From Candidatus Thermosaccharophagus tengchongensis (GTDB taxonomy: Bacteria; Armatimonadota; Fervidibacteria; Fervidibacterales; Thermosaccharophagaceae): 64,000 bases of DNA. The position numbers and the translations under genes are program-made. Each line of letters starts with the position of its first letter. The first letter of the stretch is position 1. Below the pieces are notes generated by a model, which saw only the letters and a program-made list of their open reading frames with translations, made no database searches and was not told the origin of the DNA. The stretch lies in the NCBI GenBank assembly GCA_032161105.1, contig JAVHTD010000016.1; one strand, given 5' to 3'. This document shows, piece after piece, positions 1-64,000 of the stretch.

Positions 1-113
1 GGGCGATTTGAAATCCTCTGCTCCTCAAGAGCTATCTCAAGCTGCTCCGGCGTTATGATCCCGCCATTAATGAGCAGTTCGCCAAGCCTCGGTTTGACTT
101 TAGGTGCGCTCAT
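1..113 (-). CDS. N-terminus of a gene truncated by the window edge; GspE/MshE N-terminal-domain-like (T2SSE_N) protein
   Basis: Not in the ORF track because it runs off the window. The reverse complement reads ATG (113..111) MSAPKVKPRLGELLINGGIITPEQLEIALEEQRISNR... AAGGAGTGA (rc of 120..128) lies 6 nt upstream. The LGELL..G.IT.EQL..AL.EQ pattern is typical of GspE_N/MshEN domains. Confidence 0.5.
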   Translation of the reverse strand, partial: MSAPKVKPRLGELLINGGIITPEQLEIALEEQRISNR

Positions 114-226
114 CTGCAATCACTCCTTGCCTCCTCTTGCTTTACAGAGTTGCTTCACATCTTGCCATTCCCAAATCTTCTGCACAAGCATGCAATCAGC
201 CATTCCGAAACGGACAAAACAATGCC

Positions 227-259
227 CTTCACAGCAAGTGTTACTTCGCTTCACAGCAA
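227..259. repeat. Two copies of an 11-bp direct repeat, CTTCACAGCAA, 22 bp apart, in the gap upstream of the truncated gene
   Basis: CTTCACAGCAA occurs at 227..237 and 249..259. A partial third copy, CTTCACA, is at 153..159. All lie in the 154-nt gap between the transglutaminase stop and the next minus-strand start. Confidence 0.5.
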
Positions 260-266
260 CGCAGCT

Positions 267-2420
267 TTATCCTTCAGCATGACGCAATGCCGCCTTGAGC
301 TCACGCAAGAGCACCCGCATCAGCGAAGCGTTGTGTCGCCTTCCGCTGTAAATGGACTCGGTGAAAAGCTCAGCCATGTGCATGAATGCAGCATGCGCTT
401 TGTCTGGCAATATGCCCTTTGCGTTCATTGCGTATTCAATCGCCGTCTCGCTCGGCTTTCTCCGACGATAGCGCTTTGCGACAATCCTGCTCGCTCTATT
501 AAACAACTTCACTGCTTCACCGCGAACGCTCTTTGCACCGCCTACAAACGGAATTTTGATCTGCGTGTGCATCATAACGAAGATGGAAAATGCCAACAGC
601 GAGAGAAGCACGAGAGCAATTGAAATTGCCACATCGTGCCCCTCCCAGAGGAGTAAAAGCTTCTCTTTGAGACTGCCAAACCAATTGCCACCATCACTTT
701 CGGCAACAAAACCCAATTGTCTTGGCGGCGGTATTGAATATCCCGGGGTGGCTTCCATAGGCACCCACCCAACCGGAGGAACATACACCTCTGCCCATGC
801 GTGTGCATCTCTTTCTCTGACGATGAAGGAACGCCTTGCATCATCCCATTCGCCCATAACGAATCCGGTGGCAAGGCGCGCTGGTATCCCAACAACCCTG
901 CACAGCAAAACCATAGCCGAGGCAAAGTGAGTGCATATACCTCTCCTTGAGGAAGTGAGAAAGTAGATCACCGGGTCGCACTCATACGGTGGCAAGGGCG
1001 GTTTTTCATCGTATATGAATGTCCGCTTCAAATACCTCCTTATAGCCTGCGCTTTTTCCCACGGAGTTGTAGCTCCGGCAGTCACCTGTCTGGCTATGCT
1101 CTTTAACTGCAGTTCAATTCCGGCCGGCACTTGCAGGTAGTGTGAAAGCCTTGCAATGTCTTCTCTTGTTAGCTCCTTCCATGCGACCTCGTGCATGCTG
1201 AAAATCTTGACCCGTGACCACACATTGTATGAGAAGCCCGGTGTGACGAGTCTCCTTGAGCGTATAGTTCCAGCTGAGTCAAAGCTGAGCCACTCAAGGT
1301 CGGCGTCAACTCGCACTGGCTCAAATATTGCCGGAAGGTATGCGAGCGTGCACCGCTCAACATGAAATGTCTGCTTAACCTGCTCTGTTTGTATGGAGTC
1401 ATCTACACGGTCATCCGTTTGGTTCAGGATGAGTTCTTCACCCTTCTCCAAACACTTCGTGTGCCACTTCAGCCTTCTGCGCCATGAGCCATCTTTGTAA
1501 TAGTCGTAAGTGCTCACCCTCCAATAGGCTGGCACATTGCATTCAACTCTTATAACGACCGGGTCCGAGAGCTCGCTTATTGGGTGGCGAAGCGAAATTG
1601 AGAATCCATAGAACGAGAGGATGCTATGGGCTTTGAAAAGGTATTTTGAGAGCTGCTCAGAAATGGCAAGCTCAATTTTTGAGAGTTGCGGTAATAACTC
1701 AAATGGGCGCATGAAAGATGTGAGGGAATATGAGATGACGATTGCAAGCACAAGCACCCAACCGCTTAGTGAAAGGACGGTTCGTATGAGCGACCTGTAA
1801 AGCGCTCCCTCCCAACCCTGTATCTCAACCATTGAGGCAACGAAGCGCAGGTGAGCGCTCTGGAGAAGTGAAAACACCCCTGCAGCTAAGATGCCATACG
1901 GGATGAAAAAGAGCACAAAAGAGAGTGTCCGGCAAACCGGCAGCATGAGCGTGTAGATGCACAGCCCGAGCAAGAGCAACAGTGAAAAGTCAATCGGGTC
2001 AATCAACTGCATGTGCTTTAAAGCGGCAAGCGTGAGTATGAATGCCATCAGTAGCGATATAGCATCCTGAACCGATATGGCGATGGAGCTATGTGGATGC
2101 ACGATGAGTTGCCACAATGTGATGCCGAGCTCCCTCTTGAGATCCAAAATCAGAATGGCAAACGCGTAAACCAGGATAACGCCACTTAGCATCCTCCTCG
2201 GAAGGACATTGGTATGCACAAGGTAGAAGCTCACCCCGGCCCCAAGAAGAGCTATTATGAGCGAGCGCATTACTACGCTCTCCGAGATAAAACCATGCCA
2301 CATTGCAGTAAATGCGGATGCCGCAAAACAAAGGAATGCAAGCGTATAGAGAGCCACACGCTCAACAACGCGCAAAGCCTGTATGAGTGAATTCACCTTC
2401 AAACCATTTGCCTCAGACAT
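267..2420 (-). CDS. Transglutaminase-like membrane protein (TgpA-type: multi-TM N-terminus plus transglutaminase core)
   Basis: 717-aa ORF with a hydrophobic multi-TM N-terminal half. Core motifs are GICTHFAS (Cys), DAHAWAEVY (His) and GWVPMEATPG. It overlaps the upstream DUF58 gene by 8 nt. ACGGAGTG lies upstream of the ATG. Confidence 0.85.
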   Translation of the reverse strand: MSEANGLKVNSLIQALRVVERVALYTLAFLCFAASAFTAMWHGFISESVVMRSLIIALLGAGVSFYLVHTNVLPRRMLSGVILVYAFAILILDLKRELGITLWQLIVHPHSSIAISVQDAISLLMAFILTLAALKHMQLIDPIDFSLLLLLGLCIYTLMLPVCRTLSFVLFFIPYGILAAGVFSLLQSAHLRFVASMVEIQGWEGALYRSLIRTVLSLSGWVLVLAIVISYSLTSFMRPFELLPQLSKIELAISEQLSKYLFKAHSILSFYGFSISLRHPISELSDPVVIRVECNVPAYWRVSTYDYYKDGSWRRRLKWHTKCLEKGEELILNQTDDRVDDSIQTEQVKQTFHVERCTLAYLPAIFEPVRVDADLEWLSFDSAGTIRSRRLVTPGFSYNVWSRVKIFSMHEVAWKELTREDIARLSHYLQVPAGIELQLKSIARQVTAGATTPWEKAQAIRRYLKRTFIYDEKPPLPPYECDPVIYFLTSSRRGICTHFASAMVLLCRVVGIPARLATGFVMGEWDDARRSFIVRERDAHAWAEVYVPPVGWVPMEATPGYSIPPPRQLGFVAESDGGNWFGSLKEKLLLLWEGHDVAISIALVLLSLLAFSIFVMMHTQIKIPFVGGAKSVRGEAVKLFNRASRIVAKRYRRRKPSETAIEYAMNAKGILPDKAHAAFMHMAELFTESIYSGRRHNASLMRVLLRELKAALRHAEG

Positions 2421-3699
2421 GACCGTGCACTCCGTGAACCATCAACACAGAACTTAAGCATGCCTTTAATGTCGGCAGAAGCTCGTTTGAGCTGCGCACA
2501 GCGAAGTATTTGACATGGTGAGTTTCAGCAAGTGTGGGAGAATGCTCATCGCTGTTGCATGCGCAGAAATGCACAATGATGCCACCCGATGCCCGCGTCT
2601 GGGCACCGCATATGCGTGAAAGCTTTTCCAACGCATCGGAAACAGCACTACAGGTTACGAGAAATATGGCAAAGCCAATTGGGTGAGAGCGATTAAACGA
2701 GCTGCCAATGTTTATCGGCAGGGAGGCTTCACGATATGTCAGCCTCGCCAACCGCTCAAGGAGCATAATTGCATCGCCGCTTCTCTTTCCCCTCATCCGA
2801 ACCTCCCATGCCCCAGTTAACGCATTCACATTACACCCCGCATTGTTCAGCGAGATTGCAAGTGTTGCCATGAACCTGATCATGTGCTCAAGCAGCGGCT
2901 CATCATCCCATGCGCTGTTTGTTTCGGCTCCATCGGGAGCGATGAGCGAGAGCATGCACGGCGCCATCCCATAATGCTCAAGCACCTTAACGATGAGCTC
3001 ACCGCGCCTTGCGCTGCACATCCAGTGAACGAACCTCAGATCATCCGTTGGAGCATACTCTCTCACACCACGATAGTCAAATGGATCACGAATAGCAAAT
3101 GCCTTTGCAAAGGCTGGGTTTGAACTCATAATGGTTTCGGGCTCGCAAAGGAGTCTTGGATAAACGACGCAGCTCCCATCACAGCCATACTCCCGCTCAA
3201 ACGAGAAGATGCCGAGTGGGCTGTCGCAAGCGAGCGTAAAACGCTCAATCTTATTCTCGCCGCGCTTCAGCCCATGAATGGACACGACCGCATCAGCGGA
3301 TTGCTCGCCAGCGATTGATGGGATAAACCAAACACTGCTCTGCCCAAAGTTGAGCGTCTTATTCAGGATGGTGATGTGAAACAGGAAGTTGAGCTTTGAC
3401 AGAGAGCCATGGTTGGTGAGCTTCAGATGCAAGTCGGCATTCTGACCCTCCCACAACCTGAGCTTCGGATATTGCAACCTGCATGTCACTCCACTCATGT
3501 TCACCAAGCCAAGCATAAAACTCACGAGCGGCACAAACAACAAGATGCGAGAGATGAAATGGGCTGGCTCGCTATCGTTGCTGACCCCAACAAGGTATAG
3601 CGCCAAGCCAAGCGTAAGAAAGGACGCCATTGTCCCCCACCGAATCCTCACCCTGCCCCTCAAAGCTCGCCGACTCGGTGGCATGCCTTTTATTCCCAT
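2413..3699 (-). CDS. DUF58 domain protein (vWA-like partner of MoxR ATPases)
   Basis: 428-aa ORF with two N-terminal TM helices. The DUF58 signature DDLRFVHWMCSARRGELIV is present. It sits between MoxR and the transglutaminase, which is the classic arrangement. Confidence 0.8.
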   Translation of the reverse strand: MGIKGMPPSRRALRGRVRIRWGTMASFLTLGLALYLVGVSNDSEPAHFISRILLFVPLVSFMLGLVNMSGVTCRLQYPKLRLWEGQNADLHLKLTNHGSLSKLNFLFHITILNKTLNFGQSSVWFIPSIAGEQSADAVVSIHGLKRGENKIERFTLACDSPLGIFSFEREYGCDGSCVVYPRLLCEPETIMSSNPAFAKAFAIRDPFDYRGVREYAPTDDLRFVHWMCSARRGELIVKVLEHYGMAPCMLSLIAPDGAETNSAWDDEPLLEHMIRFMATLAISLNNAGCNVNALTGAWEVRMRGKRSGDAIMLLERLARLTYREASLPINIGSSFNRSHPIGFAIFLVTCSAVSDALEKLSRICGAQTRASGGIIVHFCACNSDEHSPTLAETHHVKYFAVRSSNELLPTLKACLSSVLMVHGVHGHV

Positions 3700-3933
3700 C
3701 TGCCATAACCCCCATCACTCTGTTGACTGTAAGTGACCTTCACCACATCCAGTTGCAGCAGTTTAAGCCGACTCAATTCTGTTTGAGCTCGTCACCTTAG
3801 CATTCGCTTGTGGAGGCGAGCTGTGGTGGCAGATGACAGCCCATCTGCAAAACCGCTTTGCGCAAGTAAAGCCAATCCACATACAGGCGGTTTAACAACT
3901 GCCCCTACATTCAACTGCGCAGCTCCTATCGGT

Positions 3934-4875
3934 TTAAAGCGTGTCTGGCACTGGGATGAGGTCAAGCATCTCAGCAACAATCTGTTCTGCAACCAAACCC
4001 TCAGCTTGGTATATCGGTTTGACGATGAGACGGTGCGCAAGCACATCAATTGCAAGCGCCTTTATGTCATCGGGCGCAACATAATCCCTGCCATATATTG
4101 CCGCTCTTGCTTGAGCGGTGCGTGTGAGGAATAGAGAACCTCTCGGGCTTGCACCAAGCAGTAAGCGTTCGTCCTTCCTCGTTTGATGAATTATGCGCAG
4201 CACATATCCGTAGATCAAATCGCTCACAAATACTTCCCTCACCTCCCTCTGCATCTCCAGCACTTCATGCGCATCCGTAACCGGATGAAGCGCCTCAAGC
4301 GGGTGCGTCAAGCGCTGCTCAATTAGCACTTGCTTTTCCTCATCTGGGTTCGGGTAGCCGAGCCTCAAGCGCATGCAAAACCGGTCAACTTGCGATTCTG
4401 GAAGCACGAAGATGCCCTCGGGCTCAATTGGGTTCTGCGTGGCAATGATGAAGAACGGTTGCGGCAACTGGTAGGTGACACCATCAACTGTGACTTGATG
4501 CTCATCCATACACTCAAGCAGGCTTGATTGCGTTTTTGGTGATGCCCTGTTTATCTCATCGGCGAGCACTATGTTGGCGAATATTGGACCCGGTCGGAAG
4601 ACGAATCTGCCATCATGAAAGAGATACACATTTGTGCCAATGATGTCCGATGGTAGAAGGTCAGGCGTGCATTGTATCCGCTTGAATGTGCACCCGAGTG
4701 ATTTTGCGAGTGCCTTTGCGAAAGTCGTCTTGCCGACACCGGGAATATCCTCAAGCAGGATATGTCCACCTGCCAACAACGCTATGATCGCCTTCTCAAT
4801 CACATCGTCTTTTCCGATAATGACCTTCTTCACTGCCTCCTTTACCTTCTGCGCCCAGCTTTTTACATCCCTCAT
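3934..4875 (-). CDS. MoxR-family AAA+ ATPase
   Basis: Walker A is LEDIPGVGKTTFAKAL and Walker B is NIVLADEINRASPKTQSSLLE. The MoxR-type ...IIATQNPIEPEGIFVLPESQVDRF motif is also present. The ORF track starts at GTG 4887, which has no SD. ATG 4875 (MRDVKSW) follows GTGGTG plus 6 nt. Confidence 0.92.
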   Translation of the reverse strand: MRDVKSWAQKVKEAVKKVIIGKDDVIEKAIIALLAGGHILLEDIPGVGKTTFAKALAKSLGCTFKRIQCTPDLLPSDIIGTNVYLFHDGRFVFRPGPIFANIVLADEINRASPKTQSSLLECMDEHQVTVDGVTYQLPQPFFIIATQNPIEPEGIFVLPESQVDRFCMRLRLGYPNPDEEKQVLIEQRLTHPLEALHPVTDAHEVLEMQREVREVFVSDLIYGYVLRIIHQTRKDERLLLGASPRGSLFLTRTAQARAAIYGRDYVAPDDIKALAIDVLAHRLIVKPIYQAEGLVAEQIVAEMLDLIPVPDTL

Positions 4876-4923
4876 TTGAAACACCACACGCGCCGTATCT
4901 CATGCCCAAGCGCATCAACTGCT

Positions 4924-5013
4924 CTAACTCTTACGGCTGCGTATAAGCGAAGATATAAGCCACAGCGCCACAGCCAGCGCAAGTATCACCATTGCGATTT
5001 CAAATGGACCCAT
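4924..5013 (-). CDS. Candidate 29-aa single-TM micro-protein (below the ORF-track cutoff)
   Basis: The reverse complement reads ATG GGT CCA ... = MGPFEIAMVILALAVALWLISSLIRSRKS*. GGTGAGGGTGA lies immediately upstream. The ORF sits between the DUF151 gene and MoxR on the same strand. There is no homology evidence. Confidence 0.3.
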   Translation of the reverse strand: MGPFEIAMVILALAVALWLISSLIRSRKS

Positions 5014-5060
5014 TCACCCTCACCACTTGCTTGCGTCCTTTCCTCCGTCGCTGCTGCAGC

Positions 5061-5765
5061 TCATGTTCTCTTTGACTGACCGCCTTCGCTTTCGCCCATC
5101 GGTTCCATGAAACTCGCCACTTGAGGAGTCAGGTAAACTGGGGAGTTAGTCCGCAACGCAAGCGCAATGCTGTCGCTCGGGCGGGCATCAATCTCTTGGA
5201 CTCTACCAGCGCCCTTTAAAACTATGCTCGCATAGTATGTCTGCGCCTCCATCTTGTTGATGACGACGCGTAGAACCTCTCCGTTTAACGCCTTGATCAC
5301 TGTGGTGAGCAAGTCGTGTGTCATTGGGCGAGGCGGTTTCTTCCCAGAGAGAGCCATAGCGATGGCGAGCGCTTCCGAAGACCCAATCCATATCGGCAAA
5401 TACTTCCGTGAGCCCTTGTCAACGAGCAAAACGACCGGCTCACCAACTTTGTCAGTGACAACGCCGCTAACCTCAACGCGGATATAGTCGGATGGAACTA
5501 CCTCCGGTTCCTTCTGCCCCGCCTTTGTAGCTACCTTACGGCTTCCAATGGCGTTGGCTTTGACCTGCTGTTCATCCCCCTTTGCCGCTCCAATTTGGTT
5601 TTTAACATTTGCGCCCTTGCCCCATCCCATGCGCTGCAGGAAAGGCGACATGGCATCTTCAAGTTTTTTCCATAACGACATTGCGACTGCCGCACCAAAC
5701 AGAGCTGCAAGTGAACATGCCTTCATAAATTCCCTCCTCCACATGCGCTGCCTGATGTTGAGCAT
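5061..5765 (-). CDS. Bifunctional-nuclease-domain (DUF151/BFN) protein with an N-terminal hydrophobic anchor or signal
   Basis: BFN core: LPIWIGSSEALAIAMALSGKKPPRPMTHDLL ... YYASIVL ... EIDARPSDSIALALR. The N-terminus MKACSLAALFGAAVAMSLW is hydrophobic. AGAGGGGTGG lies 5 nt upstream of ATG 5765. Confidence 0.85.
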   Translation of the reverse strand: MLNIRQRMWRREFMKACSLAALFGAAVAMSLWKKLEDAMSPFLQRMGWGKGANVKNQIGAAKGDEQQVKANAIGSRKVATKAGQKEPEVVPSDYIRVEVSGVVTDKVGEPVVLLVDKGSRKYLPIWIGSSEALAIAMALSGKKPPRPMTHDLLTTVIKALNGEVLRVVINKMEAQTYYASIVLKGAGRVQEIDARPSDSIALALRTNSPVYLTPQVASFMEPMGESEGGQSKRT

Positions 5766-5829
5766 TTAAACCACCCCTCTTTGGCCGAGTTTCATAGCCC
5801 GCCATAAGTGGCATTATGCTATTATAAGC

Positions 5830-7944
5830 TTGGCGCAGAGCTCAGTTAATGTGCTTGTGTTTGGAGAGGAGTCCAAGCCGCGCCTCCGTCACATCTTCAA
5901 TGCGTTGAGAAAGCAGGCACCCAAGCTCGTCTCATTGCAAGCTTGTGTGCCTGCTACACCGATGGAGGCATTTTCATCTATGGCAAGAAAGCAATTGATT
6001 GAGGTGAGCGTGGAAAAGAAAGAACGAGAACTTCTGGCAACGCCTAAGGCACTCCTATTAGCCTTTGCTCTCGTCATCGGAATAACGGTTGCAGGTTGCT
6101 TTTCGGCATACTTGCGTTACGACCTAATTGGCACCGGTCATCTGCCACGCTGTGCGCTTTTCCCGATAATGGTGCTCACGCTCCTCAATAGCCTATGCAA
6201 GCGCCTCCTCGGCAGGGCAATCCTATCGCAATCCGAACTGCTCTTCATCTATTGCACGGTGCTCGTCATGACGGGCATACCGGGTCAACAATATGCCGAT
6301 TACCTCTACCTCGGTCTTTTAGCGCCAGTGTATTACTCGCATCCGAGAAACATGCCGGAGCTGCTCCAATACGATGTCCCGAATTGGCTCGCCTACATAC
6401 CAAGCTGCTTTTTGCCCTCAAAAGACCCGCGCAGTGGGGTCATAGCATGGGCATTTGAAGGTATGTCCGAGGGTGCAAAGATACCGTGGCAACCTTGGGT
6501 CATCCCATTGATGGTGTGGACGATATTTTATGCAGCACTGTTCTATGCAGCGATAGGGATTGCCACCGTGTTACGCAAACAGTGGGTTGAAAATGAGAAG
6601 CTTGTCTTCCCACTCGCCCAAGTCCCAATTGAAGTTGCAGATGAGGTTCGCTTGGGAGCTCTGGTGCGTAACCCGCTGATGTGGGTTTGTTTCATGATCC
6701 CTACCTTCATTTACACCGTGCGTGCCATTCACATTTACTTCCCGAGCTTCCCCAACATCAACATCTACAGAAACTTTGGCGTCCTGTTCAGCGGGCGACC
6801 TTGGGATGTGCTCAACTATATGCCGCTTAACTACTACTTTGACATGATCGGAATCACATACCTTATCACGACCGATGTCGGCTTCAGCTTCTGGTTCTTT
6901 TACATCGTTAGGAGGATGCAAATGGTCGTAAGGTCAGCTCTCGGTTTGACGGACTTTTATGTCCCGCTTGAGTTTCAGACCATCGGCGGGCTGCTCGCTC
7001 TATTCGCCATGCAAGTGTGGGTGGCGAGAGGATACTTAAGGGAGTTCATCACAGCAGCTTTACACCGAGAGGGAAAAGGCAGTGCGAATCAGACAAGGGT
7101 ATCGCCGCGCACAGCGCTCCTCATCATTTCCATCAGCTTTGTTGTTCTCCTTTTATTTGCGCGCGCCATTAACCTATCGCTGCATTGGGCTATGCTGCTT
7201 TTCGCCATCCACTTTATCTGGAGGATACTCGTTGCACGAATGGTGGCTGAGGCTGGTCTCTTTGTCTTCTGGACACCATCACCACACACATTTATCGTCA
7301 GGGCATTCGGAAAGGATGTAATCGGTCCGAAGAACATCACCGGGCTCAACATGATCGGTTCAAAGCTGAACGACTCCGCAACATGCGTATTGGCTCAAGC
7401 TGTTCAGACAATGAAGATAGCCAATGCAGCTCGCCTGAACGAAATTCAAGTCCTCAAATTGACGATGGCATCGGTGCTCATTTCCATGCTCGCATGCCAC
7501 CCAACATGCATTCACATACTCTACACAACACCAATACCAAAGATGGGTTGGTGGACAAGGGGCTATCCAGCTGGTATGGCTCGCACACTGCTCAACCAGC
7601 TCGTGCAAGACCAGAAAATGAAAACGGGTGACTACATCTCGCTCCTCTCCGGAGGCATCGTCACAATTGCGCTGTGCATGCTCAGGTGGCGTTTCCTCTG
7701 GTGGCCATTCCACCCACTCGGGTATGTGGCAGTAAATGGGACTTGGTTTGGCGACAGGTATGGCTTCAGCATCTTCTTCGGGTGGGTGATCAAGGCGATG
7801 ACGCTGTGGTTTGGCGGGATAAGGCTCTGGCAAATGCTCAGACCTGCCGCAATGGGCTTGATACTCGGAAACACCTTTATCCTCTTCCTGCTGTTGCTCC
7901 TTCACTTCTTCAAGCCGACAAATGAGGTCGTCGTCATTGAGTGA
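5830..7944 (+). CDS. Large polytopic membrane protein, paralog A of a three-member family of unknown function (possibly the DUF6785/DUF6784 type)
   Basis: The 704-aa ORF begins at TTG 5830. A more likely start is ATG 5980 (MARKQLIEV), which follows GGAGGC. It has many predicted TM segments. It shares the motifs EKLVFPLAQVPIE, YFPSFPN, ITTDVGFSFWFFY and FHPLGYV with the ORFs at 9238 and 15636. Confidence 0.8.
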   Translation: MAQSSVNVLVFGEESKPRLRHIFNALRKQAPKLVSLQACVPATPMEAFSSMARKQLIEVSVEKKERELLATPKALLLAFALVIGITVAGCFSAYLRYDLIGTGHLPRCALFPIMVLTLLNSLCKRLLGRAILSQSELLFIYCTVLVMTGIPGQQYADYLYLGLLAPVYYSHPRNMPELLQYDVPNWLAYIPSCFLPSKDPRSGVIAWAFEGMSEGAKIPWQPWVIPLMVWTIFYAALFYAAIGIATVLRKQWVENEKLVFPLAQVPIEVADEVRLGALVRNPLMWVCFMIPTFIYTVRAIHIYFPSFPNINIYRNFGVLFSGRPWDVLNYMPLNYYFDMIGITYLITTDVGFSFWFFYIVRRMQMVVRSALGLTDFYVPLEFQTIGGLLALFAMQVWVARGYLREFITAALHREGKGSANQTRVSPRTALLIISISFVVLLLFARAINLSLHWAMLLFAIHFIWRILVARMVAEAGLFVFWTPSPHTFIVRAFGKDVIGPKNITGLNMIGSKLNDSATCVLAQAVQTMKIANAARLNEIQVLKLTMASVLISMLACHPTCIHILYTTPIPKMGWWTRGYPAGMARTLLNQLVQDQKMKTGDYISLLSGGIVTIALCMLRWRFLWWPFHPLGYVAVNGTWFGDRYGFSIFFGWVIKAMTLWFGGIRLWQMLRPAAMGLILGNTFILFLLLLLHFFKPTNEVVVIE

Positions 7945-7970
7945 TTTCAATTGCGCCCTACCAAACACCG

Positions 7971-9092
7971 TCATGCGAAATACCTTCCATGCTCCTCAAC
8001 CGTTTCAACCATTGCCTTCAAATTCTCCCACTTGGCATCTGCGGGAACTTCATCACCCGTGACGAGTATGTAGGCGCCGCCTTCCATGCCCTCTGCAAGG
8101 CATCTCAATGTCTCCCTGCGCGCATCCTCAACCGTGCCGAATGAAAGCACGACACAGTTAAAGTTGCCCATGATGCAAACCCTGTCACCATACAATCGCT
8201 TTGCCTCACACAATGTTATGTCGCCTTGATTTGGTTCAAATGTCTCAATGAAGTGGACACCGGTGTCAACGAGCATTGGGAGAAGCTCCCTCACTCTGCC
8301 GAGCGTATACAAGCCGAGATACTTCCCACGCGTGCCCCTTACAAGCTCCATAGCTGCAACCACATCAGGGAGCACCCATCGTTCAAACATCTTCGGGCTC
8401 ATATTAGCCCCGGTTGCCCAGCAGATGTCAAGCCATGCAACTTCGGCTGGTGAGGCTATGAATGCTTCAACATACTTTAGCATCACTTGCCTGCCTATCC
8501 GCATCACCTCCTCCATCGTATCCGGGCAATCAAAGAGGTCAAACAATAAATCCTGCATCCCACGAGCCTCCCCAGCCATCGTGAAAGCTGGCACAAGACC
8601 AACACTTGCAATGCCATCCTCACCCATAACGGCTACTGCCTCCTTCACCGCTTCAAACTCAAACCCCTTAACCGATGAGAGCCACCGCTCATGGTAATCA
8701 ATCCACACTCCCCAGTCGTCGGTTGACTTGACCGGATATTCAACTGTCTTCCCGACGAGTGGGTCATGAGGTATCATTCCGCTGATGTGCTTTCCAAAAA
8801 GCGCTTTCTTCGGCGTCCTCAAGACTATCTCGCTGATGATGCGCCCACCCGACTCGGTTGAAATAACCCTTCTACCATACTCCCATCCTTCGGGCATCAT
8901 AACGGATACGCTGACACCCAATGGACCACGAAAATAAATGCTGCCCAGCATCTGATGGACCTCAAATACTGCCCTCCAATCGGACCTCCCAAGAAGCTTG
9001 TGCGCATAACGGCTGTGTATCAATGGAGCTACAGGAACGATATCCGGAACGCCACGGCGCAATGCCGTCATGAAACGCTCCCTCTTCGTCAT
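7971..9092 (-). CDS. Uroporphyrinogen-decarboxylase (URO-D) fold family protein, not in a haem-synthesis context
   Basis: The N-terminus MTKRERFMTALRRGVPDIVPVAP is typical of URO-D/MtaA-like proteins. The length and the C-terminal ...VTGDEVPADAKWENLKAMVETVEEHG also fit. Start refined to ATG 9092, which follows GAGGGTGA plus 5 nt. Confidence 0.8.
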   Translation of the reverse strand: MTKRERFMTALRRGVPDIVPVAPLIHSRYAHKLLGRSDWRAVFEVHQMLGSIYFRGPLGVSVSVMMPEGWEYGRRVISTESGGRIISEIVLRTPKKALFGKHISGMIPHDPLVGKTVEYPVKSTDDWGVWIDYHERWLSSVKGFEFEAVKEAVAVMGEDGIASVGLVPAFTMAGEARGMQDLLFDLFDCPDTMEEVMRIGRQVMLKYVEAFIASPAEVAWLDICWATGANMSPKMFERWVLPDVVAAMELVRGTRGKYLGLYTLGRVRELLPMLVDTGVHFIETFEPNQGDITLCEAKRLYGDRVCIMGNFNCVVLSFGTVEDARRETLRCLAEGMEGGAYILVTGDEVPADAKWENLKAMVETVEEHGRYFA

Positions 9093-9237
9093 GCCCATCA
9101 CCCTCAATCTGATTCAATGAAACTCACCGGAACGATAAGTTAGGGCGCACCGATGAGCCGCCTTGCGTATCATTGTAGTAGTTGCAGTGTTGAACTTGTA
9201 AGGTCAAATTTTTGTAGCGAAGCTGCCTTTAAGCACG

Positions 9238-11301
9238 ATGCCGAGCCACCCAAAAAGCTCGTTAATGAGGTGTGCAGGATTGCACCATGACAGGCTTTCG
9301 GACAGCCATATTGAGCGCGGCGCCATTGAAACGGGGATAACGGAAACAGGACAGCTCACCTTTGCAAGAGCAACCCCACGCATAGCGTATGTGCTTATCG
9401 TTGCCATCGGATTGAACATACTTTGTGGAATATGGATAAGGCAAGCCGAAATTGTGGTATTGGCAACACAGGTCTCAGAGGCAGTTCCGCCAGTGCCCGC
9501 AATCGGCGTCTTGCTCCTCCTTCTCATCACCAACATGCTGTTAAAGTTAATTCACCCCGCACTCGCGCTCAGCAGGGCTGAAGTGATGCTCGTTTACTTC
9601 TTCACGACGATCGCATCGTCGCTTCCCGGGTGCGGCATCGTGCGCTTCCTGTTTGCGCTCATTGGCACACCAATTTACTATGCATCAGCTGAGAACGAGT
9701 TTGACACCGTCCTTTGGCAAAACCTCCCAAGATGGCTTATACCGATGGACAAGGATGCAATGCGCTCACTTTATCTTTCCTCACCCGCCGGAGTCCCATG
9801 GGGTATATGGCTACCGAAGCTGGCTTGGTGGACGCTCTTCTTCTTGCTCTACTGGATTTGCTCACTTGGGCTTGTGTCGCTGTTTGCAAGGCAATGGTGT
9901 GACAAGGAGAAGCTCGTCTTCCCACTCGTGCAGCTGCCGTTGGAGATAACCAAAATTGAGGGCGGCAAGCTCACCTTCTTCAGGGACAGGCTGATGTGGA
10001 TTGGGTTTATCGCCTCCTCATTCTACAACGCTATGAACATGCTTAACGCTTACTTCCCATCCGTGCCGGCTTTTGGGAAAATGTTTGACATGGGCGCTTC
10101 ATTCGTTGAATCACCTTGGAGGGCGCTACGCCCACTCATCATCTGGTATCGTCCCGAACTCGTCGGATTTGGTTTTCTCGTCCCAACGGATGTCTCACTC
10201 TCAATCTGGCTCTCATACATGCTGATTAAGCTGCAAGCATTCGTCGGAGAGGTGATCGGATACAGGTATCCCGGCTATCCGTTTGCGCAAGAGCAAAGCC
10301 TTGGAGCATACATTGCTATGGCAATTTACCTGCTCTACACGGCTCGCCTTCACATATGGGAGGCATTGATAAGGGCTTTCCGGCACAGCACCGCCGCTCA
10401 TGGCGATGAGCAAAATGAGGTGGCTAACCCGCGCCAATCGCTCATGCTCATCGCTATTGGCTTTATCGGGATGGTGGCATTCGCATCAGCAGCTGGGATG
10501 GCTACTTGGCTTGCATCGCTATACTTTGCGATCGTCATTGCGGTGGCTTTTGTTTACGCACGCATAAGGGCGGAAGTTGGCATACCACTCATTTGGATGT
10601 TCCCATTCTTCCAGCAGAAGCGCTCCATCACATACACGCTTGGGACGAGGAGATTGCTTGAGAGGGGTGGGGTGAAGAGCATGGCAACATTTGCGCTCTT
10701 CACATTTATGGCTCGCGGGTATTATCCGGAGTTGATCGGATACCAGATTGAGGGCGTCAAGATGGCTGATAGCGCCGGCTGGAAGCGAAGCGCCATCATA
10801 CCTTGGAGCATACTCGCTCTCATCATCGGACTGTGGATTGGCTTTTACTTCCATCTCACCCCGTATTACGGCTACGGCGCTGTTAGGCTTCGTGGCGGCA
10901 TATGGGGCACTTGGCTCGCAATGGAGGAATACCGAGCTGTGGTCAGTGCAACGCATATACCATCACCACCGGAGATGCCCAAGGTCATAGCTACGATCGG
11001 CGGCGCAATATGCGTCTCACTATTTGCCGCCATCAGGCTGCTGTTCCTTCAAGTTCCGATACATCCGCTCGGATACGCAATGGCTGGAGCTTATGGCGAC
11101 CTCATCTGGGGACCGTTTTTCATCGTCTGGCTTTTGAAGACGCTCATACTGCGCTATGCTGGCGGGGTAGCTTATAGGAAGTGCATTCCACTCTTCCTCG
11201 GCTTCGCGCTTGGACACTACTTCACCGCCGGGTTGGTCTGGGGGCTGTGGTCTGTGACTGGAGCTGAGGTGTTCTCAAGATATGGAGTGTGGTTCGGATA
11301 A
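9238..11301 (+). CDS. Large polytopic membrane protein, paralog B of the unknown family
   Basis: 687-aa ORF with motifs EKLVFPLVQLPLE, YFPSVPA, LVPTDVSLSIWLSY and IHPLGYA. It is divergent from the URO-D-like gene across a 145-bp gap. Confidence 0.8.
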   Translation: MPSHPKSSLMRCAGLHHDRLSDSHIERGAIETGITETGQLTFARATPRIAYVLIVAIGLNILCGIWIRQAEIVVLATQVSEAVPPVPAIGVLLLLLITNMLLKLIHPALALSRAEVMLVYFFTTIASSLPGCGIVRFLFALIGTPIYYASAENEFDTVLWQNLPRWLIPMDKDAMRSLYLSSPAGVPWGIWLPKLAWWTLFFLLYWICSLGLVSLFARQWCDKEKLVFPLVQLPLEITKIEGGKLTFFRDRLMWIGFIASSFYNAMNMLNAYFPSVPAFGKMFDMGASFVESPWRALRPLIIWYRPELVGFGFLVPTDVSLSIWLSYMLIKLQAFVGEVIGYRYPGYPFAQEQSLGAYIAMAIYLLYTARLHIWEALIRAFRHSTAAHGDEQNEVANPRQSLMLIAIGFIGMVAFASAAGMATWLASLYFAIVIAVAFVYARIRAEVGIPLIWMFPFFQQKRSITYTLGTRRLLERGGVKSMATFALFTFMARGYYPELIGYQIEGVKMADSAGWKRSAIIPWSILALIIGLWIGFYFHLTPYYGYGAVRLRGGIWGTWLAMEEYRAVVSATHIPSPPEMPKVIATIGGAICVSLFAAIRLLFLQVPIHPLGYAMAGAYGDLIWGPFFIVWLLKTLILRYAGGVAYRKCIPLFLGFALGHYFTAGLVWGLWSVTGAEVFSRYGVWFG

Positions 11302-11420
11302 AAGCAGCTTATAAAATGTGGCTCACCTTGGAAGGCGATATTCCAGCCAAATCAAGACTTTGCGTCAGTTGGGCATTTGCTTCCCCACAAAAACACGGAA
11401 ACCCATCGGGGGGTGAAACA

Positions 11421-12899
11421 ATGGGCAGCATGAAATGGCGCAATACGAGGCGAGGCAGCTCAAAGAACAAAAGCACCGATGCTGTGCCGCTATGGGCGGG
11501 CAGGTTCACGGAGAAGCTATCAAGGGAGGCATTTTCATTCTCATCGTCATTCCCTTACGATAAACGCCTGTGGAAGTTTGACATAGCCGCAAGCATAGCG
11601 CATGTGCGCATGCTCGGGGCATGCAATGTGATTTCCGATGGCGAGAGCAAATTGCTCTCAAGCGAGCTTGAAAAAATGATGCGAGAGATAGAGTTGGGCA
11701 AGCTCAAGCTTGAGGGAGAGTATGAGGACATACACTCGTTCGTTGAGAGTGCCCTCACGAAGCGAATTGGTGATGTCGGAAGGAAGCTGCACACGGCGCG
11801 CAGCCGAAATGACCAAGTCGTAACGGATATGAAACTGTGGATGCGCTCAGCGATAGCGAAGCTGTGCGAGGCTATCTGTGAGCTGTGTGAGGCGCTTCTA
11901 TCGGTCTCGCAGAAGCACATTGATTTTCTCATGCCCGGATTTACACACCTGCAACATGCACAACCAATTCGCCTATCGCATCACCTCATGGCTTACTTTT
12001 GGATGATGCAACGGGATGCCGAGAGATTCATGAGCTTACACGAGCGCACAAATTTATCGCCGCTCGGCGCCGGGGCGCTCGCCGGAGTTGATTTCCCGAT
12101 TGACCCACGCATGACCGCAGAGATGCTCGGATTTGACGGGTGTATGCAAAACAGCATTGATGCGGTGAGCGATAGGGACTTCATCATTGAGTTCATTTCG
12201 TGCTGCGCAACCGTGATGATTCACCTGAGCAGGCTCGCAGAAGAACTCGTCCTTTGGAGCGCGCCCGAATTTGGTTTCATCAGGCTGAGCGAATCGCTAT
12301 GCACGGGGAGCAGCATGATGCCACAAAAGCGCAACCCGGATATGGCTGAGTTGATGAGGGCGAGATGCGGCAGGGTCATCGGCGCACTCGTTGCGCTCCT
12401 GACCGCACTGAAAGGCTTACCGCTCTCATACAATCGTGACTTGCAAGAGGACAAGTTGGCTATGTTTGAGGCATTTGATGTCACGCATTCGTCAATTCGC
12501 ATGGCTGCGGCGCTGATCACAACCGCAGAGTTTGACCGTGAGAGGATGCGCTCATCTCTCATCGGCGATTTCTCAACAGCGACCGATTTGGCAAGCGAAC
12601 TTGTGCGCAAAGGTATACCATTCAGGCAAGCACACTCAATTGTCGGGAAAATCATAAGGGAGCTCATCCGGCAAGGCAGGACGCTTGAAGATGTCACAGT
12701 TGATGAACTAAAGCGGCACTGCGATGCGTTTGACGAGGCTTCATTGATGGCTATCAAGCCCGAGGTCTCCGTTGAGAGGCGAGTTGAGTTGAGCGGGACG
12801 GCAAAGGCATCTTTGAGGCGGCAGTTTGCCGAGGGTAAGCGCTTCATCAAGAGGCTGCAAAAGTTTGTTGCCGGGTTGAAATTGTTTGGAGAACCTTAG
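11421..12899 (+). CDS. argH: Argininosuccinate lyase
   Basis: LWAGRF near the N-terminus, then SRNDQV, GFTHLQHAQP and the fumarate-lyase signature GSSMMPQKRNPD. The ORF-track start 11289 overlaps the upstream gene. ATG 11421 follows GGGGGGTGA. Confidence 0.95.
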   Translation: MGSMKWRNTRRGSSKNKSTDAVPLWAGRFTEKLSREAFSFSSSFPYDKRLWKFDIAASIAHVRMLGACNVISDGESKLLSSELEKMMREIELGKLKLEGEYEDIHSFVESALTKRIGDVGRKLHTARSRNDQVVTDMKLWMRSAIAKLCEAICELCEALLSVSQKHIDFLMPGFTHLQHAQPIRLSHHLMAYFWMMQRDAERFMSLHERTNLSPLGAGALAGVDFPIDPRMTAEMLGFDGCMQNSIDAVSDRDFIIEFISCCATVMIHLSRLAEELVLWSAPEFGFIRLSESLCTGSSMMPQKRNPDMAELMRARCGRVIGALVALLTALKGLPLSYNRDLQEDKLAMFEAFDVTHSSIRMAAALITTAEFDRERMRSSLIGDFSTATDLASELVRKGIPFRQAHSIVGKIIRELIRQGRTLEDVTVDELKRHCDAFDEASLMAIKPEVSVERRVELSGTAKASLRRQFAEGKRFIKRLQKFVAGLKLFGEP

Positions 12900-12975
12900 A
12901 ACCTTAAACGGGCAAGGTGTGGGGGTGCTTTAGCCTTGGCTTTTGAACCATCACGGCATCGGTGAGGTGACAGCG

Positions 12976-13854
12976 ATGCAAAAGTTTGCGTTCCGAACTC
13001 AAGCTGTCCCACTCGGATATGAGGGCGTCTCATTACAAGTTGACGGCGTTGAAGTGGTCCGCTACCAAACTGGGATGAATGCATGGCGTCCATTTCTATT
13101 CCCAGTGTTTGGTCCGTCTGGGAGAATGGTCACTCGCATCGGTCATCCGCATGACCCACATGGGCACCGCCATCACTACTCAATCTGGATGGGACACGCC
13201 AATGTCAACGGGCTTAACTTTTGGAGCGATGACACGAACAACAAACAAGTTCATCGGCGCTTCATTGAACTCGGAGATGGCATTGATAGAGCGTGGTGCG
13301 CTGTTGAAATTGATTGGGTGGCAAATGGAGCAAAGCCATTGCTGCGTGAGCGCCGAACAATAGCCATGACATATCCGCGCAAACCCGATGATCACAAAGG
13401 GTTTTGGCTGCTTGACATCGTGAGCGAGTTTGAAGCGCTTGAAGAGACCGTCACCTTCGGTGTAACTCCATTTGGGCTGCTCGGCGTGCGTGTGGCGAAG
13501 TCAATGGGAGTCCGTGACGGTGGCGGACGAGTCATGAACAGTAACGGGCAAATCAATGAGCGCGAGACGATGGCACAAAGGGCGGCATGGTGTGATTATT
13601 CTGGATGGGTGGCTGAGGGCGTTTGGGAGGGCATTTGCATTTTTGACCACCCGCAAAACTTTGACCATCCACCTGCATGGCATGTCCGTGACGATGGCTG
13701 GTTCTGCCCGTCGCACTTCCGCCATATGAGTCTACACATCGCTAAGGGTCACTACGCGAAATTCCGCTACAGGATCGTTATACACAGCACGGGGTTTGAA
13801 AGGGAGGAGCTCAACGAGCTGTATCGCCAGTTTGAAGGGGAGTTCAAAGGTTGA
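12976..13854 (+). CDS. PmoA-like / DUF6807 family protein (no signal peptide seen)
   Basis: Family motif: RPFLFPVFGPSGRMVTRIGHPHDPHGHRHHYSIWMGHANVNGLNFW. It is a paralog of the ORF at 34677. Start refined to ATG 12976, which follows GGTGAGGTGA plus 5 nt. Confidence 0.8.
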   Translation: MQKFAFRTQAVPLGYEGVSLQVDGVEVVRYQTGMNAWRPFLFPVFGPSGRMVTRIGHPHDPHGHRHHYSIWMGHANVNGLNFWSDDTNNKQVHRRFIELGDGIDRAWCAVEIDWVANGAKPLLRERRTIAMTYPRKPDDHKGFWLLDIVSEFEALEETVTFGVTPFGLLGVRVAKSMGVRDGGGRVMNSNGQINERETMAQRAAWCDYSGWVAEGVWEGICIFDHPQNFDHPPAWHVRDDGWFCPSHFRHMSLHIAKGHYAKFRYRIVIHSTGFEREELNELYRQFEGEFKG

Positions 13855-13915
13855 CGATAGTTTGAACCAAGGGTGAGGCATCAGCTGCACTTGCTCCCTT
13901 GACTCGCCGCGCCGT

Positions 13916-14566
13916 TCAATCATGGCACCGGGCGCATAGCTGTTTTGGTGCCGATTTAAGCAAGCCCTTGATGCTGGATGCATGTGTTGAATGGCACATT
14001 GTGCACTGCTCCATAGGTTGCTTTGAATGATGATGCTTCAACTCAAACTCAAGTTCGCTGTGGCATTTATCGCACGCGGATGGAACGAGCGCTTTGCCGA
14101 GGGCTAAACGGCTGTTTTGCTTCTCAACTGCATGACATGAAGTGCATTGAAGCTGCCCCTTCGCTGTTGGCGGATGGGAATACAGCTCCCCCCACCCCTT
14201 CGGTGGTTCTTTCGCACTGCCTCCCTTCACATAGACTGACAGCGTGGCATTGCCAACTTTGACAGCGTTCAACCCCGTAGTCAGCCTGACATGCGCGGCG
14301 AGCACAGGCTGGGCGAAAATTTCGTCCCACGATTGCACGGAGCCGTTGATGAGCAATTCGGGCAGACTGGAATGCCCCTGTGAGTCAACTCTCGTGAGCA
14401 TACAGATGACCGTTACCTCGCTCCTTGAGAGCGTGGAATGGTTTTGCGGGAATATGAACTTCACCGCTACTGGCTCTGCCATCTCCCTCATGCTGAGCGC
14501 TTTTACAAACCCGCCAACAAACGCCAACGGGAACAAAAGGACCGCACAATAGTATCTCACTGGCAC
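13916..14566 (-). CDS. Tetraheme c-type cytochrome (cytochrome c3/c7-like C-terminal module) with an N-terminal signal or anchor
   Basis: Four CXXCH motifs cluster in the last ~80 aa: CTSCH, CDKCH, CTMCH and CARCH, the last one residue from the C-terminus. The N-terminus YYCAVLLFPLAFVGGFV is hydrophobic. Confidence 0.85.
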   Translation of the reverse strand: MPVRYYCAVLLFPLAFVGGFVKALSMREMAEPVAVKFIFPQNHSTLSRSEVTVICMLTRVDSQGHSSLPELLINGSVQSWDEIFAQPVLAAHVRLTTGLNAVKVGNATLSVYVKGGSAKEPPKGWGELYSHPPTAKGQLQCTSCHAVEKQNSRLALGKALVPSACDKCHSELEFELKHHHSKQPMEQCTMCHSTHASSIKGLLKSAPKQLCARCHD

Positions 14567-14572
14567 GCCAAA

Positions 14573-15538
14573 TCACACCTTGCCGTATTTTCTCGTGTAG
14601 TTCGCGTTCTCGGTGACCTCATCTGTGAAGCGTGGATACATGCCCACAATTACGGCGTCCGTTTTCTTGATTTTCTCAAAGGCATACCTGAAGGCACTCT
14701 CAACTTGAGCCTTTGACCAACACTTCCGCCCGGCTGCGAGTATTTTAAATCCGAGGCATGGCTTGTTAACGCTCCTCATAACCGCCGTCATCTCATCGGG
14801 ATCGGATTCAAAGAACGGTTCATCAACTGGCACCTTACCGAGCTGCTTCAACATTTCCTCCCTCGGGCGAGTGACATAGTAGAAGCAACACATGAAGAAG
14901 TCGTTTTCCCAACCCTCATCCATGATGCGTTTAATCACCTCAGGGTTGTGCGCTGACACACCGGCGAGTGCTCCATGGTCATGAACCTTCTTCACGAAGT
15001 CGTGCACCTGCTGCGCCTTGCCAGCCCTGAAAAGCGCGTCTGTGACACCGCCGTGATGGGCTATAGCTATCGGCTTAAGCTTCATCACTTCCCTTATGGG
15101 CACATCCGTTGGGCGCTCCGCATGCAGGCATATAAGCTGTATTTGGCAGCCCCGTTCTCTGGCAATCTGAATGGCTTTGACTGTCTTGTCGGTGTAATCA
15201 AATTGCCATGTGTTGATACCTTGGCGCTCGCAGTGAATGAGGAATTCAGCCGTCCTCTCTGCGGTAAACCACTCGCGCATGTGCACGGACATGTGCCATG
15301 TTGAATGCGAATGCCCACCTATTGGGTTATAGCCGGCTATAAGCCTTGTGACTTTGTATTCTCCGAGCCTGATCGTCGGGAGCAATTCTTTCGCCGGCTC
15401 CTTAGACCAGTGGCTGATTTCCTCATCCTTACCAATAGCTGTCGTTGCGGCGATAGCCAGAGCACCAATGGAAGACAGGAAAGCCCTCCTTGAAGCTGCG
15501 TCTTTGAATTCGGTGACACTGTCAAACTGCTGCCCCAT
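14573..15538 (-). CDS. Tat-exported protein of unknown function (family not recognised)
   Basis: Twin-arginine signal ASRRAFLSSIGALAIAATTAIG. ATG 15538 follows GGAGAGGTGA plus 7 nt. The stop lies 6 nt upstream of the cytochrome gene. Confidence 0.7.
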   Translation of the reverse strand: MGQQFDSVTEFKDAASRRAFLSSIGALAIAATTAIGKDEEISHWSKEPAKELLPTIRLGEYKVTRLIAGYNPIGGHSHSTWHMSVHMREWFTAERTAEFLIHCERQGINTWQFDYTDKTVKAIQIARERGCQIQLICLHAERPTDVPIREVMKLKPIAIAHHGGVTDALFRAGKAQQVHDFVKKVHDHGALAGVSAHNPEVIKRIMDEGWENDFFMCCFYYVTRPREEMLKQLGKVPVDEPFFESDPDEMTAVMRSVNKPCLGFKILAAGRKCWSKAQVESAFRYAFEKIKKTDAVIVGMYPRFTDEVTENANYTRKYGKV

Positions 15539-15635
15539 CGTTAAATCACCTCTCCGAGCGAAAAATGTTTCAATGGCATTGGGCGACCTATCCACAAATT
15601 ATGATCCCTCGGCTCGCTGAGGAGTTCTCCCTCCT

Positions 15636-17603
15636 TCACTCGTTGAATCGGTAAACCTCTTTGTCAAACAGCACCCCGTATAAGTTCCACAGCCCACCGC
15701 TGACGAAATCACCAATGACTAACCCGATGAAGAAATTGCGAGCCGTGTAATAGGCAATGGATGAGCCATATCGTATCACCGCAGCCTTGCACATCCACGC
15801 GATGAACATGGGAAACCAAACCATCTCCATTGACCATGTCCCAGAGACCGCATAGCCGACTGGATGCAATGGAAAGTTGATGAAGTTAGAGCGAAGGAAG
15901 TGAAGCAGCCAGACAAAGCCGCCCCCACCAATGACGAAGCACATCGCACCATAGTTTGGCTTACGCTCAACGCTCAGCCATGGGATGAGATACCAGTTGT
16001 ATGCCTCCCATCCAAAGCCTCTCTGAGCACCGCCGACTTTTGAAGATGCAGCACCAAGACGATAGTATGGGATGAGAAGCGCATAGCATGATGACGGTAT
16101 CCCGAGAAGGATGGCTATCCACAGCGCGAGCCACATTGATTTTCCGATGCCGATACGCTCGCCTATCACGAGCCCTTCCATTGCTGTGGGCATCGGGTGG
16201 CTTCGCTGTGCCCTTGTGAACCAGTAGTAGAGAGTGAAGACTGTCAATGTCTTCGGTGTGAAAGGTTTTGTGCCGACCATCTGAACCATGACCACACCCG
16301 GGTTGGCGAAGTGAAGGTCATGGACTGGCGCCCCAAACTCACCGCGCAGCCTTGCGACAGTTATTGAAACGAGCGCATAGGAGACGAAAAAGATGGTGGC
16401 ATATTGCGGTTGCATCCCCGCATGTATGCTGAACCAAACTGTGAAGGCATACCCAAACACGACAAGCATCCATGCCATCTTCGGCGAAATGACAAATCGC
16501 TCGCCCACGCGCGAGCCGAACTTGAGCGTCTCAACGAGGTGTTTCCTCGCCGTCCAAAGCGTCAGCAAGCCCAAGCCGACATACGCGCCGAAGGATTGCT
16601 CATGTGGGTATGGCGGATTCCCTATACCCCCCGTCGGATAGCCAAATGCAGCCACAATAACACGCTGCATCTTCCAGACGAGATAAAAGAACCAACTTGA
16701 AAAGAGCAAATCGGTCGGGAGAAGGAAGCCAATGCCAATGGCAAATGGGAAGAAGTTAATCGGCGTCCAGCCGAGGGCATTCCACGGGCGCGATGTGATG
16801 TATGTGCCGAGGTTAATCTTGTGGGTGTGCATCTCTGGAACGGACGGAAACATCACATGCAAGTTATTAAGCGTGTTCACAAATGCCGGGATGGCAAAGC
16901 CGAGCCAGAAGAGATTGTTGCGATACATGCCCATTTCGGTTATGTGGAGGGCGAAATGAGCCAAAGGGAAGGAGAGCTTCTCACGCTGCACCCACTGCGG
17001 TATCAACAGGATGCATAGCCCCATGAACATGGCAAGCATAGCGAGCCAAAAGCACCACCACCACGCCAATGGGCGAAGCCATGCAAGAAAGTTCTGTGCC
17101 CTCCAAACTGTGGAGCCACCAACATACATGTCCCGCAGCGCCGCAAAGTCGGTCACCACGATCCAGCTGGGCAAATTCGGCATGATCAAATCCTCGTATC
17201 TATTGGTCGGAGCTTTGAAGTAATGCACATGCCCAATGACTGATAGCAGAACTTGCGATTGGTCATGCCCGACAAGAGCGCTGCCAACACCAAGGGAAAA
17301 ATAAATGACGAGCAGTTCGGCTCGCGTGAATGGCGCTCTCTTGAACGCCATCAGGCAAAGCCTGTTCAACCAATACAGCGCGAGGAGAAGGAGCACAGTG
17401 TTGAAGTAGAGCGAATAAGTCGTAGGATGCCCAGTCCACTTAACAGCCTCCATCCAGCCAACCCAATAGGCATTCAGGGGGATGAGCAGGGCTGAAACTG
17501 CGAAGGCTCTGAGCCGCACAACTTCCCTCTCTTCCAGTTGGCGCAGAAGTTCAACTCGGCTCGCTGTCACGAGTGAACATCTCCGCTGAGTGGGCTCTCG
17601 CAA
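15636..17603 (-). CDS. Large polytopic membrane protein, paralog C of the unknown family
   Basis: 655-aa ORF with motifs EKLSFPLAHFALH, MFPSVPE, LLPTDLLFSSWFFY and LHPVGYA. The ORF-track start is TTG 17603. In-frame GTGs at 17570 and 17519 have better SD context. Confidence 0.8.
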   Translation of the reverse strand: MREPTQRRCSLVTASRVELLRQLEEREVVRLRAFAVSALLIPLNAYWVGWMEAVKWTGHPTTYSLYFNTVLLLLALYWLNRLCLMAFKRAPFTRAELLVIYFSLGVGSALVGHDQSQVLLSVIGHVHYFKAPTNRYEDLIMPNLPSWIVVTDFAALRDMYVGGSTVWRAQNFLAWLRPLAWWWCFWLAMLAMFMGLCILLIPQWVQREKLSFPLAHFALHITEMGMYRNNLFWLGFAIPAFVNTLNNLHVMFPSVPEMHTHKINLGTYITSRPWNALGWTPINFFPFAIGIGFLLPTDLLFSSWFFYLVWKMQRVIVAAFGYPTGGIGNPPYPHEQSFGAYVGLGLLTLWTARKHLVETLKFGSRVGERFVISPKMAWMLVVFGYAFTVWFSIHAGMQPQYATIFFVSYALVSITVARLRGEFGAPVHDLHFANPGVVMVQMVGTKPFTPKTLTVFTLYYWFTRAQRSHPMPTAMEGLVIGERIGIGKSMWLALWIAILLGIPSSCYALLIPYYRLGAASSKVGGAQRGFGWEAYNWYLIPWLSVERKPNYGAMCFVIGGGGFVWLLHFLRSNFINFPLHPVGYAVSGTWSMEMVWFPMFIAWMCKAAVIRYGSSIAYYTARNFFIGLVIGDFVSGGLWNLYGVLFDKEVYRFNE

Positions 17604-17659
17604 CCCCCGATAAGCGATTCAACCAATCGCCCACGCATCCGCTAAAAGATCAAGTTCCA

Positions 17660-18547
17660 TCAACTCACCCCGGAACGAATTATCATTGTGCCGATGCCCT
17701 CGTCAGTGAACAACTCCATCAAGAGCGCATGCGGTATAGCACCGCTGATTATATGCGCTTTCTCAACACCGCCCTTGAGCGCCTCAATGCACGCTTGGAC
17801 TTTCGGGATCATGCCCTCACCTATGACGCCCTCTTCAATCAGTCTGAGAGCATCCTCATCGGTGAGCGTTGAAATCAGCGTCAACTCATCATTCTGGTCA
17901 CGGCATATCCCGCGCACATCGGTAAGCACAATCAACTTCGCCGCATGAATGGCGGCTGCCAACTTGCCAGCAACATGATCGGCATTCAGGTTCAGCGTCT
18001 TGCCATCCTTATCGCTGCCGATTGAAGCGATCACCGGTATATAGCCGTTGTCAATAAGCACCCTTAGGACATCGGTATTGATGCTCTCCACTTCGCCGAC
18101 GAAGCCCAAGTCAACACCTTCGGTCTCGTCTGGGGTCAGGCGGCGAGCGGTGAACAGGTTGCCATCCTTCCCACTTAACCCGATCGCCCTTGCGCCATTT
18201 TGATTGAACAGCTCAACAAGCTCCTTATTCACACTGCCAGTGAGGACCATCTCAACTATCCTGACTGTTTCCTCATCAGTGACTCTCAACCCGCCGACGA
18301 ATTTCGGCTGCTTGCCCATTTGCCTCATCACTTCGTTTATCTCAGGACCTCCGCCGTGAACAAGCACCGGCTTTATCCCGACATAGTGCAACAGGACAAT
18401 GTCAGCAATGACCTGCTTCTTTAACTTCTCGTCAACCATAGCCTTACCGCCATACTTGATCACGATATGCTTCCCGTAAAAGTGCCGTATGTATGGCAAC
18501 GCCTCAATTAACACCTGAGCGCGCTTTTGAAGTTCATCGTTGATCAT
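17660..18547 (-). CDS. argB: Acetylglutamate kinase
   Basis: IVIKYGGKAM, PVLVHGGGPEIN and GGLRVTD, with full-length collinearity to ArgB. Confidence 0.95.
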   Translation of the reverse strand: MINDELQKRAQVLIEALPYIRHFYGKHIVIKYGGKAMVDEKLKKQVIADIVLLHYVGIKPVLVHGGGPEINEVMRQMGKQPKFVGGLRVTDEETVRIVEMVLTGSVNKELVELFNQNGARAIGLSGKDGNLFTARRLTPDETEGVDLGFVGEVESINTDVLRVLIDNGYIPVIASIGSDKDGKTLNLNADHVAGKLAAAIHAAKLIVLTDVRGICRDQNDELTLISTLTDEDALRLIEEGVIGEGMIPKVQACIEALKGGVEKAHIISGAIPHALLMELFTDEGIGTMIIRSGVS

Positions 18548-18697
18548 GCCTCATCACCAACGCGTTCCGAGTTCACCTTATGCATTGGGTAATTAATGAA
18601 GCACCTTGAGCACAACCCCTTTCGCCAAACAAGCTTAACGCACATCATCTCCGCCATCCCAAGTCAACAACCGCAGATTGCTTCCGCTCAGGTTGGT

Positions 18698-18751
18698 AAG
18701 CGGCAGCTTGCCCCAATGCCAATTTCAATTGGCTCAATTGGGGAGCCGCTT
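18698..18751. promoter_or_regulatory. Nested imperfect palindrome (three-tier stem-loop) in the argB / GT-C divergent intergenic region
   Basis: AAGCGGC agcttg CCCCAAT GCCAAT ttca ATTGGC tca ATTGGGG a GCCGCTT. Three concentric inverted repeats of 7, 7 and 6 bp. No U-tract follows on either strand. Confidence 0.35.
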
Positions 18752-18809
18752 TAAAGCACCATTGAAATGTGCCACTACTACCTTGCGCCGCTATCATTGA
18801 CTATAGTTA

Positions 18810-20453
18810 ATGCCAAATCCCCTGCCAAGTGCCGATAACGCCATGACCCATAAGGAGGTGAAATTCGCGCTGAGTCGCATTCATCTTTTCATCGCGGTGC
18901 TTGTCCTCGTTGCGTCTCTAATTAGGCTCGGTTTTGTTACCAGACAAAGCCTTTGGATTGACGAAGCATTCACAGTGAGTTGGTGCTCTGAGAGCCTGCC
19001 AAGGATGCTTAAACGGATAGCCAGTGAAGACCGCCATCCGCCATTGTATTGCTTGCTCTCATACCCAATCATGCATATCTCAAACTGCACATCATGCCCG
19101 TTTGAGTCCGCCGGCAAATGCGAAGCTTTAGTGAGATTGGTCTCTGTCATCTCCGGCAGCGCGCTCATTTTGGTCACAGCCTTAATTGGGACGCGCATCG
19201 GTGGCATTGCATGCGCATTGCTATCCGCATGCCTGCTTATGGTTCACCCCGGTGCAATTCATTTCTCGCAAGATGCGCGCCCATACATGTTGCACGCCTT
19301 ACTGTCAGCGCTTGCGTGCCTGCTTTGGATTGATGCTTTGAAGCGTCGGGACGAAGGAGCGGGGAGCAAGTATGGGGGAACCAACATACAGCTATCAAGA
19401 TATGTTGCGCTATGCATCGTCAGTTTGCTCAGTCTGTATTCGTGCTACATGGCATTTGTTCCTTGGCTTGCACGAGTGCTCTGTGCAAGCGCACTACTTA
19501 AGCGGAGGAAAGACCGCACCTACTCATACTTGGTTGCTGCTGACATCATCGCTGCGAGTGCGCTCATGCTATGGCTTGCGTTTGTCCTTTCACAGCCAAA
19601 TGTTATGGGCACGAAAGTGACACCGACCAAAACTGGAATTGCAGTAACCATGGCTTTTGTAATGAATGACTTTGTCGGATATGAATACGGTTTAAGCCAT
19701 GCTTCAGCACCCATCCTCACACTCACGCTTATATCGTCCGTTACTTGCTTGATCATTCTCGCTGTCACCGCATACACCGCATTGCGCAACGCTGCCCGAA
19801 GCAATGGAGAGCAAAGCGATGAGGCATTGAAACTGATGCTCGTATGGTTAGCTATGCACTTGGCTTTGCTGCTCATAGCGCCATCGCTCATGGGCGAATT
19901 CAATCGCTGGCAACGCATCATTGACGGCATAGTCCCACTCTCACTCTTGCTCGCCTATAGTGCCGTGCATGTGCACCCAGCCGCAAGTTCACCATTCAGA
20001 AGGCTTATCACAGCCAATGCGAGGCTAATGGTTGCCATCTTGCTCGTGCTCCATTGCGTTGGGACATACAACCAATTCCACGATAGCCATTATTTCCGTG
20101 AGGACTGGCGCGGTGCTGCTCAATTTGCCATGGCACATGAGGATGAATTTGACTTCATTGTCCTCAACGCGCCTGTAGGGAGCCTCGCATTTAGGCTCTA
20201 CTACAGCGGGCAAAGGAAGTTTGAAGATGTGCCACCACTTGTGACCAACGCTGAGCGAAAGAGAGCAAGCACATGGCTGCAAAAGCTCCTAAGCAGGCAC
20301 AAACGCATACTCGTGATTGAGTGCAGGTCTTGGTTGATTGACCCAACTGGTTGGTTGAGTGCACAGCTTAAAAGGCGCGCAAGACCAATTGCAAGATGGC
20401 ATAGCTCAAAGATCAGCGCAATAGTTTGGGAGGTGAGAAAGACCGAAGATTAG
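18810..20453 (+). CDS. GT-C fold membrane glycosyltransferase (family 39 / ArnT-PMT-like)
   Basis: Multi-TM protein with an N-terminal LWIDEAFT motif, typical of the PMT_2/ArnT family first loop, and a soluble C-terminal domain. ATG 18843 is an alternative start. Confidence 0.75.
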   Translation: MPNPLPSADNAMTHKEVKFALSRIHLFIAVLVLVASLIRLGFVTRQSLWIDEAFTVSWCSESLPRMLKRIASEDRHPPLYCLLSYPIMHISNCTSCPFESAGKCEALVRLVSVISGSALILVTALIGTRIGGIACALLSACLLMVHPGAIHFSQDARPYMLHALLSALACLLWIDALKRRDEGAGSKYGGTNIQLSRYVALCIVSLLSLYSCYMAFVPWLARVLCASALLKRRKDRTYSYLVAADIIAASALMLWLAFVLSQPNVMGTKVTPTKTGIAVTMAFVMNDFVGYEYGLSHASAPILTLTLISSVTCLIILAVTAYTALRNAARSNGEQSDEALKLMLVWLAMHLALLLIAPSLMGEFNRWQRIIDGIVPLSLLLAYSAVHVHPAASSPFRRLITANARLMVAILLVLHCVGTYNQFHDSHYFREDWRGAAQFAMAHEDEFDFIVLNAPVGSLAFRLYYSGQRKFEDVPPLVTNAERKRASTWLQKLLSRHKRILVIECRSWLIDPTGWLSAQLKRRARPIARWHSSKISAIVWEVRKTED

Positions 20454-20577
20454 CGAGTTGGTATTGCGGTGCGCTTGATGGGCAGATGACCATCAAAGTG
20501 AAGCAGGGCATCCTAAAGCCATCAAAAGCCGTCTTTGAGGTGAACTCAGTTTCAGGAAGGGAAGAGCAACCACTGCC

Positions 20578-22974
20578 ATGAGAGTTCTCAAAGCCACATC
20601 ACCGATAATTCTCCTTACCATGCTTGCAACACTACTCCTTCGCAACCAAATCATTCTCGGTAAGGCATGGTGGTATGGTGACATCTTCACATTCTTCTAC
20701 CCAGTAAGGAGCTATGTTGCTGAGCGCCTTCTCAAACTGCAGATGCCCCTTTGGCAGCCATATTCCAACATGGGCATAGCTGCCATCGCAGAACCGCAGT
20801 ATCAAGTCTTCTATCCACCATTATGGTTGACATTACCGTTGCCAACACACTTCGGCATGGCGCTCATGCTATGGCTGCACATCCTTCTTTCGGGGTTTGC
20901 CTTGTATTTCTTCCTGCGAGTTTGCATGCGTTTGAAAAAGGCGGCATCGCTTTTTGGCGCAATCGCATACATGCTCAGCGGCTTCATTCAAGGACATATG
21001 GGTCACTTAATCCATGTGCTTGCGTATCCATATCTGCCGATACTTCTCACAGTTGTGCACAGAGCATTTGCAACTGATGGAGTTAAGAGCTCAGGATTGT
21101 GGGCTGGTGAGCGAGACGGCACAATCACTTGGGCAACAGTTTGCGGCATTGTCATTTCGCTACAACTGCTCACCGGCTCGCAATTTGCATATTACAGCTT
21201 CCTCACAGCGATGGCATTTAGCATTTTCGCCGCTGCCCATGCTAAAGTGCGCTGGCACTCATTCGCCCTATTTTGGCTGTGCGCAATTGCGATATGCCTC
21301 AGCATCTGTGCCATACAAATGCTGCCGACACTTGAGGTGGCAAGGTTCTCAGCAAGACCTCCATCATTCAAATTTGCTTCTGACAATTCCCTCCCACCGC
21401 TTCTTTGGCTCACCTTGAGCACACTGCCGAATTACTACGGCACATATCTGACAGGCTTTGTAACACATGGCATATGGACTGATGGAGCATCTGCATTTGT
21501 TGGACACTCAACGATCCTTCTTTCGCTCACCTGCATTGTGGTTTCACTTAAGCGAAATCGCCTCGCCGCATTCTTTGCGATGGCGGCATTGGCATCGCTG
21601 ATTATCTCATTCGGGATTTATACACCCCTTTGGAAAGTGCTCTCACCGATTGCATCTTGCATGTTTAAATTCCGCTGTCCATCAAGGTGGCTCCTCATTT
21701 ACACGCTGAGCCTCTCAATCCTCTCATCAATTGGGATGCACAATCTTCTTGAGGGCAGCGGCTTTGGAGGAACAACAAAAAGCGGGGCGAAACTTTTGCG
21801 GTTACTCCCCATCTTTGTGGTGCTGTATGCCATATGCCTGACCGCAGTTCTGTTCCTCCACTGGAGACAATCCCAAGACGCATTTGCCCTTTGCCTTGAC
21901 TCACTCTTGCTCGCCTTACTTTGGTGGTATGCCTTCTTGGCATTGCGCTGGGTGATGAGGGGCTTCTCTCACTGTGATGCGCTGCTTCTCACACTCGGAT
22001 TAACTTGCGAATTATTTGTGCTCTCACTCGGGATGCACTTCTCCGCTGGCGCCAAAGGGGAGCTGATTGTGCAACCGGCAGAAGCAGCAAAATCCATCCG
22101 AGAAAATGAGCGATACTTTAGTGAGCGTTTCCCTGTAGCGCCATACTTACTTGCAAACAGATACCTTCGCATGAAGAAGTTCTCCACTCGTGAGGATGCT
22201 CTTGCAAGGGCGCAAATTGAGCTCCTCAAGCCATCCCTGAACTTGCTCACTTCAAGGCGTTCAGTTGATACAGAGGGTGAGCTTGTCTCACGCCCATTGT
22301 GGTCATTTCCCTTCGTTCGTTTTAGGGACTTGCGGCATAAGGACAACGAACGCCTATACAGGTTGGCTGGCGTAAAGTGCATCGTTTCAATCTGGCGCTA
22401 TGCGAGGTTTAAGTTAAGGGCGAGGACAAAAGATGGGGTTTTCATTTACGAGGATCCAGAAGCCATGCCGTTAATTTACCTCGTTGAGAATGTTCGCATC
22501 GTGCGCACAACAAATGAGGCGATTGAGCTCATCACAAAGCGCCCGTTCAATCCCAAGACAGAAGTTGCGCTGCTGCCAATGAGCAACATTGAAAACATGG
22601 ATGGCGATGCCAAAGTCACAAATGCAAGCACAACCTCAGCTGATGTTGGGAAGGTGACTGTGAGGCGATGGGAATGTGAGGTGTGCGAGATTGAGTGCGA
22701 GGGCAAGCAGTCAAGTTGGTTAATCTGGCTTGAATGCTTCCACCCCGGCTGGAGGGCATTCGTTGATGGGAGACAGACAAGCATCCACTGTGCCAATGGC
22801 GCATTCATGGCTGTGAGAGTTGGCTCTGGCAGGCACAGGATAACATTTGCCTTCCTTCCAACGAGCTACTCAGTCGGTGCATTCATTACGCTATGCACAA
22901 TCTCCGCCCTCATCGGTATTAGTATCTTCCGCTTGGTGATGCGCTTCAAAGCGAGTAACAGCAGCCATCATTGA
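20578..22974 (+). CDS. YfhO-like large membrane protein (putative GT-C glycosyltransferase)
   Basis: 798 aa. The N-terminal two-thirds is polytopic. The N-terminus DIFTFFYPVRSYVAERLLKLQMPLWQPYSNMGIAAIAEPQ resembles YfhO proteins. A C-terminal beta-rich domain ends in a final TM helix. Confidence 0.65.
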   Translation: MRVLKATSPIILLTMLATLLLRNQIILGKAWWYGDIFTFFYPVRSYVAERLLKLQMPLWQPYSNMGIAAIAEPQYQVFYPPLWLTLPLPTHFGMALMLWLHILLSGFALYFFLRVCMRLKKAASLFGAIAYMLSGFIQGHMGHLIHVLAYPYLPILLTVVHRAFATDGVKSSGLWAGERDGTITWATVCGIVISLQLLTGSQFAYYSFLTAMAFSIFAAAHAKVRWHSFALFWLCAIAICLSICAIQMLPTLEVARFSARPPSFKFASDNSLPPLLWLTLSTLPNYYGTYLTGFVTHGIWTDGASAFVGHSTILLSLTCIVVSLKRNRLAAFFAMAALASLIISFGIYTPLWKVLSPIASCMFKFRCPSRWLLIYTLSLSILSSIGMHNLLEGSGFGGTTKSGAKLLRLLPIFVVLYAICLTAVLFLHWRQSQDAFALCLDSLLLALLWWYAFLALRWVMRGFSHCDALLLTLGLTCELFVLSLGMHFSAGAKGELIVQPAEAAKSIRENERYFSERFPVAPYLLANRYLRMKKFSTREDALARAQIELLKPSLNLLTSRRSVDTEGELVSRPLWSFPFVRFRDLRHKDNERLYRLAGVKCIVSIWRYARFKLRARTKDGVFIYEDPEAMPLIYLVENVRIVRTTNEAIELITKRPFNPKTEVALLPMSNIENMDGDAKVTNASTTSADVGKVTVRRWECEVCEIECEGKQSSWLIWLECFHPGWRAFVDGRQTSIHCANGAFMAVRVGSGRHRITFAFLPTSYSVGAFITLCTISALIGISIFRLVMRFKASNSSHH

Positions 22975-23164
22975 TTGCACATGAAAGCCCATGAAAAGAG
23001 CCCTTTCAATTCATCCGTGATGACTCTTCTCAGCTTGCCCGCATGCTGTCTCTTGAACCGCATGCACATTATGGCGTCAAAATGGAAGGACACTTGGAGC
23101 CAAGACAGAATTGGAACTTGCCGTTTGCGACATCGGGACACTGCTTTGAAGGGGGCAATTAGCG

Positions 23165-25957
23165 ATGCGCTTTTGGTCAGGATTAACGACGGCGTGTGTG
23201 CTCTTCATCTGCGCCATTGTGAGCACAACCTATGGAGCGGTGCTTGAGGACAACTGCGATCCATCGTTCAATGTTGCTGCACACCTGCTGCCCACAAGTC
23301 AATGGGCAAAAGGAGCCTTTTTCAAAGTCATACTGAATCAGAGCAACGCTGCCACTGGATATGTCGTCAAAGTCACCTCAAACAACGCCACTCTAAGCAG
23401 GCTTGATGGGGGTGTGGAGCGCTCTCTTGCAGCAGCCCAATTGCCAAAGGCAACACAAAATAAGCCATGGCGATTGACCATCCAGAGAAGGGATGCAAAG
23501 GATAAGCATCGCATTGCCGTAGTTGTTAATGGTGCGCCGATAATCATTGCGCATGATGACAAATACCTCGGTGGGAGCGTGCACTGGCAGGCAAGCAATG
23601 GCGTGCTTAAGGGCGAGCTGCGCTATCAACCAATTGAACCTGTTTGCTTCGTGGATGACTTTATGAGAACAGCTGAGGAGCCATCCGGATGGGAGGCTGT
23701 AAGCGGTATTTGGTCAGTCGGACAAACGCAATCTCTGCGCACAAACATCGGCTCACCGGAACCGCTGCGCACCGCAAACGCGTTTGCTTACTACGGCAAA
23801 CCGACTAATGGGGAGATGGCAATCTCAACGGTCGGCTATTGGTTCTGGGACACTTACACTGTTGATGTTTCCATGTGCGCTGATTCCGACGGCGTTGTCG
23901 GAGTAATCGCGTGCTATCAGGACAGCAACAACTACATCGTGTTCCGTTGGACATCACGGCACAGCAAAAGGAGAGCCGAGATTGTCAGCCTCATTGATGG
24001 GACTGAGCGCATCATGGCAAGCGCACCGATAGGATATGAGCCAAAGCAATGGTATCGGATGACGATGCGATTCAACGAAAGCGTTATTGAGGCATTCATT
24101 GACGGCATCAAAGTTTGCGAGGCAAAGAAGCCGCCGCTCATTGAGGGAACTTCAGGATTGTGCGTTTACGGCACATCGGCATGTTTTGATGACTTCGCTG
24201 TAACTCACTGGGATGGCTCACGCCAATTGCCACTTGCATACTACGCAAAGATTGCGCAAGGCTTCCAGCGCGAGGAGACAATGGCGCAGTGGGCATCGCC
24301 AATCGGAGATTGGGTTGAAAGGCGTTCACAGGATGGCTCAACATATTGGGAGCATCGTGGGTTGTTCTTCGGTGACGCATCCGTTAGCGTGCCCATCAGC
24401 CAGAGCAATTCAAGTGGTGAACTCAAGCTAAGTTTCGTCCCGAGTGGCATCAGGGATGCGAAAGGATCATCGTGCACTTTGCATCTTCACAGGCTTGCTT
24501 ATGAGCTTCTTGTGGATGGCAAGGTAGTGTCATCCGGGAAGCTCAACACATTGAGCAGCACAACTGGCGAACTTGAGTTAAAACTCGCAGGGGCAAAGGT
24601 GAGCGCGGGCATCAATGGGAGGGAAATTGCGAGTGCCCGACTTAACAGGGGCTTTCAAGGTTACAGGCTCACATTGACAAGCAGCGGATTCAACCTCCCA
24701 ATGAATGCAATCAGAGTTTCAGCGACGAATGTCATTGATGACACATTCGCCAATGCTCCGACGCTTTGGTGGGCATGGCGTGGTGAGTGGTCAATTGCGC
24801 CAAGATGGGCATGCGACCCATCATGGGGATGGTTTGGCGGTGGCGGGAGCGACTGCCCAACGCTATGGAGCAAACCATCATTCAAAGGCGACATCGTCGT
24901 TGAAGCGTTCATGATGATAGCGATGGACTTGCCGAGGAGCCCGGGGTATAGCCATCCGAGCGATTTGAATCTAACAATATGCGGCGATGGGCTTAACCTT
25001 GACAGCGGCTATAGCTTCATCTTCGCCGGCTGGAGAAACACAATGACAGCAATACTGCGCAAGGATAGGATCGTCAGCTCCACAAATGAGTTCAGGATGA
25101 TCAACCCGACAAGTTCAAACCCGGACTTCCACAGGCATTGGTTTTACATCCGTGTGGAAAAGCTCGGCTCAAAGCTGCGCTACTTCATTGATGATAAACT
25201 CGCACTTGAATACGAGGATGAGAAGCCGCTTGATGGCGGTAAGATAGCGCTATGGACATTCCACAACACCTTGATGGTAGCGCGTGTGCGCATTTGGTAT
25301 GAACAAATGGAGATGCAAGGCGAATACCCGTGCACATGCGACATTGAGAGAGCTGCAAAGCGCACCCTCATTGAGGGAACTCCGACAGTTCCCTCTGGAA
25401 AGACCATCGTGCACGACTTTGAAGCTGATGTGTGCGGCTGGAGCAGCAGGTGGCTTAACGATGGTGCAATCATCATGCTTGATGATTCAACCGCATCAAC
25501 CGGCAAGCGCAGCTTAAAGGTGCTCACAGCAAAAGGCGGCGGTCATCTCTCTACATGGGTCGGCGTTGAGGCATTTGATGCTGCTCAATATCCGGTGCTC
25601 AGGTTTGACTACAATGTTCCGCCAAACATCAAAGTCAACCTCTACATACGAGCCTTTGGAAGTTATTACGCCTTTGAGTTCACCGGCGGGCAACAACCGG
25701 AAGGCACGGCACCGCTCATCGGCAAGGTTGAGAATGTAGTTGCCGATGGCAAATGGCACACTGCAACGGTGTATCTGTATGACGCTTTGAGGAAGCTCTT
25801 CCCGCAGGCAAGCTCAATACCTGTGAGTGAGATATGTTTTGCTGTGCCGGATGAAACTTACCTGCGCTGCGGCATTGGTGGGAATAGAGCCGGCGATTAC
25901 TTCAACATTGACAATTTCAGGCTCATCGCGTCGGATGAGGCAAACGCACAAAGGTGA
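23165..25957 (+). CDS. Secreted multi-domain concanavalin-A-like (LamG/DUF1080-type jelly-roll) protein
   Basis: Signal peptide MRFWSGLTTACVLFICAIVSTTYGA. Repeated jelly-roll module endings are seen: CFDDFAVTHW, MVARVRIWY and NIDNFRLI. Confidence 0.7.
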   Translation: MRFWSGLTTACVLFICAIVSTTYGAVLEDNCDPSFNVAAHLLPTSQWAKGAFFKVILNQSNAATGYVVKVTSNNATLSRLDGGVERSLAAAQLPKATQNKPWRLTIQRRDAKDKHRIAVVVNGAPIIIAHDDKYLGGSVHWQASNGVLKGELRYQPIEPVCFVDDFMRTAEEPSGWEAVSGIWSVGQTQSLRTNIGSPEPLRTANAFAYYGKPTNGEMAISTVGYWFWDTYTVDVSMCADSDGVVGVIACYQDSNNYIVFRWTSRHSKRRAEIVSLIDGTERIMASAPIGYEPKQWYRMTMRFNESVIEAFIDGIKVCEAKKPPLIEGTSGLCVYGTSACFDDFAVTHWDGSRQLPLAYYAKIAQGFQREETMAQWASPIGDWVERRSQDGSTYWEHRGLFFGDASVSVPISQSNSSGELKLSFVPSGIRDAKGSSCTLHLHRLAYELLVDGKVVSSGKLNTLSSTTGELELKLAGAKVSAGINGREIASARLNRGFQGYRLTLTSSGFNLPMNAIRVSATNVIDDTFANAPTLWWAWRGEWSIAPRWACDPSWGWFGGGGSDCPTLWSKPSFKGDIVVEAFMMIAMDLPRSPGYSHPSDLNLTICGDGLNLDSGYSFIFAGWRNTMTAILRKDRIVSSTNEFRMINPTSSNPDFHRHWFYIRVEKLGSKLRYFIDDKLALEYEDEKPLDGGKIALWTFHNTLMVARVRIWYEQMEMQGEYPCTCDIERAAKRTLIEGTPTVPSGKTIVHDFEADVCGWSSRWLNDGAIIMLDDSTASTGKRSLKVLTAKGGGHLSTWVGVEAFDAAQYPVLRFDYNVPPNIKVNLYIRAFGSYYAFEFTGGQQPEGTAPLIGKVENVVADGKWHTATVYLYDALRKLFPQASSIPVSEICFAVPDETYLRCGIGGNRAGDYFNIDNFRLIASDEANAQR

Positions 25958-25981
25958 GTTGAGGGGGCGTTAAAAAGTCCA

Positions 25982-26869
25982 TTAGGGTGACTGTTGAATT
26001 GACCTGCGTATGGCGATGGTGCGCTCATACGCTTCCTTGCGGCGCATCTTTAACTTCGCCATTAGCTCACGCACGATTTCCTTCGTCGTCAAGCCATTCA
26101 TCAACTTGCTTCGGATGAAGTTATCAATCTCATCATCGCATGTCATGGGCTTAGTGACGCAACTCCCCTTTGCGCCCTCAACAACGAGGGTAAATTCGCC
26201 AATTGGCTCGGTCAATGTATAGCGCTTGAGTGCTCCCTCCAAGTCGGTGGCGAATATCTCCTCAAACTGTTTTGTGAGTTCCCTCGCCACAACAACTCTT
26301 CGGTTGCCGAGGATGCTGAGCAAATCTTTGAGTGTCTCCTTGAGCCTGTGGGGTGCTTCGTAGATAACGATTGGGTGACGCCAATTGCTCACCTCACTCA
26401 ACAGCTCACATCTATCCTTTCGGTCTCTCGGCAGGAAGCCCAAGAAGACAAAGCGCTGTGCCCTCATGCCAGCTGCTGAAAGTGCCACGACCGCAGCAGA
26501 TGGACCTGGTATGGGCACCACTTTATAACCGCACGATAAAGCCGCATTGACTATTTCAGCGCCCGGGTCGGAAATGCAGGGTGTGCCAGCATCGGAAATG
26601 ATGGCTATACTTCTTCCACCCTCAAGCAGCTTGAGCAATTGGCGCAGCCTTGACTTCGGTGAGTGCTCATGAAAGCTTATCACGGGCTTTTTGATCTCAT
26701 AGCTGTTGAGCAAGCGCTTTGCCACTCTCGTATCCTCAGCAACGATGAAGTCAACCATCCGAAGAACATCAAGCGCACGCAGCGTTATGTCGCGGAGATT
26801 CCCTATCGGCGTTGCGCAAACATAAAGCACCCCTTTCCCCTTTGTCTCCCCCGATGGGTTGCAATCCAT
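25982..26869 (-). CDS. rsmI: 16S rRNA (cytidine1402-2'-O)-methyltransferase
   Basis: GVLYVCATPIGNLRDITLRALDVL, ISDAGTPCISDPG and YEAPHRL. Confidence 0.93.
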   Translation of the reverse strand: MDCNPSGETKGKGVLYVCATPIGNLRDITLRALDVLRMVDFIVAEDTRVAKRLLNSYEIKKPVISFHEHSPKSRLRQLLKLLEGGRSIAIISDAGTPCISDPGAEIVNAALSCGYKVVPIPGPSAAVVALSAAGMRAQRFVFLGFLPRDRKDRCELLSEVSNWRHPIVIYEAPHRLKETLKDLLSILGNRRVVVARELTKQFEEIFATDLEGALKRYTLTEPIGEFTLVVEGAKGSCVTKPMTCDDEIDNFIRSKLMNGLTTKEIVRELMAKLKMRRKEAYERTIAIRRSIQQSP

Positions 26870-26935
26870 TGGCGCTCATTCACCCTTGATGTCCTCAACG
26901 CATTACATGATTGGCTCATGCCTCAACAACGAGCA

Positions 26936-27031
26936 TTAACGATTCTTCTTCTTGTGCCTGTGCATTCGGCGGCGCTTCTTCTGCCAATGCTTCTTCACCT
27001 TCTTGCGATGCTTCTTCTTGTCCGAGGGCAC
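26936..27031 (-). CDS. 31-aa hyper-basic peptide, candidate bS22-like (AURKAIP1/COX24-type) ribosomal protein
   Basis: Below the ORF-track cutoff. GTG (27031..27029) lies 6 nt after GGAGGTGA (rc of 27038..27045). Translation: MPSDKKKHRKKVKKHWQKKRRRMHRHKKKNR* with TAA at 26938..26936. It is 66 nt upstream of rsmI and co-directional with it. Confidence 0.6.
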   Translation of the reverse strand: MPSDKKKHRKKVKKHWQKKRRRMHRHKKKNR

Positions 27032-27439
27032 AATCCATCACCTCCATCGTAAGCCAAAGAATCCCCGCCAACTCACTTTGGCATGCTGAGATGCTCCTGG
27101 CGGAGAATGATGGCGCTCACTACCAACGGGACATACAATCCCATATCCCTTTGAAGTATCGCGCCGACTGTAAAGCACAACACTTCTGGATGCCATCTGA
27201 GCAAGGGCTTTTCGCTGGCAAGCTGCAGCTACTTCATCATTTTTGTGCAGCCGATCGGATTTGTAAAGCAATTCCGTTAGTGCAAACGATGCTGTGGGAT
27301 AAGCCAGCTGGCATTACGAAACAGCGCGCCGTTCCCAATTCGGCTGAGCGTGATCACCCATTGGGTTGCCCCTCACTACTGATGTGCAAAAGTTGAAGTG
27401 ATGATGAACTTCACGATGGCTTCTCATCCTGCTATGACT

Positions 27440-28444
27440 TCACGCTATTCCGAGCAAGTGTAGGACGCTAACCGTGAGCGCACACAAAGCCATCTTGAAC
27501 TGGTGCTCAAGCGGTGTTGGCTCATCCGTTTTTGAGTGCCTGTTGTTGCGCACCTCAATGCTCAGCCTGAGCATCTCATAATGCCTGCCTTCCCAAAATG
27601 CTTTGAGGAACTGCTGCCTCTGTTGCCCGCGATATGGCACGAAAGCCTCAGCAATTGGATTTGCGCCCAGCTTCTTCCACGAGTTGATGATGACCTCAGA
27701 CCACTCTTTCAACTTTCCTTTTTCAACCTCGCTTAACTCGTCGTAGTCCGCTGGAAGCAAAACAGCCTCGTCAACTTCGTGCTGGTGCATCTCAAGGTAA
27801 TGGGTATAGCGGTGTGCACGATAGCACTCATCAATTGCAATTGCATGCGTTGAATTGCGATTGGTGTTCGGCTCAACGAATGTGTTGTCGTCAATTTGCT
27901 CGTAGATGATTCCAATGACTCTCGGATGATGTTCGCTGTAGCGCCACTGCGGGTAGCGCCCAAAACGGCTGCCATCATTCGCTATCCCAAATGCCACCTT
28001 GAGGAAGGCATCGTTATCGTAGGCTGTTCCATCCCAACATCTAACTGGGCTTCTGGCTCTACCCTGAGAATTCGTATCGGGGATGAGCGTGATCAGCGCC
28101 TTGGAAAGTATCTCGTCAATCGGCAACCTACTTTCAGTGCCATCAAGATGATGCCCAGTCAGAAGTTGGCACGCAAAATCAACACATGCTGCAGTCCCAG
28201 CTGGCTCGTGAGCATGTGGCACTGTGACGAGCAGGCGAACGCCCTTCTCAGACTGGCGCTTATGGTCATCGGTTATGGTCAACCCGTAGACTCTTATCCC
28301 GCCATACTGCACCCACGAGTGTTTGCGCACCGATGTGCTGTAAAGCTTGCACCATTCATCAACCATCGGCTGCCATTCTTCGGGATGGCTGTGCCAACAG
28401 GAGGCAGCGTCACATGAGACTAACGATGCTATATCCATGCTCAT
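27440..28444 (-). CDS. M14 metallocarboxypeptidase-like fold protein (tentative)
   Basis: VTVPHAHEPAGTAA is a HxxE-type zinc motif and LIPDTNSQG resembles the NPDG region. No signal peptide was seen. GGGGGTGA lies 6 nt upstream of the ATG. Confidence 0.55.
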   Translation of the reverse strand: MSMDIASLVSCDAASCWHSHPEEWQPMVDEWCKLYSTSVRKHSWVQYGGIRVYGLTITDDHKRQSEKGVRLLVTVPHAHEPAGTAACVDFACQLLTGHHLDGTESRLPIDEILSKALITLIPDTNSQGRARSPVRCWDGTAYDNDAFLKVAFGIANDGSRFGRYPQWRYSEHHPRVIGIIYEQIDDNTFVEPNTNRNSTHAIAIDECYRAHRYTHYLEMHQHEVDEAVLLPADYDELSEVEKGKLKEWSEVIINSWKKLGANPIAEAFVPYRGQQRQQFLKAFWEGRHYEMLRLSIEVRNNRHSKTDEPTPLEHQFKMALCALTVSVLHLLGIA

Positions 28445-28510
28445 TCACCCCCGTCAAAGCCAGAACTTATGCTACTGGCAGCGCTTGTGAACTGGCGGTA
28501 ATTCGTGAAA

Positions 28511-29686
28511 TCAGTCACCAAATAGCTTCTCAAACTTGAGCTCCCAAACCAGCGATTTCAACTTCTCAAGGTTGGCGATGATGGCGTCTTCCAATTCCAA
28601 CGGGGCTGACTGCCCCTTTAGCGCGAGTTCATCCATGAGCATGTAGAGCTTGTCAATCTCGCCCACAAGGCTACTCACTGCCTCGTAGAGCTTCTGATTG
28701 CGCTTTGCATAAGGTAGCGTCTCATGAATAACGGCTTTGAGCTTCTTCCACTCTTCCAATCGGAGGTGGCGGCATGAAAAGTCAGTTTCTCGCAAAAGTT
28801 TTGCGACCCTATCAGCGTTAGCCTTCATGAACTCTTCGGCTTCGGCGTTTGTCATATCGTAGAAATCAAAAACGGCGAAGTGAAATCGGTTAATACCCGC
28901 CTTGCATTCCAATTCTGTGACGATGGGATAGGTCTCCACGCTCACCTTAGCGCTTGCAACTTCCTCTGGCAGGAAAACAGCTCCACAACCACCAACAGTA
29001 TGTCCTTTCGCCCTGTCAAACTTTTTGTCCAAATAAACCAGCCACCACTCATTCTGCGGCGAAATCTCCCCCCTTTTCTCCTGCGTTATAGCCCTGATCG
29101 GTGTGACCGCACATCGCTCACCCTGTGTCGTGTAAGCTGCTGGATAGGCAACTAAGCGAACCAAAAGCGACTTTAATTCCGCCCTCGCAAATACGCTAAC
29201 TTCAGCGAGAAGTGCTCTATCTCTCGGAAATATCAGGAAGGTCAACCGAACATGGATATCGCTTCTATCCCAGACAATTTGAACCGAACCTCGCTCACCG
29301 TCTTCCAGCTTTCTGATAGCCGATGGTTTTGTCAAACCGATGTCTTTCCCATTTGCGATGATGTAAAGGAAGCCATTGCCATACCAATTTTCCCACCTTG
29401 GTTCCGGCATTCCAATGTAGCCTTCCGGAGTTGCCACATCTGGGGCATGCGATTTGTCAGCACAGTAGCCATACTTTATCGCATACCGAATGGAGCCAGA
29501 GTCGAGCGAAAATGTCATCGTTTTTCGCTCATGATCGCTATGACCCGGGTAGCCCCTCCAAACTTCTGACTTCCATTCGCTAACTTCAACGATAACATCA
29601 AATTCATCGCCCTGTTTGGGGAGGCTAACACATGGCGCAAAAAACACCAACGCAATTGCCAACGGATTCACAAAAATAGCCCTCAT
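28511..29686 (-). CDS. Secreted hypothetical protein with a C-terminal coiled-coil-like tail
   Basis: Start refined to ATG 29686 (MRAIFVNPLAIALVFFAPCVS, a signal peptide), which follows GGCGAGGT plus 5 nt. This removes the apparent overlap with the upstream gene. No family was recognised. Confidence 0.65.
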   Translation of the reverse strand: MRAIFVNPLAIALVFFAPCVSLPKQGDEFDVIVEVSEWKSEVWRGYPGHSDHERKTMTFSLDSGSIRYAIKYGYCADKSHAPDVATPEGYIGMPEPRWENWYGNGFLYIIANGKDIGLTKPSAIRKLEDGERGSVQIVWDRSDIHVRLTFLIFPRDRALLAEVSVFARAELKSLLVRLVAYPAAYTTQGERCAVTPIRAITQEKRGEISPQNEWWLVYLDKKFDRAKGHTVGGCGAVFLPEEVASAKVSVETYPIVTELECKAGINRFHFAVFDFYDMTNAEAEEFMKANADRVAKLLRETDFSCRHLRLEEWKKLKAVIHETLPYAKRNQKLYEAVSSLVGEIDKLYMLMDELALKGQSAPLELEDAIIANLEKLKSLVWELKFEKLFGD

Positions 29687-29709
29687 CTTTGACCTCGCCC
29701 CCATAGGGT

Positions 29710-32700
29710 TCAGTGTGCATAATCTTGACTTGGCAACACACGAAGCCGCCAAATCGCTTTAACTCCAGTAGCCACATCTCGCACAGCTACAGTCCAAGTG
29801 CCAATTTGGTCATTGTAGGCGAATGGCAGATTGATGAAAGCGGGCTTGATTGAAGTCCCATCCGTCCGCAATGTGCGAGCATAATGCCATACATCCTCAC
29901 CTTTGGGATCTTGAAAGCGCAGGCGGTATATGTGACCCTCTGGAGGCGCTCCCCCAAACACCTGCAACGAAATTCCCAATTTCGCCGAGGAACCTGCGAA
30001 GATCTTTGAGTCACCCGAAATCTTCAACCCAATGACCCTGTATGGCAGCAACGAGAGCAATTTCGCCGAATTTGGGCTAATTATCAGCGAAACCGAGCCG
30101 GAAAAGCCGAGATAATTGCCACTTCGCTGGTCATAGATATGAGCCGGTTTAGAAAGCACAAATCTGGCTGGAACATCCTTTGAAATTGGCGATGGTCTTG
30201 GTGCGAGTATGCCAACGGTGACAATGCTGCCCCGCTTAAACCGTGAAACGCGACAGTCAAGCATTGCCTTCCCATCTGGCGTCAAGATTTGGCAGAATGG
30301 TTTCACACCAGCCGATAAAGCAATCCCAAAAATTAAATCCCTGAGCCACTCCCGCTTGGCAACCTCAATGTTTCGGTAATGTGCTACGGCAAAGTTGAGC
30401 AAAATAGCCGTCCCTCCCCCGACACGATTGACGATAATTGCCGGGACATCTTCTGCCATCCCCAAAGCTTTGCCCATGGTAACCTTTACAGCTGCGTCAG
30501 TGAGCACTTCAAACCCTTCCAACTCCGCTATGTTAAGGCTCATTTTAGCCATGGGGAAAGATTGCCTTTTCACCCTCAAAAGTGCCCTCCTCGGGGCACA
30601 TAGCTGACCTGCCCTCTCAACTCCAAAGAGCTTATCAAGGGCACCGCTGTTTCGTAAAACGCATCGTCCATCCATAATCGCTGGAACGACATCCGCAATT
30701 ACCACCCCACCATTTTCGACAAACTGATGGATTGCTTTAACTTCTTCATCCGAAATAGCCTGCTCATAGGCGAGGAAAAGCAGTTTCGGTGCTCCTTTAG
30801 CCATCAAGATGCCGCTCTTGACCTGATTTGAGGTTATGTAATACGGCTGAAAACCGGCGTCAGAAATGAGAGTAATAGCGGAAAAATGCTCCTGATTGCG
30901 TGTCACTCCAAATGGGGAGTGCAACGCGGCTGCATGAACGCTTGCCTGAGAGTGGTAAATGGCAATTGGGTCGTTATCGTGTTCACTCGCCATCTGAAGC
31001 TGCCCAATGCCGTCAACAATTTCCCTCAAATCTGGTAGGAACGCATTAGCCCAGTAGCCGAAAGTTAAATCGTTGTTGAAGATGGTCTCACATGTGTAGC
31101 AGCAGTAAATTTGAAAGAGGTTGCTCCCGTCAAGGAAGGTATCCCACAGGAATCTTTGAAGCCCGCCCAAATCACGCCTTGCACTGACATAACCACCAAA
31201 CCAACTCCCCCGGATGAGTGAGCGTGGTGCAAGGGAGCGAAGGAGCGTTTGATAAACTGGGTCACGATAAGGTCCCCAAAATTCCAACCCATGAATTGTC
31301 TTCTCCAAATCGCCCGGCTCCGAGCCTTCCGAGCCAACTTTGGCATAAGGGTCAACGCTTTTGTAGACTTTGTTGAGCCAGTGATGCCAGCGGGCATACA
31401 ATTCCTCACGATAGGTTTCGGTATCATGATACTGTGCGAAACGGCGCTTTTCCCTTGCCTCACTTAGCCTAATGGGCATCGCCTCATCAAAAGATGAGAA
31501 ATTTGTCCCCCAAGCCCTATTGAGCTCCTCAATCGTCCCATACTCCCTTTTGAGGTAGGAGATAAACCCCTGCCTGTCAGCGTCTTCAAAGCCGGCTTCC
31601 TCAGGGATTGAGTTTTCATCCCCGAGCGAATAGACGAGTGGCGCATAAATGGCAAAGAACTGTGCCGTCTTCTTGAACTCATTGAGCCTGCGCTCGTAAG
31701 TTGCATTATCCCCAAGGGAGCGCCACTGCGTAATGTGAGTTGTGTAAGGCACCGATAGCATATCATCCATTGAGACTGCCGAAATAAGCCGTCTCTCAAA
31801 ATTCTCGCTCTCCTCCCACGGTCTAAAGTAGTGTGGCAAAAGGACGGTGTTGAATCCAGCTTTGCGAATTTGCTCATGCAGCCAATGCCCCAAAATGCCC
31901 GGTAGCGTGCCCCAAAGGAGCGTCGGGAAAATCTCAAGTTGCCGCCTCGGAATGAAGAACACTCTCTCCACTTGGTCAACTGGTTCTTTTCCAGCCATCA
32001 ATATCGCTCTGCATCTGCCAGCAATACTAACGGCGTTGGTGAGCGGCACACCGAAGCGAATTTGCAAATCACTGCGGCGCAACTTTATGGAATGCTTTGC
32101 ATAAATGCGTTGGTAGTTATCAAGCAGGCGAATGGCGACGGACCAATCCTTTCCCGAAGGCGGTGAGGAGAGCTTGACAGTGCCAGTGGCATGTTCTGTG
32201 CGCTCATAGCTCGGTTTGTCCATCTCCAACGCAGCAATGCTCACTTCGGGCTTGACATCAAGCCAAAAGGAAGCCCACCCAAGAGCGCCATTTGCACCGA
32301 TGACACGAACATCAAAGTAATGTCCACCGCCACACAGCCTTTTGACTGTGATTGGGACTTCGTTGCTACCCCGTTGCAAATTGATCTTTGTGACCGTCTG
32401 CTGTTCTTCCTCTCCCCATGCATTTCTGATGGTCACAATGACCCTCGCTTCCGCCTGCAACTCGGACTTGATGACAAGCTTCAGGCTCATCGGCAATGAT
32501 AGGCGCTTCACCGGCGTCCGGCAAATTTCGGGCATTTCAATTGAGGTTGGCGGCTCTCGCTTTGCCGCCCAGACAATGGCATTGATAATGAGCATTTGGT
32601 GATACTCATACTGAGCCTGACTTTGAAAGGTGAATGATTCCCTTGGCGTGAGACAGAATCCACCATAGGTTGCATCCGACTGTATGCCGAAATCAATCTG

Positions 32701-33378
32701 AACCACTCTGCCATCCTTCAAACGATATGCGCCCACAAGCTTCTCGCCGATTTGATCCAGTGAGGTCAACTTCGCTTTCGTGACAAAGACATCTTTGTAA
32801 AACGAAAGCCCGCCAAATGGTATGCCCGAACAAATGAACCTTCTCCCATCATCGTCTGGATGGCGAAAGAATTCCGGTCTTGGGTTGCGCCTGTAAACCA
32901 GCACAAGCCCACTGCCTTCAGTCACCTGCTCGGCAATTCGGTATTGAACCTCAATTGGGAGCAGCGCATAGTCAAAGTTTGCCAACACAATGACATCATA
33001 CCTTTGCTTGAGCTTTCTGAGCAGGGCTATTGCCTTCTCTTTTGGCGATGTGCCCTGAACTTGAGCGTGGTAAATGTCGGTGGCACCCAAGCTGCGTTCG
33101 CTGATTGTGGATTCGCCGAAGACTTCCAAATCAAGCCTTTGTGCTAACTCTGCCACCTCTCTCGCTGCCGTATAAGGCGCAATGAAGAAAGCCCTGATCT
33201 TCCCCCGTGAATATGGTTTTGCCCAAGGGATGTGAGGTGTAGTGTAGCCAGTCCACATTTCATTCATGTAATCTCCGGGAAGCCTTTGCGCAAAGGCAGC
33301 CTCAAAGTGGGCTAATACCGACAGCAATACGATCAATTCAACCAGCCCACCATGCGCCATCAGGGTAGCCAACCGCAT
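29710..33378 (-). CDS. Very large secreted glycoside-hydrolase-like protein with a GH42 (beta-galactosidase)-like core
   Basis: 1222 aa. N-terminal hydrophobic leader. GAGGGTGA lies 6 nt upstream of the ATG. The GH42-like segment is YLKREYGTIEELNRAWGTNFSSFDEAMP. GATase-1-like modules lie at the N-terminus and after the barrel (LLFLAYEQAISDEEVKAIHQFVENGGVVIAD). Confidence 0.7.
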   Translation of the reverse strand: MRLATLMAHGGLVELIVLLSVLAHFEAAFAQRLPGDYMNEMWTGYTTPHIPWAKPYSRGKIRAFFIAPYTAAREVAELAQRLDLEVFGESTISERSLGATDIYHAQVQGTSPKEKAIALLRKLKQRYDVIVLANFDYALLPIEVQYRIAEQVTEGSGLVLVYRRNPRPEFFRHPDDDGRRFICSGIPFGGLSFYKDVFVTKAKLTSLDQIGEKLVGAYRLKDGRVVQIDFGIQSDATYGGFCLTPRESFTFQSQAQYEYHQMLIINAIVWAAKREPPTSIEMPEICRTPVKRLSLPMSLKLVIKSELQAEARVIVTIRNAWGEEEQQTVTKINLQRGSNEVPITVKRLCGGGHYFDVRVIGANGALGWASFWLDVKPEVSIAALEMDKPSYERTEHATGTVKLSSPPSGKDWSVAIRLLDNYQRIYAKHSIKLRRSDLQIRFGVPLTNAVSIAGRCRAILMAGKEPVDQVERVFFIPRRQLEIFPTLLWGTLPGILGHWLHEQIRKAGFNTVLLPHYFRPWEESENFERRLISAVSMDDMLSVPYTTHITQWRSLGDNATYERRLNEFKKTAQFFAIYAPLVYSLGDENSIPEEAGFEDADRQGFISYLKREYGTIEELNRAWGTNFSSFDEAMPIRLSEAREKRRFAQYHDTETYREELYARWHHWLNKVYKSVDPYAKVGSEGSEPGDLEKTIHGLEFWGPYRDPVYQTLLRSLAPRSLIRGSWFGGYVSARRDLGGLQRFLWDTFLDGSNLFQIYCCYTCETIFNNDLTFGYWANAFLPDLREIVDGIGQLQMASEHDNDPIAIYHSQASVHAAALHSPFGVTRNQEHFSAITLISDAGFQPYYITSNQVKSGILMAKGAPKLLFLAYEQAISDEEVKAIHQFVENGGVVIADVVPAIMDGRCVLRNSGALDKLFGVERAGQLCAPRRALLRVKRQSFPMAKMSLNIAELEGFEVLTDAAVKVTMGKALGMAEDVPAIIVNRVGGGTAILLNFAVAHYRNIEVAKREWLRDLIFGIALSAGVKPFCQILTPDGKAMLDCRVSRFKRGSIVTVGILAPRPSPISKDVPARFVLSKPAHIYDQRSGNYLGFSGSVSLIISPNSAKLLSLLPYRVIGLKISGDSKIFAGSSAKLGISLQVFGGAPPEGHIYRLRFQDPKGEDVWHYARTLRTDGTSIKPAFINLPFAYNDQIGTWTVAVRDVATGVKAIWRLRVLPSQDYAH

Positions 33379-33667
33379 ATCCGCTCACCCTCTATGCGCT
33401 CTACAGTAAGGCAACTTACAAAACGCTATGCGGATGAATTTTGCCCTTGCACTGCATTGCAAAGACACCGCGCACCTTCCAGCTGTGAATGTTAGCATTG
33501 CCAACCAACTTGAGCAAACGAAGATGCGTTCCGCTTGACGGTGTTCATGTGTCATTGCGGCTATAGCTTTACAGACCATATCCGACTGCCTATACTCATG
33601 AGCTGACCATTGGCTTCCAGTGATTGTGAATGGCAGACAAGCAGCCCAGCATGTGGAGGTGAGAGAT

Positions 33668-34492
33668 ATGGCAATGAGCATCGGCATCAACCTTGAGTTT
33701 GTCAGGCATGCTGATAAGCCATTTGAATACGGCATCCGCAAGGCAGCCGAGCTCGGTTACGAGTATGTTGAACCATGCGTTGCCACCGGTAGGGACTTGC
33801 TCGCCGAAGCCGGATACTATCACATGCTCTCCATGGAGGAAGACCCACTTTACTACAAGGCAATGCTTGATGAACTCGGACTTAAGTGCTCAGGGCTGTC
33901 AGCGCACTCACCGCTCATGAAACCAGAAGTTGCAGTGCCATACCTGACGCAGGCGATAAGATGGGCTGCTGACATCGGAGCGCCGGTCGTTAACACTGAT
34001 GAAGGACCTAAACCGGCGTGGATTGAAGATGACGAGGAGGCATTCGCAATAATGCGCTATACGCTCAAGCGTGTTCTCCCGGTCGCTGAAAGACACGGCA
34101 TCTATATTGCCCTTGAGCCGCATCAAATCTACACGACAAGGCTTGACACATTCCTCAGACTTCTTGAGCTTGTCCCATCGCCAATGCTTAAGGTCAACTT
34201 TGATACCGGAAACTGCTACCTTGCCGGCAATGACCCTGTTGAGTTTCTCAAAGCGGTTGCCGATAAGGTCGTTCATGTGCACGCAAAGGACATAAGCATT
34301 GAGCAAAGCGTTGATGAACGCGGAAAAGTCACGGGCACCCCGGTTGGATGTGCTTGCGGCGATGGCGTGATTGATTGGCAGGCGGTGATCAAGGTGCTTA
34401 AGGATGCCGGATATGAAGGCGTCCTATCGGTTGAATGTGGCACTGAGGAGCAAGCCGCAAAGAGCATCGCATATCTTAAGTCGCTCATTTGA
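33668..34492 (+). CDS. Sugar phosphate isomerase/epimerase (xylose-isomerase-like TIM barrel) family protein
   Basis: Shows LGYEYVE, IYIALEPH and KVNFDTGN...HVHAKD, the metal-ligand pattern of this fold. Start refined to ATG 33668, which follows GGAGGTGA plus 5 nt. Confidence 0.85.
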   Translation: MAMSIGINLEFVRHADKPFEYGIRKAAELGYEYVEPCVATGRDLLAEAGYYHMLSMEEDPLYYKAMLDELGLKCSGLSAHSPLMKPEVAVPYLTQAIRWAADIGAPVVNTDEGPKPAWIEDDEEAFAIMRYTLKRVLPVAERHGIYIALEPHQIYTTRLDTFLRLLELVPSPMLKVNFDTGNCYLAGNDPVEFLKAVADKVVHVHAKDISIEQSVDERGKVTGTPVGCACGDGVIDWQAVIKVLKDAGYEGVLSVECGTEEQAAKSIAYLKSLI

Positions 34493-34676
34493 GGGAGGGT
34501 TGAGTGAATTCAACCGCAAGTGAGATAGCTTTCCACCTTGCAATCAATTCCGATGGCGAAGTGATGCAACAGTTGAAGCAAACCGTAGCTTGCCCAATTT
34601 CTTCCGCGGTTAAAAGCGCTTATACCAGCATAGGGAATGCAACGAGCAGCGGCATTAGCTGCAAGGGGTGAATTTG

Positions 34677-35564
34677 ATGCGCAATGCGGTGTGCGCTCTC
34701 TTGGTCAGCTGCATTGCAGTTGCTATTTTGACTGCTCATGGTGAGCATGGGAAGTTCAAGCTCATCCACAGGGATGGAGAGATGATCACCGTGTTGTTTG
34801 ATGGGAAGCAATTGCTGGAGTATTGCTACAGCCATTCAAATCCAAAGCCATATGTTCACCCAATATGGAACGCAAATGGAGCTGTCATAACCCTTGACTC
34901 ACCTCCAGATCACAAACATCACAGGGGCTTGTTCATTGGTTGGTCAAATGTCAATGGCATCGACTTCTGGGGTGAGTCAAGTGGGAAAATGATCCATCAG
35001 AAGTTTGAGCAATTGGGCATCGCAAATGAGGCTGTAATTACCGCCGTAATTCAATGGGTCGCAGCAGCGACGGATAAAGTCCTGTTGGTTGAGCGAAGAA
35101 CACTTAGAGTGCTCCCGCCAAGTGAGGATACGACGATGTTCGTTTGGGAGAGCGAGCTTAGGGCTAATGAAGAGTTGGTTTTGTCTGGCGCTCAATACAA
35201 CGGCTTGGGCATACGCTTTGTGAGAAGCATGGATGGCGGGAGCATCCTCAACTCAAACGGCACAACGGAGATAAAGAGCGCAAACGGTGAGAGGGCGCAC
35301 TGGTGCGCCTATTTCGGCGATGCCAATGGCTCATTGTGCACCGTTGCGATATTCAACCATCCAACCAACCCAAGACACCCAACACCGTTTTTCGTTATGA
35401 ACCAGCCTTTCGGCTTCCTGAGCGCCGCGCCGACATTCCACGAACCAATCAAGCTCAAACCGAATGACGCCGTGAGGCTATGCTACCTGATCATCACATG
35501 CCTTGGGAAAGTGGATGGCGAAAGGCTGAATGAGATTTATCGGCAATGGATTGCGCTGCGATAA
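34677..35564 (+). CDS. PmoA-like / DUF6807 family protein with a signal peptide
   Basis: KPYVHPIWNANGAVITLDSPPDHKHHRGLFIGWSNVNGIDFWGE. The N-terminus MRNAVCALLVSCIAVAILTAHG is signal-like. ATG 34677 follows AAGGGGTGA plus 5 nt. Confidence 0.8.
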   Translation: MRNAVCALLVSCIAVAILTAHGEHGKFKLIHRDGEMITVLFDGKQLLEYCYSHSNPKPYVHPIWNANGAVITLDSPPDHKHHRGLFIGWSNVNGIDFWGESSGKMIHQKFEQLGIANEAVITAVIQWVAAATDKVLLVERRTLRVLPPSEDTTMFVWESELRANEELVLSGAQYNGLGIRFVRSMDGGSILNSNGTTEIKSANGERAHWCAYFGDANGSLCTVAIFNHPTNPRHPTPFFVMNQPFGFLSAAPTFHEPIKLKPNDAVRLCYLIITCLGKVDGERLNEIYRQWIALR

Positions 35565-35753
35565 ATGGCAGTGTGCAAATTGTAAATGATGGACAGGCAA
35601 CATTTCTTGGTAGGGTGAGGCTCCTGCCGAGCCCAAACTCACATTTATAGGCTCACCGGGAGGTTCGCCCTCCCTGTGGCATCACTTACAATGTGCATAC
35701 CACCAGATAAATTGCGGAGCGATTGGCTAAACCCGTCCTCGGTGGTGAACGAA

Positions 35754-37028
35754 ATGAGTCAGAAGGGAAACGAGCGAGCGGTTGACAGGCGCAAGTTTGT
35801 GCGCATGATTGCTGCATCAACCTTTGGCGCAACCATGTGGCGCAGGAGCAGAGCTTATACCCTTGCTAACGCCACGCAAGTTGTGGGCGCGAATGAGCGA
35901 ATCGGAATTGGGTTGATCGGATGCGGCGGCAGAGGAACACACCTTGCACGCGTCGTTAGAGGGCTCGCAGAGAAGGGCGAGAATGTTCAAATAGTTGCCG
36001 TGTGCGACATCTACAGACCGAGGCTTGAGCGTGCCTCAAAGGAATTCAATGCGAAGGCATACATGGACCCAAGGGAGCTTGTCACTGATAAAGATGTTGA
36101 TGCAGTCATTGTCGCCACACCTGACAGACTGCATGTCTTCAACTCGCTTGAAGCCGTCAAAGCTGGCAAGGATGTGTATTGCGAAAAGCCATTGACGCAC
36201 TGGCAGCAATTTGAACTCCTGAAACAGCTCGTGAGGGAGGTCAAGGCGAGAGAGAGGGTCTTCCAAGTTGGCACGCAGGGGCTTTCCGATAGCATTTGGC
36301 ATCAGGCTGCCGAGCTTATCAAGCAAGGCGCAATCGGAAAGCCGCTGCATGCACAGTGTGGCTACTTCAGGCACGGCGATTGGGGAGAGAGGGGGATGCC
36401 GATTGACGACCCGAATGCAAAGCCCGGTCCGGACTTGAACTGGGATGCATTCCTTGCAGATGCCCCAAGGAGACCGTTTGATGTCTCGCGCTTTTTCAGG
36501 TGGCGAATGTATATGGACTATGCCGGTGGACCTTGCACCGACCTTTATCCGCACTGCTTGACGCCGGTGATAAAGGCGCTCGGGGTTACATTCCCGAAAT
36601 CCGTAGCAGCCATCGGCGGCAAATACCGATATGACGGCGAGAGGGAAGTCCCCGACACATTTGACATGCTCATTCAGTATCCAGAGGGCATAACAGTTAT
36701 CGTCCTCGGGACGATAGCGAATGAGTGGGGTATACCGACGCTAATCCGCGGTGAAGATGCGACGATGCTCTTTGAGGGTCCGGGCATCGTCATTCAACCG
36801 CAGAGCGGGGTGAAGAAAGAGAGGCTCGAAATAAAGCGTGAGAGGGATGGCTCAGATGCGGAGCACATGCGCAATTTCATTGAATGCATTCGCACAAGAC
36901 AAAAGCCATACAGCGACATTGACCTCGGATATCATGTCCAAACGGCTCTCATAATGGGGATGCTCTCATTCATCCACAGCAAGGTGGCACACTTTGACGC
37001 TCAGACGGAAACGATAAAACTCGCATAG
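35754..37028 (+). CDS. Tat-exported Gfo/Idh/MocA family oxidoreductase
   Basis: Twin-arginine signal VDRRKFVRMIAASTFGA. Rossmann motif IGIGLIGCGGRG. Family EKP motif DVYCEKPLTH. The ORF-track GTG 35676 was trimmed to ATG 35754. Confidence 0.88.
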   Translation: MSQKGNERAVDRRKFVRMIAASTFGATMWRRSRAYTLANATQVVGANERIGIGLIGCGGRGTHLARVVRGLAEKGENVQIVAVCDIYRPRLERASKEFNAKAYMDPRELVTDKDVDAVIVATPDRLHVFNSLEAVKAGKDVYCEKPLTHWQQFELLKQLVREVKARERVFQVGTQGLSDSIWHQAAELIKQGAIGKPLHAQCGYFRHGDWGERGMPIDDPNAKPGPDLNWDAFLADAPRRPFDVSRFFRWRMYMDYAGGPCTDLYPHCLTPVIKALGVTFPKSVAAIGGKYRYDGEREVPDTFDMLIQYPEGITVIVLGTIANEWGIPTLIRGEDATMLFEGPGIVIQPQSGVKKERLEIKRERDGSDAEHMRNFIECIRTRQKPYSDIDLGYHVQTALIMGMLSFIHSKVAHFDAQTETIKLA

Positions 37029-37058
37029 ATCAATTCATTGCCAACGGTGGTGAATGCG

Positions 37059-37250
37059 ATGCCCGTGATAAGGGTGGACGGTCCAAAGATTGACACCGAA
37101 AAGAAGAGGGAGCTTGCAAGGAGGCTCACGGAGGTTGCAGCCGAAATTTACAACATGGATAAGGAGCACATCATCGTCCTCATCCGTGAGAATGCCCCAG
37201 AGAATGTGAGCGTCGGCGGCATGCTGATAGCCGATAGGCGCAGGGAATGA
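37059..37250 (+). CDS. 4-oxalocrotonate tautomerase family small enzyme
   Basis: 63 aa starting MPVIRVDG, so Pro-1 is exposed once Met is removed. The beta-alpha-beta length and ...IIVLIRENAPENVSVGG fit the family. Confidence 0.75.
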   Translation: MPVIRVDGPKIDTEKKRELARRLTEVAAEIYNMDKEHIIVLIRENAPENVSVGGMLIADRRRE

Positions 37251-37321
37251 TGCAACCCGACTTAGCTTTTGAATGCCGATCGGTGCTTGCTCTTTCTCGG
37301 AGATCGCGGTGGTGAGAATGA

Positions 37322-40300
37322 ATGACGCGGATAAGGGTGTGCCCCATTTTGCTCATTGCCATCCTTGCATGCGCTTCAGCATGCGTATGTCCTGCCAACG
37401 CCTTAGATAAAACCCTCATTGCGTGGTGGCGATTTGAAGACGAGGCGATGCCGGGGAAGGAGGAACTCGGAAAACACCACGCCTCTGCTGTAGGCAAAGT
37501 CAGCATATCAGATGGGCGCATCGGGAAAGCGCTGTGGCTTGATGGTAACGGCTTTCTTGAAGCTGAGCCATCTCCGGAGCTTGACTTGACTGACGCCATC
37601 ACCATTGAGGCTTGGGTTCTTCCGAAGAGGTTTCAGCCCGGCGGGATGCGCATAGTTGACAAGACGACGGTGGGAACAAGCGAGGCTTACATGATTGACA
37701 CCTACCCGGGGTTGTCACTGCGCTTTGTCAGCGAACCATCACATGTGACTGCGAGGGACATTTTAAGCCTCGGTGAGTGGCAACATGTGGCGGCAACATT
37801 TGACGGCAGGCTCGGCATCATCAGGCTGTTCGTCAACGGGAACATGGTTTGCGAGCAGTTCGCAGTGAGGGGCAAATTGACGATAAACAGGAACAGCCTG
37901 CGCATCGGTGCAGACAGCCTCGGTGGGAGTAGGTGGGTTGGAGCAATTGATGAGGTGCGAATTTATTCACGGGCGTTAACACCGCAAGAGATGGCGATGC
38001 GCTATCGCGGCGTTGAGGTGAAGCCGCACACTGAAATTGGCGCAGTTGCTTTGCGCAAGCCGTCAATCTGCTTTCGCAATGGTAAGATGCACATCAACTT
38101 TGAGGGGCTCATCTCAAGGAACGACATCGTTTATCTCTCACCAGCCAAGTTTGAATTTGAGGCGATGCCGATAGGCAATGGGAGGCTTGGCGCTGTCATT
38201 TGGAACGAGGAATTGCTGTCACTCCAACTTGGGCATACGGACTATTATGGCATTGAGTTCCCATCGCTGTGCCGTGTGCACATAACGAGCGAGCCATCAC
38301 CGTGGGCTATGTCACCAAAGGAGTTTGAACAGCGCCTCTCGTTATACGATGGCGAGTTGAAGATGAACGCGAAGCTCAACGACGGCGCCATCTCAGCAGA
38401 AGCATTCGTCGCTGAGGGAATTGATGCAATCATGCTCCGAATTGATGATGCCCGCCGGGCAAAACGCGGCATCATCCTTGAGTTCTGGCGCAAGGATGCC
38501 AAGTGGGTGACCGGTGAGGGATACATTGGCGTATGCGAATCGGTGAGGCACGAACCTGACGAACACTTCAGCAGGAGCATGTGCGTCCTCATCTGCACAT
38601 TTGATGCCATTGCAAAGCCGGAGAGATTGGATGATGAGAGGATGGCACTGCGCATAATCGGCAATGATGCACTCAAGCTTACGATAGCCATCGTTGTCGG
38701 GATAGCCACAGGTGATTCCGATGCGGCATTGCGCGATGCGCTTAAGGCGCTCAACGAGGTCAGAAAAGCCGGCTATGAGAGACTGCGTAGCGGTCATCGG
38801 CGCTACTGGCACTCATTATGGGAGCGCTCATTCGTATACCTCACTGATGACGATGGCATCGCTGACTACCTTGAGAACCTTTGGTGGCTGCACATGTATT
38901 GGATGGCTGCGAGCTCGCGCGGTGAATTCCCGCCAAAGTTTAACGGCGGCATTTTCCTGCTCTCAAGGGACGAGCGCAGTTGGGGCGGCGCATACTGGCA
39001 TCAAAATCAGCGCCAGCTTTCATGGAGCCTTTGGGCTGCCAATCACGCAGAGCTTGTTGAGCCGTTCTTCAGGCTATATGAGCGCATGTTGCCGGCTGCA
39101 ATTCGCAATGCCAAAAAGTTCTTTGGCTGCTCAGGGGCATACTTCCCGGAGACGGTCTTCGCAGATGGCGACCCAAGGGGTTGGCGCAATCAATACACGA
39201 GCCACATTTTGACAGTCGGCTTGGAAGTCGCATTGCAGATGTGGTGGCGATACCGATACATTGGCGATGAGAAGTTCCTCAGAGAGCGCTTTTACCCGTT
39301 TGCAAAGGAGTGTGTGTCATTCTATCTTGACTACCTCAAAAGGGGTGACGATGGAAAGCTCCACATTGAACCGGTGCATGCTCAGGAAAGCTTCTGGCTC
39401 GTCAAAGACGCACATACTGATCTGGTTGCGCTAAGATGGGTCTTGCCATTGCTTATTCAGCTCAGCAGGCGTTACGGCATTGACGGCGATTTGCGAAGCC
39501 GCTGGCATGAGACGCTGGAGCAACTTGCACCACTGCCGTTAAAGGACGATGGGACATTCGCACCAGCTGACATATCCCCAAACCCGCAAAGGCGCAACTG
39601 CGAGAATGTTGAACTATACGGCATCTTCCCATTCGGCATGTTCGGCAAGGGGGCGTCCGATGAAGGGCGAGCTATGCAGACATTCCTGAAACGCCCGATA
39701 AGAGGAATATGCTGCGGATGGAATCCAGCCCCAATACAGGCTGCAAGGTTATGGCTCGCTGATGAGGCTGAGGCTCTGCTGCTCCAACATGCCCGTGAGA
39801 ACCAACTCCTCCCACAAGGCTTTTGGTATAGCCCCGGAGGACGCAAATATGGTGGGTTGCTTCCCGAGATGGGTTACTTTGATTCATCGGGCATGCTCGC
39901 TATGGCGATAAATGAAATGCTCCTTCAGAGCCACACCGGCACAATATTCGTTGCGCCGGCTGTGCCAAAAAGCTGGAGCGCCAAATTCTCGCTAAGGGCA
40001 TTTGATGGCTTCATTGTGTCATCGGAGATCCATAACGGTGAAGTGCTGTATCTCATCGTCAGGAGTGAACTCGGCTCGGAATGCAGGCTTGCAAATCCAT
40101 GGTGGAAAAGCGAGGTTGATGTCAAGCTCATTCAAAGAGAGCAAGCAAAGCCGATTGCCCGCCTGAAGGGTGATGCGCTCAAATTCCCAACTGAGCGCGA
40201 CAAAGCATACATCCTCACACCAGTTGGACGAACGCTCTCTTCCTTTGCGTTTGAGCCGCTCTCGCCGCCGCAAAACAAGGCGCCAAAGTATCCGGGGTTC

Positions 40301-40429
40301 AAATCCATCCCGCCGCCTTGGGAGAGATTCGGTTATCCATCTCAAGCGCACTTTCCGTGCCTTGGCATAGACCGAAACGGGAGATCACCGGCAAGGGATT
40401 TTGTCACGAAGCACACCGAAAGGAAATGA
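37322..40429 (+). CDS. Secreted LamG-domain plus GH95-like (six-hairpin, alpha-L-fucosidase family-like) glycoside hydrolase
   Basis: Signal peptide MTRIRVCPILLIAILACASA. LamG ending WVGAIDEVRIYSRALTPQEM. The GH95/GH65N-type N-terminal motif AMPIGNGRLGAVIWNE follows, then a long alpha-rich region. Confidence 0.7.
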   Translation: MTRIRVCPILLIAILACASACVCPANALDKTLIAWWRFEDEAMPGKEELGKHHASAVGKVSISDGRIGKALWLDGNGFLEAEPSPELDLTDAITIEAWVLPKRFQPGGMRIVDKTTVGTSEAYMIDTYPGLSLRFVSEPSHVTARDILSLGEWQHVAATFDGRLGIIRLFVNGNMVCEQFAVRGKLTINRNSLRIGADSLGGSRWVGAIDEVRIYSRALTPQEMAMRYRGVEVKPHTEIGAVALRKPSICFRNGKMHINFEGLISRNDIVYLSPAKFEFEAMPIGNGRLGAVIWNEELLSLQLGHTDYYGIEFPSLCRVHITSEPSPWAMSPKEFEQRLSLYDGELKMNAKLNDGAISAEAFVAEGIDAIMLRIDDARRAKRGIILEFWRKDAKWVTGEGYIGVCESVRHEPDEHFSRSMCVLICTFDAIAKPERLDDERMALRIIGNDALKLTIAIVVGIATGDSDAALRDALKALNEVRKAGYERLRSGHRRYWHSLWERSFVYLTDDDGIADYLENLWWLHMYWMAASSRGEFPPKFNGGIFLLSRDERSWGGAYWHQNQRQLSWSLWAANHAELVEPFFRLYERMLPAAIRNAKKFFGCSGAYFPETVFADGDPRGWRNQYTSHILTVGLEVALQMWWRYRYIGDEKFLRERFYPFAKECVSFYLDYLKRGDDGKLHIEPVHAQESFWLVKDAHTDLVALRWVLPLLIQLSRRYGIDGDLRSRWHETLEQLAPLPLKDDGTFAPADISPNPQRRNCENVELYGIFPFGMFGKGASDEGRAMQTFLKRPIRGICCGWNPAPIQAARLWLADEAEALLLQHARENQLLPQGFWYSPGGRKYGGLLPEMGYFDSSGMLAMAINEMLLQSHTGTIFVAPAVPKSWSAKFSLRAFDGFIVSSEIHNGEVLYLIVRSELGSECRLANPWWKSEVDVKLIQREQAKPIARLKGDALKFPTERDKAYILTPVGRTLSSFAFEPLSPPQNKAPKYPGFKSIPPPWERFGYPSQAHFPCLGIDRNGRSPARDFVTKHTERK

Positions 40430-40434
40430 AACAG

Positions 40435-41499
40435 TCAAGCCACTTGCCAACCCTGAGGCACATATATCCTCGTGAATTGGTCAATCGCGTATCTGTCCGT
40501 CATGCCAGCGATGTAATCGCACACCGCCCTTGCGAGCTCCTCCCGCGTTGATGGCACTTCGCCTCGGAGCATCGGGACTTCCTCCGGGTGGTTCATGTAG
40601 TAGTCAAACAGCACCTCAATCATGCGCTCCACCTTCTTGATCTCGGCTTTGACCACCCTCTCGTCAAAGTAAACCCTCTCGTATAGGAAATCCTTTAGCT
40701 CATCAAGCGCCTCCCTCACTTCATCGCTCATGCGTATTTCGCCATCATCAAGCCCATTGGAGACGATGTCGCATACAATCCTCGTTATCCGTTCGGAATG
40801 CGTTTCGCCGAGGACCTCCCTGACGACCTTCGGGACATCCTCCAACTTGAGTATGCCAGCCCGTATGGCATCATCAAGGTCGTGATTGACATATGCAATC
40901 CTGTCAGCGATGCGAATCACTTTACCCTCAAGCGTTGATGGCTCTTGTCCACCGTCATCGCCGGATTGAAGGTCAGCCATGCCCTTTGAGTGGTGCAATA
41001 TGCCATCCCTCACCTCCCAAGTCAGATTGAGCCCCTCACCATCACCCTCAAGGACATCCACGACCCTCAAGCTCTGCTCCCAATGCCTGAAATGGGCATT
41101 CGGGTCATAGCTGTTGTAGACCCTGTCAAGCACTTCCTCACCCGCATGCCCGAATGGCGGATGACCCAAATCATGCCCGAGAGCTATAGCCTCGGCAAGG
41201 TCTTCATTCAGGCGCAGCGCGCGGCAGATGGTCCTGCCAATTTGAGCCACCTCAAGCGTGTGCGTCATCCTCGTCCGGTAATGGTCACCACGCGGCGCAA
41301 TGAAGACCTGCGTCTTGTGCATGAGCCTTCTGAAGGCTTTGCTGTGTATGATCCTATCCCTGTCCCTTTGGAAGTCAGTTCGTATTGGGCACTTGGGCTC
41401 CGGGCGATTACGCCCACGACTCAATGCAGCCTTTGCCGCATACTTTGAAAGGTGTTCAAACTCCCATCGCTCCGTAACTTCCCTTGGGCACATCGCCAT
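40435..41499 (-). CDS. dgt: dGTP triphosphohydrolase-like HD-domain protein
   Basis: RTDFQRDRDRIIHSKAFRRLMHKTQVF, YRTRMTHTLEVAQI and LGHDLGHPPFGH. The ORF-track TTG 41541 overlaps glyS. ATG 41499 follows GCGAGGT plus 8 nt. Confidence 0.88.
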   Translation of the reverse strand: MAMCPREVTERWEFEHLSKYAAKAALSRGRNRPEPKCPIRTDFQRDRDRIIHSKAFRRLMHKTQVFIAPRGDHYRTRMTHTLEVAQIGRTICRALRLNEDLAEAIALGHDLGHPPFGHAGEEVLDRVYNSYDPNAHFRHWEQSLRVVDVLEGDGEGLNLTWEVRDGILHHSKGMADLQSGDDGGQEPSTLEGKVIRIADRIAYVNHDLDDAIRAGILKLEDVPKVVREVLGETHSERITRIVCDIVSNGLDDGEIRMSDEVREALDELKDFLYERVYFDERVVKAEIKKVERMIEVLFDYYMNHPEEVPMLRGEVPSTREELARAVCDYIAGMTDRYAIDQFTRIYVPQGWQVA

Positions 41500-41533
41500 G
41501 TCGGTCAACCTCGCATGCCCCCATTGCAGCACC

Positions 41534-43660
41534 TCACACAACGAGTTTTGAAAAGTCAGCTATCTGGAGCAGCACGCCCTCAATCATTTGGAGCAGCGCA
41601 AGCCTGTTTTCCCTCAGCCTGATCTCGGGATGCATGACAAGCACGCCGGTCCCGGGCGCGGTCCCAAAGAAGCCATCAATGGCTTGCCTTAGCTCCGCCA
41701 GCTTGAGGAAGGCTTCCTCGTATGCACCCTCATCCGAGCCACTAAGCCCCTCTGGCAAGCTCTGTCTCACCCTCACGAACTCCTCATAGAGCCTCTTCTC
41801 CGGCAGCTCAGCGAGTAGCCCCTCGTCAAACTCGGCATCCGTCCTATGCTGTGAGAGCATGTTGAGCACCCTCGTAAACGATGTTACAGCCTCGCTGAAG
41901 CCGCTGTAGCTCTTCCTGAGCCTCGTGAGCACCTTTGCCCTGACGAGCACATCGGGCACATCGTCAAATGAGGCAGCCAAGACGGCTTCACGGATGTCAT
42001 GCTCAATCCCCTCATCGGCGAGGAGGGCGTCAATCCTGCCCTTGAAGAATTGCATAAGCGCCGCATGCGTCTCAGACCTGTCACGCTTTAACAAGCCATC
42101 GTCACCGAGGATGCGGAGAGCCCCGTCAATGAGCGCAGAGAGCGGCAAGTGATAACCTTGCGCAAGTATGCTAACGACTGCCATCGCAGCCCTGCGCAAT
42201 CCCACTGGGTCAGCGCTCCCGGTCGGAATAATTTGGCGGTCAAAGCATGCGCAGAGCGTATCCATTCGGTCGGCTATGCCCAAAAGCGCTCCCAGAACGG
42301 TGGATGGCAGCTCATCACCGTAAAAGCGCGGCATATAATGCTCCTTGATTGCGAGCGCCACCGCAGCGGGCTCACCACACCACAGTGCATAGTGGTAACC
42401 CATTATGCCCTGCAGCTCCGTGAACTCCTGAACCATCTTGGTGACCAAATCAGCCTTGCACAGATGCCCAGCCCTGACGGCAAGCGAAGTCAACTCATCA
42501 TCCAAGCACGCCATCTCACAATAGCGCTTCACGAGCCTCTTTAAGCGCATTGCCTTGTCATACATGCTCCCGAGGTCGCTTTGAAACAGCAATCCCTTGA
42601 GGTGCTCAACATAGCTTTCAAGCGGGCGTGCCATGTCCTCCTCAATGAAGAACTTGGCATCGGCGAAGCGTGCTGAGAGCACCCTCTCATAACCCTGCCT
42701 GACCATCTCCAGCCCCTCACTGCCGCCATCACGCACCGCTATGAAGCGCGGCAGCAATCCCCCACTTTCATCGGTCACTGGGAAATAGCGCTGGTGGTGC
42801 ATCATCACCGTCTTGAGCACATCTTCGGGCAGCTCAAGGAAGCACTCATCAAACGCCCCGATGACAGCTGTCGGGTGCTCAGTCATGAATGTGACCTCGC
42901 TAAGAAGCTCATCCGTGATGAAAGCCCTTGCGCCAATCGATTTAGCCAGTCGCTCAACCTGCGCCCTTATCAGCTCCATGCGCTCGTTGTGCTTCACAAT
43001 GACATGCGCCTTATGGAGCGCATCAAAGTAACCTTCAGCGCTGTGGATGATAACTGGGTGCTCGCACAACACCCTATGTCCCCTTGATATGCGGTCGCTT
43101 TGCAGCCCGGCAAGCTCAAACCTTATGACCTCATCTCCAAAGAGCGCCACCAGCCAGCGGATTGGGCGACCAAACTTGAAATTCAAACTCCCCCAACGCA
43201 TCATCTTCGGGAACGAAAGCTTGGCAATGACGGCGGGCAAAAGCTCAGAGAGCACCTCAGAAGTTGCACCGCCACCAATGACCTTTTCGGCGACCACAAA
43301 CGCGCCCCGCTCTGTCTCCTCAATCCTGAGTTCGGTGACCGTGATGCCGTGTGAGCGTGCAAAGCCAATCGCAGCCTTAGTTGGGTTGCCATTCCTGTCA
43401 AAGGCGATGTTGACGGCTGGTCCTCTAACCTTGATGACCTTTTCCCCTTGCATCGGCGATACCGAGGGGCAATAGGCTACAAGGCGCCTCGGCGTGGCAT
43501 AGCATTCCACCTTGGCGTGCTCAATCATAGCCTCACTGAGGGCTTCTTCTAAGAGTGCTTGCAGCTGTTCAACCGCCGGGAGAAGGAAGCGGGCAGGCAT
43601 TTCCTCAGTCCCGATTTCGCAAACGAATGCCCTTGGCTCAAACGAAGCCACCTTGCTCAA
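41534..43660 (-). CDS. glyS: Glycine--tRNA ligase beta subunit
   Basis: FVCEIGTEEMPARF N-terminal motif, about 700 aa, collinear with GlyS. The start is TTG 43660 (a TTGA overlap with the upstream stop) or GTG 43651. Confidence 0.93.
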   Translation of the reverse strand: MSKVASFEPRAFVCEIGTEEMPARFLLPAVEQLQALLEEALSEAMIEHAKVECYATPRRLVAYCPSVSPMQGEKVIKVRGPAVNIAFDRNGNPTKAAIGFARSHGITVTELRIEETERGAFVVAEKVIGGGATSEVLSELLPAVIAKLSFPKMMRWGSLNFKFGRPIRWLVALFGDEVIRFELAGLQSDRISRGHRVLCEHPVIIHSAEGYFDALHKAHVIVKHNERMELIRAQVERLAKSIGARAFITDELLSEVTFMTEHPTAVIGAFDECFLELPEDVLKTVMMHHQRYFPVTDESGGLLPRFIAVRDGGSEGLEMVRQGYERVLSARFADAKFFIEEDMARPLESYVEHLKGLLFQSDLGSMYDKAMRLKRLVKRYCEMACLDDELTSLAVRAGHLCKADLVTKMVQEFTELQGIMGYHYALWCGEPAAVALAIKEHYMPRFYGDELPSTVLGALLGIADRMDTLCACFDRQIIPTGSADPVGLRRAAMAVVSILAQGYHLPLSALIDGALRILGDDGLLKRDRSETHAALMQFFKGRIDALLADEGIEHDIREAVLAASFDDVPDVLVRAKVLTRLRKSYSGFSEAVTSFTRVLNMLSQHRTDAEFDEGLLAELPEKRLYEEFVRVRQSLPEGLSGSDEGAYEEAFLKLAELRQAIDGFFGTAPGTGVLVMHPEIRLRENRLALLQMIEGVLLQIADFSKLVV

Positions 43661-44712
43661 CTCCTTTTCACCTTAGGTTCGTAGTATTGCTCAAAGTGAT
43701 GCATCACTTGCTCCCTCGTTGCCGTGCCCGTTGTGCCGATTTGCTTTATCGTCACCGAAGCAACAAGGTTCCCGATGAAAGCAGCTTCAACGCAGCTCGC
43801 CCCAACGCAAAGTGACGGCACAATCCCTGCAGTGACGCTGTCACCTGCACCAACTATGTCAATTTCGCCGCTCACGGGCACCGCCGGTATGTGTGTAATT
43901 TCCTCGCCCTCCACAACGAGGATGCCCCATTCACCCATCGTCAGAAATACGGTCTTGCCAACACGCTCATATAGCAACTTCCCGATCTCCATAGCATCGC
44001 TTAATCCCATATTCTCACTCCAGCTTTTTCCGACTGCCGCTGCAGCTTCATACCTGTTTGGCTTGACCATCACATTTCTGAACTCACCGATACGCACCCT
44101 TGAGTCGGCATAGAAAACCTTGCTTGGGTTGCGCTCGGAAAGCTCGCACACGGACTCCCTCACCCAATCCGTGACAACGCCGCAATTCCGCTCTTGCACC
44201 TGATCTTGGATGATGACCGCATCAACTTGCGGGAGTAACTCACGCAGCCACTCAATGACTCTTTCCTCAAGCTCGCGCTTCATCGGTTGCCTGTTTTTGA
44301 TATCCTGCCGCTCCATTTCAACCTCCTTGCCGCCCCGCAGCATCATCGGCTTTGTGTATGTTGGAGTGAAGCGCCCTTCATCAACGATGATGTAATCCGT
44401 GATCACCCTGCGCCTCATGAGCTCGCGCGTAAGCTCATACCCTTCGCCATCATCCCCAATGACTGTAAGCGCGTAAATTTTACCCACTCCGAGGGAAGAC
44501 AGGTTGTTGCATATTGTGCCAGCTGCGCCCGGACTGCACCTTTTTCGGACAACCTGATGAGCAGTCAAACCGGTCTCAAGCGATACCTCGCTCAAGCTCG
44601 GATCAATGACGAGGTATTTGTCAAGGAAGAAGTCACCGAGCACGACGACGCTCACATCGCCAAACCTTTCGAGTATTTCTGCAAGCCTCTCCTTCGTCAT
44701 CATGCCCACCAT
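43657..44712 (-). CDS. PfkB-family carbohydrate kinase (RfaE/HldE domain-I-like heptose-7-phosphate kinase type)
   Basis: VVVLGDFFLDKY near the N-terminus. GAAGTICNNLSSLG. C-terminal PfkB signature DIVGAGDSVTAG. The start could be ATG 44703 or 44700. Confidence 0.8.
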   Translation of the reverse strand: MVGMMTKERLAEILERFGDVSVVVLGDFFLDKYLVIDPSLSEVSLETGLTAHQVVRKRCSPGAAGTICNNLSSLGVGKIYALTVIGDDGEGYELTRELMRRRVITDYIIVDEGRFTPTYTKPMMLRGGKEVEMERQDIKNRQPMKRELEERVIEWLRELLPQVDAVIIQDQVQERNCGVVTDWVRESVCELSERNPSKVFYADSRVRIGEFRNVMVKPNRYEAAAAVGKSWSENMGLSDAMEIGKLLYERVGKTVFLTMGEWGILVVEGEEITHIPAVPVSGEIDIVGAGDSVTAGIVPSLCVGASCVEAAFIGNLVASVTIKQIGTTGTATREQVMHHFEQYYEPKVKRS

Positions 44713-46153
44713 CTCTCACTGCATAACTTTGCTTCAATCCAAATGCCAAATCGCACAGCAGAGAACGGTATTGCCGCCTGAACTCCTTTGCCATCTCAAT
44801 CGCGTTTGCTGCATGGCGCTTTCGCGCAGCGCTAAGCATGCTTGAAATTAACCTCCCCATCACTCTCAAGCGCCCGCTGCTCAACTGCTTCACTTTGCCC
44901 CTGAGGGAATTTAAAATCGCCTTTGCCAACTCAAACTCCCTCAGGGCTTGCTGAACTTCAAATTGCATTACGGATGCCCCAACTGCATTCATTTGCCAGT
45001 GCAACTCTTCAACTGATGGCATGTTGGGCGAGATGAACACACTCTCGGCAACATCAAAATCCGGTATGCTCAATGTGATGAGCCCGCTTTTGAAGCGCAC
45101 TTGCAATCTCTTTGGGCTCGGAAAGCGCAATAGGTATGCGCGAGGTGTGCGCCCAAGAGCCCAACCGCTGATCGGGTAACGGAGGGTTAAACCATAACTT
45201 CCAACCGGAAGGCGAAGTTCAGAGCAAGGCAACCATAGCACGGCGCTGAGCACGGCTTCAACATCGCCACTCCCCTTTGTGATAAAGCAACGAGCCCGCA
45301 TGCGCAAATGCTCATCTGTGGGTTTGCCGTTGCGCTCAATCGCAAAATCAAGTATGTCGCTCACCCCACATGCGCCCCGCCAGAATGGCAGCATTATCTT
45401 GGCTTCTGCCGAAGCCACCGATGCAGCCTTAAACAAGTCCTGACGGTGTTCCATCAATTCATCGGCATTGGGCAAAATGACCCCGCAAGCGCTGCCCAAC
45501 ACCGCAGCATATGTGAAAATGCGAAGGTGATCACCGCAGGGGATACAAGCGCTCAACGGCTCAGCACCGCTTGCAAACTGCGCGCCTTCAACCGTTAGAG
45601 CAACCCATAAGCTCACATTGCCAAAGTGACGCTGGGCGAGCTTGAGCACAGCTTCTGGGTCGCCAAATGGCACACTGGTATTCACGCAAATGTGCCTCGG
45701 CTCAATTTGCATGCTTAACTTGCGAATGCCGTTCATGAGGTCGTCATCACTGAAAACCCCCTCGTGCAAGTCCAGCCAAAGCAGCAACACATGCCCTCGC
45801 AAGCGATTCACCAACTGTGTGACTCTTCGGAGGGTGACTTTAAAATCGCCACATTGAGCGCCTCGGAGCATCATTGATACCAGTTTTGCCATCCCGAGGG
45901 CGCTCTCGCAAAGTTGCCCAATGGCTTCCTCACTCGCCAATAGGTCATCTGATGCAACAATCATCGGAATGAGCGATAAACCGAATTCGCCTGCCCAGCT
46001 TTGTAATCGCTTGAGCCTCCTCAAATCCGACCCCGATGAGACCGACATGAGAGCTGTATCAAACCCATGTTTGGCGAGGCTTTCAAGCGCAGCTTCGTTA
46101 ACCGATGATGTTTGAAGTTGCAGCACCACATACGGCAGTTCATCCTTTTGCAT
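44633..46153 (-). CDS. Hypothetical protein (506 aa, no family recognised)
   Basis: Long ORF co-directional with its neighbours, with protein-like composition. Its last ~27 codons overlap the kinase gene. Confidence 0.6.
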   Translation of the reverse strand: MQKDELPYVVLQLQTSSVNEAALESLAKHGFDTALMSVSSGSDLRRLKRLQSWAGEFGLSLIPMIVASDDLLASEEAIGQLCESALGMAKLVSMMLRGAQCGDFKVTLRRVTQLVNRLRGHVLLLWLDLHEGVFSDDDLMNGIRKLSMQIEPRHICVNTSVPFGDPEAVLKLAQRHFGNVSLWVALTVEGAQFASGAEPLSACIPCGDHLRIFTYAAVLGSACGVILPNADELMEHRQDLFKAASVASAEAKIMLPFWRGACGVSDILDFAIERNGKPTDEHLRMRARCFITKGSGDVEAVLSAVLWLPCSELRLPVGSYGLTLRYPISGWALGRTPRAYLLRFPSPKRLQVRFKSGLITLSIPDFDVAESVFISPNMPSVEELHWQMNAVGASVMQFEVQQALREFELAKAILNSLRGKVKQLSSGRLRVMGRLISSMLSAARKRHAANAIEMAKEFRRQYRSLLCDLAFGLKQSYAVRDGGHDDEGEACRNTRKVWRCERRRAR

Positions 46154-46192
46154 TGCTCAGTCCATCTCCACCGGCATTTGGATGCCGAGATG

Positions 46193-48232
46193 TCAATCTG
46201 AACGCTTGCGCATCGCGTCAAAGGCTTCCCAGTCAATCTCGTAAAGCTCCTCTCCCATCTGACTCATCAACTGGTTAAGCAAACCCATTTCAATCGCCCT
46301 GCGCAGCAGACCATTTGGGACACCTTCAGCGGTGAGCGCAAAATAGCGCCTGTTTAAAAGGATATGCGTCACGCCAAGCCTACGATATGCTTCAAACAGC
46401 GCTGCCATTTGATCACTTGAGGAAGCCACACGATCGTAGTCAATGAGCAGATTGTGCCCCGGGTCACCCCACAGGTAATCCCGCTCAAAGTAGTAACAGA
46501 GCGGCTCACCATAGGTTATGATTTTGGCGTCCTTAGGCAGGTGGCGGTTGATGTATTTTGCCGCAACATATGATGGCAATGTGCGTTCAAGGTATTCATC
46601 CTCGCTCATAATCCCAAACACAACTGGCACGGACGGCAGAGACCACGCAAATGAGATCAGCAACGAATACGCGACAGCGATGAGCATCGCAACTTGAGAA
46701 ACTGCCCGCGCTAAAACCCCACGCTCAAACCAATGCGAATACGAGTAGCCGACAATGCCACACAGCATGACTATGCACGGAAGTAAGTAGCGCAAATATT
46801 GCACGCTGTAAAACCATGCCAGAAACCAATATGCGCATATAGCCAAGAGCAATGTGGCATATGAAGAGAGCGGTCTCATCAATGCAACCGTCGGAACGAA
46901 GGCAAGGAATGCCAACCCTATCCCACTTGTCGGGTTTGGGTTAACCTCATACCTGATTGGCTCCCTCCCAGAACGCGTAAAGCCCTTTGGTATGTCGGAG
47001 CGCATCGTTAAGTTCCACGGCGAAAGGAGAAGATGCAGCGGCGTTCGTCTTGTTCCGAATTCAAGTTGATGCCTGCGATATTGCTCCGCCATCTTCTCAT
47101 TCCACCAACGCCCATCAAAGAGCTCGTAGAAGAACGGGAAGAAGGGATTGCCCGTCAGGAGCAAATTCTTGATATACCAAGGGCTCGCCACAATCAGCGC
47201 AATGGCAACCGAGATGAGCGGCTGTGTCACACTTAGCCTTGCCCGCCGTTGCGTTTTCCCAACGACATGCGACAGCGAAGCAATGCACAGAAGCGGCACA
47301 AGGAGCAGAACTCCGGTGTATTTAATCCCCATGCACACTCCGCAAGCCACTGCCGCAAGCGCCAACCATCCAAATGAACGCATTGATAGCCATCGCATGA
47401 GAGCGTGAACGAATAGGAGCACATAAAACGAGAGTGCCATGTCTATGTATGCTGTTGAGGCTTCGGCGAGCGCAATCGGCATTGTGAACAAAGCCCAAGA
47501 GGCAGCCCATGCTGACCTTGTCGGCGACGGCAGCCTTTCATCTGAACCGTTTTGGCTCTCTGAATGCCACAGCTGCAGGGCTATTGAGTTTCCCACACAC
47601 AGCAACAGAAGGGCACACCCGATAAAGAAGGCGAAGTGAATGAGCTTGGCGAGCCCATGACCGCTCAGAGCAAGCCCGACTGTGTAAAGCATCTCGGTTG
47701 TAAACGGAAAGCTCGCATGCGATGTGAAGTGCACGAAGTATATTCGCCCGGCTTTGAGATATAGCTTTGGTATGGCAAGGTGATACGATAGGCTATCCCA
47801 TTCAACGAGCGTTGGCGGGCTAAGCGAACCAACGAGCACACAAAGCAGAGAGAGGATGCAAAGCGCCGTTATGATTCGTTCTATTGGCGATTGAATGCTC
47901 CGAAGCTTCAAAAGGCGCTCCGGGAAAGAGAAGTAAATGTTTGTGATGAGGTGTCGCCATGCCACTTTAAACGATGGCACTGAGAGGAAGAGCATGATGG
48001 CGAGCAATATCAACACCGAAGCTCTGTTTATCCATCCGAGCACACCGACGATGAAAACGCCATTTGCCAACACCGCTAAACCAACACCAATGGCGCACAC
48101 TGCGGCTTCAATCGGGTATGCGAACTTCACGCGCATCAAGGTCAGCACCCTCGCCCCAAAACCGCAACTGATGCAAAGAAGCATTGACAGCAAAAGCAAG
48201 TCCAAGAGATGCCTCGCAATAGCAGTCCACAT
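46193..48232 (-). CDS. GT-C-type polytopic membrane glycosyltransferase-like protein (ArnT/PMT-like)
   Basis: 679 aa. Roughly a dozen hydrophobic segments by eye are followed by a soluble C-terminal domain. The GNPFFPFFYELF loop resembles family-39/83-like proteins. Confidence 0.6.
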   Translation of the reverse strand: MWTAIARHLLDLLLLSMLLCISCGFGARVLTLMRVKFAYPIEAAVCAIGVGLAVLANGVFIVGVLGWINRASVLILLAIMLFLSVPSFKVAWRHLITNIYFSFPERLLKLRSIQSPIERIITALCILSLLCVLVGSLSPPTLVEWDSLSYHLAIPKLYLKAGRIYFVHFTSHASFPFTTEMLYTVGLALSGHGLAKLIHFAFFIGCALLLLCVGNSIALQLWHSESQNGSDERLPSPTRSAWAASWALFTMPIALAEASTAYIDMALSFYVLLFVHALMRWLSMRSFGWLALAAVACGVCMGIKYTGVLLLVPLLCIASLSHVVGKTQRRARLSVTQPLISVAIALIVASPWYIKNLLLTGNPFFPFFYELFDGRWWNEKMAEQYRRHQLEFGTRRTPLHLLLSPWNLTMRSDIPKGFTRSGREPIRYEVNPNPTSGIGLAFLAFVPTVALMRPLSSYATLLLAICAYWFLAWFYSVQYLRYLLPCIVMLCGIVGYSYSHWFERGVLARAVSQVAMLIAVAYSLLISFAWSLPSVPVVFGIMSEDEYLERTLPSYVAAKYINRHLPKDAKIITYGEPLCYYFERDYLWGDPGHNLLIDYDRVASSSDQMAALFEAYRRLGVTHILLNRRYFALTAEGVPNGLLRRAIEMGLLNQLMSQMGEELYEIDWEAFDAMRKRSD

Positions 48233-48244
48233 ATCACAACGCCC

Positions 48245-48385
48245 TCACAAATTCGCCAGCCGAAGAAGGCGCTCAACGAAGTAAGCTATGAGGTAGCTAT
48301 GTTCCAGCACGAACAGCACTGTGATGGCGCAAATCCAAAGCGCACTAACAATGCATCGCAACATCTCCAACGAATTGGAGCGCAT
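48245..48385 (-). CDS. Candidate 46-aa single-TM micro-protein between feoB and the GT-C gene
   Basis: The reverse complement reads ATG CGC TCC ... = MRSNSLEMLRCIVSALWICAITVLFVLEHSYLIAYFVERLLRLANL*. Its TGA lies 12 nt upstream of the next gene's ATG (48232). The SD is weak and there is no homology evidence. Confidence 0.3.
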   Translation of the reverse strand: MRSNSLEMLRCIVSALWICAITVLFVLEHSYLIAYFVERLLRLANL

Positions 48386-48447
48386 GTCTCATCCCATCCA
48401 GATGCCCATTTCTGGCAAATCGTTGATCCTACAAACGGCACATCGCC

Positions 48448-50424
48448 TCAATATGTTAGCCATACCCCAACACGGTAGATTAGTGCAGCAACAGCAGTTG
48501 CAATTGCGAGCGGGTAGACGATGGCGAGTGCTGTCAGCTTTGGCGAGCGTGTTTCAAGCCATATTGCGGCTATGGTTGCAACGCACGGTATGTATAGCAT
48601 TTGGAAGGCGGTGAATGAGAAGGCTTGCAGCGGAGTCATAGCATTGCGCAAGCTCTCTATCAACCCCTTGCCAGTGCTTCCGAAGAGCACGCTCAGGACG
48701 GCGAGCGAATTCTCCTTCGCCAGAAACCCAGCAACGAGTGCGGCACATGAGCGCCAATCAAGCCCGATGAGCTTGCCAAATGGCTGAAGCAACGAACCGA
48801 GCTTGCCAAGATATGTCTCGCGCATTGTGGCACCGATGGGCAAATGCGAAAGTAACCAAACAAACACCGAGACCGACACGATGACAACTGAGGCGCGCTT
48901 TAAGAAAGCCACAACCCTGTGAAGCGTGAAGAGGGCGATGTTGCGCGCCGTAGGAGCGGAGTAAATTGGCAACTCCATCATGAGCGGCACCTGCTCACCT
49001 TTGATGGCGAACAACCTGAGAAGCATACCCGCAACGAATACCATTGATAGGCTGAGCATGTGCAACCCGAGCATTGCAGGCACCTGTAAGTGCCTCGGGA
49101 AGACAGCTGCAACAATGAATGCCATAACGCCGAGCCTCGCCGAGCACGGTATTAGCGGATTGAGGAGCACAACCAAAACCCTGTCCCTCTCACCCTCAAT
49201 TATTCGGCTGCCCATCACTCCAACGACATTGCATCCGTAAGCCAACACCAGTGGGAGGGCAGCCTTACCGTGCAAGCCGAGTATATGCATTAACCCGTCC
49301 ATAACAAAAGCCACACGCGCCATGTATCCACTATCCTCAAGGACGCTCACAAGGATGAAGAAAACGACCAACACCGGGATCAATGAGACCACAGCGCCGA
49401 ACCCGGATAGAGCGCCATCAATCAGCAAGCCGTTTGCAAAATCGCCAAATGGCAATCTTGTCCTCAGCCATTCACCGATCCGGGAGATCACCTCATCAAG
49501 CACTTTAACAAATGGTTCTGAGAGCCTGAATGTGAGCCAGAAGATGCACGCGAGCACGATGATGAATATGACCAACCCAATGATTGGGTGTGCAAGGACA
49601 TGATCAAGGTTGTCGGTGATCGTGATCGCTTCCCTTGCCGGCTTGCGCATGCTTTGCGCCAATGTTTCCCTTATCCACGCATACCTCGCATCGGCGATGA
49701 GCATTGGTGCCCGCTCATTCGCCCTCCGCAAGCTCTCAATCTGTTCCCACAGGTCGGCACTGAGCGATGATTTAACCAACCGCTCAACTTCGGCATCGCC
49801 CTCAAGCAGCTTCATCGCGAGCCAGCGCGGCGCATAACCTCCAAGATCATGTCCGCTCAAAAGCGCCTCAAGTCTGCTGAGCGCCCTTTCCAGACCACCA
49901 TATCGTATCGGCTTTGGACGGACATCCACATTACCGCTTGCAACATCAATGATGCGCTCAATCAACTCCTTAATGCCTTGAGCCCTCCTTGCGACCATCG
50001 GCACAACTGGCACCCCGATTTCTTCCTGCAACCTGTGGACATCAATCCTGTAGCCCTTCGCCTCCGCCAGATCCATCTTGTTAAGCGCTAAAATGGCTCT
50101 GTCGGTCAACTCCAGCACTTGAGCGAGCAAATAGAGGTTGCGTTCAATGCCGGATGCATCTGCTATCACAACGACGATGTCCGGATGCTCGTGAACTATG
50201 AACTCCCTCGCAATAAGCTCTTCAACCGAGCCAGCCGTTAAGCTGTATGCACCCGGAAGGTCAATCACATGGAGCACATGCTCGTTGAACTTACATATGC
50301 CCTCCTTCCGCTCAACCGTCTTACCGGGCCAATTCGCCACATGTTGGTGCATACCCGTGAGGATGTTGAAGATGGTGCTCTTTCCGACATTTGGGTTGCC
50401 GGCAAGCGCGACAAGGAGCTCCAT
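48448..50424 (-). CDS. feoB: Ferrous iron transporter FeoB
   Basis: G-domain VALAGNPNVGKSTIFNILTG and DLPG, then a polytopic C-terminal permease. The start is trimmed to ATG 50424, which follows GGGCGGTGA plus 4 nt and lies just after the feoA stop. Confidence 0.95.
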   Translation of the reverse strand: MELLVALAGNPNVGKSTIFNILTGMHQHVANWPGKTVERKEGICKFNEHVLHVIDLPGAYSLTAGSVEELIAREFIVHEHPDIVVVIADASGIERNLYLLAQVLELTDRAILALNKMDLAEAKGYRIDVHRLQEEIGVPVVPMVARRAQGIKELIERIIDVASGNVDVRPKPIRYGGLERALSRLEALLSGHDLGGYAPRWLAMKLLEGDAEVERLVKSSLSADLWEQIESLRRANERAPMLIADARYAWIRETLAQSMRKPAREAITITDNLDHVLAHPIIGLVIFIIVLACIFWLTFRLSEPFVKVLDEVISRIGEWLRTRLPFGDFANGLLIDGALSGFGAVVSLIPVLVVFFILVSVLEDSGYMARVAFVMDGLMHILGLHGKAALPLVLAYGCNVVGVMGSRIIEGERDRVLVVLLNPLIPCSARLGVMAFIVAAVFPRHLQVPAMLGLHMLSLSMVFVAGMLLRLFAIKGEQVPLMMELPIYSAPTARNIALFTLHRVVAFLKRASVVIVSVSVFVWLLSHLPIGATMRETYLGKLGSLLQPFGKLIGLDWRSCAALVAGFLAKENSLAVLSVLFGSTGKGLIESLRNAMTPLQAFSFTAFQMLYIPCVATIAAIWLETRSPKLTALAIVYPLAIATAVAALIYRVGVWLTY

Positions 50425-50437
50425 TGAATCACCGCCC

Positions 50438-50707
50438 TTAAAGCGCATCTGGAGCTCTAACTCTGACGAGTATCCTTCCCGCCATACCTCTGCCGATGGC
50501 AACCCTTACACCCCTCACACTGACCAACACGGGACCAATGGGGGCATTTTGGATCACGGAGATCTCCGCACCCACCGTCACACCCAAGCTGCTCAAGCGC
50601 GCCAACATCCCTCTGCCACCGCATATTGTCTCAACGATGCCGCTTTCACCGGGTGAAAGGTCGCTCAGCGGAATTACCCTTTGACATCCCGGCTTCTCGC
50701 TTTTCAT
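50438..50707 (-). CDS. feoA: FeoA (SH3-like ferrous iron transport accessory protein)
   Basis: LSDLSPGESGIVETI ... RLSSLGVTVGAEISVIQNAPIGPVLVSVRGVRVAIGRGMA. Confidence 0.9.
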   Translation of the reverse strand: MKSEKPGCQRVIPLSDLSPGESGIVETICGGRGMLARLSSLGVTVGAEISVIQNAPIGPVLVSVRGVRVAIGRGMAGRILVRVRAPDAL

Positions 50708-50763
50708 GTCGCATCACCGAGTTTGAAGGTTCCACCCGATTCGCAATTGCCATCGCGCCACAA

Positions 50764-50784
50764 TTTTGAGACTTTGTCTCAAAA
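50764..50784. promoter_or_regulatory. 21-bp perfect palindrome upstream of feoAB; candidate metalloregulator operator
   Basis: TTTTGAGAC ttt GTCTCAAAA, with 9-bp arms. It lies 57 bp upstream of the feoA ATG and just downstream (on the feoA strand) of an AT-rich CATAATAA block that could be a -10 element. Confidence 0.4.
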
Positions 50785-51139
50785 CGCAATTGTTATTATG
50801 ACGCGCTGCACAGCAGCTGTTGAGATGCGCCCAAAGGGATTGCACAAGCATCTCCCCCGCACACGGTCATCAATTCGCCATCGGGCTTCGCTCCAAACCA
50901 CGAATTGAAAGCATAACATGTTGAGGGTTGCTGAAGCTTAACTGGCGGCACAAGCGAGTTGCAACTTAAGCCGTTAAGGTGTGCGCGATAATTTGGTGTC
51001 GGAAAGTTGCTTGCCAAGTGCATTGAAAGCGACCTGCAGAAGTTACAATGTGGACGAGTGCCAAATCGGCACCTGTCATGTCAGATGGTGTATGGTGCAC
51101 CGTCGGGATGAGTCTTACCGCTTCGTGGAGGGGAAAGAA

Positions 51140-52198
51140 ATGACGCCGAGGGAAAGAGTCTGGCGGGCAATACATCGTCAGTATCCGGACAAGGTCCCAA
51201 AGGAAGCTGGCTTCACGCCAGCGGCGTATGAGCGCTTCAAAAGGGAGACTGGTTGCGATGACCCAGCAGAATACTTCGGCTTTGAGACAAGGGGTGTTGA
51301 TTTCAAACCGCTGAATGAAGAGGACAAACCGGACTTTACACCATACTTGGAGCGCATGCCCGATGGCACGAGGGTCGTGAGCGAGTATGGTCACATGCAG
51401 ATTCCGGGGAGCTTTTACCACTTCGCCAGATATGTGTTCCCACTGGCTCACGCCGAAACTGTTGCAGAGATTGAGCGCTTCCCACGACCTGATGTCACAT
51501 TGCCATACAGGCATGAGCATCTTGAAGCCGATGTCAAGCGCCTACATGATGCCGGTTACTTTGTGAGTGGCTTTGCCGGGCACATCTTTGAGAATGCATG
51601 GCAGCTCATCGGTTTGGAGAAAATGTTCATTGACATGCTTTTCAATCCGGCACTCGTTGAAGCGCTGCTTGAAAGGTTTACGGAGGATGCATGTTTCCGT
51701 GCGAGGCGATATGCAGAAGCTGGTGTTGATATGCTTCGCACTGGCGACGATGTGGGCATGCAAGACCGCATGATGATGGATCCCGACATATGGAGGCGCT
51801 TCCTGAAGCCTCGCTTAAAACGGGTCATTGAAGCCGCAAGGGCTGTCAAGCCGGATTTACCAGTGTGGTATCACAGCGATGGATACATCATGCCCATCGT
51901 TGAGGACTTGATTGAGGTTGGTGTGACAGTCCTCAACCCAGTCCAACCTGAGTGCATGGATGTGCACGAGGTAAAAAGGAGGTATGGCGACAGGCTTGCC
52001 TTCTGGGGCACTATAGGGACGCAATCGGTTTTGCCATTTGGCAGTCCAGAAGATGTTAAGCGGGAGGTCAAGAGGATGATAGAGCTTTTTGCTCCCGGTA
52101 TCGTGATAGCACCGACTCATGTGATAGAACCGGATGTGCCTTGGGAAAACATCGTAGCGCTGTTTGAGGCAGTTGAAGAATACGGAAGATTTGAGTGA
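51140..52198 (+). CDS. Uroporphyrinogen-decarboxylase (URO-D) fold family protein, second copy
   Basis: MTPRERVWRAIHRQYPDKVP N-terminus. The C-terminal ...LNPVQPECMDVHEVKRRYGDRLAFWGTIGTQSVLPFGSPEDVKREV is typical of URO-D/MtaA-like proteins. ATG 51140 follows GGAGGGGA. Confidence 0.8.
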   Translation: MTPRERVWRAIHRQYPDKVPKEAGFTPAAYERFKRETGCDDPAEYFGFETRGVDFKPLNEEDKPDFTPYLERMPDGTRVVSEYGHMQIPGSFYHFARYVFPLAHAETVAEIERFPRPDVTLPYRHEHLEADVKRLHDAGYFVSGFAGHIFENAWQLIGLEKMFIDMLFNPALVEALLERFTEDACFRARRYAEAGVDMLRTGDDVGMQDRMMMDPDIWRRFLKPRLKRVIEAARAVKPDLPVWYHSDGYIMPIVEDLIEVGVTVLNPVQPECMDVHEVKRRYGDRLAFWGTIGTQSVLPFGSPEDVKREVKRMIELFAPGIVIAPTHVIEPDVPWENIVALFEAVEEYGRFE

Positions 52199-52207
52199 GC
52201 AGTTGCC

Positions 52208-53566
52208 CTAAGCTTTTTCAACGCCGGCTTTTGCCAACGCCTCAACTTCGGCAATCGCATCTTCAAGTATGTCCAGACCCCTCTCCGCAATTTCCCAAGT
52301 GATAACAAGTGGCGGCGCAATCCGTATCACATTACCAAACAGCCCTATCGGGGCGATCAACAGCAAGCCCTTCTCAAAAGCTCTCCGAATAATGAGCTTC
52401 GTCAAATCGGGCGCTGGCTCCTTGCTCACCTTGTCCCTGACCACCTCAACAGCAATTGCAAGACCAAGCCCCCTCGCCTCACCCACGATCTCATGCTCCA
52501 TTTCAATCTTCTTCAACCGCTCAAGCATCTTTGAGCCAACCAGCGCTGCGTTTTCACAAAGCCCCTCTCGCTCAATTATCTCAATTGATGCGAGCGCAGC
52601 AGCACACGATAGCGGGTTTCCACCATTGGTGCTTGACATGCTCCCCGGCTCAAGTATGTCCATTATGCGCGATTCGCCAACGAGTGCGGAGCACGGCACA
52701 CCGCAGGAGATGCCCTTACCAAGGCAAAGCAAGTTTGGCGTTATGCCATAATGCTCAAAGCCGAACATCTTGCCGGTGCGCCCGAATGAGGCTTGCACCT
52801 CATCAACTATGAGCAGCAGATCCCTCTCTCTGCACCAAGCTTCAAGACGCTGCATCCATTCAATCGGTGGTATGATTGAGCCAGCAGCCCCTTGATATGT
52901 CTCAACAATCACAGCCGCCACATCGCCCGTTGTCTCCGTCTCAACAAGCCAGTCAAGGTATGAAAGGCAATGGCAATTGCACTGCGGGTAAGTCTTGTCA
53001 AACACGCACCTATAGCAGTAGCAGAACGGCGCAAAGTGAATGCCGGGGAGCATTGGACCAAACTTCCTTTTGACGCCCATCTTCCCGCCAACGCTCATGC
53101 ATGCGTAAGTGCGCCCATGAAATGCACCGTGAAATGAAATTATCTCGTGCCTGCCGGTGTAGCGTCTTGCGACCTTTATCGCCGCTTCAATTGCTTCGCT
53201 TCCGGTGGTCAGAATGAAAGCCCTGTCAAGGTTTGGAGGCGTTAGCTCCACGAGCTTCTTTGCAAGCATTATTCTCGGCACATTGGCGAAGTCATAGCAG
53301 TTGAGCAACTTGCCAGCTTGTTCCCTTATTGCGGCGACATGGTCAGGATGACAATGCCCAACATTCATCACGAGGACTCCGGAAGTGAAGTCAATGAACC
53401 TATTGCCATCTACATCCTCAACGATAGCTCCCTCTGCCCTTTCCCAAACTACGGGAACCTGCTCGGATAGAGAACGGCTCTCGTAGCGCCTTGACAGCTC
53501 AAGATACTGGCGGGACTTCGGTCCGGGAAGCTCGGTGACAATGCGCGGCACATCCATCCATATCAC
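52208..53566 (-). CDS. Class-III PLP-dependent aminotransferase (GabT/ArgD-like)
   Basis: GSEAIEAAIKVAR, LIVDEVQASFGRTGKMF and about 450 aa. Substrate is not assignable from the sequence alone. Confidence 0.88.
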   Translation of the reverse strand: MIWMDVPRIVTELPGPKSRQYLELSRRYESRSLSEQVPVVWERAEGAIVEDVDGNRFIDFTSGVLVMNVGHCHPDHVAAIREQAGKLLNCYDFANVPRIMLAKKLVELTPPNLDRAFILTTGSEAIEAAIKVARRYTGRHEIISFHGAFHGRTYACMSVGGKMGVKRKFGPMLPGIHFAPFCYCYRCVFDKTYPQCNCHCLSYLDWLVETETTGDVAAVIVETYQGAAGSIIPPIEWMQRLEAWCRERDLLLIVDEVQASFGRTGKMFGFEHYGITPNLLCLGKGISCGVPCSALVGESRIMDILEPGSMSSTNGGNPLSCAAALASIEIIEREGLCENAALVGSKMLERLKKIEMEHEIVGEARGLGLAIAVEVVRDKVSKEPAPDLTKLIIRRAFEKGLLLIAPIGLFGNVIRIAPPLVITWEIAERGLDILEDAIAEVEALAKAGVEKA

Positions 53567-53694
53567 CCCCGTGAACGCCCGCTCATACCGCCCAATTGGT
53601 GTCCGTCAACCTATGGCATCGCCGCTTTGGCAGGATTGGACACGATAGCTGAGAGCTGCACGAAAGGCATCAAGTGCAAGGCTTGCTGCAAGTA

Positions 53695-54858
53695 TCATTC
53701 AGCCAGCCTCTTCGCCCTCCACTCACCCTTAGCCTCCCACGCCTCGCATCTCACTTCGCCAATCATCTCCTTGCCCTCAACGAACCCAGTGAAGGTCAAT
53801 TCCCTCTCGCCCTTTTGGGTGTGCAGTTTGACCGAGAAGCGCACGCATGCGCCCCAAACATACGAATCCCAAATCGCCGTCTCAACTCCATCAGACACAA
53901 GCGTCAATGTCGGTATGCCGCGCTCATCGCGCCCGATGGTCAGCTGCCCCGTCAAGTCACCATCCGGCGTCTTTGCCGCCCATGTCCATCTCCCGACAAT
54001 GTCAACTCGCGTGCGCCGCGCATTCCAACTGAGCGATGCACCGTCAATGGTCTGCGTTCCGTTAATTGTGTCACCGCTCACCTTACCATTGAATGCCATC
54101 TTGACCTCTTTCCCACCAACAGAAGCCGTAGCTGAGAATGAGACTTCGTTTCCGGTTACCTTGCCATCAGATATCTCGCATGCGGTTTCACCGATGCTCA
54201 ATGTCCCGCTCAACTTCTGGAACTCCTGTTTCAACCTGAGCGTGCACTCAAGCGATTTGTCATTGATGACCGTCTTCCAACGCCATACGCCAGCTACGCC
54301 GGCTGGGACTACCCAGTAATAAAGCGTGCGTTGGTAATCAACATTCACATGCACAACTTTGTCCGCTTCCCAGTCGCCCATTGAATAGTTGTGGGAGACA
54401 ATCCTCACGCCCGGCTTAAGCTCCCTCAAAAGCTTTGGGCGCAACTTTAGCATCGCTGATGGGAGCACATAGAGTGTGACGACTGTGGCATCTCTCACAT
54501 CGCTCTTCATCGCGTCCTCGGCTATGAAATGCACCTTATCTGAGACGCCCTCCCTCTTTGCACTCTCCTTGCACTTCTCTATCAAGCCCGCATCAATGTC
54601 AATGCCGACTCCCCTCGCCCCGAACTTCTTTGCAGCCATGATGACTATCCTTCCATCACCGCAGCCGAGGTCGTAAACGACATCGTCCTTTGTCACATTG
54701 GCGAGCTTGAGCATTTCCTCAACCACCGGCATCGGCGTTGGAACGAACGGACCAAACGACACCTCAGGTTGAGCTGCACTGCAGCGCCCGTGGGAGAGAA
54801 GCACGAAAATTGAGAGGGACATACCGAGCAGCGTTGCCATCACTACGCTGCGCCTCAT
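53695..54858 (-). CDS. Signal-peptide-bearing class I SAM-dependent methyltransferase fused to a duplicated beta-rich C-terminal module
   Basis: ATG 54858 follows AAGGGGTGG plus 6 nt. Signal-like MRRSVVMATLLGMSLSIFVLLSHGRCSAA. SAM motif I VVYDLGCGDGRIV. The C-terminus has two ~100-aa repeats, each opening G(V/R)W(R/T)W and closing W.A(R/K)R. Confidence 0.8.
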   Translation of the reverse strand: MRRSVVMATLLGMSLSIFVLLSHGRCSAAQPEVSFGPFVPTPMPVVEEMLKLANVTKDDVVYDLGCGDGRIVIMAAKKFGARGVGIDIDAGLIEKCKESAKREGVSDKVHFIAEDAMKSDVRDATVVTLYVLPSAMLKLRPKLLRELKPGVRIVSHNYSMGDWEADKVVHVNVDYQRTLYYWVVPAGVAGVWRWKTVINDKSLECTLRLKQEFQKLSGTLSIGETACEISDGKVTGNEVSFSATASVGGKEVKMAFNGKVSGDTINGTQTIDGASLSWNARRTRVDIVGRWTWAAKTPDGDLTGQLTIGRDERGIPTLTLVSDGVETAIWDSYVWGACVRFSVKLHTQKGERELTFTGFVEGKEMIGEVRCEAWEAKGEWRAKRLAE

Positions 54859-54901
54859 CTCACACCACCCCTTTTGGTTGAAGTTGCAAAGCATATGCCG
54901 A

Positions 54902-56272
54902 TCAAGTTTGGCGTCTCTCCGCCATTGAAGTCACAAAGTAGAATGGCACGGAGAGCAGCAACACGCCAACGCCAATAAGGGCATACAGCCGCCCGAACCG
55001 GAGCGTGTATGCGAGGCTTGAATACAGCATATAGGTGCACATCCCGCAGAAGAGGAGCAGCGTTAGCGGGAGCAATGGCACTTTGAATGGGCGCACAACA
55101 TCCCTATCCCTATAGCGCAGCACTATGATTGACAGACCAGTTAGGAGCATGAAGAGCCAAAAGACGGGCGCAGTATATTCAACCATGTTTTCAAAGCCGC
55201 GCCTATAGCCCTCACCAAAACACGAAAGCAGGATCAGCGCAAGGCAAATTGCCCCTTGAGCTATGAGGGCATTTGATGGTGTTGAGAAACGGCTGTGCCA
55301 TGTCCCAAGCCAGCGCAACCCGAGGTAGTCACTCCCGAGGGCATAGATGCTCCTTGCGCCGGTGAATATCGTCCCATTTGTTGCGCCGAGCGCCGATATA
55401 GCTACAAACGCACTCACGAAGCGCCCGCCAACTTCACCAAGCGCACTTGATACGGCATCGGATGCGACGATGGCGCTATCTCGCATCCTCTCAAATGAAA
55501 GCAACCTCAGGTAGGCAATGTTGACGAGCACATAAATGGCGGTGAGCGTGAGCATGCTCGCCACTATAGCCCTGACCATGTTCCTGTGCGCATCTTTCAA
55601 CTCGCCGGCGACAAAAGCAACTTCATTCCAACCACCGTAGGTGTAAAGCACAAAGACCATCGCAAGCCCGAATGCAGCCCAATTGAACCTGCCAAGCCCT
55701 GCTGAGCCCTCACCGGGAGCTGCAGGCAAGCTGCGGCTTGGGAAGAACAAACCCAATGCGACTATGCTCAGCAACGCCAGCACCTTTGCTGTCGTGAGGA
55801 CATTCTGAGTCCACTTGCCCTGTTGCACTCCGATGACATTTATTGCCGTGAGCACGAGCGTTATCAGGGCTGCGTAAATCGTTGATGAGAATTTTCCAAG
55901 GCTGATCAGGTTGCTCATGTAATCTCCGAACGCGTATGCGAGCGCGACTATTGAGCCAGTCTGTATCACGCTCAGCCTCGCCCAAACAAAAGCGAATCCG
56001 ACAAACCTTCCGTATGCCCGTTTCAAGTAGATGTAATCTCCGCCGGCATACGGATATGTGCTGGCAAGCTCAGCATAGCAAAGTGAACCCGCTATGCAGA
56101 GCAAGCCACCAATCAGCCAAGCAAGCAACATCCATGAAGCGTTTGGTGTATTCTTGGCGATCTCACCCGGCGACCTGAATATGCCGACGCCAATGACTAT
56201 CCCGACAACGATGCACACAACATCAAACACATTCAAGACGCGCCTCGGCGCTGAAACCAAATCTTCGCCCAC
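54902..56272 (-). CDS. APC-superfamily amino acid permease
   Basis: About 12 TM segments by eye. N-terminal VVCIVVGIVIGVGIF, then GGLLCIAGSLCYAELAS. GTG 56272 follows GGGGGGTGA plus 5 nt. The ORF-track start is GTG 56281. Confidence 0.88.
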   Translation of the reverse strand: MGEDLVSAPRRVLNVFDVVCIVVGIVIGVGIFRSPGEIAKNTPNASWMLLAWLIGGLLCIAGSLCYAELASTYPYAGGDYIYLKRAYGRFVGFAFVWARLSVIQTGSIVALAYAFGDYMSNLISLGKFSSTIYAALITLVLTAINVIGVQQGKWTQNVLTTAKVLALLSIVALGLFFPSRSLPAAPGEGSAGLGRFNWAAFGLAMVFVLYTYGGWNEVAFVAGELKDAHRNMVRAIVASMLTLTAIYVLVNIAYLRLLSFERMRDSAIVASDAVSSALGEVGGRFVSAFVAISALGATNGTIFTGARSIYALGSDYLGLRWLGTWHSRFSTPSNALIAQGAICLALILLSCFGEGYRRGFENMVEYTAPVFWLFMLLTGLSIIVLRYRDRDVVRPFKVPLLPLTLLLFCGMCTYMLYSSLAYTLRFGRLYALIGVGVLLLSVPFYFVTSMAERRQT

Positions 56273-56481
56273 CTCACTCACCCCCCGAATGGAAGAGAAG
56301 CTAACACCTCAACACAAGTCGCAAACTCATTTTGGCGCATTCACGCGACATGCACTTACAAGGTGCATTACAATCCAGTTGCAGCATGATGCTTATAACA
56401 TTTCCCGTGCGCCGCCAACCACAAAATGCGACCGAAAAAAAATGGGGACAGTTTCACACGCCGTGAGAGGAGTGGTAAACG

Positions 56482-57000
56482 ATGACCTACGAGATGTTTC
56501 GTTCCATCGTAGTGGCAAATGGTGCGGAGATAATGATGGCTCTCGCTCTTGTGTGTCTCATTGAGCTTGCTGCAGTAGTCATACTCTCAAGGAGACTGCG
56601 CAGCCTGAACGGGCTGCTTGATAGGCTCACATCTGGGATTGAGCCGCCAAGCTTTAGTGAAGCCATCGCAAGGCTGTTTGAAAGCATTGAGCGCATAAGC
56701 GGCGATGTGCGCTCGTTGCAGCGCTCAGTTGATGAGCTGTCCGAAAAGCAGCGCCGCTGTTTGCAGCACATCGGCATCGTGCGCTTTGATGCATTCCAAG
56801 ATGTAGGTGGGCAGCAAAGCTTCTCGCTCGCCGTCCTTGATGGCTTGGGCAACGGCGCTGTCATAACATCGCTCTTTGGGAGGCATGAAAGCAGATGCTT
56901 CGCCAAGCCAATAATCGGAGGCAAGTCCTCGTTTCGCCTTACGGAGGAGGAATTGGAAGCGATGCGCTTGGCTGTCTCGTCAAATAAAACGGATGGGTGA
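56482..57000 (+). CDS. DUF4446 family protein
   Basis: An N-terminal TM helix, then IGIVRFDAFQDVGGQQSFSLAVLDGLGNGAVITSLFGRHESRCFAKPI. Confidence 0.75.
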   Translation: MTYEMFRSIVVANGAEIMMALALVCLIELAAVVILSRRLRSLNGLLDRLTSGIEPPSFSEAIARLFESIERISGDVRSLQRSVDELSEKQRRCLQHIGIVRFDAFQDVGGQQSFSLAVLDGLGNGAVITSLFGRHESRCFAKPIIGGKSSFRLTEEELEAMRLAVSSNKTDG

Positions 57001-57727
57001 TAAAACCTTGTCCTTGGGCACACATGCGATGGGCAAAGAGCTTTTTCACCGAGACAACAATTTGTGCATTGCAACAAAATCACTCACACCTTTCCTCACG
57101 ATCGCGCTTGCCGCAATCATACATGGGTGCGCACGCTATCCAGAATTAGCCAAACCACCGGGCATCAACAGGCTCACTGTCAAATTTGAAGTTGCCGGAG
57201 AGCTCAAGCCTGAGGCTTATTACTTCATCGCATTTGACGATGACGACGACGCGCTTGACGGACCGTTGCCAGCCGTCGTCAGACCGTTTGGCAACGGCTG
57301 GGGCACTGGCTCATTCACGCGCTTCATTGAAATCCATCTTGGACGGGCGACACTTTACGAGGTCAATCCGCAAGACCCATACCAACCCGTGCTCATCGGC
57401 TATCCGATTGGATTTGAGTTGGGTGCGAGAGGCGTGTCCGTAACCGTTGACATGGACACATTCTTCAGAAACGGCATCCCGAGTGCCATTGACTTCAACA
57501 TCATCGCTGTGGACGAAATCATCCTCAACCCGGATTACCAAGGCATCAGAAGTTATGACGCCCTCGGACCAAGGGGAAATGATTATGTCACCATACCCCT
57601 TCGCGCAACAGCCGAGTATCGCAATGGACAGGGCTTCATACGCGAAATCAGCGGCGATGCAGTGCCAGCCGACGCAGACCACCTTGACATTGTTGACTGG
57701 TCAATAAGCGTTGTGCGGAGCCGGTGA
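56993..57727 (+). CDS. Hypothetical envelope protein, possible lipoprotein
   Basis: Overlaps the DUF4446 stop by 8 nt (ATGGGTGA). The hydrophobic FLTIALAAIIHGC segment ends in Cys, an atypical lipobox. Contains an acidic DDDDD stretch. Confidence 0.6.
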   Translation: MGDKTLSLGTHAMGKELFHRDNNLCIATKSLTPFLTIALAAIIHGCARYPELAKPPGINRLTVKFEVAGELKPEAYYFIAFDDDDDALDGPLPAVVRPFGNGWGTGSFTRFIEIHLGRATLYEVNPQDPYQPVLIGYPIGFELGARGVSVTVDMDTFFRNGIPSAIDFNIIAVDEIILNPDYQGIRSYDALGPRGNDYVTIPLRATAEYRNGQGFIREISGDAVPADADHLDIVDWSISVVRSR

Positions 57728-58793
57728 TGGCTTGGGGGTGTGGGAATTGCAAAGGCTGGCTGAGGTGCTACTTCCAATCGCGCTTTCGGCATTGCTCACC
57801 GTCGCAGTGATGTTCTCAGCGTGGCTATTTGTGCCATTCAATGTCGGGCACGGTAGGAGCATACGAGTGCATCTTGGGGCAACGATTGAAGATGTGGTCA
57901 ATGAGATGGCATCCCTCAAAATGCATCGTCCGGTGTGGCTGCTCAAAACTTGCATGCGCGCGTTGGGCATCAAGAGGCGATTGAAAGCCGGTTGGTATGA
58001 CCTCGGAGAACGCGCATCAAGGTTTGATGTGCTCATGGCATTGATGAAAGGGAAACCAAGACTCGCACGGGTGACCATACCGCCGGGGTTGATGGCGCAC
58101 GAAATTGCGTCAAGGCTTGAGAGGCTTGAGCTCGTTGATGCGCATCGCTTCATGAGCTTGGTGGAAAACCCGCCCGATGAGTTGAGAAAACCGTGGCTGC
58201 CACAGGGGAAGCCGCTTGAGGGTTTTCTGTTCCCCGAGACATACTTCCTTCCACCACTGCGCCCCGGCGGGGACGAAGCATATGCCATTGAGGTCATGCT
58301 AAGGGAGTTTGAGAGGCAATTCATAAAGCCGCATCAGGATATGCTTGAAGCACACGGCATTTCAATCTACGAGGTTGTAACGCTCGCCTCAATGGTGGAG
58401 CTTGAAGCCAAAGTTGATGATGAGCGCCCAATCATTGCCGGCGTGCTGCTGAATAGACTCAGGTTGTGCATGCCATTGCAATGCGACGCCACAATCTTTT
58501 ACGCCATCAAGAAGCGCAAACACAGGATAACATACTCGGACTTGCAGCTCAACTCACCCTACAACACTTACAAACACAAAGGCTTACCACCAACACCAAT
58601 TTGCAATCCCAGTTTGAAGTCGCTGCAGGCGGCATTGAAGCCCGCAGATGTTGATTACCTCTACTATGTCGCTCGCGGTGACGGCAGGCACACCTTCTCA
58701 CGCACATACGAAGAGCATCTTAAAGCTGTAAAGCGATGGCGCAAGGTGCAGCGCCAAATTCTGGAAAGGGTGGAGGCGGCGGCTTTGAAGTGA
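57711..58793 (+). CDS. mltG: Endolytic peptidoglycan transglycosylase MltG (YceG-like)
   Basis: N-terminal TM helix. ASMVELEAK, LQCDATIFYA, YNTYKHKGLPPTPICNP and YLYYVA...DGRHTFS. The true start is probably TTG 57732 or GTG 57738, just after the upstream stop. Confidence 0.9.
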   Translation: MCGAGDGLGVWELQRLAEVLLPIALSALLTVAVMFSAWLFVPFNVGHGRSIRVHLGATIEDVVNEMASLKMHRPVWLLKTCMRALGIKRRLKAGWYDLGERASRFDVLMALMKGKPRLARVTIPPGLMAHEIASRLERLELVDAHRFMSLVENPPDELRKPWLPQGKPLEGFLFPETYFLPPLRPGGDEAYAIEVMLREFERQFIKPHQDMLEAHGISIYEVVTLASMVELEAKVDDERPIIAGVLLNRLRLCMPLQCDATIFYAIKKRKHRITYSDLQLNSPYNTYKHKGLPPTPICNPSLKSLQAALKPADVDYLYYVARGDGRHTFSRTYEEHLKAVKRWRKVQRQILERVEAAALK

Positions 58794-58858
58794 GCGAATG
58801 CACGCATTTATGCCGTGAACTTCTCGTGAGGCGTCATTGGTGGCAAGGTGGATATGCC

Positions 58859-59422
58859 ATGCTGAAGTGGATCGTGGAGCGAGTCATTGTGCCCTATTTG
58901 CTTCCCGACTTCCATGCGGAGTCGGCAATTGACATATCGCCGAATTGGTTGCGCTCGCTCGGAGTAAAGGTCGTCTTCGTTGACTTGGACAACACGCTGA
59001 CACCGACAGGCTTGTGGGGTGTGGGCAACAGCGAAAGGAAGTGGGTTGAGCAACTCATCCTTTGCGGGATGAAAGTCTACATTGTCTCAAATGAGGCGCG
59101 CTCAAGGAGAGTTGCATATATAGCGAACTCACTCAATGTGCAATACATCGCACCCGCTTGGAAGCCACGCACATCGTTGATAAGGCGTATACTTGAAGCC
59201 AACTCCATAGACCCGCGCGATGCCGCAATGATTGGCGATCAGCTGTTTACAGATGTGCTCATGGCTAAGAGGCTCGGCATGCTCACCATTCTCGTTAAAC
59301 CGATGACCAACATCAGCTTCATCACGACGAAGGTGATGCGCTTCTTTGAGCGTCCCCTGCTCAGGTGGATGCACCGAACCGAATTCCATTCAAATACCCA
59401 CAAATGGAAAAGGGCGAGGTAA
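58859..59422 (+). CDS. YqeG-type HAD-IIIA phosphatase
   Basis: VVFVDLDNTL (DxDxT), VYIVSNE and IGDQLFTDV. The start is trimmed to ATG 58859 (MLKWIVER). Confidence 0.85.
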   Translation: MLKWIVERVIVPYLLPDFHAESAIDISPNWLRSLGVKVVFVDLDNTLTPTGLWGVGNSERKWVEQLILCGMKVYIVSNEARSRRVAYIANSLNVQYIAPAWKPRTSLIRRILEANSIDPRDAAMIGDQLFTDVLMAKRLGMLTILVKPMTNISFITTKVMRFFERPLLRWMHRTEFHSNTHKWKRAR

Positions 59423-59496
59423 CCCCTCTGCGCCACCTCGCCCTCATCAAATGGAAATCTCACGCATCAAACGCCATTAAGCTCATTTCCTCAACC

Positions 59497-59706
59497 TTAC
59501 CTCGGACCCGGTTTTGGACCCGGCGGCATTGAACCCGGACCCGGCGGTCCATACATTGGTCCAGGACCCATTATACCCGTCATCATCGGTCCGGGTGGAC
59601 CCACTGGCGTTGGTGGTTTGAATGCCCTTATTGCCTGCCACACCACAACTACAATCGCCACCAGCCCGATAACAATCACAACAACCTGCCACGGCTTCAC
59701 TTGCAT
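59497..59706 (-). CDS. 69-aa membrane micro-protein with a Pro/Gly-rich tail
   Basis: GGGGGTGA lies 6 nt upstream of the ATG. The TM helix WQVVVIVIGLVAIVVVVW is followed by PPTPVGPPGPMMTGIMGPGPMYGPPGPGSMPPGPKPGPR. Confidence 0.7.
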   Translation of the reverse strand: MQVKPWQVVVIVIGLVAIVVVVWQAIRAFKPPTPVGPPGPMMTGIMGPGPMYGPPGPGSMPPGPKPGPR

Positions 59707-59846
59707 TTCCGATCACCCCCTGCCACTTTATGAGGCGTTTTACTTTATTGGGCGTTGGTCAAGTCATTATTATACTCACTCGCAAAGAGCGTTGTCAAGC
59801 CATGGCGCTTTCGCACGATGGGCAGCGCCAAATGCGCTTAACCTCC

Positions 59847-60488
59847 TCACCTCGGGAATATAATCCTTCGCTGACCCTCGTGCTCCGTTGTGCTCTTCAA
59901 ACGAGCTATAAACTCACCGAGTGAGTGCGGCTTCACCGACGCCCTCAAAGTCCGTATGAAAGCCCGTTTGTCATCTGAGCGGTGAGCAATTGCTTCAGCT
60001 TCCTGCTTTATCACCCTCAGGGCACGAATAAGAGCTGCATTGTGTGGGAAGTTGATTTCGCCCCTCATGACGCTCACATTGTCCGTCAAGGCTTTAACCA
60101 GCGGCATTAAATGCTCCGGCAGCTGCGGCGTTACCCTTACACCCTGTGCCATTTCGCGGTGAACGGCATCCTCAAGCGCACCCAAGACAGAAATCACATC
60201 TTCATCGGTGACATCAGGGTGGGTTGAAGTGTAAGTTACGATTGCTTCACGCACCGGGAAGCTTGCCACTTCAAGCTCAACTGCGCTTGCAGTTGCGCCT
60301 TTCCTTTGCAGCTCACGCTCTCTCCTCTCAATCTCAATTGTGCGTGCTTGCTGCAAGTAGGCGCAATTTGAAGGGCACTGAATTCGCTTCAACCTGTTGC
60401 TGCCACAGCACTGCGTGCAAATGGGGGAACGCAATGCTGCACATTGTCGCTTACCCTTTCGGCGCCCGCACATTGAGCACTTTGACAT
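59847..60488 (-). CDS. Hypothetical protein with an N-terminal 8-Cys putative zinc-binding module
   Basis: MSKCSMCGRRKGKRQCAALRSPICTQCCGSNRLKRIQCPSNCAY, followed by a helical domain. GGGAG lies 5 nt upstream of the ATG. Confidence 0.65.
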   Translation of the reverse strand: MSKCSMCGRRKGKRQCAALRSPICTQCCGSNRLKRIQCPSNCAYLQQARTIEIERRERELQRKGATASAVELEVASFPVREAIVTYTSTHPDVTDEDVISVLGALEDAVHREMAQGVRVTPQLPEHLMPLVKALTDNVSVMRGEINFPHNAALIRALRVIKQEAEAIAHRSDDKRAFIRTLRASVKPHSLGEFIARLKSTTEHEGQRRIIFPR

Positions 60489-60654
60489 AGTCGCTCCCGC
60501 ACCTCTTCACTCACGCCGATGCAAACTCAAAATGGATTGATGCTACACCAGCATGGTGCACGGCGTGCGAACCATCTCATTGAATTTTGTCGCACGAATG
60601 TCAAGCCATAATGGGATACGATGGTCAGGATCAACATCGTTGGGGGTGAAAAAG

Positions 60655-61251
60655 TTGAGCTGGGATGCACTCACGCCATCGGATGTGGAGGCAATACTGC
60701 GCTCCTGTGGGGCATTCCTTGACGGTCATTTCCTGTTAAGCTCGGGCATGCATAGCGCTCATTACATTGAAAAGTTCAGGGTGCTTGAGCGCCCGGATAT
60801 CACAGCAACCTTGTGTGCGGAGTTTGTCAGGCGCTTTGGCGACGAAGGCATTGATGTTGTGCTTGGAGCCGCAGTTGGCGGAATCATATTGGCATATGAA
60901 ACTGCAAGACAGCTTGGCTGTAAGGCAATGTTCACGGAACGCGAGGGCGGCGTGATGACATTGCGCAGGGGCTTTGCGATACATGTCGGAACGAAAGTCC
61001 TCGTAGTTGAAGACATCGTCACCACGGGCAGTTCGCTGAGAGAGGTCATCTCGGTGGCGAAATCGCACGGCGCAGATGTAGTCGGCGCCGCTGCAATCGT
61101 GGACAGGGGTAAAGAGCCATTGCGATTTGATGTCCGCTACGAAGCCCTGCTGCGCTTGCCACTGGATGCGTATGAGCCAGATGATTGCCCGCTTTGCAAG
61201 CTCGGCATACCACTGCAAGCCCCAGGGAGCAGGCACATAAGTGGGCAGTAA
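60655..61251 (+). CDS. pyrE: Orotate phosphoribosyltransferase (Thermus/actinobacterial type)
   Basis: GHFLLSSGMHS and the PRPP loop VLVVEDIVTTGSS, plus C-terminal CPLC. TTG 60655 follows GGGGGTGA plus 5 nt. ATG 60598 is an alternative start. The ORF-track start is 60553. Confidence 0.88.
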   Translation: MSWDALTPSDVEAILRSCGAFLDGHFLLSSGMHSAHYIEKFRVLERPDITATLCAEFVRRFGDEGIDVVLGAAVGGIILAYETARQLGCKAMFTEREGGVMTLRRGFAIHVGTKVLVVEDIVTTGSSLREVISVAKSHGADVVGAAAIVDRGKEPLRFDVRYEALLRLPLDAYEPDDCPLCKLGIPLQAPGSRHISGQ

Positions 61252-61363
61252 AGCAGTGGCACGATGCACATTACAAGCGTGCTTACCAACACTTTGGGAG
61301 CGCGTCATCAATTGCATTTAGGATGGTGAGCCATCACGAGTTGATTTTGATGACCGAATTTGC

Positions 61364-61888
61364 ATGGCTGATGCTTTAGCCAGACCCGAACGCAACATTG
61401 TTGAGCAGCGGAAGGGTGATGCTCAAGTGATTGAAGTGCATGTGGCAGATGTGGGACAGGACAAGAACGGAAACTTCGTCGTCGTGCTCAGAGAGCCAAC
61501 TTCAGGAGCTGAATTGCCGATATGGATCGGCGAGTTTGAGGCGTTCGCAATTGACGCGGAGTTGCGCCGCATTAAACCGCAAAGACCAATGACACATGAC
61601 TTGCTCGCAAACATATTGCAAACGCTCGGCGTTGAAATGGAGTGCGCTATCATCAACGAGCTTCGCGGCGACACATACTACGCTGTCATCGTGCTCCGTT
61701 GGGGCGATGAAGTTCATGAGATTGATGCGAGACCAAGTGACGCTATCGCGGTTGCGCTTCGCCTCAATGCCCCAATTTACCTGTCCGAGGAATTGGCGAG
61801 GGTGATCGGCATTCACCCAGTGAGACGAGACCCGGATACGGAGCGCTTCATGCGCCTCATCGGTGATGTGGAGCTGCCAGAGTGGTGA
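61364..61888 (+). CDS. Bifunctional-nuclease-domain (DUF151/BFN) protein, cytoplasmic paralog
   Basis: LPIWIGEFEAFAIDAELRRIKPQRPMTHDLL ... YYAVIVL ... EIDARPSDAIAVALRLNAPIYL. Confidence 0.85.
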   Translation: MADALARPERNIVEQRKGDAQVIEVHVADVGQDKNGNFVVVLREPTSGAELPIWIGEFEAFAIDAELRRIKPQRPMTHDLLANILQTLGVEMECAIINELRGDTYYAVIVLRWGDEVHEIDARPSDAIAVALRLNAPIYLSEELARVIGIHPVRRDPDTERFMRLIGDVELPEW

Positions 61889-61933
61889 GTGAATGCCCCA
61901 ACGCCTCAATTAGCCGAGATAGCTCTTGGACGC

Positions 61934-63997
61934 TTACGGCTTTGCGGTGCTTGAAATCGGTCTAAGGAGTGCTCCCCTTGCAACACTGAGCAACGGCGGG
62001 ATACCCTGAAGCTGAACATAAAAGTCCTCAAGCACTCCAATGGATGGGCGGTGGAAGCGAAGAGTGAAAACTTCATCACGCGCAAACCCTTCCCGTGAGA
62101 TGACGAATTGGTAAGCCTGTGCGATGTTATCTCTCTCGCCCAAAACTTTCCCGTGCTCATCTTGCACAACAACTTTGACACGCTCAGCTTCATTGCCACC
62201 GGAAACTTTGATGCCAAACTCCTTCACACCCGCCGGAACGGCGAAATAAAACTCACCGGTAGTCCCGAGGAAATGAAAAACGCCATCGCTTGCAAACAGG
62301 CAAAACTTGTGGGAGCACCATTTCATTGTTGCAGTTGCGCTGTCCGCATTGCAGGCGACTTTGTATGCGCCTGTCTCCTCAGCTACAAACTCATAATCGT
62401 TTTCCCGTTCGGCGACAGCGTCCTTCATCGCAATGACTTTCCCAGAAGGGGTCGTCACGCTTACCTTTGCAGGTTTCACTGTGACCTTGCCGACAGGCTG
62501 TATGCTCAAAGTGAACGACACACTTTCACCCTCATTCGCCCAAACCAAAAATTCGGCACGCCCTCGCAACCTCGCATTGGATGAGATACCTTTTGGAAAC
62601 CTCGCATCGTAGAACATGGGTTCAAGCTTTGGTGCTGAAGTCCATCCCGCATCAAACGGCGGGAAGACTTTAAAGGCTTGAACCGGAAACCATTGGTTGA
62701 GCAACTCCCGCGTGAGTTTGTATTCGCTCTTTTGCCCACCCCTAACGAGCGTTATCGTGCCAGTGATTTCAACCAACTCCAACCCGCCAGCAAAGTCAAG
62801 GTAGGCAACTGGCAACCGCTCAACTTCGTCACTCACGATGCAGTCAATGAACTCAACGCCACCGATTGGTTCAAAGTTGCCATTAGCGCTTGCAAACACA
62901 ATTGGTGCCTGCGTCAGTTGCTTCATTGCAGCGTTGCTAACCTTGCACCTGACGAACCTAACTTTGCAGCCGAATGACGGCTTCTGAGCGATTAAGATTC
63001 CGGCGCCTTCACTGCCCTCAAATTCACAATCAATGAATTCAATGACGCCTTTGATAGCCTTGTCCTTGCTGTTTCCCACCGAGATGCTAACACCTCGCCT
63101 GTTGCCAATTGCCTTGCAACCTTCAAGGCGAATTGAAACGGGGTGCGAAGTCGCATTCAAGCTGTGTAGGTAAAAGGCGAAACCGTCACCAGTGTTGTTT
63201 TGCGAGACGCAGTTTCTCATCACTATGTTTGAAAGCCTCTCCGTCGCTTCATTTGGTTCAAAGTCAATGCCAGCCATCGGCGGTGTCCCGCCAGTGTCAC
63301 GCATCACCACATTTTCCATGAGCACATTTTCGGCGCTGATGACGCTTATGCCTTGCCTGTAGTTGTCAACGCAAACAACATCTTTGATGTGGATGTTCGT
63401 GCACGGGATGCCGCGCTTCGCCACGCCGAGATAAATTCCATCGCCACCGCTGCTTGCAAGCGTTAAGCCGTAGATTCGGACATTGTCGCAACTTCGTATG
63501 CTGAGCACATGTCGCCATTCAGCCTTCTCATAAGGTGGCTTGGTGTAGTCAAGTTTTCTCATCCGCAAAACTGCTCCATAGCCGATCAATGTGATGTTCC
63601 TTTGCAGCGATGCAAGGAAGAGGCAGTCACCCCTGCCCAAAAAAGCACCTTGCTTGGCTTCAACGACGACGCCCTTTTCAAAGGTGATTTCTTGATCGCT
63701 TCGCAAATTGATTGTCCTGCCAATGACCCAAGGGCTCCCAGTGTTATCAACAATGATTTTTTGTGCGCCCGAATTAATCGCAGCCTGAAGCGCCTCCGTT
63801 GCATCTTCGGGATTAAAGCCCCACCAAGAGGCGTATGCGACTTTGCGCTTGCCTTGCTTCACCTCCTCGATCGCTTGCTCGTTAGGGGGAAGTTTTGCTT
63901 GGATAGCTCGCGAGCTGCTGAGTAGCAAAGAAAAGGTGACGACGGAAAAGCAAATAGCTGTAACACACACTGCAATGGTGGGCTTCATCTCACTCAC
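61934..63997 (-). CDS. Secreted or anchored right-handed parallel beta-helix (pectate-lyase fold) protein
   Basis: N-terminal anchor TIAVCVTAICFSVVTFSLLLSS. Beta-helix coils: NVRIYGLTLASSGGDGIYLG ... NIHIKDVVCVDNYRQGISV ... NVLMENVVMRD ... GIDFEPN. A C-terminal beta-rich domain follows. Confidence 0.75.
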   Translation of the reverse strand: MSEMKPTIAVCVTAICFSVVTFSLLLSSSRAIQAKLPPNEQAIEEVKQGKRKVAYASWWGFNPEDATEALQAAINSGAQKIIVDNTGSPWVIGRTINLRSDQEITFEKGVVVEAKQGAFLGRGDCLFLASLQRNITLIGYGAVLRMRKLDYTKPPYEKAEWRHVLSIRSCDNVRIYGLTLASSGGDGIYLGVAKRGIPCTNIHIKDVVCVDNYRQGISVISAENVLMENVVMRDTGGTPPMAGIDFEPNEATERLSNIVMRNCVSQNNTGDGFAFYLHSLNATSHPVSIRLEGCKAIGNRRGVSISVGNSKDKAIKGVIEFIDCEFEGSEGAGILIAQKPSFGCKVRFVRCKVSNAAMKQLTQAPIVFASANGNFEPIGGVEFIDCIVSDEVERLPVAYLDFAGGLELVEITGTITLVRGGQKSEYKLTRELLNQWFPVQAFKVFPPFDAGWTSAPKLEPMFYDARFPKGISSNARLRGRAEFLVWANEGESVSFTLSIQPVGKVTVKPAKVSVTTPSGKVIAMKDAVAERENDYEFVAEETGAYKVACNADSATATMKWCSHKFCLFASDGVFHFLGTTGEFYFAVPAGVKEFGIKVSGGNEAERVKVVVQDEHGKVLGERDNIAQAYQFVISREGFARDEVFTLRFHRPSIGVLEDFYVQLQGIPPLLSVARGALLRPISSTAKP

Positions 63998-64000
63998 CTC

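Follow-up and report, generated by a model that had tools for sequence, protein, structure and literature searches.

Three diverged DUF6785/DUF6784 paralogs of Candidatus Thermosaccharophagus tengchongensis, a likely remote branch of the OPT/YSL transporters

Three paralogs at one locus

The window analysed here is a stretch of 64,000 nucleotides from Candidatus Thermosaccharophagus tengchongensis (GCA_032161105.1 JAVHTD010000016.1), a hot-spring member of the Fervidibacteria (Armatimonadota). It encodes three polytopic membrane proteins (called A, B and C here). Barley Yellow Stripe 1 (HvYS1), to which several residues are referred, is to our knowledge the sole OPT/YSL transporter with a solved structure. 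The genes and motifs are as follows.

5830..7944 (+): paralog A, 704-aa ORF; DUF6785 and DUF6784; predicted OPT/YSL-fold transporter
6595..6612 (+): residues 256-261 of A (704-aa ORF numbering), EKLVFP; corresponds to OPT/YSL (D)YKLvYP
7971-9107: URO-D-like gene
9238..11301 (+): paralog B, 687 aa; DUF6785 and DUF6784; transporter of predicted OPT/YSL fold, from its homology to A and C
9907..9924 (+): residues 224-229 of B, EKLVFP; from the BLASTP alignment, mapped as for A
11289-12899 (+): argH, after B on the same strand
12943-13854: DUF6807 gene
13916-14566 (-): tetrahaem c-type cytochrome; four CXXCH motifs in the translation; Paired_CXXCH_1 E 3.8e-12 (Pfam)
14573-15595 (-): twin-arginine-signal orphan protein (SRRAFLSS); the translation shows SRRAFLSSIGALAIA
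15636..17603 (-): paralog C, 655 aa; DUF6785 and DUF6784; predicted OPT/YSL-fold transporter
16311..16322 (-): H428-D429-L430-H431 of C; kept in 90-97% of C-type members; D429 stands opposite HvYS1 Asp446
16959..16985 (-): residues 207-215 of C, REKLSFPLA; aligns with HvYS1 L196/P199
17660-18547: argB

The original prediction had placed the three ORFs at these coordinates and strands and called them homologous along their full length, and pairwise BLASTP bears this out. A and B share 25% identity over 568 columns (E 2e-46), A and C 27% over 660 columns (E 5e-54), and B and C 29% over 584 columns (E 2e-74). Judging from these alignments, the similarity is far above chance and the three are true full-length paralogs. 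The four motif blocks described for them are all present in the translations and follow an identical order in A, B and C: EKLVFPLAQVPIE / EKLVFPLVQLPLE / EKLSFPLAHFALH; YFPSFPN / YFPSVPA / MFPSVPE; TTDVGFSFWFFY / PTDVSLSIWLSY / PTDLLFSSWFFY; and the C-terminal FHPLGYV / IHPLGYA / LHPVGYA. With all three as tblastn queries, no fourth copy of the family was found in the window.

The labels DUF6785 and DUF6784, which had been put forward tentatively, proved right (Pfam E about 1e-120 and 1e-20 to 1e-31). DUF6785 (PF20581; gathering score 25 bits) matches A, B and C over approximately 500 aa with E values of 3.5e-119, 3.7e-122 and 3.5e-132 and scores of 399, 409 and 442 bits, covering profile positions 1-498. 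The C-terminal DUF6784 (PF20580; approximately 100 aa; gathering score 26.4 bits) follows with E values of 7e-22, 2.4e-19 and 1.1e-30 and scores of 77.9, 69.8 and 106.2 bits, all above the gathering score. The two occur together in 120 of 120 homologs listed and in all 70 aligned members, and together they make up a single fold, DUF6785 its N-terminal and DUF6784 its C-terminal part. No mention of DUF6785/DUF6784 was found in the literature searched, the Pfam family is without functional annotation, and it is not represented by a model in NCBIfam.

The ORF of A opens with a TTG codon at 5830. Because the Pfam match starts only at residue 71 and the closest relative (L001) has an ortholog of 652 aa, this codon appears to lie too far upstream, and the true start is probably Met45 or Met51 (nt 5962 or 5980). 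The L001 orthologs of A and B are 82% and 75% identical, respectively, and argH follows B there too.

Predicted fold

AlphaFold2 models of A (pLDDT 86.5, pTM 0.89) and C (pLDDT 92.6, pTM 0.92) were compared with the PDB by Foldseek. Both matched HvYS1 only, with E 2.3e-7, TMq 0.64-0.65 and TMt 0.69-0.70 for A and E 1.2e-7, TMq 0.61 and TMt 0.66 for C. The matches at E<=0.001 are the HvYS1 entries 7wst and 7wsr alone (E 1e-7 to 1.5e-6, TMq 0.59-0.65, TMt 0.64-0.70, approximately 680 columns), and the remaining PDB matches of both models have E>=0.01 and TM<0.2. The rmsd between the models and HvYS1 is 6-7 Å at TM 0.6-0.7, a range in which real architectural differences are still possible.

The training cut-off of the AlphaFold2 weights is April 2018, and the HvYS1 structure was released in November 2022. 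Because the release post-dates the cut-off and no templates were used in the predictions, these are independent of the HvYS1 structure. The match is also specific to this fold, since the authors of the HvYS1 structure found a structural homolog for neither of its domains (PMC9691689). A sequence-profile search of the PDB using the family alignment returned nothing. GT-C, flippase (Wzx/MurJ) and Wzy-type polymerase families gave no Pfam or NCBIfam match and were absent from the Foldseek matches of A and C.

The original prediction could match the three proteins to no characterised transporter family. The search against known folds overturns this, as the models of A and C show a significant full-length match to a characterised family, and the profile comparisons below agree. 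From the HvYS1-only structural match and these comparisons, we infer a divergent branch of a known superfamily and not a fold awaiting description.

Remote sequence similarity to OPT/YSL

The OPT models of Pfam (PF03169) and NCBIfam match none of A, B and C at E<=0.01, and PF03169 failed to match any of 70 family members with the threshold relaxed to E<=10. When the family (70 sequences) was aligned with an OPT/YSL set (30 sequences) by hhalign, the E value was 1.4e-4 at a probability of only 52%. The alignment runs collinearly over the whole length (551 columns, C 19-636 on HvYS1 39-655), and reversed-sequence controls gave E 0.1-0.2 over approximately 47 columns. Eighteen column pairs are conserved in both families, and 12 of these are identical; with the register shifted, the number averaged 0.9 and never exceeded 4. 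The identical pairs (family=HvYS1) are E96=E114, L210=L196, P213=P199, P256=P256, G290=G277, G292=G279, S302=S289, Y341=Y328, D429=D446, L453=L475, G501=G519 and G631=G650.

A purpose-built OPT profile was also searched against 211 family members with hmmsearch. This yielded 10 matches of at least 10 bits, compared with at most 6.9 bits in the reversed control. The best match (25.1 bits, E 5e-8) places OPT positions 30-203 on family residues 12-217 and ends at the KLxFP motif. None of A, B and C scores above 0 bits with this profile, and the sequence link to OPT thus runs through other family members. These comparisons lend moderate, transitive support to a remote homology of DUF6785/DUF6784 to OPT/YSL.

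Conserved residues

The KLxFP half of the OPT/YSL signature KLx(Y/F)PSGTATA occurs in the three paralogs and aligns; in place of the SGTATA half they have LAQ, LVQ or LAH. The counterpart stretch of HvYS1 is 193-DYKLVYPSGTATA. By hhalign, L210/P213 of the family lie opposite L196/P199 of HvYS1, with the proline invariant in both alignments. Within the 70-sequence family alignment, P213 is invariant and E208 and L210 are near-invariant (C numbering).

HvYS1 is a proton-coupled transporter for which an elevator mechanism was proposed; its Asp446 is a proposed proton-binding residue, Asp446, Asp490 and Asp494 are the acidic residues of the proposed proton site, and mutation of any of the three impairs transport (PMC9691689). 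In the 15%-identity alignment, D429 is the counterpart of Asp446; 96% of the family have it, as does C, and it is absent from A and B, which are without the H428-D429-L430-H431 motif. The same 15%-identity alignment gives Asp490 and Asp494 no identical family partner; the conserved E476 lies opposite the neighbouring Gln493, one position from the Asp494 counterpart.

C-type members conserve a set of His, Asp and Glu residues (H113/D114, H428-D429-x-H431, H469, E476 and H580) and have motifs of their own (GHD, RAELGxPVHDLH, NRAYRSHPMP and FHPxGY). C keeps 19 of 20 conserved charged or His positions; A lacks 6 of the 20 and B lacks 10. By its residues, C is the family-typical copy, and A and B are outliers. 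The profile alignment, at approximately 15% identity, places positions at which the three differ in the HvYS1 pocket for substrate and protons. These differences fit a specialisation of the three copies, as had been suggested.

Gene neighbourhood and distribution

The neighbours named in the original prediction (URO-D-like, argH, DUF6807, argB, Tat protein and cytochrome c) are real. The Tat-signal protein lies 40 nt downstream of C, is co-directional with it and is possibly co-transcribed; it falls outside the DUF6785/DUF6784 family and has no Pfam, NCBIfam or PDB match. The cytochrome, which shows a partial NCBIfam match to the DmsE decahaem family, follows 6 nt further downstream as the last gene of an apparent argB-C-Tat protein-cytochrome string. 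The order C-Tat protein-cytochrome is kept in L001, where the Tat-signal protein is 83% identical, and at one other locus (L081). It is absent from the Fervidibacter orthologs of C, which neighbour ftsY and a GNAT gene with the Tat-signal protein not adjacent, and from the other 76 loci. Several membrane proteins of the GT-C type have their genes nearby (18810-20453, 20578-22974 and 46193-48232).

The argument from neighbourhoods made at the outset turned out to be weak. The A-B-argH-C arrangement is kept only in L001, and no gene neighbour is conserved: across 80 genomes, no Pfam family exceeds 6 of 144 adjacent genes, and those 6 recurrences are near-identical Poribacteria loci. Neither these 144 genes nor the Fervidibacter loci gave a substrate clue. 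The homologs are thus without conserved neighbours, but they are not single housekeeping copies. Multi-copy occurrence is common, and family members are concentrated, as multiple copies, in Armatimonadota, Poribacteria, Hydrogenedentes and Sumerlaeota. In the genome sample examined, orthologs of A and B were seen in Ca. Thermosaccharophagus only. The cluster is best explained as old duplications retained side by side in a Thermosaccharophagaceae-like lineage, not as an operon with the adjoining enzymes.

Proposed function and alternatives

A, B and C are anciently diverged DUF6785+DUF6784 paralogs, and we consider it likely that their family represents a remote branch, in prokaryotes, of the OPT/YSL superfamily (TC 2.A.67). 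By analogy with HvYS1, they are probably subfunctionalised OPT-fold secondary transporters of the elevator type, and probably solute importers and not a wholly new kind of protein. The original prediction had spoken of an uptake or membrane-enzyme family awaiting description; a transport role is the best reading, and the fold is already known. Each paralog would combine a mobile transport core with a scaffold domain, as in HvYS1, and a small solute would be imported by elevator-type movement driven by the proton gradient. Peptides or metal-chelate complexes are candidate substrates on the same analogy. C would retain in D429 the counterpart of Asp446, and its pocket region, as mapped at approximately 15% identity, appears to contain many His, Asp and Glu residues (H113/D114, H428-D429-x-H431, H469, E476). 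Since these C-type pocket residues are replaced in A and B, the latter probably differ from C in substrate and/or ion coupling.

Other substrates have been considered within an OPT-like fold. That the paralogs import carbohydrates (oligosaccharides), a new substrate class, to serve the very large glycoside-hydrolase repertoire of these polysaccharide degraders seems rather unlikely to us. The phyla in which the family is concentrated and multi-copy speak for it, as do the Fervidibacteria, which are documented polysaccharide specialists (PMC11535203). Sugar genes are many in the window and at the homolog loci (GH42-like, GH95-like, 3-keto-disaccharide hydrolase, xylose-isomerase-like TIM, GFO_IDH_MocA and PfkB), and GH42, GFO_IDH_MocA, AP_endonuc_2 and MR_MLE each occur 2-3 times among the 144 adjacent genes. 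However, this is the top count, no carbohydrate gene is a conserved neighbour, and the adjacency may be background because such genes are abundant throughout these genomes. None of A, B and C lies directly within a GH operon, and we know of no characterised OPT member that transports sugars. We are yet more sceptical that C-type proteins import transition metals or metal chelates like the plant YSLs and form, with the Tat-exported protein and the tetrahaem cytochrome c, a reductive metal-uptake module. The sole structural relative does transport Fe(III)-phytosiderophore, several C-type His/Asp/Glu residues map by hhalign to its pocket or proton-site region, and the three co-directional genes are closely spaced in an order shared with L001 and L081. 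Yet such clusters of His, Asp and Glu are just as typical of proton relays, the linkage is missing at the Fervidibacter and other 76 loci, and metallophore-synthesis or metal-regulator genes were not found nearby.

It is very improbable that the three are not transporters at all and act as membrane enzymes, flippases, polymerases (e.g. GT-C-like), sensors or scaffolds with a similar helical-bundle architecture. The OPT HMMs gave no match, and several GT-C-type proteins are encoded close by. A and B also lack a number of conserved polar residues, a loss frequent in pseudo-transporters. Nevertheless, the structural search produced no GT-C, flippase or polymerase match and nothing but HvYS1 above TM 0.2, the HvYS1 match is full-length and seen for two paralogs, and conserved residues of DUF6785/DUF6784 and OPT/YSL coincide. 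The 75-82% identity of A and B to their L001 orthologs further points to purifying selection. A bolder reading, to which we give as little credence as to sugar import, is an unrecognised prokaryotic OPT-fold branch with a rebuilt pocket (His/Asp/Glu in the C-type, lost in the A/B-type) and a substrate class new for OPT, such as free or chelated transition metals or oligosaccharides. Here, C, the Tat orphan and the tetrahaem cytochrome would form a reductive uptake module in Thermosaccharophagaceae.

Comparison with known systems

The proposed branch of OPT/YSL would resemble GltPh/EAAT, CitS, NapA/NhaA, AE1/Bor1 and the SiaQM TRAP transporter in general design: a core that moves relative to a scaffold, and helices that are broken or form hairpins. 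Some of these elevator-type transporters appear far down the Foldseek lists, with no meaningful structural similarity (E>0.1, TM 0.08-0.18). A, B and C match both DUF6785 (PF20581) and DUF6784 (PF20580) end to end, and within this family C is typical and A and B are outliers.

Unlike OPT/YSL proteins (TC 2.A.67; PF03169; HvYS1 7wsr/7wst), the three go undetected by the Pfam and NCBIfam OPT HMMs, and the identity is approximately 12-16%. They lack the hallmark SGTATA after the conserved proline and, in the low-identity alignment, identical counterparts of HvYS1 Asp490 and Asp494, and C-type members carry the additional motifs from GHD to FHPxGY. DUF6785/DUF6784 occurs in Armatimonadota, Poribacteria and allies, in contrast to the OPT/YSL proteins of plants and fungi. 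The likeness extends to the length (approximately 650-700 aa), the full-length fold (TM 0.61-0.70 for A and C against HvYS1) and a profile alignment that is collinear throughout. In this alignment, positions conserved in both families include (E/Y)KLx(F/Y)P, a Glu that follows the second helix (E96=E114), Asp429=Asp446 (not kept in A and B) and the G-x-G...S block, in which G290/G292/S302 correspond to G277/G279/S289.

Results and Discussion

The window contains three homologous open reading frames, called A, B and C here, and the four motif blocks quoted in the original prediction are found in identical order in each of the translations.

Coordinates and pairwise BLASTP comparison of the three paralogs
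5830-7944, + strand: ORF A
9238-11301, + strand: ORF B
15636-17603, - strand: ORF C
A-B pair: 25% identity over 568 columns, E 2e-46
A-C pair: 27% identity over 660 columns, E 5e-54
B-C pair: 29% identity over 584 columns, E 2e-74

The HMM search proposed in the original prediction showed that each protein consists of DUF6785 (PF20581) followed by DUF6784 (PF20580), both far over the Pfam gathering scores, and thus verified the labels suggested there. No fourth family copy could be located in the 64 kb by tblastn, NCBIfam has no model matching the three proteins, and a literature search returned no paper naming DUF6785, DUF6784, PF20581 or PF20580. A, B and C are genuine but old paralogs and not recent duplicates. 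The TTG start of A (5830) is probably over-extended, because residue 71 is the first covered by the Pfam match and the nearest ortholog, in the Ca. Thermosaccharophagus locus L001, has 652 aa. Met45 (nt 5962) or Met51 (nt 5980) would be a better fit.

The best homologs belong to Armatimonadota MAGs, where each carries the name "hypothetical" or "DUF6785 family protein"; an exact-sequence look-up of B returned no record. In species-representative genomes, C matches a protein of Ca. Thermosaccharophagus yellowstonensis at 84% identity and proteins of Ca. Fervidibacter at 66-68%, which places the window in a Fervidibacteria genome near Thermosaccharophagaceae. A pattern-limited scan of such genomes established at least 545 relatives; most belong to Armatimonadota and Poribacteria, others to Hydrogenedentes, Sumerlaeota and Zipacnadia. 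Two to three family copies within approximately 20 kb are seen in the window and in 8 of the 80 fetched loci, and several MAGs supply two or three separate family loci. This multi-copy state suggests that the family matters for nutrient uptake in its lineages. The Fervidibacteria as a class are hot-spring polysaccharide degraders (PMC11535203). In the accessible part of the F. sacchari paper, the only OPT transporter mentioned is a canonical one (PMC11535203).

The AlphaFold2 model of C, calculated from a 70-sequence alignment with no templates, has a pLDDT of 92.6 and a pTM of 0.92. A Foldseek search of the PDB with this model gave exactly two hits at E≤0.001, and both are barley Yellow Stripe 1 (HvYS1; PDB ID: 7wst and 7wsr; E 1.2e-7 and 3.1e-7), with TMq 0.59-0.61, TMt 0.64-0.66 and approximately 680 aligned columns. 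Everything else in the PDB had E≥0.01 and TM<0.2. A separate model of A, the most divergent paralog (pLDDT 86.5), again found HvYS1 only (TMq 0.64-0.65, TMt 0.69-0.70). The AlphaFold2 weights are older than the HvYS1 structure, which was released in November 2022; as no templates were used either, the models are independent of that structure. We know of no other member of the oligopeptide/yellow-stripe (OPT/YSL) superfamily with a solved structure. For neither of the two domains of HvYS1 did the authors of that structure find a structural homolog (PMC9691689). The full-length match is thus specific to the OPT/YSL superfamily. The original prediction held that no characterised family matches these proteins and proposed a structural comparison with known transporter folds. 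The Foldseek runs on C and A did find such a fold, and this full-length match, along with the profile link presented below, overturns the claim.

At the level of sequence, none of 70 family members hit PF03169 in Pfam, even at E≤10, NCBIfam gave no OPT match, and a sequence-profile search of the PDB with the family alignment returned nothing. The single HvYS1 sequence, taken from the alignment of the PDB search, gave a non-significant hhalign E of 0.11 with the family, in which the equivalent N-terminal region was aligned. A 113-aa HvYS1 fragment used as a query retrieved plant exon fragments only, and the plasmid collection contained no OPT match. We assembled a set of plant YSLs and diverse OPT/YSL representatives at 50% identity, of which 30 near-full-length sequences (24-58% identity to HvYS1) were aligned. 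Against this set, hhalign placed the family in one alignment of 551 columns (C 19-636 with HvYS1 39-655) with an E of 1.4e-4 and a probability of 52%; the control, in which either alignment was reversed, gave E 0.1-0.2 over approximately 47 columns. In 12 of the 18 column pairs that both families conserve, the residue is the same; shifted registers averaged 0.9 such pairs, with at most 4. Identical pairs (family=HvYS1) include E96=E114, G290/G292/S302=G277/G279/S289, Y341=Y328, D429=D446 and G631=G650. The family's EKLxFP, the first motif of the original prediction, corresponds to DYKLVYP of HvYS1, with a proline that is invariant in both families.

An unfiltered hmmsearch with the OPT profile over 211 family members gave 10 hits that scored 10 bits or more (best 25.1 bits). 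The best hit is aligned from the N terminus to KLxFP, and reversed sequences reached at most 6.9 bits. A, B and C themselves score 0 bits or below, so the sequence link is transitive, via the family. DUF6784 was aligned by hhalign with the last helices of HvYS1, and the two Pfam entries thus describe one fold. The predicted fold and the sequence tests combined make homology of the DUF6785/DUF6784 family with OPT/YSL well supported.

No internal repeat was detected by hhalign between the N and C halves of the family. HMM positions 40-102 of the OPT profile, its TM1 region, weakly matched (10-12 bits) the beginning of the C-terminal half in DUF6785 proteins from several homolog loci (L043 residues 372-430 and the corresponding region in L048, L039, L054 and L056). 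The match looks like an echo of the inverted repeat that the HvYS1 core is described to contain.

HvYS1, a proton-driven importer, pairs a substrate-binding core with a scaffold domain, and an elevator-type mechanism is proposed for it; mutation of the proposed proton sites Asp446, Asp490 and Asp494 impairs transport (PMC9691689). By analogy, A, B and C would be secondary importers of a small solute. The hhalign mapping (numbering of C) brings C-type conserved residues onto the pocket and proton region of HvYS1. It places H113/D114 on G132/G133, in the unwound part of TM2. H428-D429-x-H431 falls on T445-D446-x-N448, and E476 falls on Q493, adjoining D494. The conserved charged or histidine positions are kept at 19 of 20 in C, 14 of 20 in B and 10 of 20 in A, with D114, the HDxH motif, R467 and H469 lost in both A and B. 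Conserved positions in A and B were lost similarly at polar and non-polar sites, so their divergence is general, the putative pocket included. Their orthologs in L001 are 75-82% identical, so both are under selection. Such divergence together with conservation fits a possible subfunctionalisation in substrate or coupling.

The window neighbours of the paralogs are a URO-D/MtaA-like gene, argH, DUF6807, a tetra-CXXCH cytochrome c, a twin-arginine-signal protein and argB; Pfam, NCBIfam and the translations agree with the original prediction on all of these identities.

Other features of the window
267-4887, - strand: cluster of MoxR AAA+ ATPase, DUF58 protein and TgpA-like transglutaminase membrane protein
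7971-9107, - strand: URO-D-fold paralog
50981-52198, + strand: URO-D-fold paralog
12943-13854, + strand: DUF6807 paralog, E 7e-71
34668-35564, + strand: DUF6807 paralog, E 3e-63
13916-14566, - strand: cytochrome c with four CXXCH motifs, 6 nt after the Tat-signal protein; partial match to DmsE-type decahaem cytochromes
14573-15595, - strand: twin-arginine-signal orphan protein (SRRAFLSS), 40 nt downstream of C
18810-20453, + strand: GT-C-like large membrane protein
20578-22974, + strand: GT-C-like large membrane protein
46193-48232, - strand: GT-C-like large membrane protein
27440-28444, - strand: ORF (this and the next three, 244-506 aa)
28511-29752, - strand: ORF
44633-46153, - strand: ORF
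56993-57727, + strand: ORF

Searches of Pfam, NCBIfam and the PDB returned no match to the twin-arginine-signal protein. The URO-D-like protein at 7971-9107 is nearest in NCBIfam to MtaA/CmuA-type methylcobamide methyltransferases, not HemE, with all scores far under the family cut-offs. The DUF6807 gene at 34668-35564 has a xylose-isomerase-like TIM-barrel gene on one side and a GFO/IDH/MocA oxidoreductase on the other, a setting that looks like a sugar-oxidation cluster. The GT-C-like proteins show one weak Agl23/STT3 similarity, one YfhO match and one PMT_2 match, and the first two genes lie just past argB, adjoining the paralog cluster. None of the four ORFs has a Pfam match at E≤0.001; 27440-28444 gave a weak Peptidase_M14 hit (E 0.0014).

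In L001, the order is TgpA-DUF58-MoxR-BFN-A-B-argH-C-Tat protein-cytochrome-argB, without the URO-D-like gene and DUF6807; the position of the MoxR-DUF58-TgpA cluster upstream of A is conserved there. The C-Tat protein-cytochrome order is kept in L001 and in L081, a near-identical metagenome contig (argB-C-Tat protein-cytochrome), but not in Ca. Fervidibacter. The two Fervidibacter loci (L003 and L004) share a conserved string of the C ortholog, ftsY, a GNAT acetyltransferase gene and a second DUF6785 paralog. L004 has a third paralog after an amino-acid permease and a methyltransferase, homologs of which adjoin each other in the window (53695-56281).

A Pfam census of 144 genes adjoining family members (80 genomes) found no Pfam family more than 6 times, and the top case (FG-GAP/ASPIC/ankyrin, 6 times) comes entirely from closely related Poribacteria. 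BLAST clustering of approximately 1000 neighbour ORFs gave a partner in at most 16 of the 80 loci, and in those it was non-adjacent. Tightly spaced same-strand neighbours, on one side or the other, accompany only about a quarter of the family genes. The pairing of each copy with its own neighbouring enzyme, as originally predicted, is therefore not supported. Rfam found nothing over the window. In 20 homolog loci, it found just one tRNA and one c-di-GMP-I riboswitch, and no riboswitch before any family gene. The c-di-GMP-I riboswitch (55.6 bits; L018 6114-6224, - strand, Armatimonadota MAG) precedes a gene adjoining a DUF6785 homolog and not the transporter. Promoter and terminator scans gave counts at shuffle level. 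Conservation of the window gene context is shallow, and no riboswitch precedes the examined family genes; the context thus gives no pointer to substrate.

A non-transport role for A, B and C is unlikely, since their only full-length structural match is to a transporter fold. For the predicted transporters, the ecology of the lineages suggests import of oligosaccharides, but no conserved linkage backs this. Import of a metal or metal chelate is suggested by the nearest relative, HvYS1, by the His/Asp-rich putative pocket and by the lineage-specific string of C, Tat protein and tetrahaem cytochrome, although this linkage is confined to one family-level clade.

Conclusion

On the evidence of sequence and models, the three proteins are diverged members of a prokaryotic OPT/YSL superfamily branch that lacks annotation, and they are predicted transporters. 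The link to the OPT fold extends a known superfamily and brings no new principle. To our knowledge, few bacterial OPT/YSL members have been studied. The link gives a testable role to "hypothetical" membrane proteins that number several hundred or more and whose hosts belong to little-understood phyla of heterotrophs (Armatimonadota, Poribacteria, Hydrogenedentes and Sumerlaeota). The Fervidibacteria copies, from (hyper)thermophiles, might offer stable proteins in which to capture additional conformations of the elevator cycle proposed for OPT, and the three copies of the window, which differ at pocket-mapped residues, would allow a direct comparison for substrate and coupling determinants. Compared with OPT/YSL, the family lies outside what the OPT HMMs define.

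Follow-up and report, generated by a model that had tools for sequence, protein, structure and literature searches.

Which of the genes that surround a small multiheme cytochrome in the window (the whole 64,000-nucleotide stretch of DNA analyzed here) work together, and in what kind of reaction? The original prediction was that a Tat-exported protein and the cytochrome constitute a periplasmic redox enzyme with its electron carrier, and that the large membrane protein encoded upstream could serve as substrate channel, quinone partner or anchor. As detailed below, the pair is conserved far beyond this genome, whereas the membrane protein adjoins it in one clade only.

Organization of the locus

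The genes run head-to-tail on the minus strand in the order argB, a DUF6785/DUF6784 membrane protein (hereinafter paralog C), a Tat protein, and a cytochrome that contains CXXCH four times; this order, the strand and the gaps of 56, 97 and 6 nt, as originally described, are all borne out by the coordinates of the open reading frames. The argB gene (17660-18547, acetylglutamate kinase; TIGR00761 match, 8e-84) is separated by 56 nt (17604-17659) from the gene for paralog C (15636-17603, 655 aa; Pfam DUF6785, 3.5e-132, and DUF6784, 1.1e-30), which is followed, after a 97-nt intergenic region (15539-15635), by the gene for the Tat-signal protein (14573-15538, 321 aa), which has a twin-arginine motif, models as a (β/α)8 barrel with AlphaFold2 and belongs to an unannotated family. 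A 6-nt spacer (14567-14572) lies between the stop codon of the barrel gene and the GTG start of the gene for the tetraheme c-type cytochrome (13916-14566, 216 aa; four CXXCH motifs and Pfam Paired_CXXCH_1). The ORF finder places the start of the Tat gene at GTG 15595, which would yield 340 aa; ATG 15538 is the better choice, given the 97-nt gap, the GGAGAGGTGA Shine-Dalgarno sequence at 15555-15546 and the 100% identity of the product to the 321-aa database protein P0001. The argB gene is a housekeeping neighbor unrelated to the module: in Ca. Thermosaccharophagus, argB and the cytochrome gene converge, which places argB outside any unit. Elsewhere, the window contains a feoB gene (48448-50502).

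A large, unannotated family of predicted TIM barrels with Tat-type members

In the window protein (SRRAFLSSIGALAIAATTAIG), the twin-arginine motif ASRRAFLSS precedes a hydrophobic stretch, matching the S/T-R-R-x-F-L signature and hydrophobic region of Tat substrates. The signal noticed originally is conserved among 33 homologs, with R17, R18, F20 and L21 retained in at least 90% of them, and among the same number of family members searched against Pfam, 5 matched TAT_signal and 7 matched UCR_Fe-S_N. This conserved signal implies that the barrel protein is exported in the folded state via the Tat pathway. The protein belongs to a large family without annotation: there are more than 3,792 homologs, the source names of which are all 'hypothetical' or 'Tat signal domain-containing', and profile and sequence searches retrieved neither a Pfam or NCBIfam model nor a sequence relative in the PDB, so the earlier impression that no cofactor motif is recognizable holds.

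Structure prediction, which had been suggested as the route to the chemistry, defined the fold but not the family: the AlphaFold2 model (pLDDT 80.8) consists of eight β/α units and an N-terminal β-hairpin, but Foldseek comparison yields only generic TIM barrels, at TM of about 0.5. Two other groups of barrel enzymes were compared as well. The protein is not detectably one of the xylose isomerase-like TIM barrels (AP_endonuc_2, PF01261), with no Pfam match and a hhalign probability of 0.2% against an AP_endonuc_2 protein. Membership in clan GH-A of glycoside hydrolases would require a catalytic Glu at the end of strand 4 and of strand 7, but neither position has a conserved Glu: strand 4 terminates in HHGG, and K265 is found on strand 7.

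The residues conserved throughout the family are N71, H161, D167, H197, D213, D246, K265 and D294, of which N71, H161, D167, H197 and K265 are located, judging from the secondary structure of the model, at or near the C-terminal ends of the strands; the Tat-type members additionally conserve Q112, D114, K118, C137, H139, H162, E211 and E240. The core residues are retained in signal-less, cytoplasmic homologs, so the core chemistry of the barrel may not be redox. The barrel shows no detectable flavin, NAD or Fe-S signature, and its cysteines are neither arranged nor conserved as an Fe-S site.

The genomic neighborhoods of the signal-less homologs are sugar-related in 4 of the 5 cases examined: one has a GH3 gene directly downstream, another a Gfo/Idh/MocA gene directly upstream along with AraC regulators and an AP_endonuc_2 gene, the third LacI with GH51 and GH29, and the fourth GH2 and a malectin-domain gene. 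PIG-L deacetylase genes, identified by Pfam at L044 and L060 and through similarity clustering at L064 and L079, are found near Tat-type barrels, and the further neighbors of this type include a sulfatase, AP_endonuc_2, a pectate lyase, DUF1080 and a GH42/GH5-like protein. These contexts, in genomes that are rich in carbohydrate-active enzymes, weakly suggest a carbohydrate link.

A tetraheme cytochrome with an MtrA-like heme module

The cytochrome begins with a hydrophobic signal or anchor (residues 3-26) that is separate from the signal of the barrel protein; a β-rich domain of about 100 residues lies between this N-terminus and the heme part. The four CXXCH motifs (residues 141, 165, 188 and 211) are packed, as noted previously, into the C-terminus, within the last 76 residues, and the protein scores above the cut-offs of both Paired_CXXCH_1 (PF09699; 46.1 bits against 20.6) and TIGR01905 (37.7 bits against 25.2). 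Across 19 orthologs that share 21-54% identity, all four motifs show little or no variation and thus do not represent a chance pattern. Four more histidines, H131, H178, H180 and H195, are invariant in the same orthologs and, from their conservation, could be the second axial heme ligands; all four hemes are probably bis-His.

The heme module (the last ~100 residues) aligns to residues 188-282 of MtrA (6r2q_A) with an E-value of 2e-19. The cytochrome is not, however, an MtrA/DmsE decaheme protein (TIGR03508), given that its score of 50.7 bits is below the family cut-off of 192 and that it has four rather than ten hemes. Nor does it belong to the NapC/NirT/CymA quinol dehydrogenases: there was no PF03264 match, and NrfH gave only a marginal local match (7e-4).

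Barrel and cytochrome form a conserved two-gene module

The tight coupling of the Tat protein to the small multiheme cytochrome on which the original prediction was built is upheld across phyla. In the search that started from the barrel, the cytochrome is encoded directly downstream, on the same strand, in 32 of the 74 testable genome loci from several phyla, and the remaining 42 Tat-type barrel loci have no cytochrome within 10 kb. The reciprocal search counted as testable those loci in which the cytochrome matched over its full length and 300 nt or more were available upstream; the barrel gene lies directly upstream in all 38 such metagenome loci, compared to none of the 31 loci in which the match is confined to the heme part. 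The full-length cytochrome type has been seen solely next to the barrel, whereas the barrel often occurs without the cytochrome. The linkage is kept in at least five phyla, namely Armatimonadota, Planctomycetota, Nitrospirota, Hydrogenedentota and Verrucomicrobiota.

The cytochrome gene usually overlaps or abuts the barrel gene: the nearest cytochrome start is at -4 relative to the barrel stop in 24 of the 67 pairs and at -1 in 9, and falls between -10 and +30 nt in 51. Such spacing is of the kind seen with translational coupling which, in conjunction with the cross-phylum pairing, implies a stoichiometric partnership of the two proteins. Among the 58 pair-carrying loci, no additional gene family recurs more than 5 times. 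In a neighbor-joining tree of the 74 Tat-type loci, cytochrome-linked and cytochrome-less barrels interleave, and no residue separates the two groups. The functional unit is a two-gene module, consisting of the barrel and its own cytochrome, not a trio.

Proposed function of the module

We consider it fairly probable that the barrel is a periplasmic, putatively cofactor- or metal-loaded enzyme with a carbohydrate-derived substrate that is wired to respiration via its own cytochrome, paralog C not being a partner. Under this scenario, the barrel would acquire its cofactor, either a metal or an organic molecule, while still in the cytoplasm. Following Tat export, it would act in the periplasm on a carbohydrate-derived substrate, and electrons would pass between it and the four hemes (probably bis-His) of the cytochrome. 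The latter, in turn, would link the barrel to the respiratory chain of an aerobic, saccharolytic thermophile lineage. A relative, Fervidibacter sacchari, is a diderm aerobe that has a periplasm, a cytochrome c oxidase and numerous cofactor-bearing glycosidases exported via the Tat pathway (PMC11535203). The reaction of the module more likely runs in the direction of substrate oxidation.

A more specific, and distinctly more tentative, proposal is that the barrel represents a new class of periplasmic oxidoreductases, in which a TIM barrel oxidizes sugars or sugar-derived aldehydes or ketones and passes the electrons directly to an MtrA-like tetraheme cytochrome. If true, this would reveal an unrecognized route from extracytoplasmic carbohydrate oxidation to respiration in Armatimonadota, Planctomycetota, Verrucomicrobiota, Nitrospirota and others. 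With respect to the original prediction of a periplasmic redox enzyme with its electron carrier, the conserved pairing bears out the tight coupling of the two proteins; comparison of the barrel model by fold pointed to no cofactor or metal.

The lack of flavin, NAD and Fe-S signatures is compatible with a rather unlikely alternative, namely, that the barrel is a non-redox carbohydrate enzyme (an isomerase, epimerase, lyase or hydrolase employing His, Asp and Lys and, perhaps, a divalent metal) and the cytochrome is an accessory, with a possible role either in maintaining the reduced state of a metal or cofactor that is sensitive to oxidation in an oxic periplasm, or in redox sensing or gating. 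The core residues shared with the cytoplasmic homologs and with the cytochrome-less Tat-type homologs point in the same direction, as does the asymmetry of the association, with the barrel often found without the cytochrome but the cytochrome never without the barrel (38 of 38). However, a dedicated four-heme protein would be an expensive accessory, and cross-phylum pairing with translational coupling implies that the two proteins are stoichiometric partners. Furthermore, the cytochrome-less loci include those of aerobic taxa (Terriglobia, Pirellulaceae), so a role of the cytochrome in protection from oxygen is not cleanly supported. The respiration-linked carbohydrate enzyme remains the preferred reading.

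The membrane protein is a lineage-specific neighbor

Paralog C scores 441.9 and 106.2 bits against DUF6785 and DUF6784, respectively, and both domains are matched by all 41 aligned members of its family. Its AlphaFold2 model (pLDDT 89.6, pTM 0.90) is most similar, according to Foldseek, to the barley YS1 transporter (7wst, TM 0.64/0.69; 7wsr, TM 0.61/0.66; E-value 1e-7), with every other match at TM below 0.2. Paralog C thus models as a secondary transporter of the OPT/Yellow-Stripe fold over its full length, even though none of the 41 members matches Pfam OPT (PF03169) at E-values up to 10 and no PDB chain is matched at the sequence level. The three DUF6785 paralogs are encoded next to genes of arginine biosynthesis and aldolase genes.

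Co-occurrence of the three genes holds only in part: the Tat-cytochrome pair is conserved, but paralog C adjoins it only in one clade (the window and loci L081, L002 and L003), in this organism and in two Ca. Thermosaccharophagus species. Within Ca. Thermosaccharophagus, the same order of paralog C, Tat and cytochrome genes recurs with gaps of 50-65 nt, and the block is inverted as one piece compared to the window. Paralog C is missing next to the pair at L001, the locus with the closest Tat homolog (89% identity), and at the other pair-carrying loci examined; its own orthologs with 62-69% identity lack the pair and, instead, neighbor an HpcH/HpaI aldolase, pilin-like genes and, downstream, genes on the opposite strand.

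That paralog C, the Tat protein and the cytochrome jointly form one complex or operon, with the membrane protein as channel, quinone partner or anchor, appears improbable and, as a conserved system, is largely refuted. The common strand, the 97-nt gap and the repeated three-gene order, inverted as one block, speak for it; the restriction to one clade, the different neighbors of the orthologs and the predicted fold, which is that of a secondary transporter rather than a redox or quinone-binding subunit, speak against it. Paralog C is a lineage-specific neighbor, not a conserved component of the module, and is neither a redox subunit nor an anchor.

In addition to the Shine-Dalgarno sequence, the 97-nt gap holds a -10-like CATAAT (15603-15598), and the ~65 nt before the Tat ATG, CATAAT included, are conserved between the window and L001 despite the different upstream genes, which hints at a promoter of the pair's own and likewise speaks against the trio. 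The gaps contain no terminator-like site, and the 97-nt region yielded neither an Rfam match nor an unusual fold; given this lack of a terminator, which speaks for the trio, and the distance of 97 nt, read-through co-transcription from paralog C into the pair would be possible. As an importer, paralog C may take up, in the window lineage, the product of the module or an unrelated solute.

The resemblance to YS1 brings up another, very unlikely, possibility, that of an iron or metal-chelate system in which the cytochrome and barrel reduce periplasmic Fe(III) chelates and the Yellow-Stripe-like transporter imports the metal complex. The sole structural relative of paralog C is indeed an Fe(III)-phytosiderophore transporter, metal reduction in other bacteria uses MtrA-like heme modules, and the window encodes FeoB. 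However, linkage of the transporter to the pair is not seen beyond one clade, peptides are also among the substrates of OPT-fold proteins, arginine-biosynthesis and aldolase genes are the neighbors of the three DUF6785 paralogs, and the contexts of the barrel homologs are related to sugars, not metals.

Finally, although the cytochrome is missing from over half of the barrel loci, accidental adjacency of two genes with independent functions is hardly credible and is already contradicted by the genomic data, namely, the cytochrome-first result (38 of 38), the linkage maintained across phyla at 21-54% cytochrome identity, and the 4-nt or 1-nt overlaps in 33 of the 67 pairs.

Comparison with known systems

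Periplasmic dehydrogenases paired with dedicated c-type cytochromes include SorAB sulfite dehydrogenase and flavocytochrome c sulfide dehydrogenase, and glucoside 3-dehydrogenase and fructose dehydrogenase also have such cytochrome subunits. Like these pairs, the module described here combines a presumably Tat-exported and cofactor-bearing catalytic protein with a Sec-exported heme c partner in a respiring diderm. Unlike them, it has as the catalytic protein a (β/α)8 barrel without a molybdenum, flavin or PQQ signature or a family assignment, and its cytochrome is not of the His-Met class I type but carries four, probably bis-His, hemes in an MtrA-like module that follows a β-rich domain. The cytochrome shares the spacing of CXXCH motifs and distal His residues with MtrA/DmsE (TIGR03508; 6r2q chain A) but differs from these decaheme proteins in having four hemes and the extra N-terminal β-rich domain, and in that there is no gene for a porin partner nearby.

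Among known enzymes, the best Foldseek matches of the barrel are aldo-keto reductases (L-galactose dehydrogenase, 7smi and 8scc; Gox0644, 3wbw; AKR11B4, 3n2t; YdhF, 1og6), which share the β-hairpin ahead of strand 1 and, by eye, short motifs (GIN..., GVS..., ...EN). These matches, however, reach TM of only 0.41-0.50, and unrelated TIM barrels score similarly. Moreover, none of the 33 family members searched matches PF00248 at E-values up to 10, hhalign assigns a probability of 0.8% to the comparison with four E. coli aldo-keto reductases, and the Asp-Tyr-Lys-His tetrad is not conserved in the family (D114, K118 and H139 vary, and there is no conserved Tyr); the barrel is not detectably a member of this family. 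For paralog C and the OPT/Yellow Stripe-like family (PF03169, TC 2.A.67), the predicted fold matches barley YS1 at TM 0.61-0.69 over more than 600 residues, without a sequence-profile or PDB-chain match.

Another parallel comes from the same class of organism: Fervidibacter exports NAD-dependent enzymes of families GH109, GH177 and GH179 via the Tat pathway (PMC11535203), and delivery of a cofactor-loaded carbohydrate enzyme to the periplasm by this route is what we propose for the barrel. In contrast to these Rossmann-fold enzymes, which have no cytochrome partner, the window protein is a TIM barrel that comes with a cytochrome of its own.

Conserved coupling of the barrel and cytochrome genes

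Four consecutive ORFs are encoded on the minus strand of the window, with intergenic gaps of 56, 97 and 6 nt, an arrangement that was originally predicted and is confirmed by ORF calls: argB (17660-18547; TIGR00761 match at 8e-84), the gene for the 655-aa membrane protein denoted paralog C (15636-17603; Pfam DUF6785, 3.5e-132, and DUF6784, 1.1e-30), the gene for a Tat-signal protein predicted to adopt a TIM barrel fold (hereafter, the barrel), and the gene for a 216-aa cytochrome (13916-14566) with CXXCH motifs at residues 141, 165, 188 and 211. The ORF finder places the start of the barrel gene at a GTG codon (15595); the better start is the ATG at 15538, which is preceded by GGAGAGGTGA and yields a 321-aa form (14573-15538) that is 100% identical to the database protein P0001.

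The barrel, with its conserved Tat signal, and the tetraheme cytochrome comprise a conserved, coupled pair. From a set of 72 metagenome loci found with the cytochrome, we tested those with a full-length match and at least 300 nt of upstream sequence, and the barrel gene is located directly upstream in all of these (38 of 38); among the matches in the same set that cover only the heme part and represent other multiheme proteins, the barrel is found in 0 of 31. When the start codon closest to the barrel stop is taken, the cytochrome gene starts at -4 nt in 24 of 67 pairs, at -1 nt in 9, and between -10 and +30 nt in 51; no fused ORFs were detected among these pairs. Any third gene family within 4 kb of the pair occurs in at most 5 of 58 non-redundant loci (two clustering runs, the first of them affected by antisense ORFs where the GC content was high), and Pfam searches of the genes up- and downstream of the pair gave a heterogeneous picture with no recurrent partner. 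Taken together, these observations indicate that the cytochrome serves the barrel as a dedicated partner and that the pair is self-contained, and they bear out the previously proposed tight coupling of the two genes.

Among the 80 genome loci found with the barrel, a cytochrome gene is located directly downstream on the same strand in 32 and is missing in 42, the remaining 6 being truncated. In a neighbor-joining tree of the barrels, the cytochrome-linked and cytochrome-less forms interleave, alongside a single large clade of Phycisphaerae and Pirellulales barrels without the cytochrome, and no residues were found that separate the two forms. In a cytochrome-less Phycisphaerae/Pirellulales clade, the Tat-type barrel gene is directly followed by a gene for a PIG-L-type deacetylase, which was confirmed by Pfam in two loci (L044, 10893-11894, and L060, 10966-11970) and assigned by similarity clustering or equal size in two others (L064, 10984-11985, and L079, 10964-11965).

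A lineage-specific transporter-like neighbor

The proposed three-gene operon is only partly borne out: the pair is conserved across genomes but the link to paralog C is confined to one lineage. Paralog C adjoins the pair only in the window, in a 98%-identical metagenome contig (L081) and in two species of Candidatus Thermosaccharophagus (L002/L082/L084 and L003/L105, respectively), which belongs to the class Fervidibacteria (PMC12485897; also taxonomy lookup). The closest barrel homolog (L001, 89% identity) is encoded approximately 900 nt after tad pilus genes, and a DUF6785 gene is absent within 10 kb. Paralog C orthologs sharing 62-69% identity are located behind HpcH/HpaI aldolase or pilin-like genes, and neither a Tat protein nor a cytochrome is encoded downstream of them. 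In other Armatimonadota (L168, 4198-6944; L170 and L171, 4189-6947), such orthologs begin at, or no more than 12 nt from, the stop codon of the aldolase gene, an adjacency that suggests another conserved partnership for transporters of the paralog C type.

The gene order in Thermosaccharophagus is paralog B, argH, paralog C, Tat protein and cytochrome, all on the plus strand, followed by argB on the minus strand, whereas in the window, paralog B, argH and a DUF6807 gene on the plus strand are followed by the cytochrome, the Tat protein, paralog C and argB on the minus strand. Thus, in the window (12943-17603) compared to L002 (8011-11577) and L003 (7992-11581), the three genes are flipped as a single block and the orientation of argB is retained; the DUF6807 gene (12943-13854) is present at the inversion junction in the window only. 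Because the block was inverted and argB was not, the shared direction of argB and paralog C is an accident, and argB is unrelated to the pair. A second DUF6807 gene (34668-35564) is located between genes for an AP_endonuc_2 barrel (33620-34492) and a Gfo/Idh/MocA oxidoreductase (35676-37028), the latter followed by a gene for a GH95-like protein (37322-40429). Together with two further paralogs on the plus strand (5830-7944 and 9238-11301, identified by Pfam), paralog C is one of three DUF6785/DUF6784 proteins encoded inside 12 kb, interleaved with a URO-D-like gene (7971-9107), argH and argB. As listed, the argH ORF (11289-12899, plus strand) has a GTG start and a 13-nt overlap with the end of paralog B; given that about 70 residues precede the Lyase_1 domain in this ORF, the true start is probably more downstream.

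The AlphaFold2 model of paralog C (pLDDT 89.6, pTM 0.90) matched only barley Yellow Stripe 1 in Foldseek searches (7wst and 7wsr; TM 0.61-0.69, E 1e-7), with all other TM values below 0.2; for 7wst, the TM values are 0.64 and 0.69. At the sequence level, Pfam and PDB searches with DUF6785/DUF6784 detected no match to OPT proteins or to PDB entries, and a literature search for DUF6785 returned nothing. Judging by the predicted fold, this lineage-specific neighbor appears to be a secondary transporter of the OPT/Yellow-Stripe type, which speaks against a redox subunit and against two of the roles envisaged for it in the original prediction, a quinone-interacting partner and a simple anchor. The OPT/Yellow-Stripe fold suggests a testable function for the two domains of unknown function, in a family that is expanded in Armatimonadota.

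No terminator-like site was found in either gap flanking the Tat gene (97 and 6 nt), and read-through from paralog C into the pair is possible. Promoter-like matches in the gaps are at chance level, and the 97-nt gap contains no Rfam match and no unusual RNA fold. Nevertheless, about 65 nt before the ATG of the Tat gene are conserved between the window (15539-15610, minus strand) and L001 (~9930-10000) despite the different upstream genes, which suggests that the pair has its own promoter or leader; a CATAAT motif is found within this stretch (15603-15598).

A large, unannotated barrel family

The barrel family is large yet unannotated. Searches retrieved more than 3,792 clusters at 90% identity (E up to 1e-3), and the best 120 of these relatives share 59-100% identity, all source-given names among them being 'hypothetical' or 'Tat signal domain-containing'; a profile search against 1.84 billion cluster representatives gave 1,596 matches (50%-identity clusters) at E up to 1e-3. 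The matches in genomes come from Armatimonadota, Planctomycetota, Hydrogenedentota, Nitrospirota, Verrucomicrobiota, Acidobacteriota and Sumerlaeota. Two contigs carry assignments to Ca. Nealsonbacteria (L023, encoding both barrel and cytochrome) and Bathyarchaeia (L032, with the barrel alone); since the family is distributed in diderm bacteria, both assignments look like errors of binning.

Pfam and NCBIfam scans of the window protein yielded no match, Pfam searches detected only Tat-signal models in 33 Tat-type relatives (E up to 10) and no family in 10 distant members (E up to 1), and profile searches of the PDB with two barrel alignments (A1 and A6) identified no solved structure as a sequence relative. 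Overall, no model, structure or paper for this family was found in Pfam, NCBIfam, PDB and literature searches. The AlphaFold2 model (mean pLDDT 80.8, with values exceeding 90 over most of the core) shows a (β/α)8 barrel after a β-hairpin, and Foldseek against the PDB retrieved generic TIM barrels only, with aldo-keto reductases at the top (TM 0.41-0.50). Assignment to the candidate TIM barrel families found no support in hhalign comparisons, with probabilities of 0.8% against four E. coli aldo-keto reductases, 0.4% against one class II aldolase and 0.2% against one AP_endonuc_2 protein.

Along with the Tat-type proteins, the family includes cytoplasmic relatives of about 270 aa from Clostridia and Lentisphaerae that lack the signal and are likewise without annotation. 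Residues N71, H161, D167, H197, D213, D246, K265 and D294 are kept family-wide, and Q112, D114, K118, C137, H139, H162, E211 and E240 are additionally kept in the Tat-type barrels. In the model, N71, H139, H161, H162, H197 and K265 would map at or just past the C-terminal ends of strands 1, 3, 4, 5 and 7, where the catalytic face of a TIM barrel usually lies. Such a pattern fits acid-base or metal-assisted chemistry. C103 and C137 vary in the signal-less homologs, and the four cysteines do not appear to cluster, judging by strand position; an Fe-S cluster in the barrel was rejected because of this apparent lack of clustering and because the cysteines are not conserved across the family.

Four of the five examined contexts of the signal-less homologs are sugar-related: a GH3 gene 17 nt downstream and a BNR_2 gene upstream; a GH2 gene and a malectin-domain gene; a Gfo/Idh/MocA gene 13 nt upstream accompanied by AraC regulators, an AP_endonuc_2 gene and a 2-hydroxyacid dehydrogenase; and a divergent LacI regulator with GH51 and GH29. 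Signal-less barrels in sugar-catabolism clusters are encoded in L153 and L162 (6001-6849 in both), L164 (6001-6810) and L157 (6001-6837). The fifth context, that of a divergent member, is a cluster including a radical-SAM enzyme and an aminotransferase. The gene for P0260, a divergent cytoplasmic barrel from a gut Clostridia genome (L159-L161, ~4694-7908), overlaps the stop codon of a radical-SAM gene and is followed by genes for an aminotransferase, a 2OG-Fe(II) oxygenase-like protein and methyltransferases; this locus looks like a biosynthetic cluster.

A putative periplasmic redox pair

Export via the Tat pathway implies that the barrel would be folded, and probably loaded with a cofactor or metal, in the cytoplasm beforehand. 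The dedicated multiheme partner suggests that the barrel exchanges electrons with it, and, given the sugar-related surroundings of family members, the substrate is probably carbohydrate-derived. Fervidibacter sacchari, a related organism, is a diderm aerobe that possesses a periplasm and cytochrome c oxidase and exports many cofactor-bearing glycosidases through the Tat pathway (PMC11535203), so that periplasmic oxidation by the pair, feeding respiration, is plausible. The main rival explanation is that the barrel itself is non-redox and the cytochrome is an accessory; it gains support from the many cytochrome-less and cytoplasmic homologs that keep identical core residues. For the search for substrate and cofactor, the presence of a cognate four-heme cytochrome in part of the family offers a spectroscopic readout. 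If the barrel is a redox enzyme, substrates would be oxidized or reduced in the periplasm on a new catalytic scaffold, giving abundant, little-studied polysaccharide degraders a possible new route into respiration.

Comparison with known multiheme systems

The 19 cytochrome orthologs (21-54% identity) share a hydrophobic N-terminus, a variable linker, a β-rich domain of about 100 residues and all four CXXCH motifs. Four additional histidines (H131, H178, H180 and H195) are invariant in these proteins and, as far as the alignment goes, would suffice as the second ligand for every heme. In the Pfam scan, Paired_CXXCH_1 exceeds its threshold and the c7 and c3 models score slightly under theirs, with no match to NapC/NirT. 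Among solved structures, the best relative is MtrA (6r2q chain A, residues 188-282; 2e-19), from the Shewanella baltica MtrAB-MtrC complex. With the DmsE/MtrA family model, the cytochrome scores only 50.7 bits, far under the 192-bit cut-off. In the PDB copy used, this chain is labelled 'Cystathionine beta-synthase'; the aligned sequence is plainly that of a multiheme cytochrome. Literature searches for combinations of a Tat signal, a TIM barrel and a tetraheme cytochrome returned nothing. The pairing of a periplasmic enzyme with a c-type cytochrome of its own is a known arrangement; judging by the database and literature searches, the catalytic scaffold is new.
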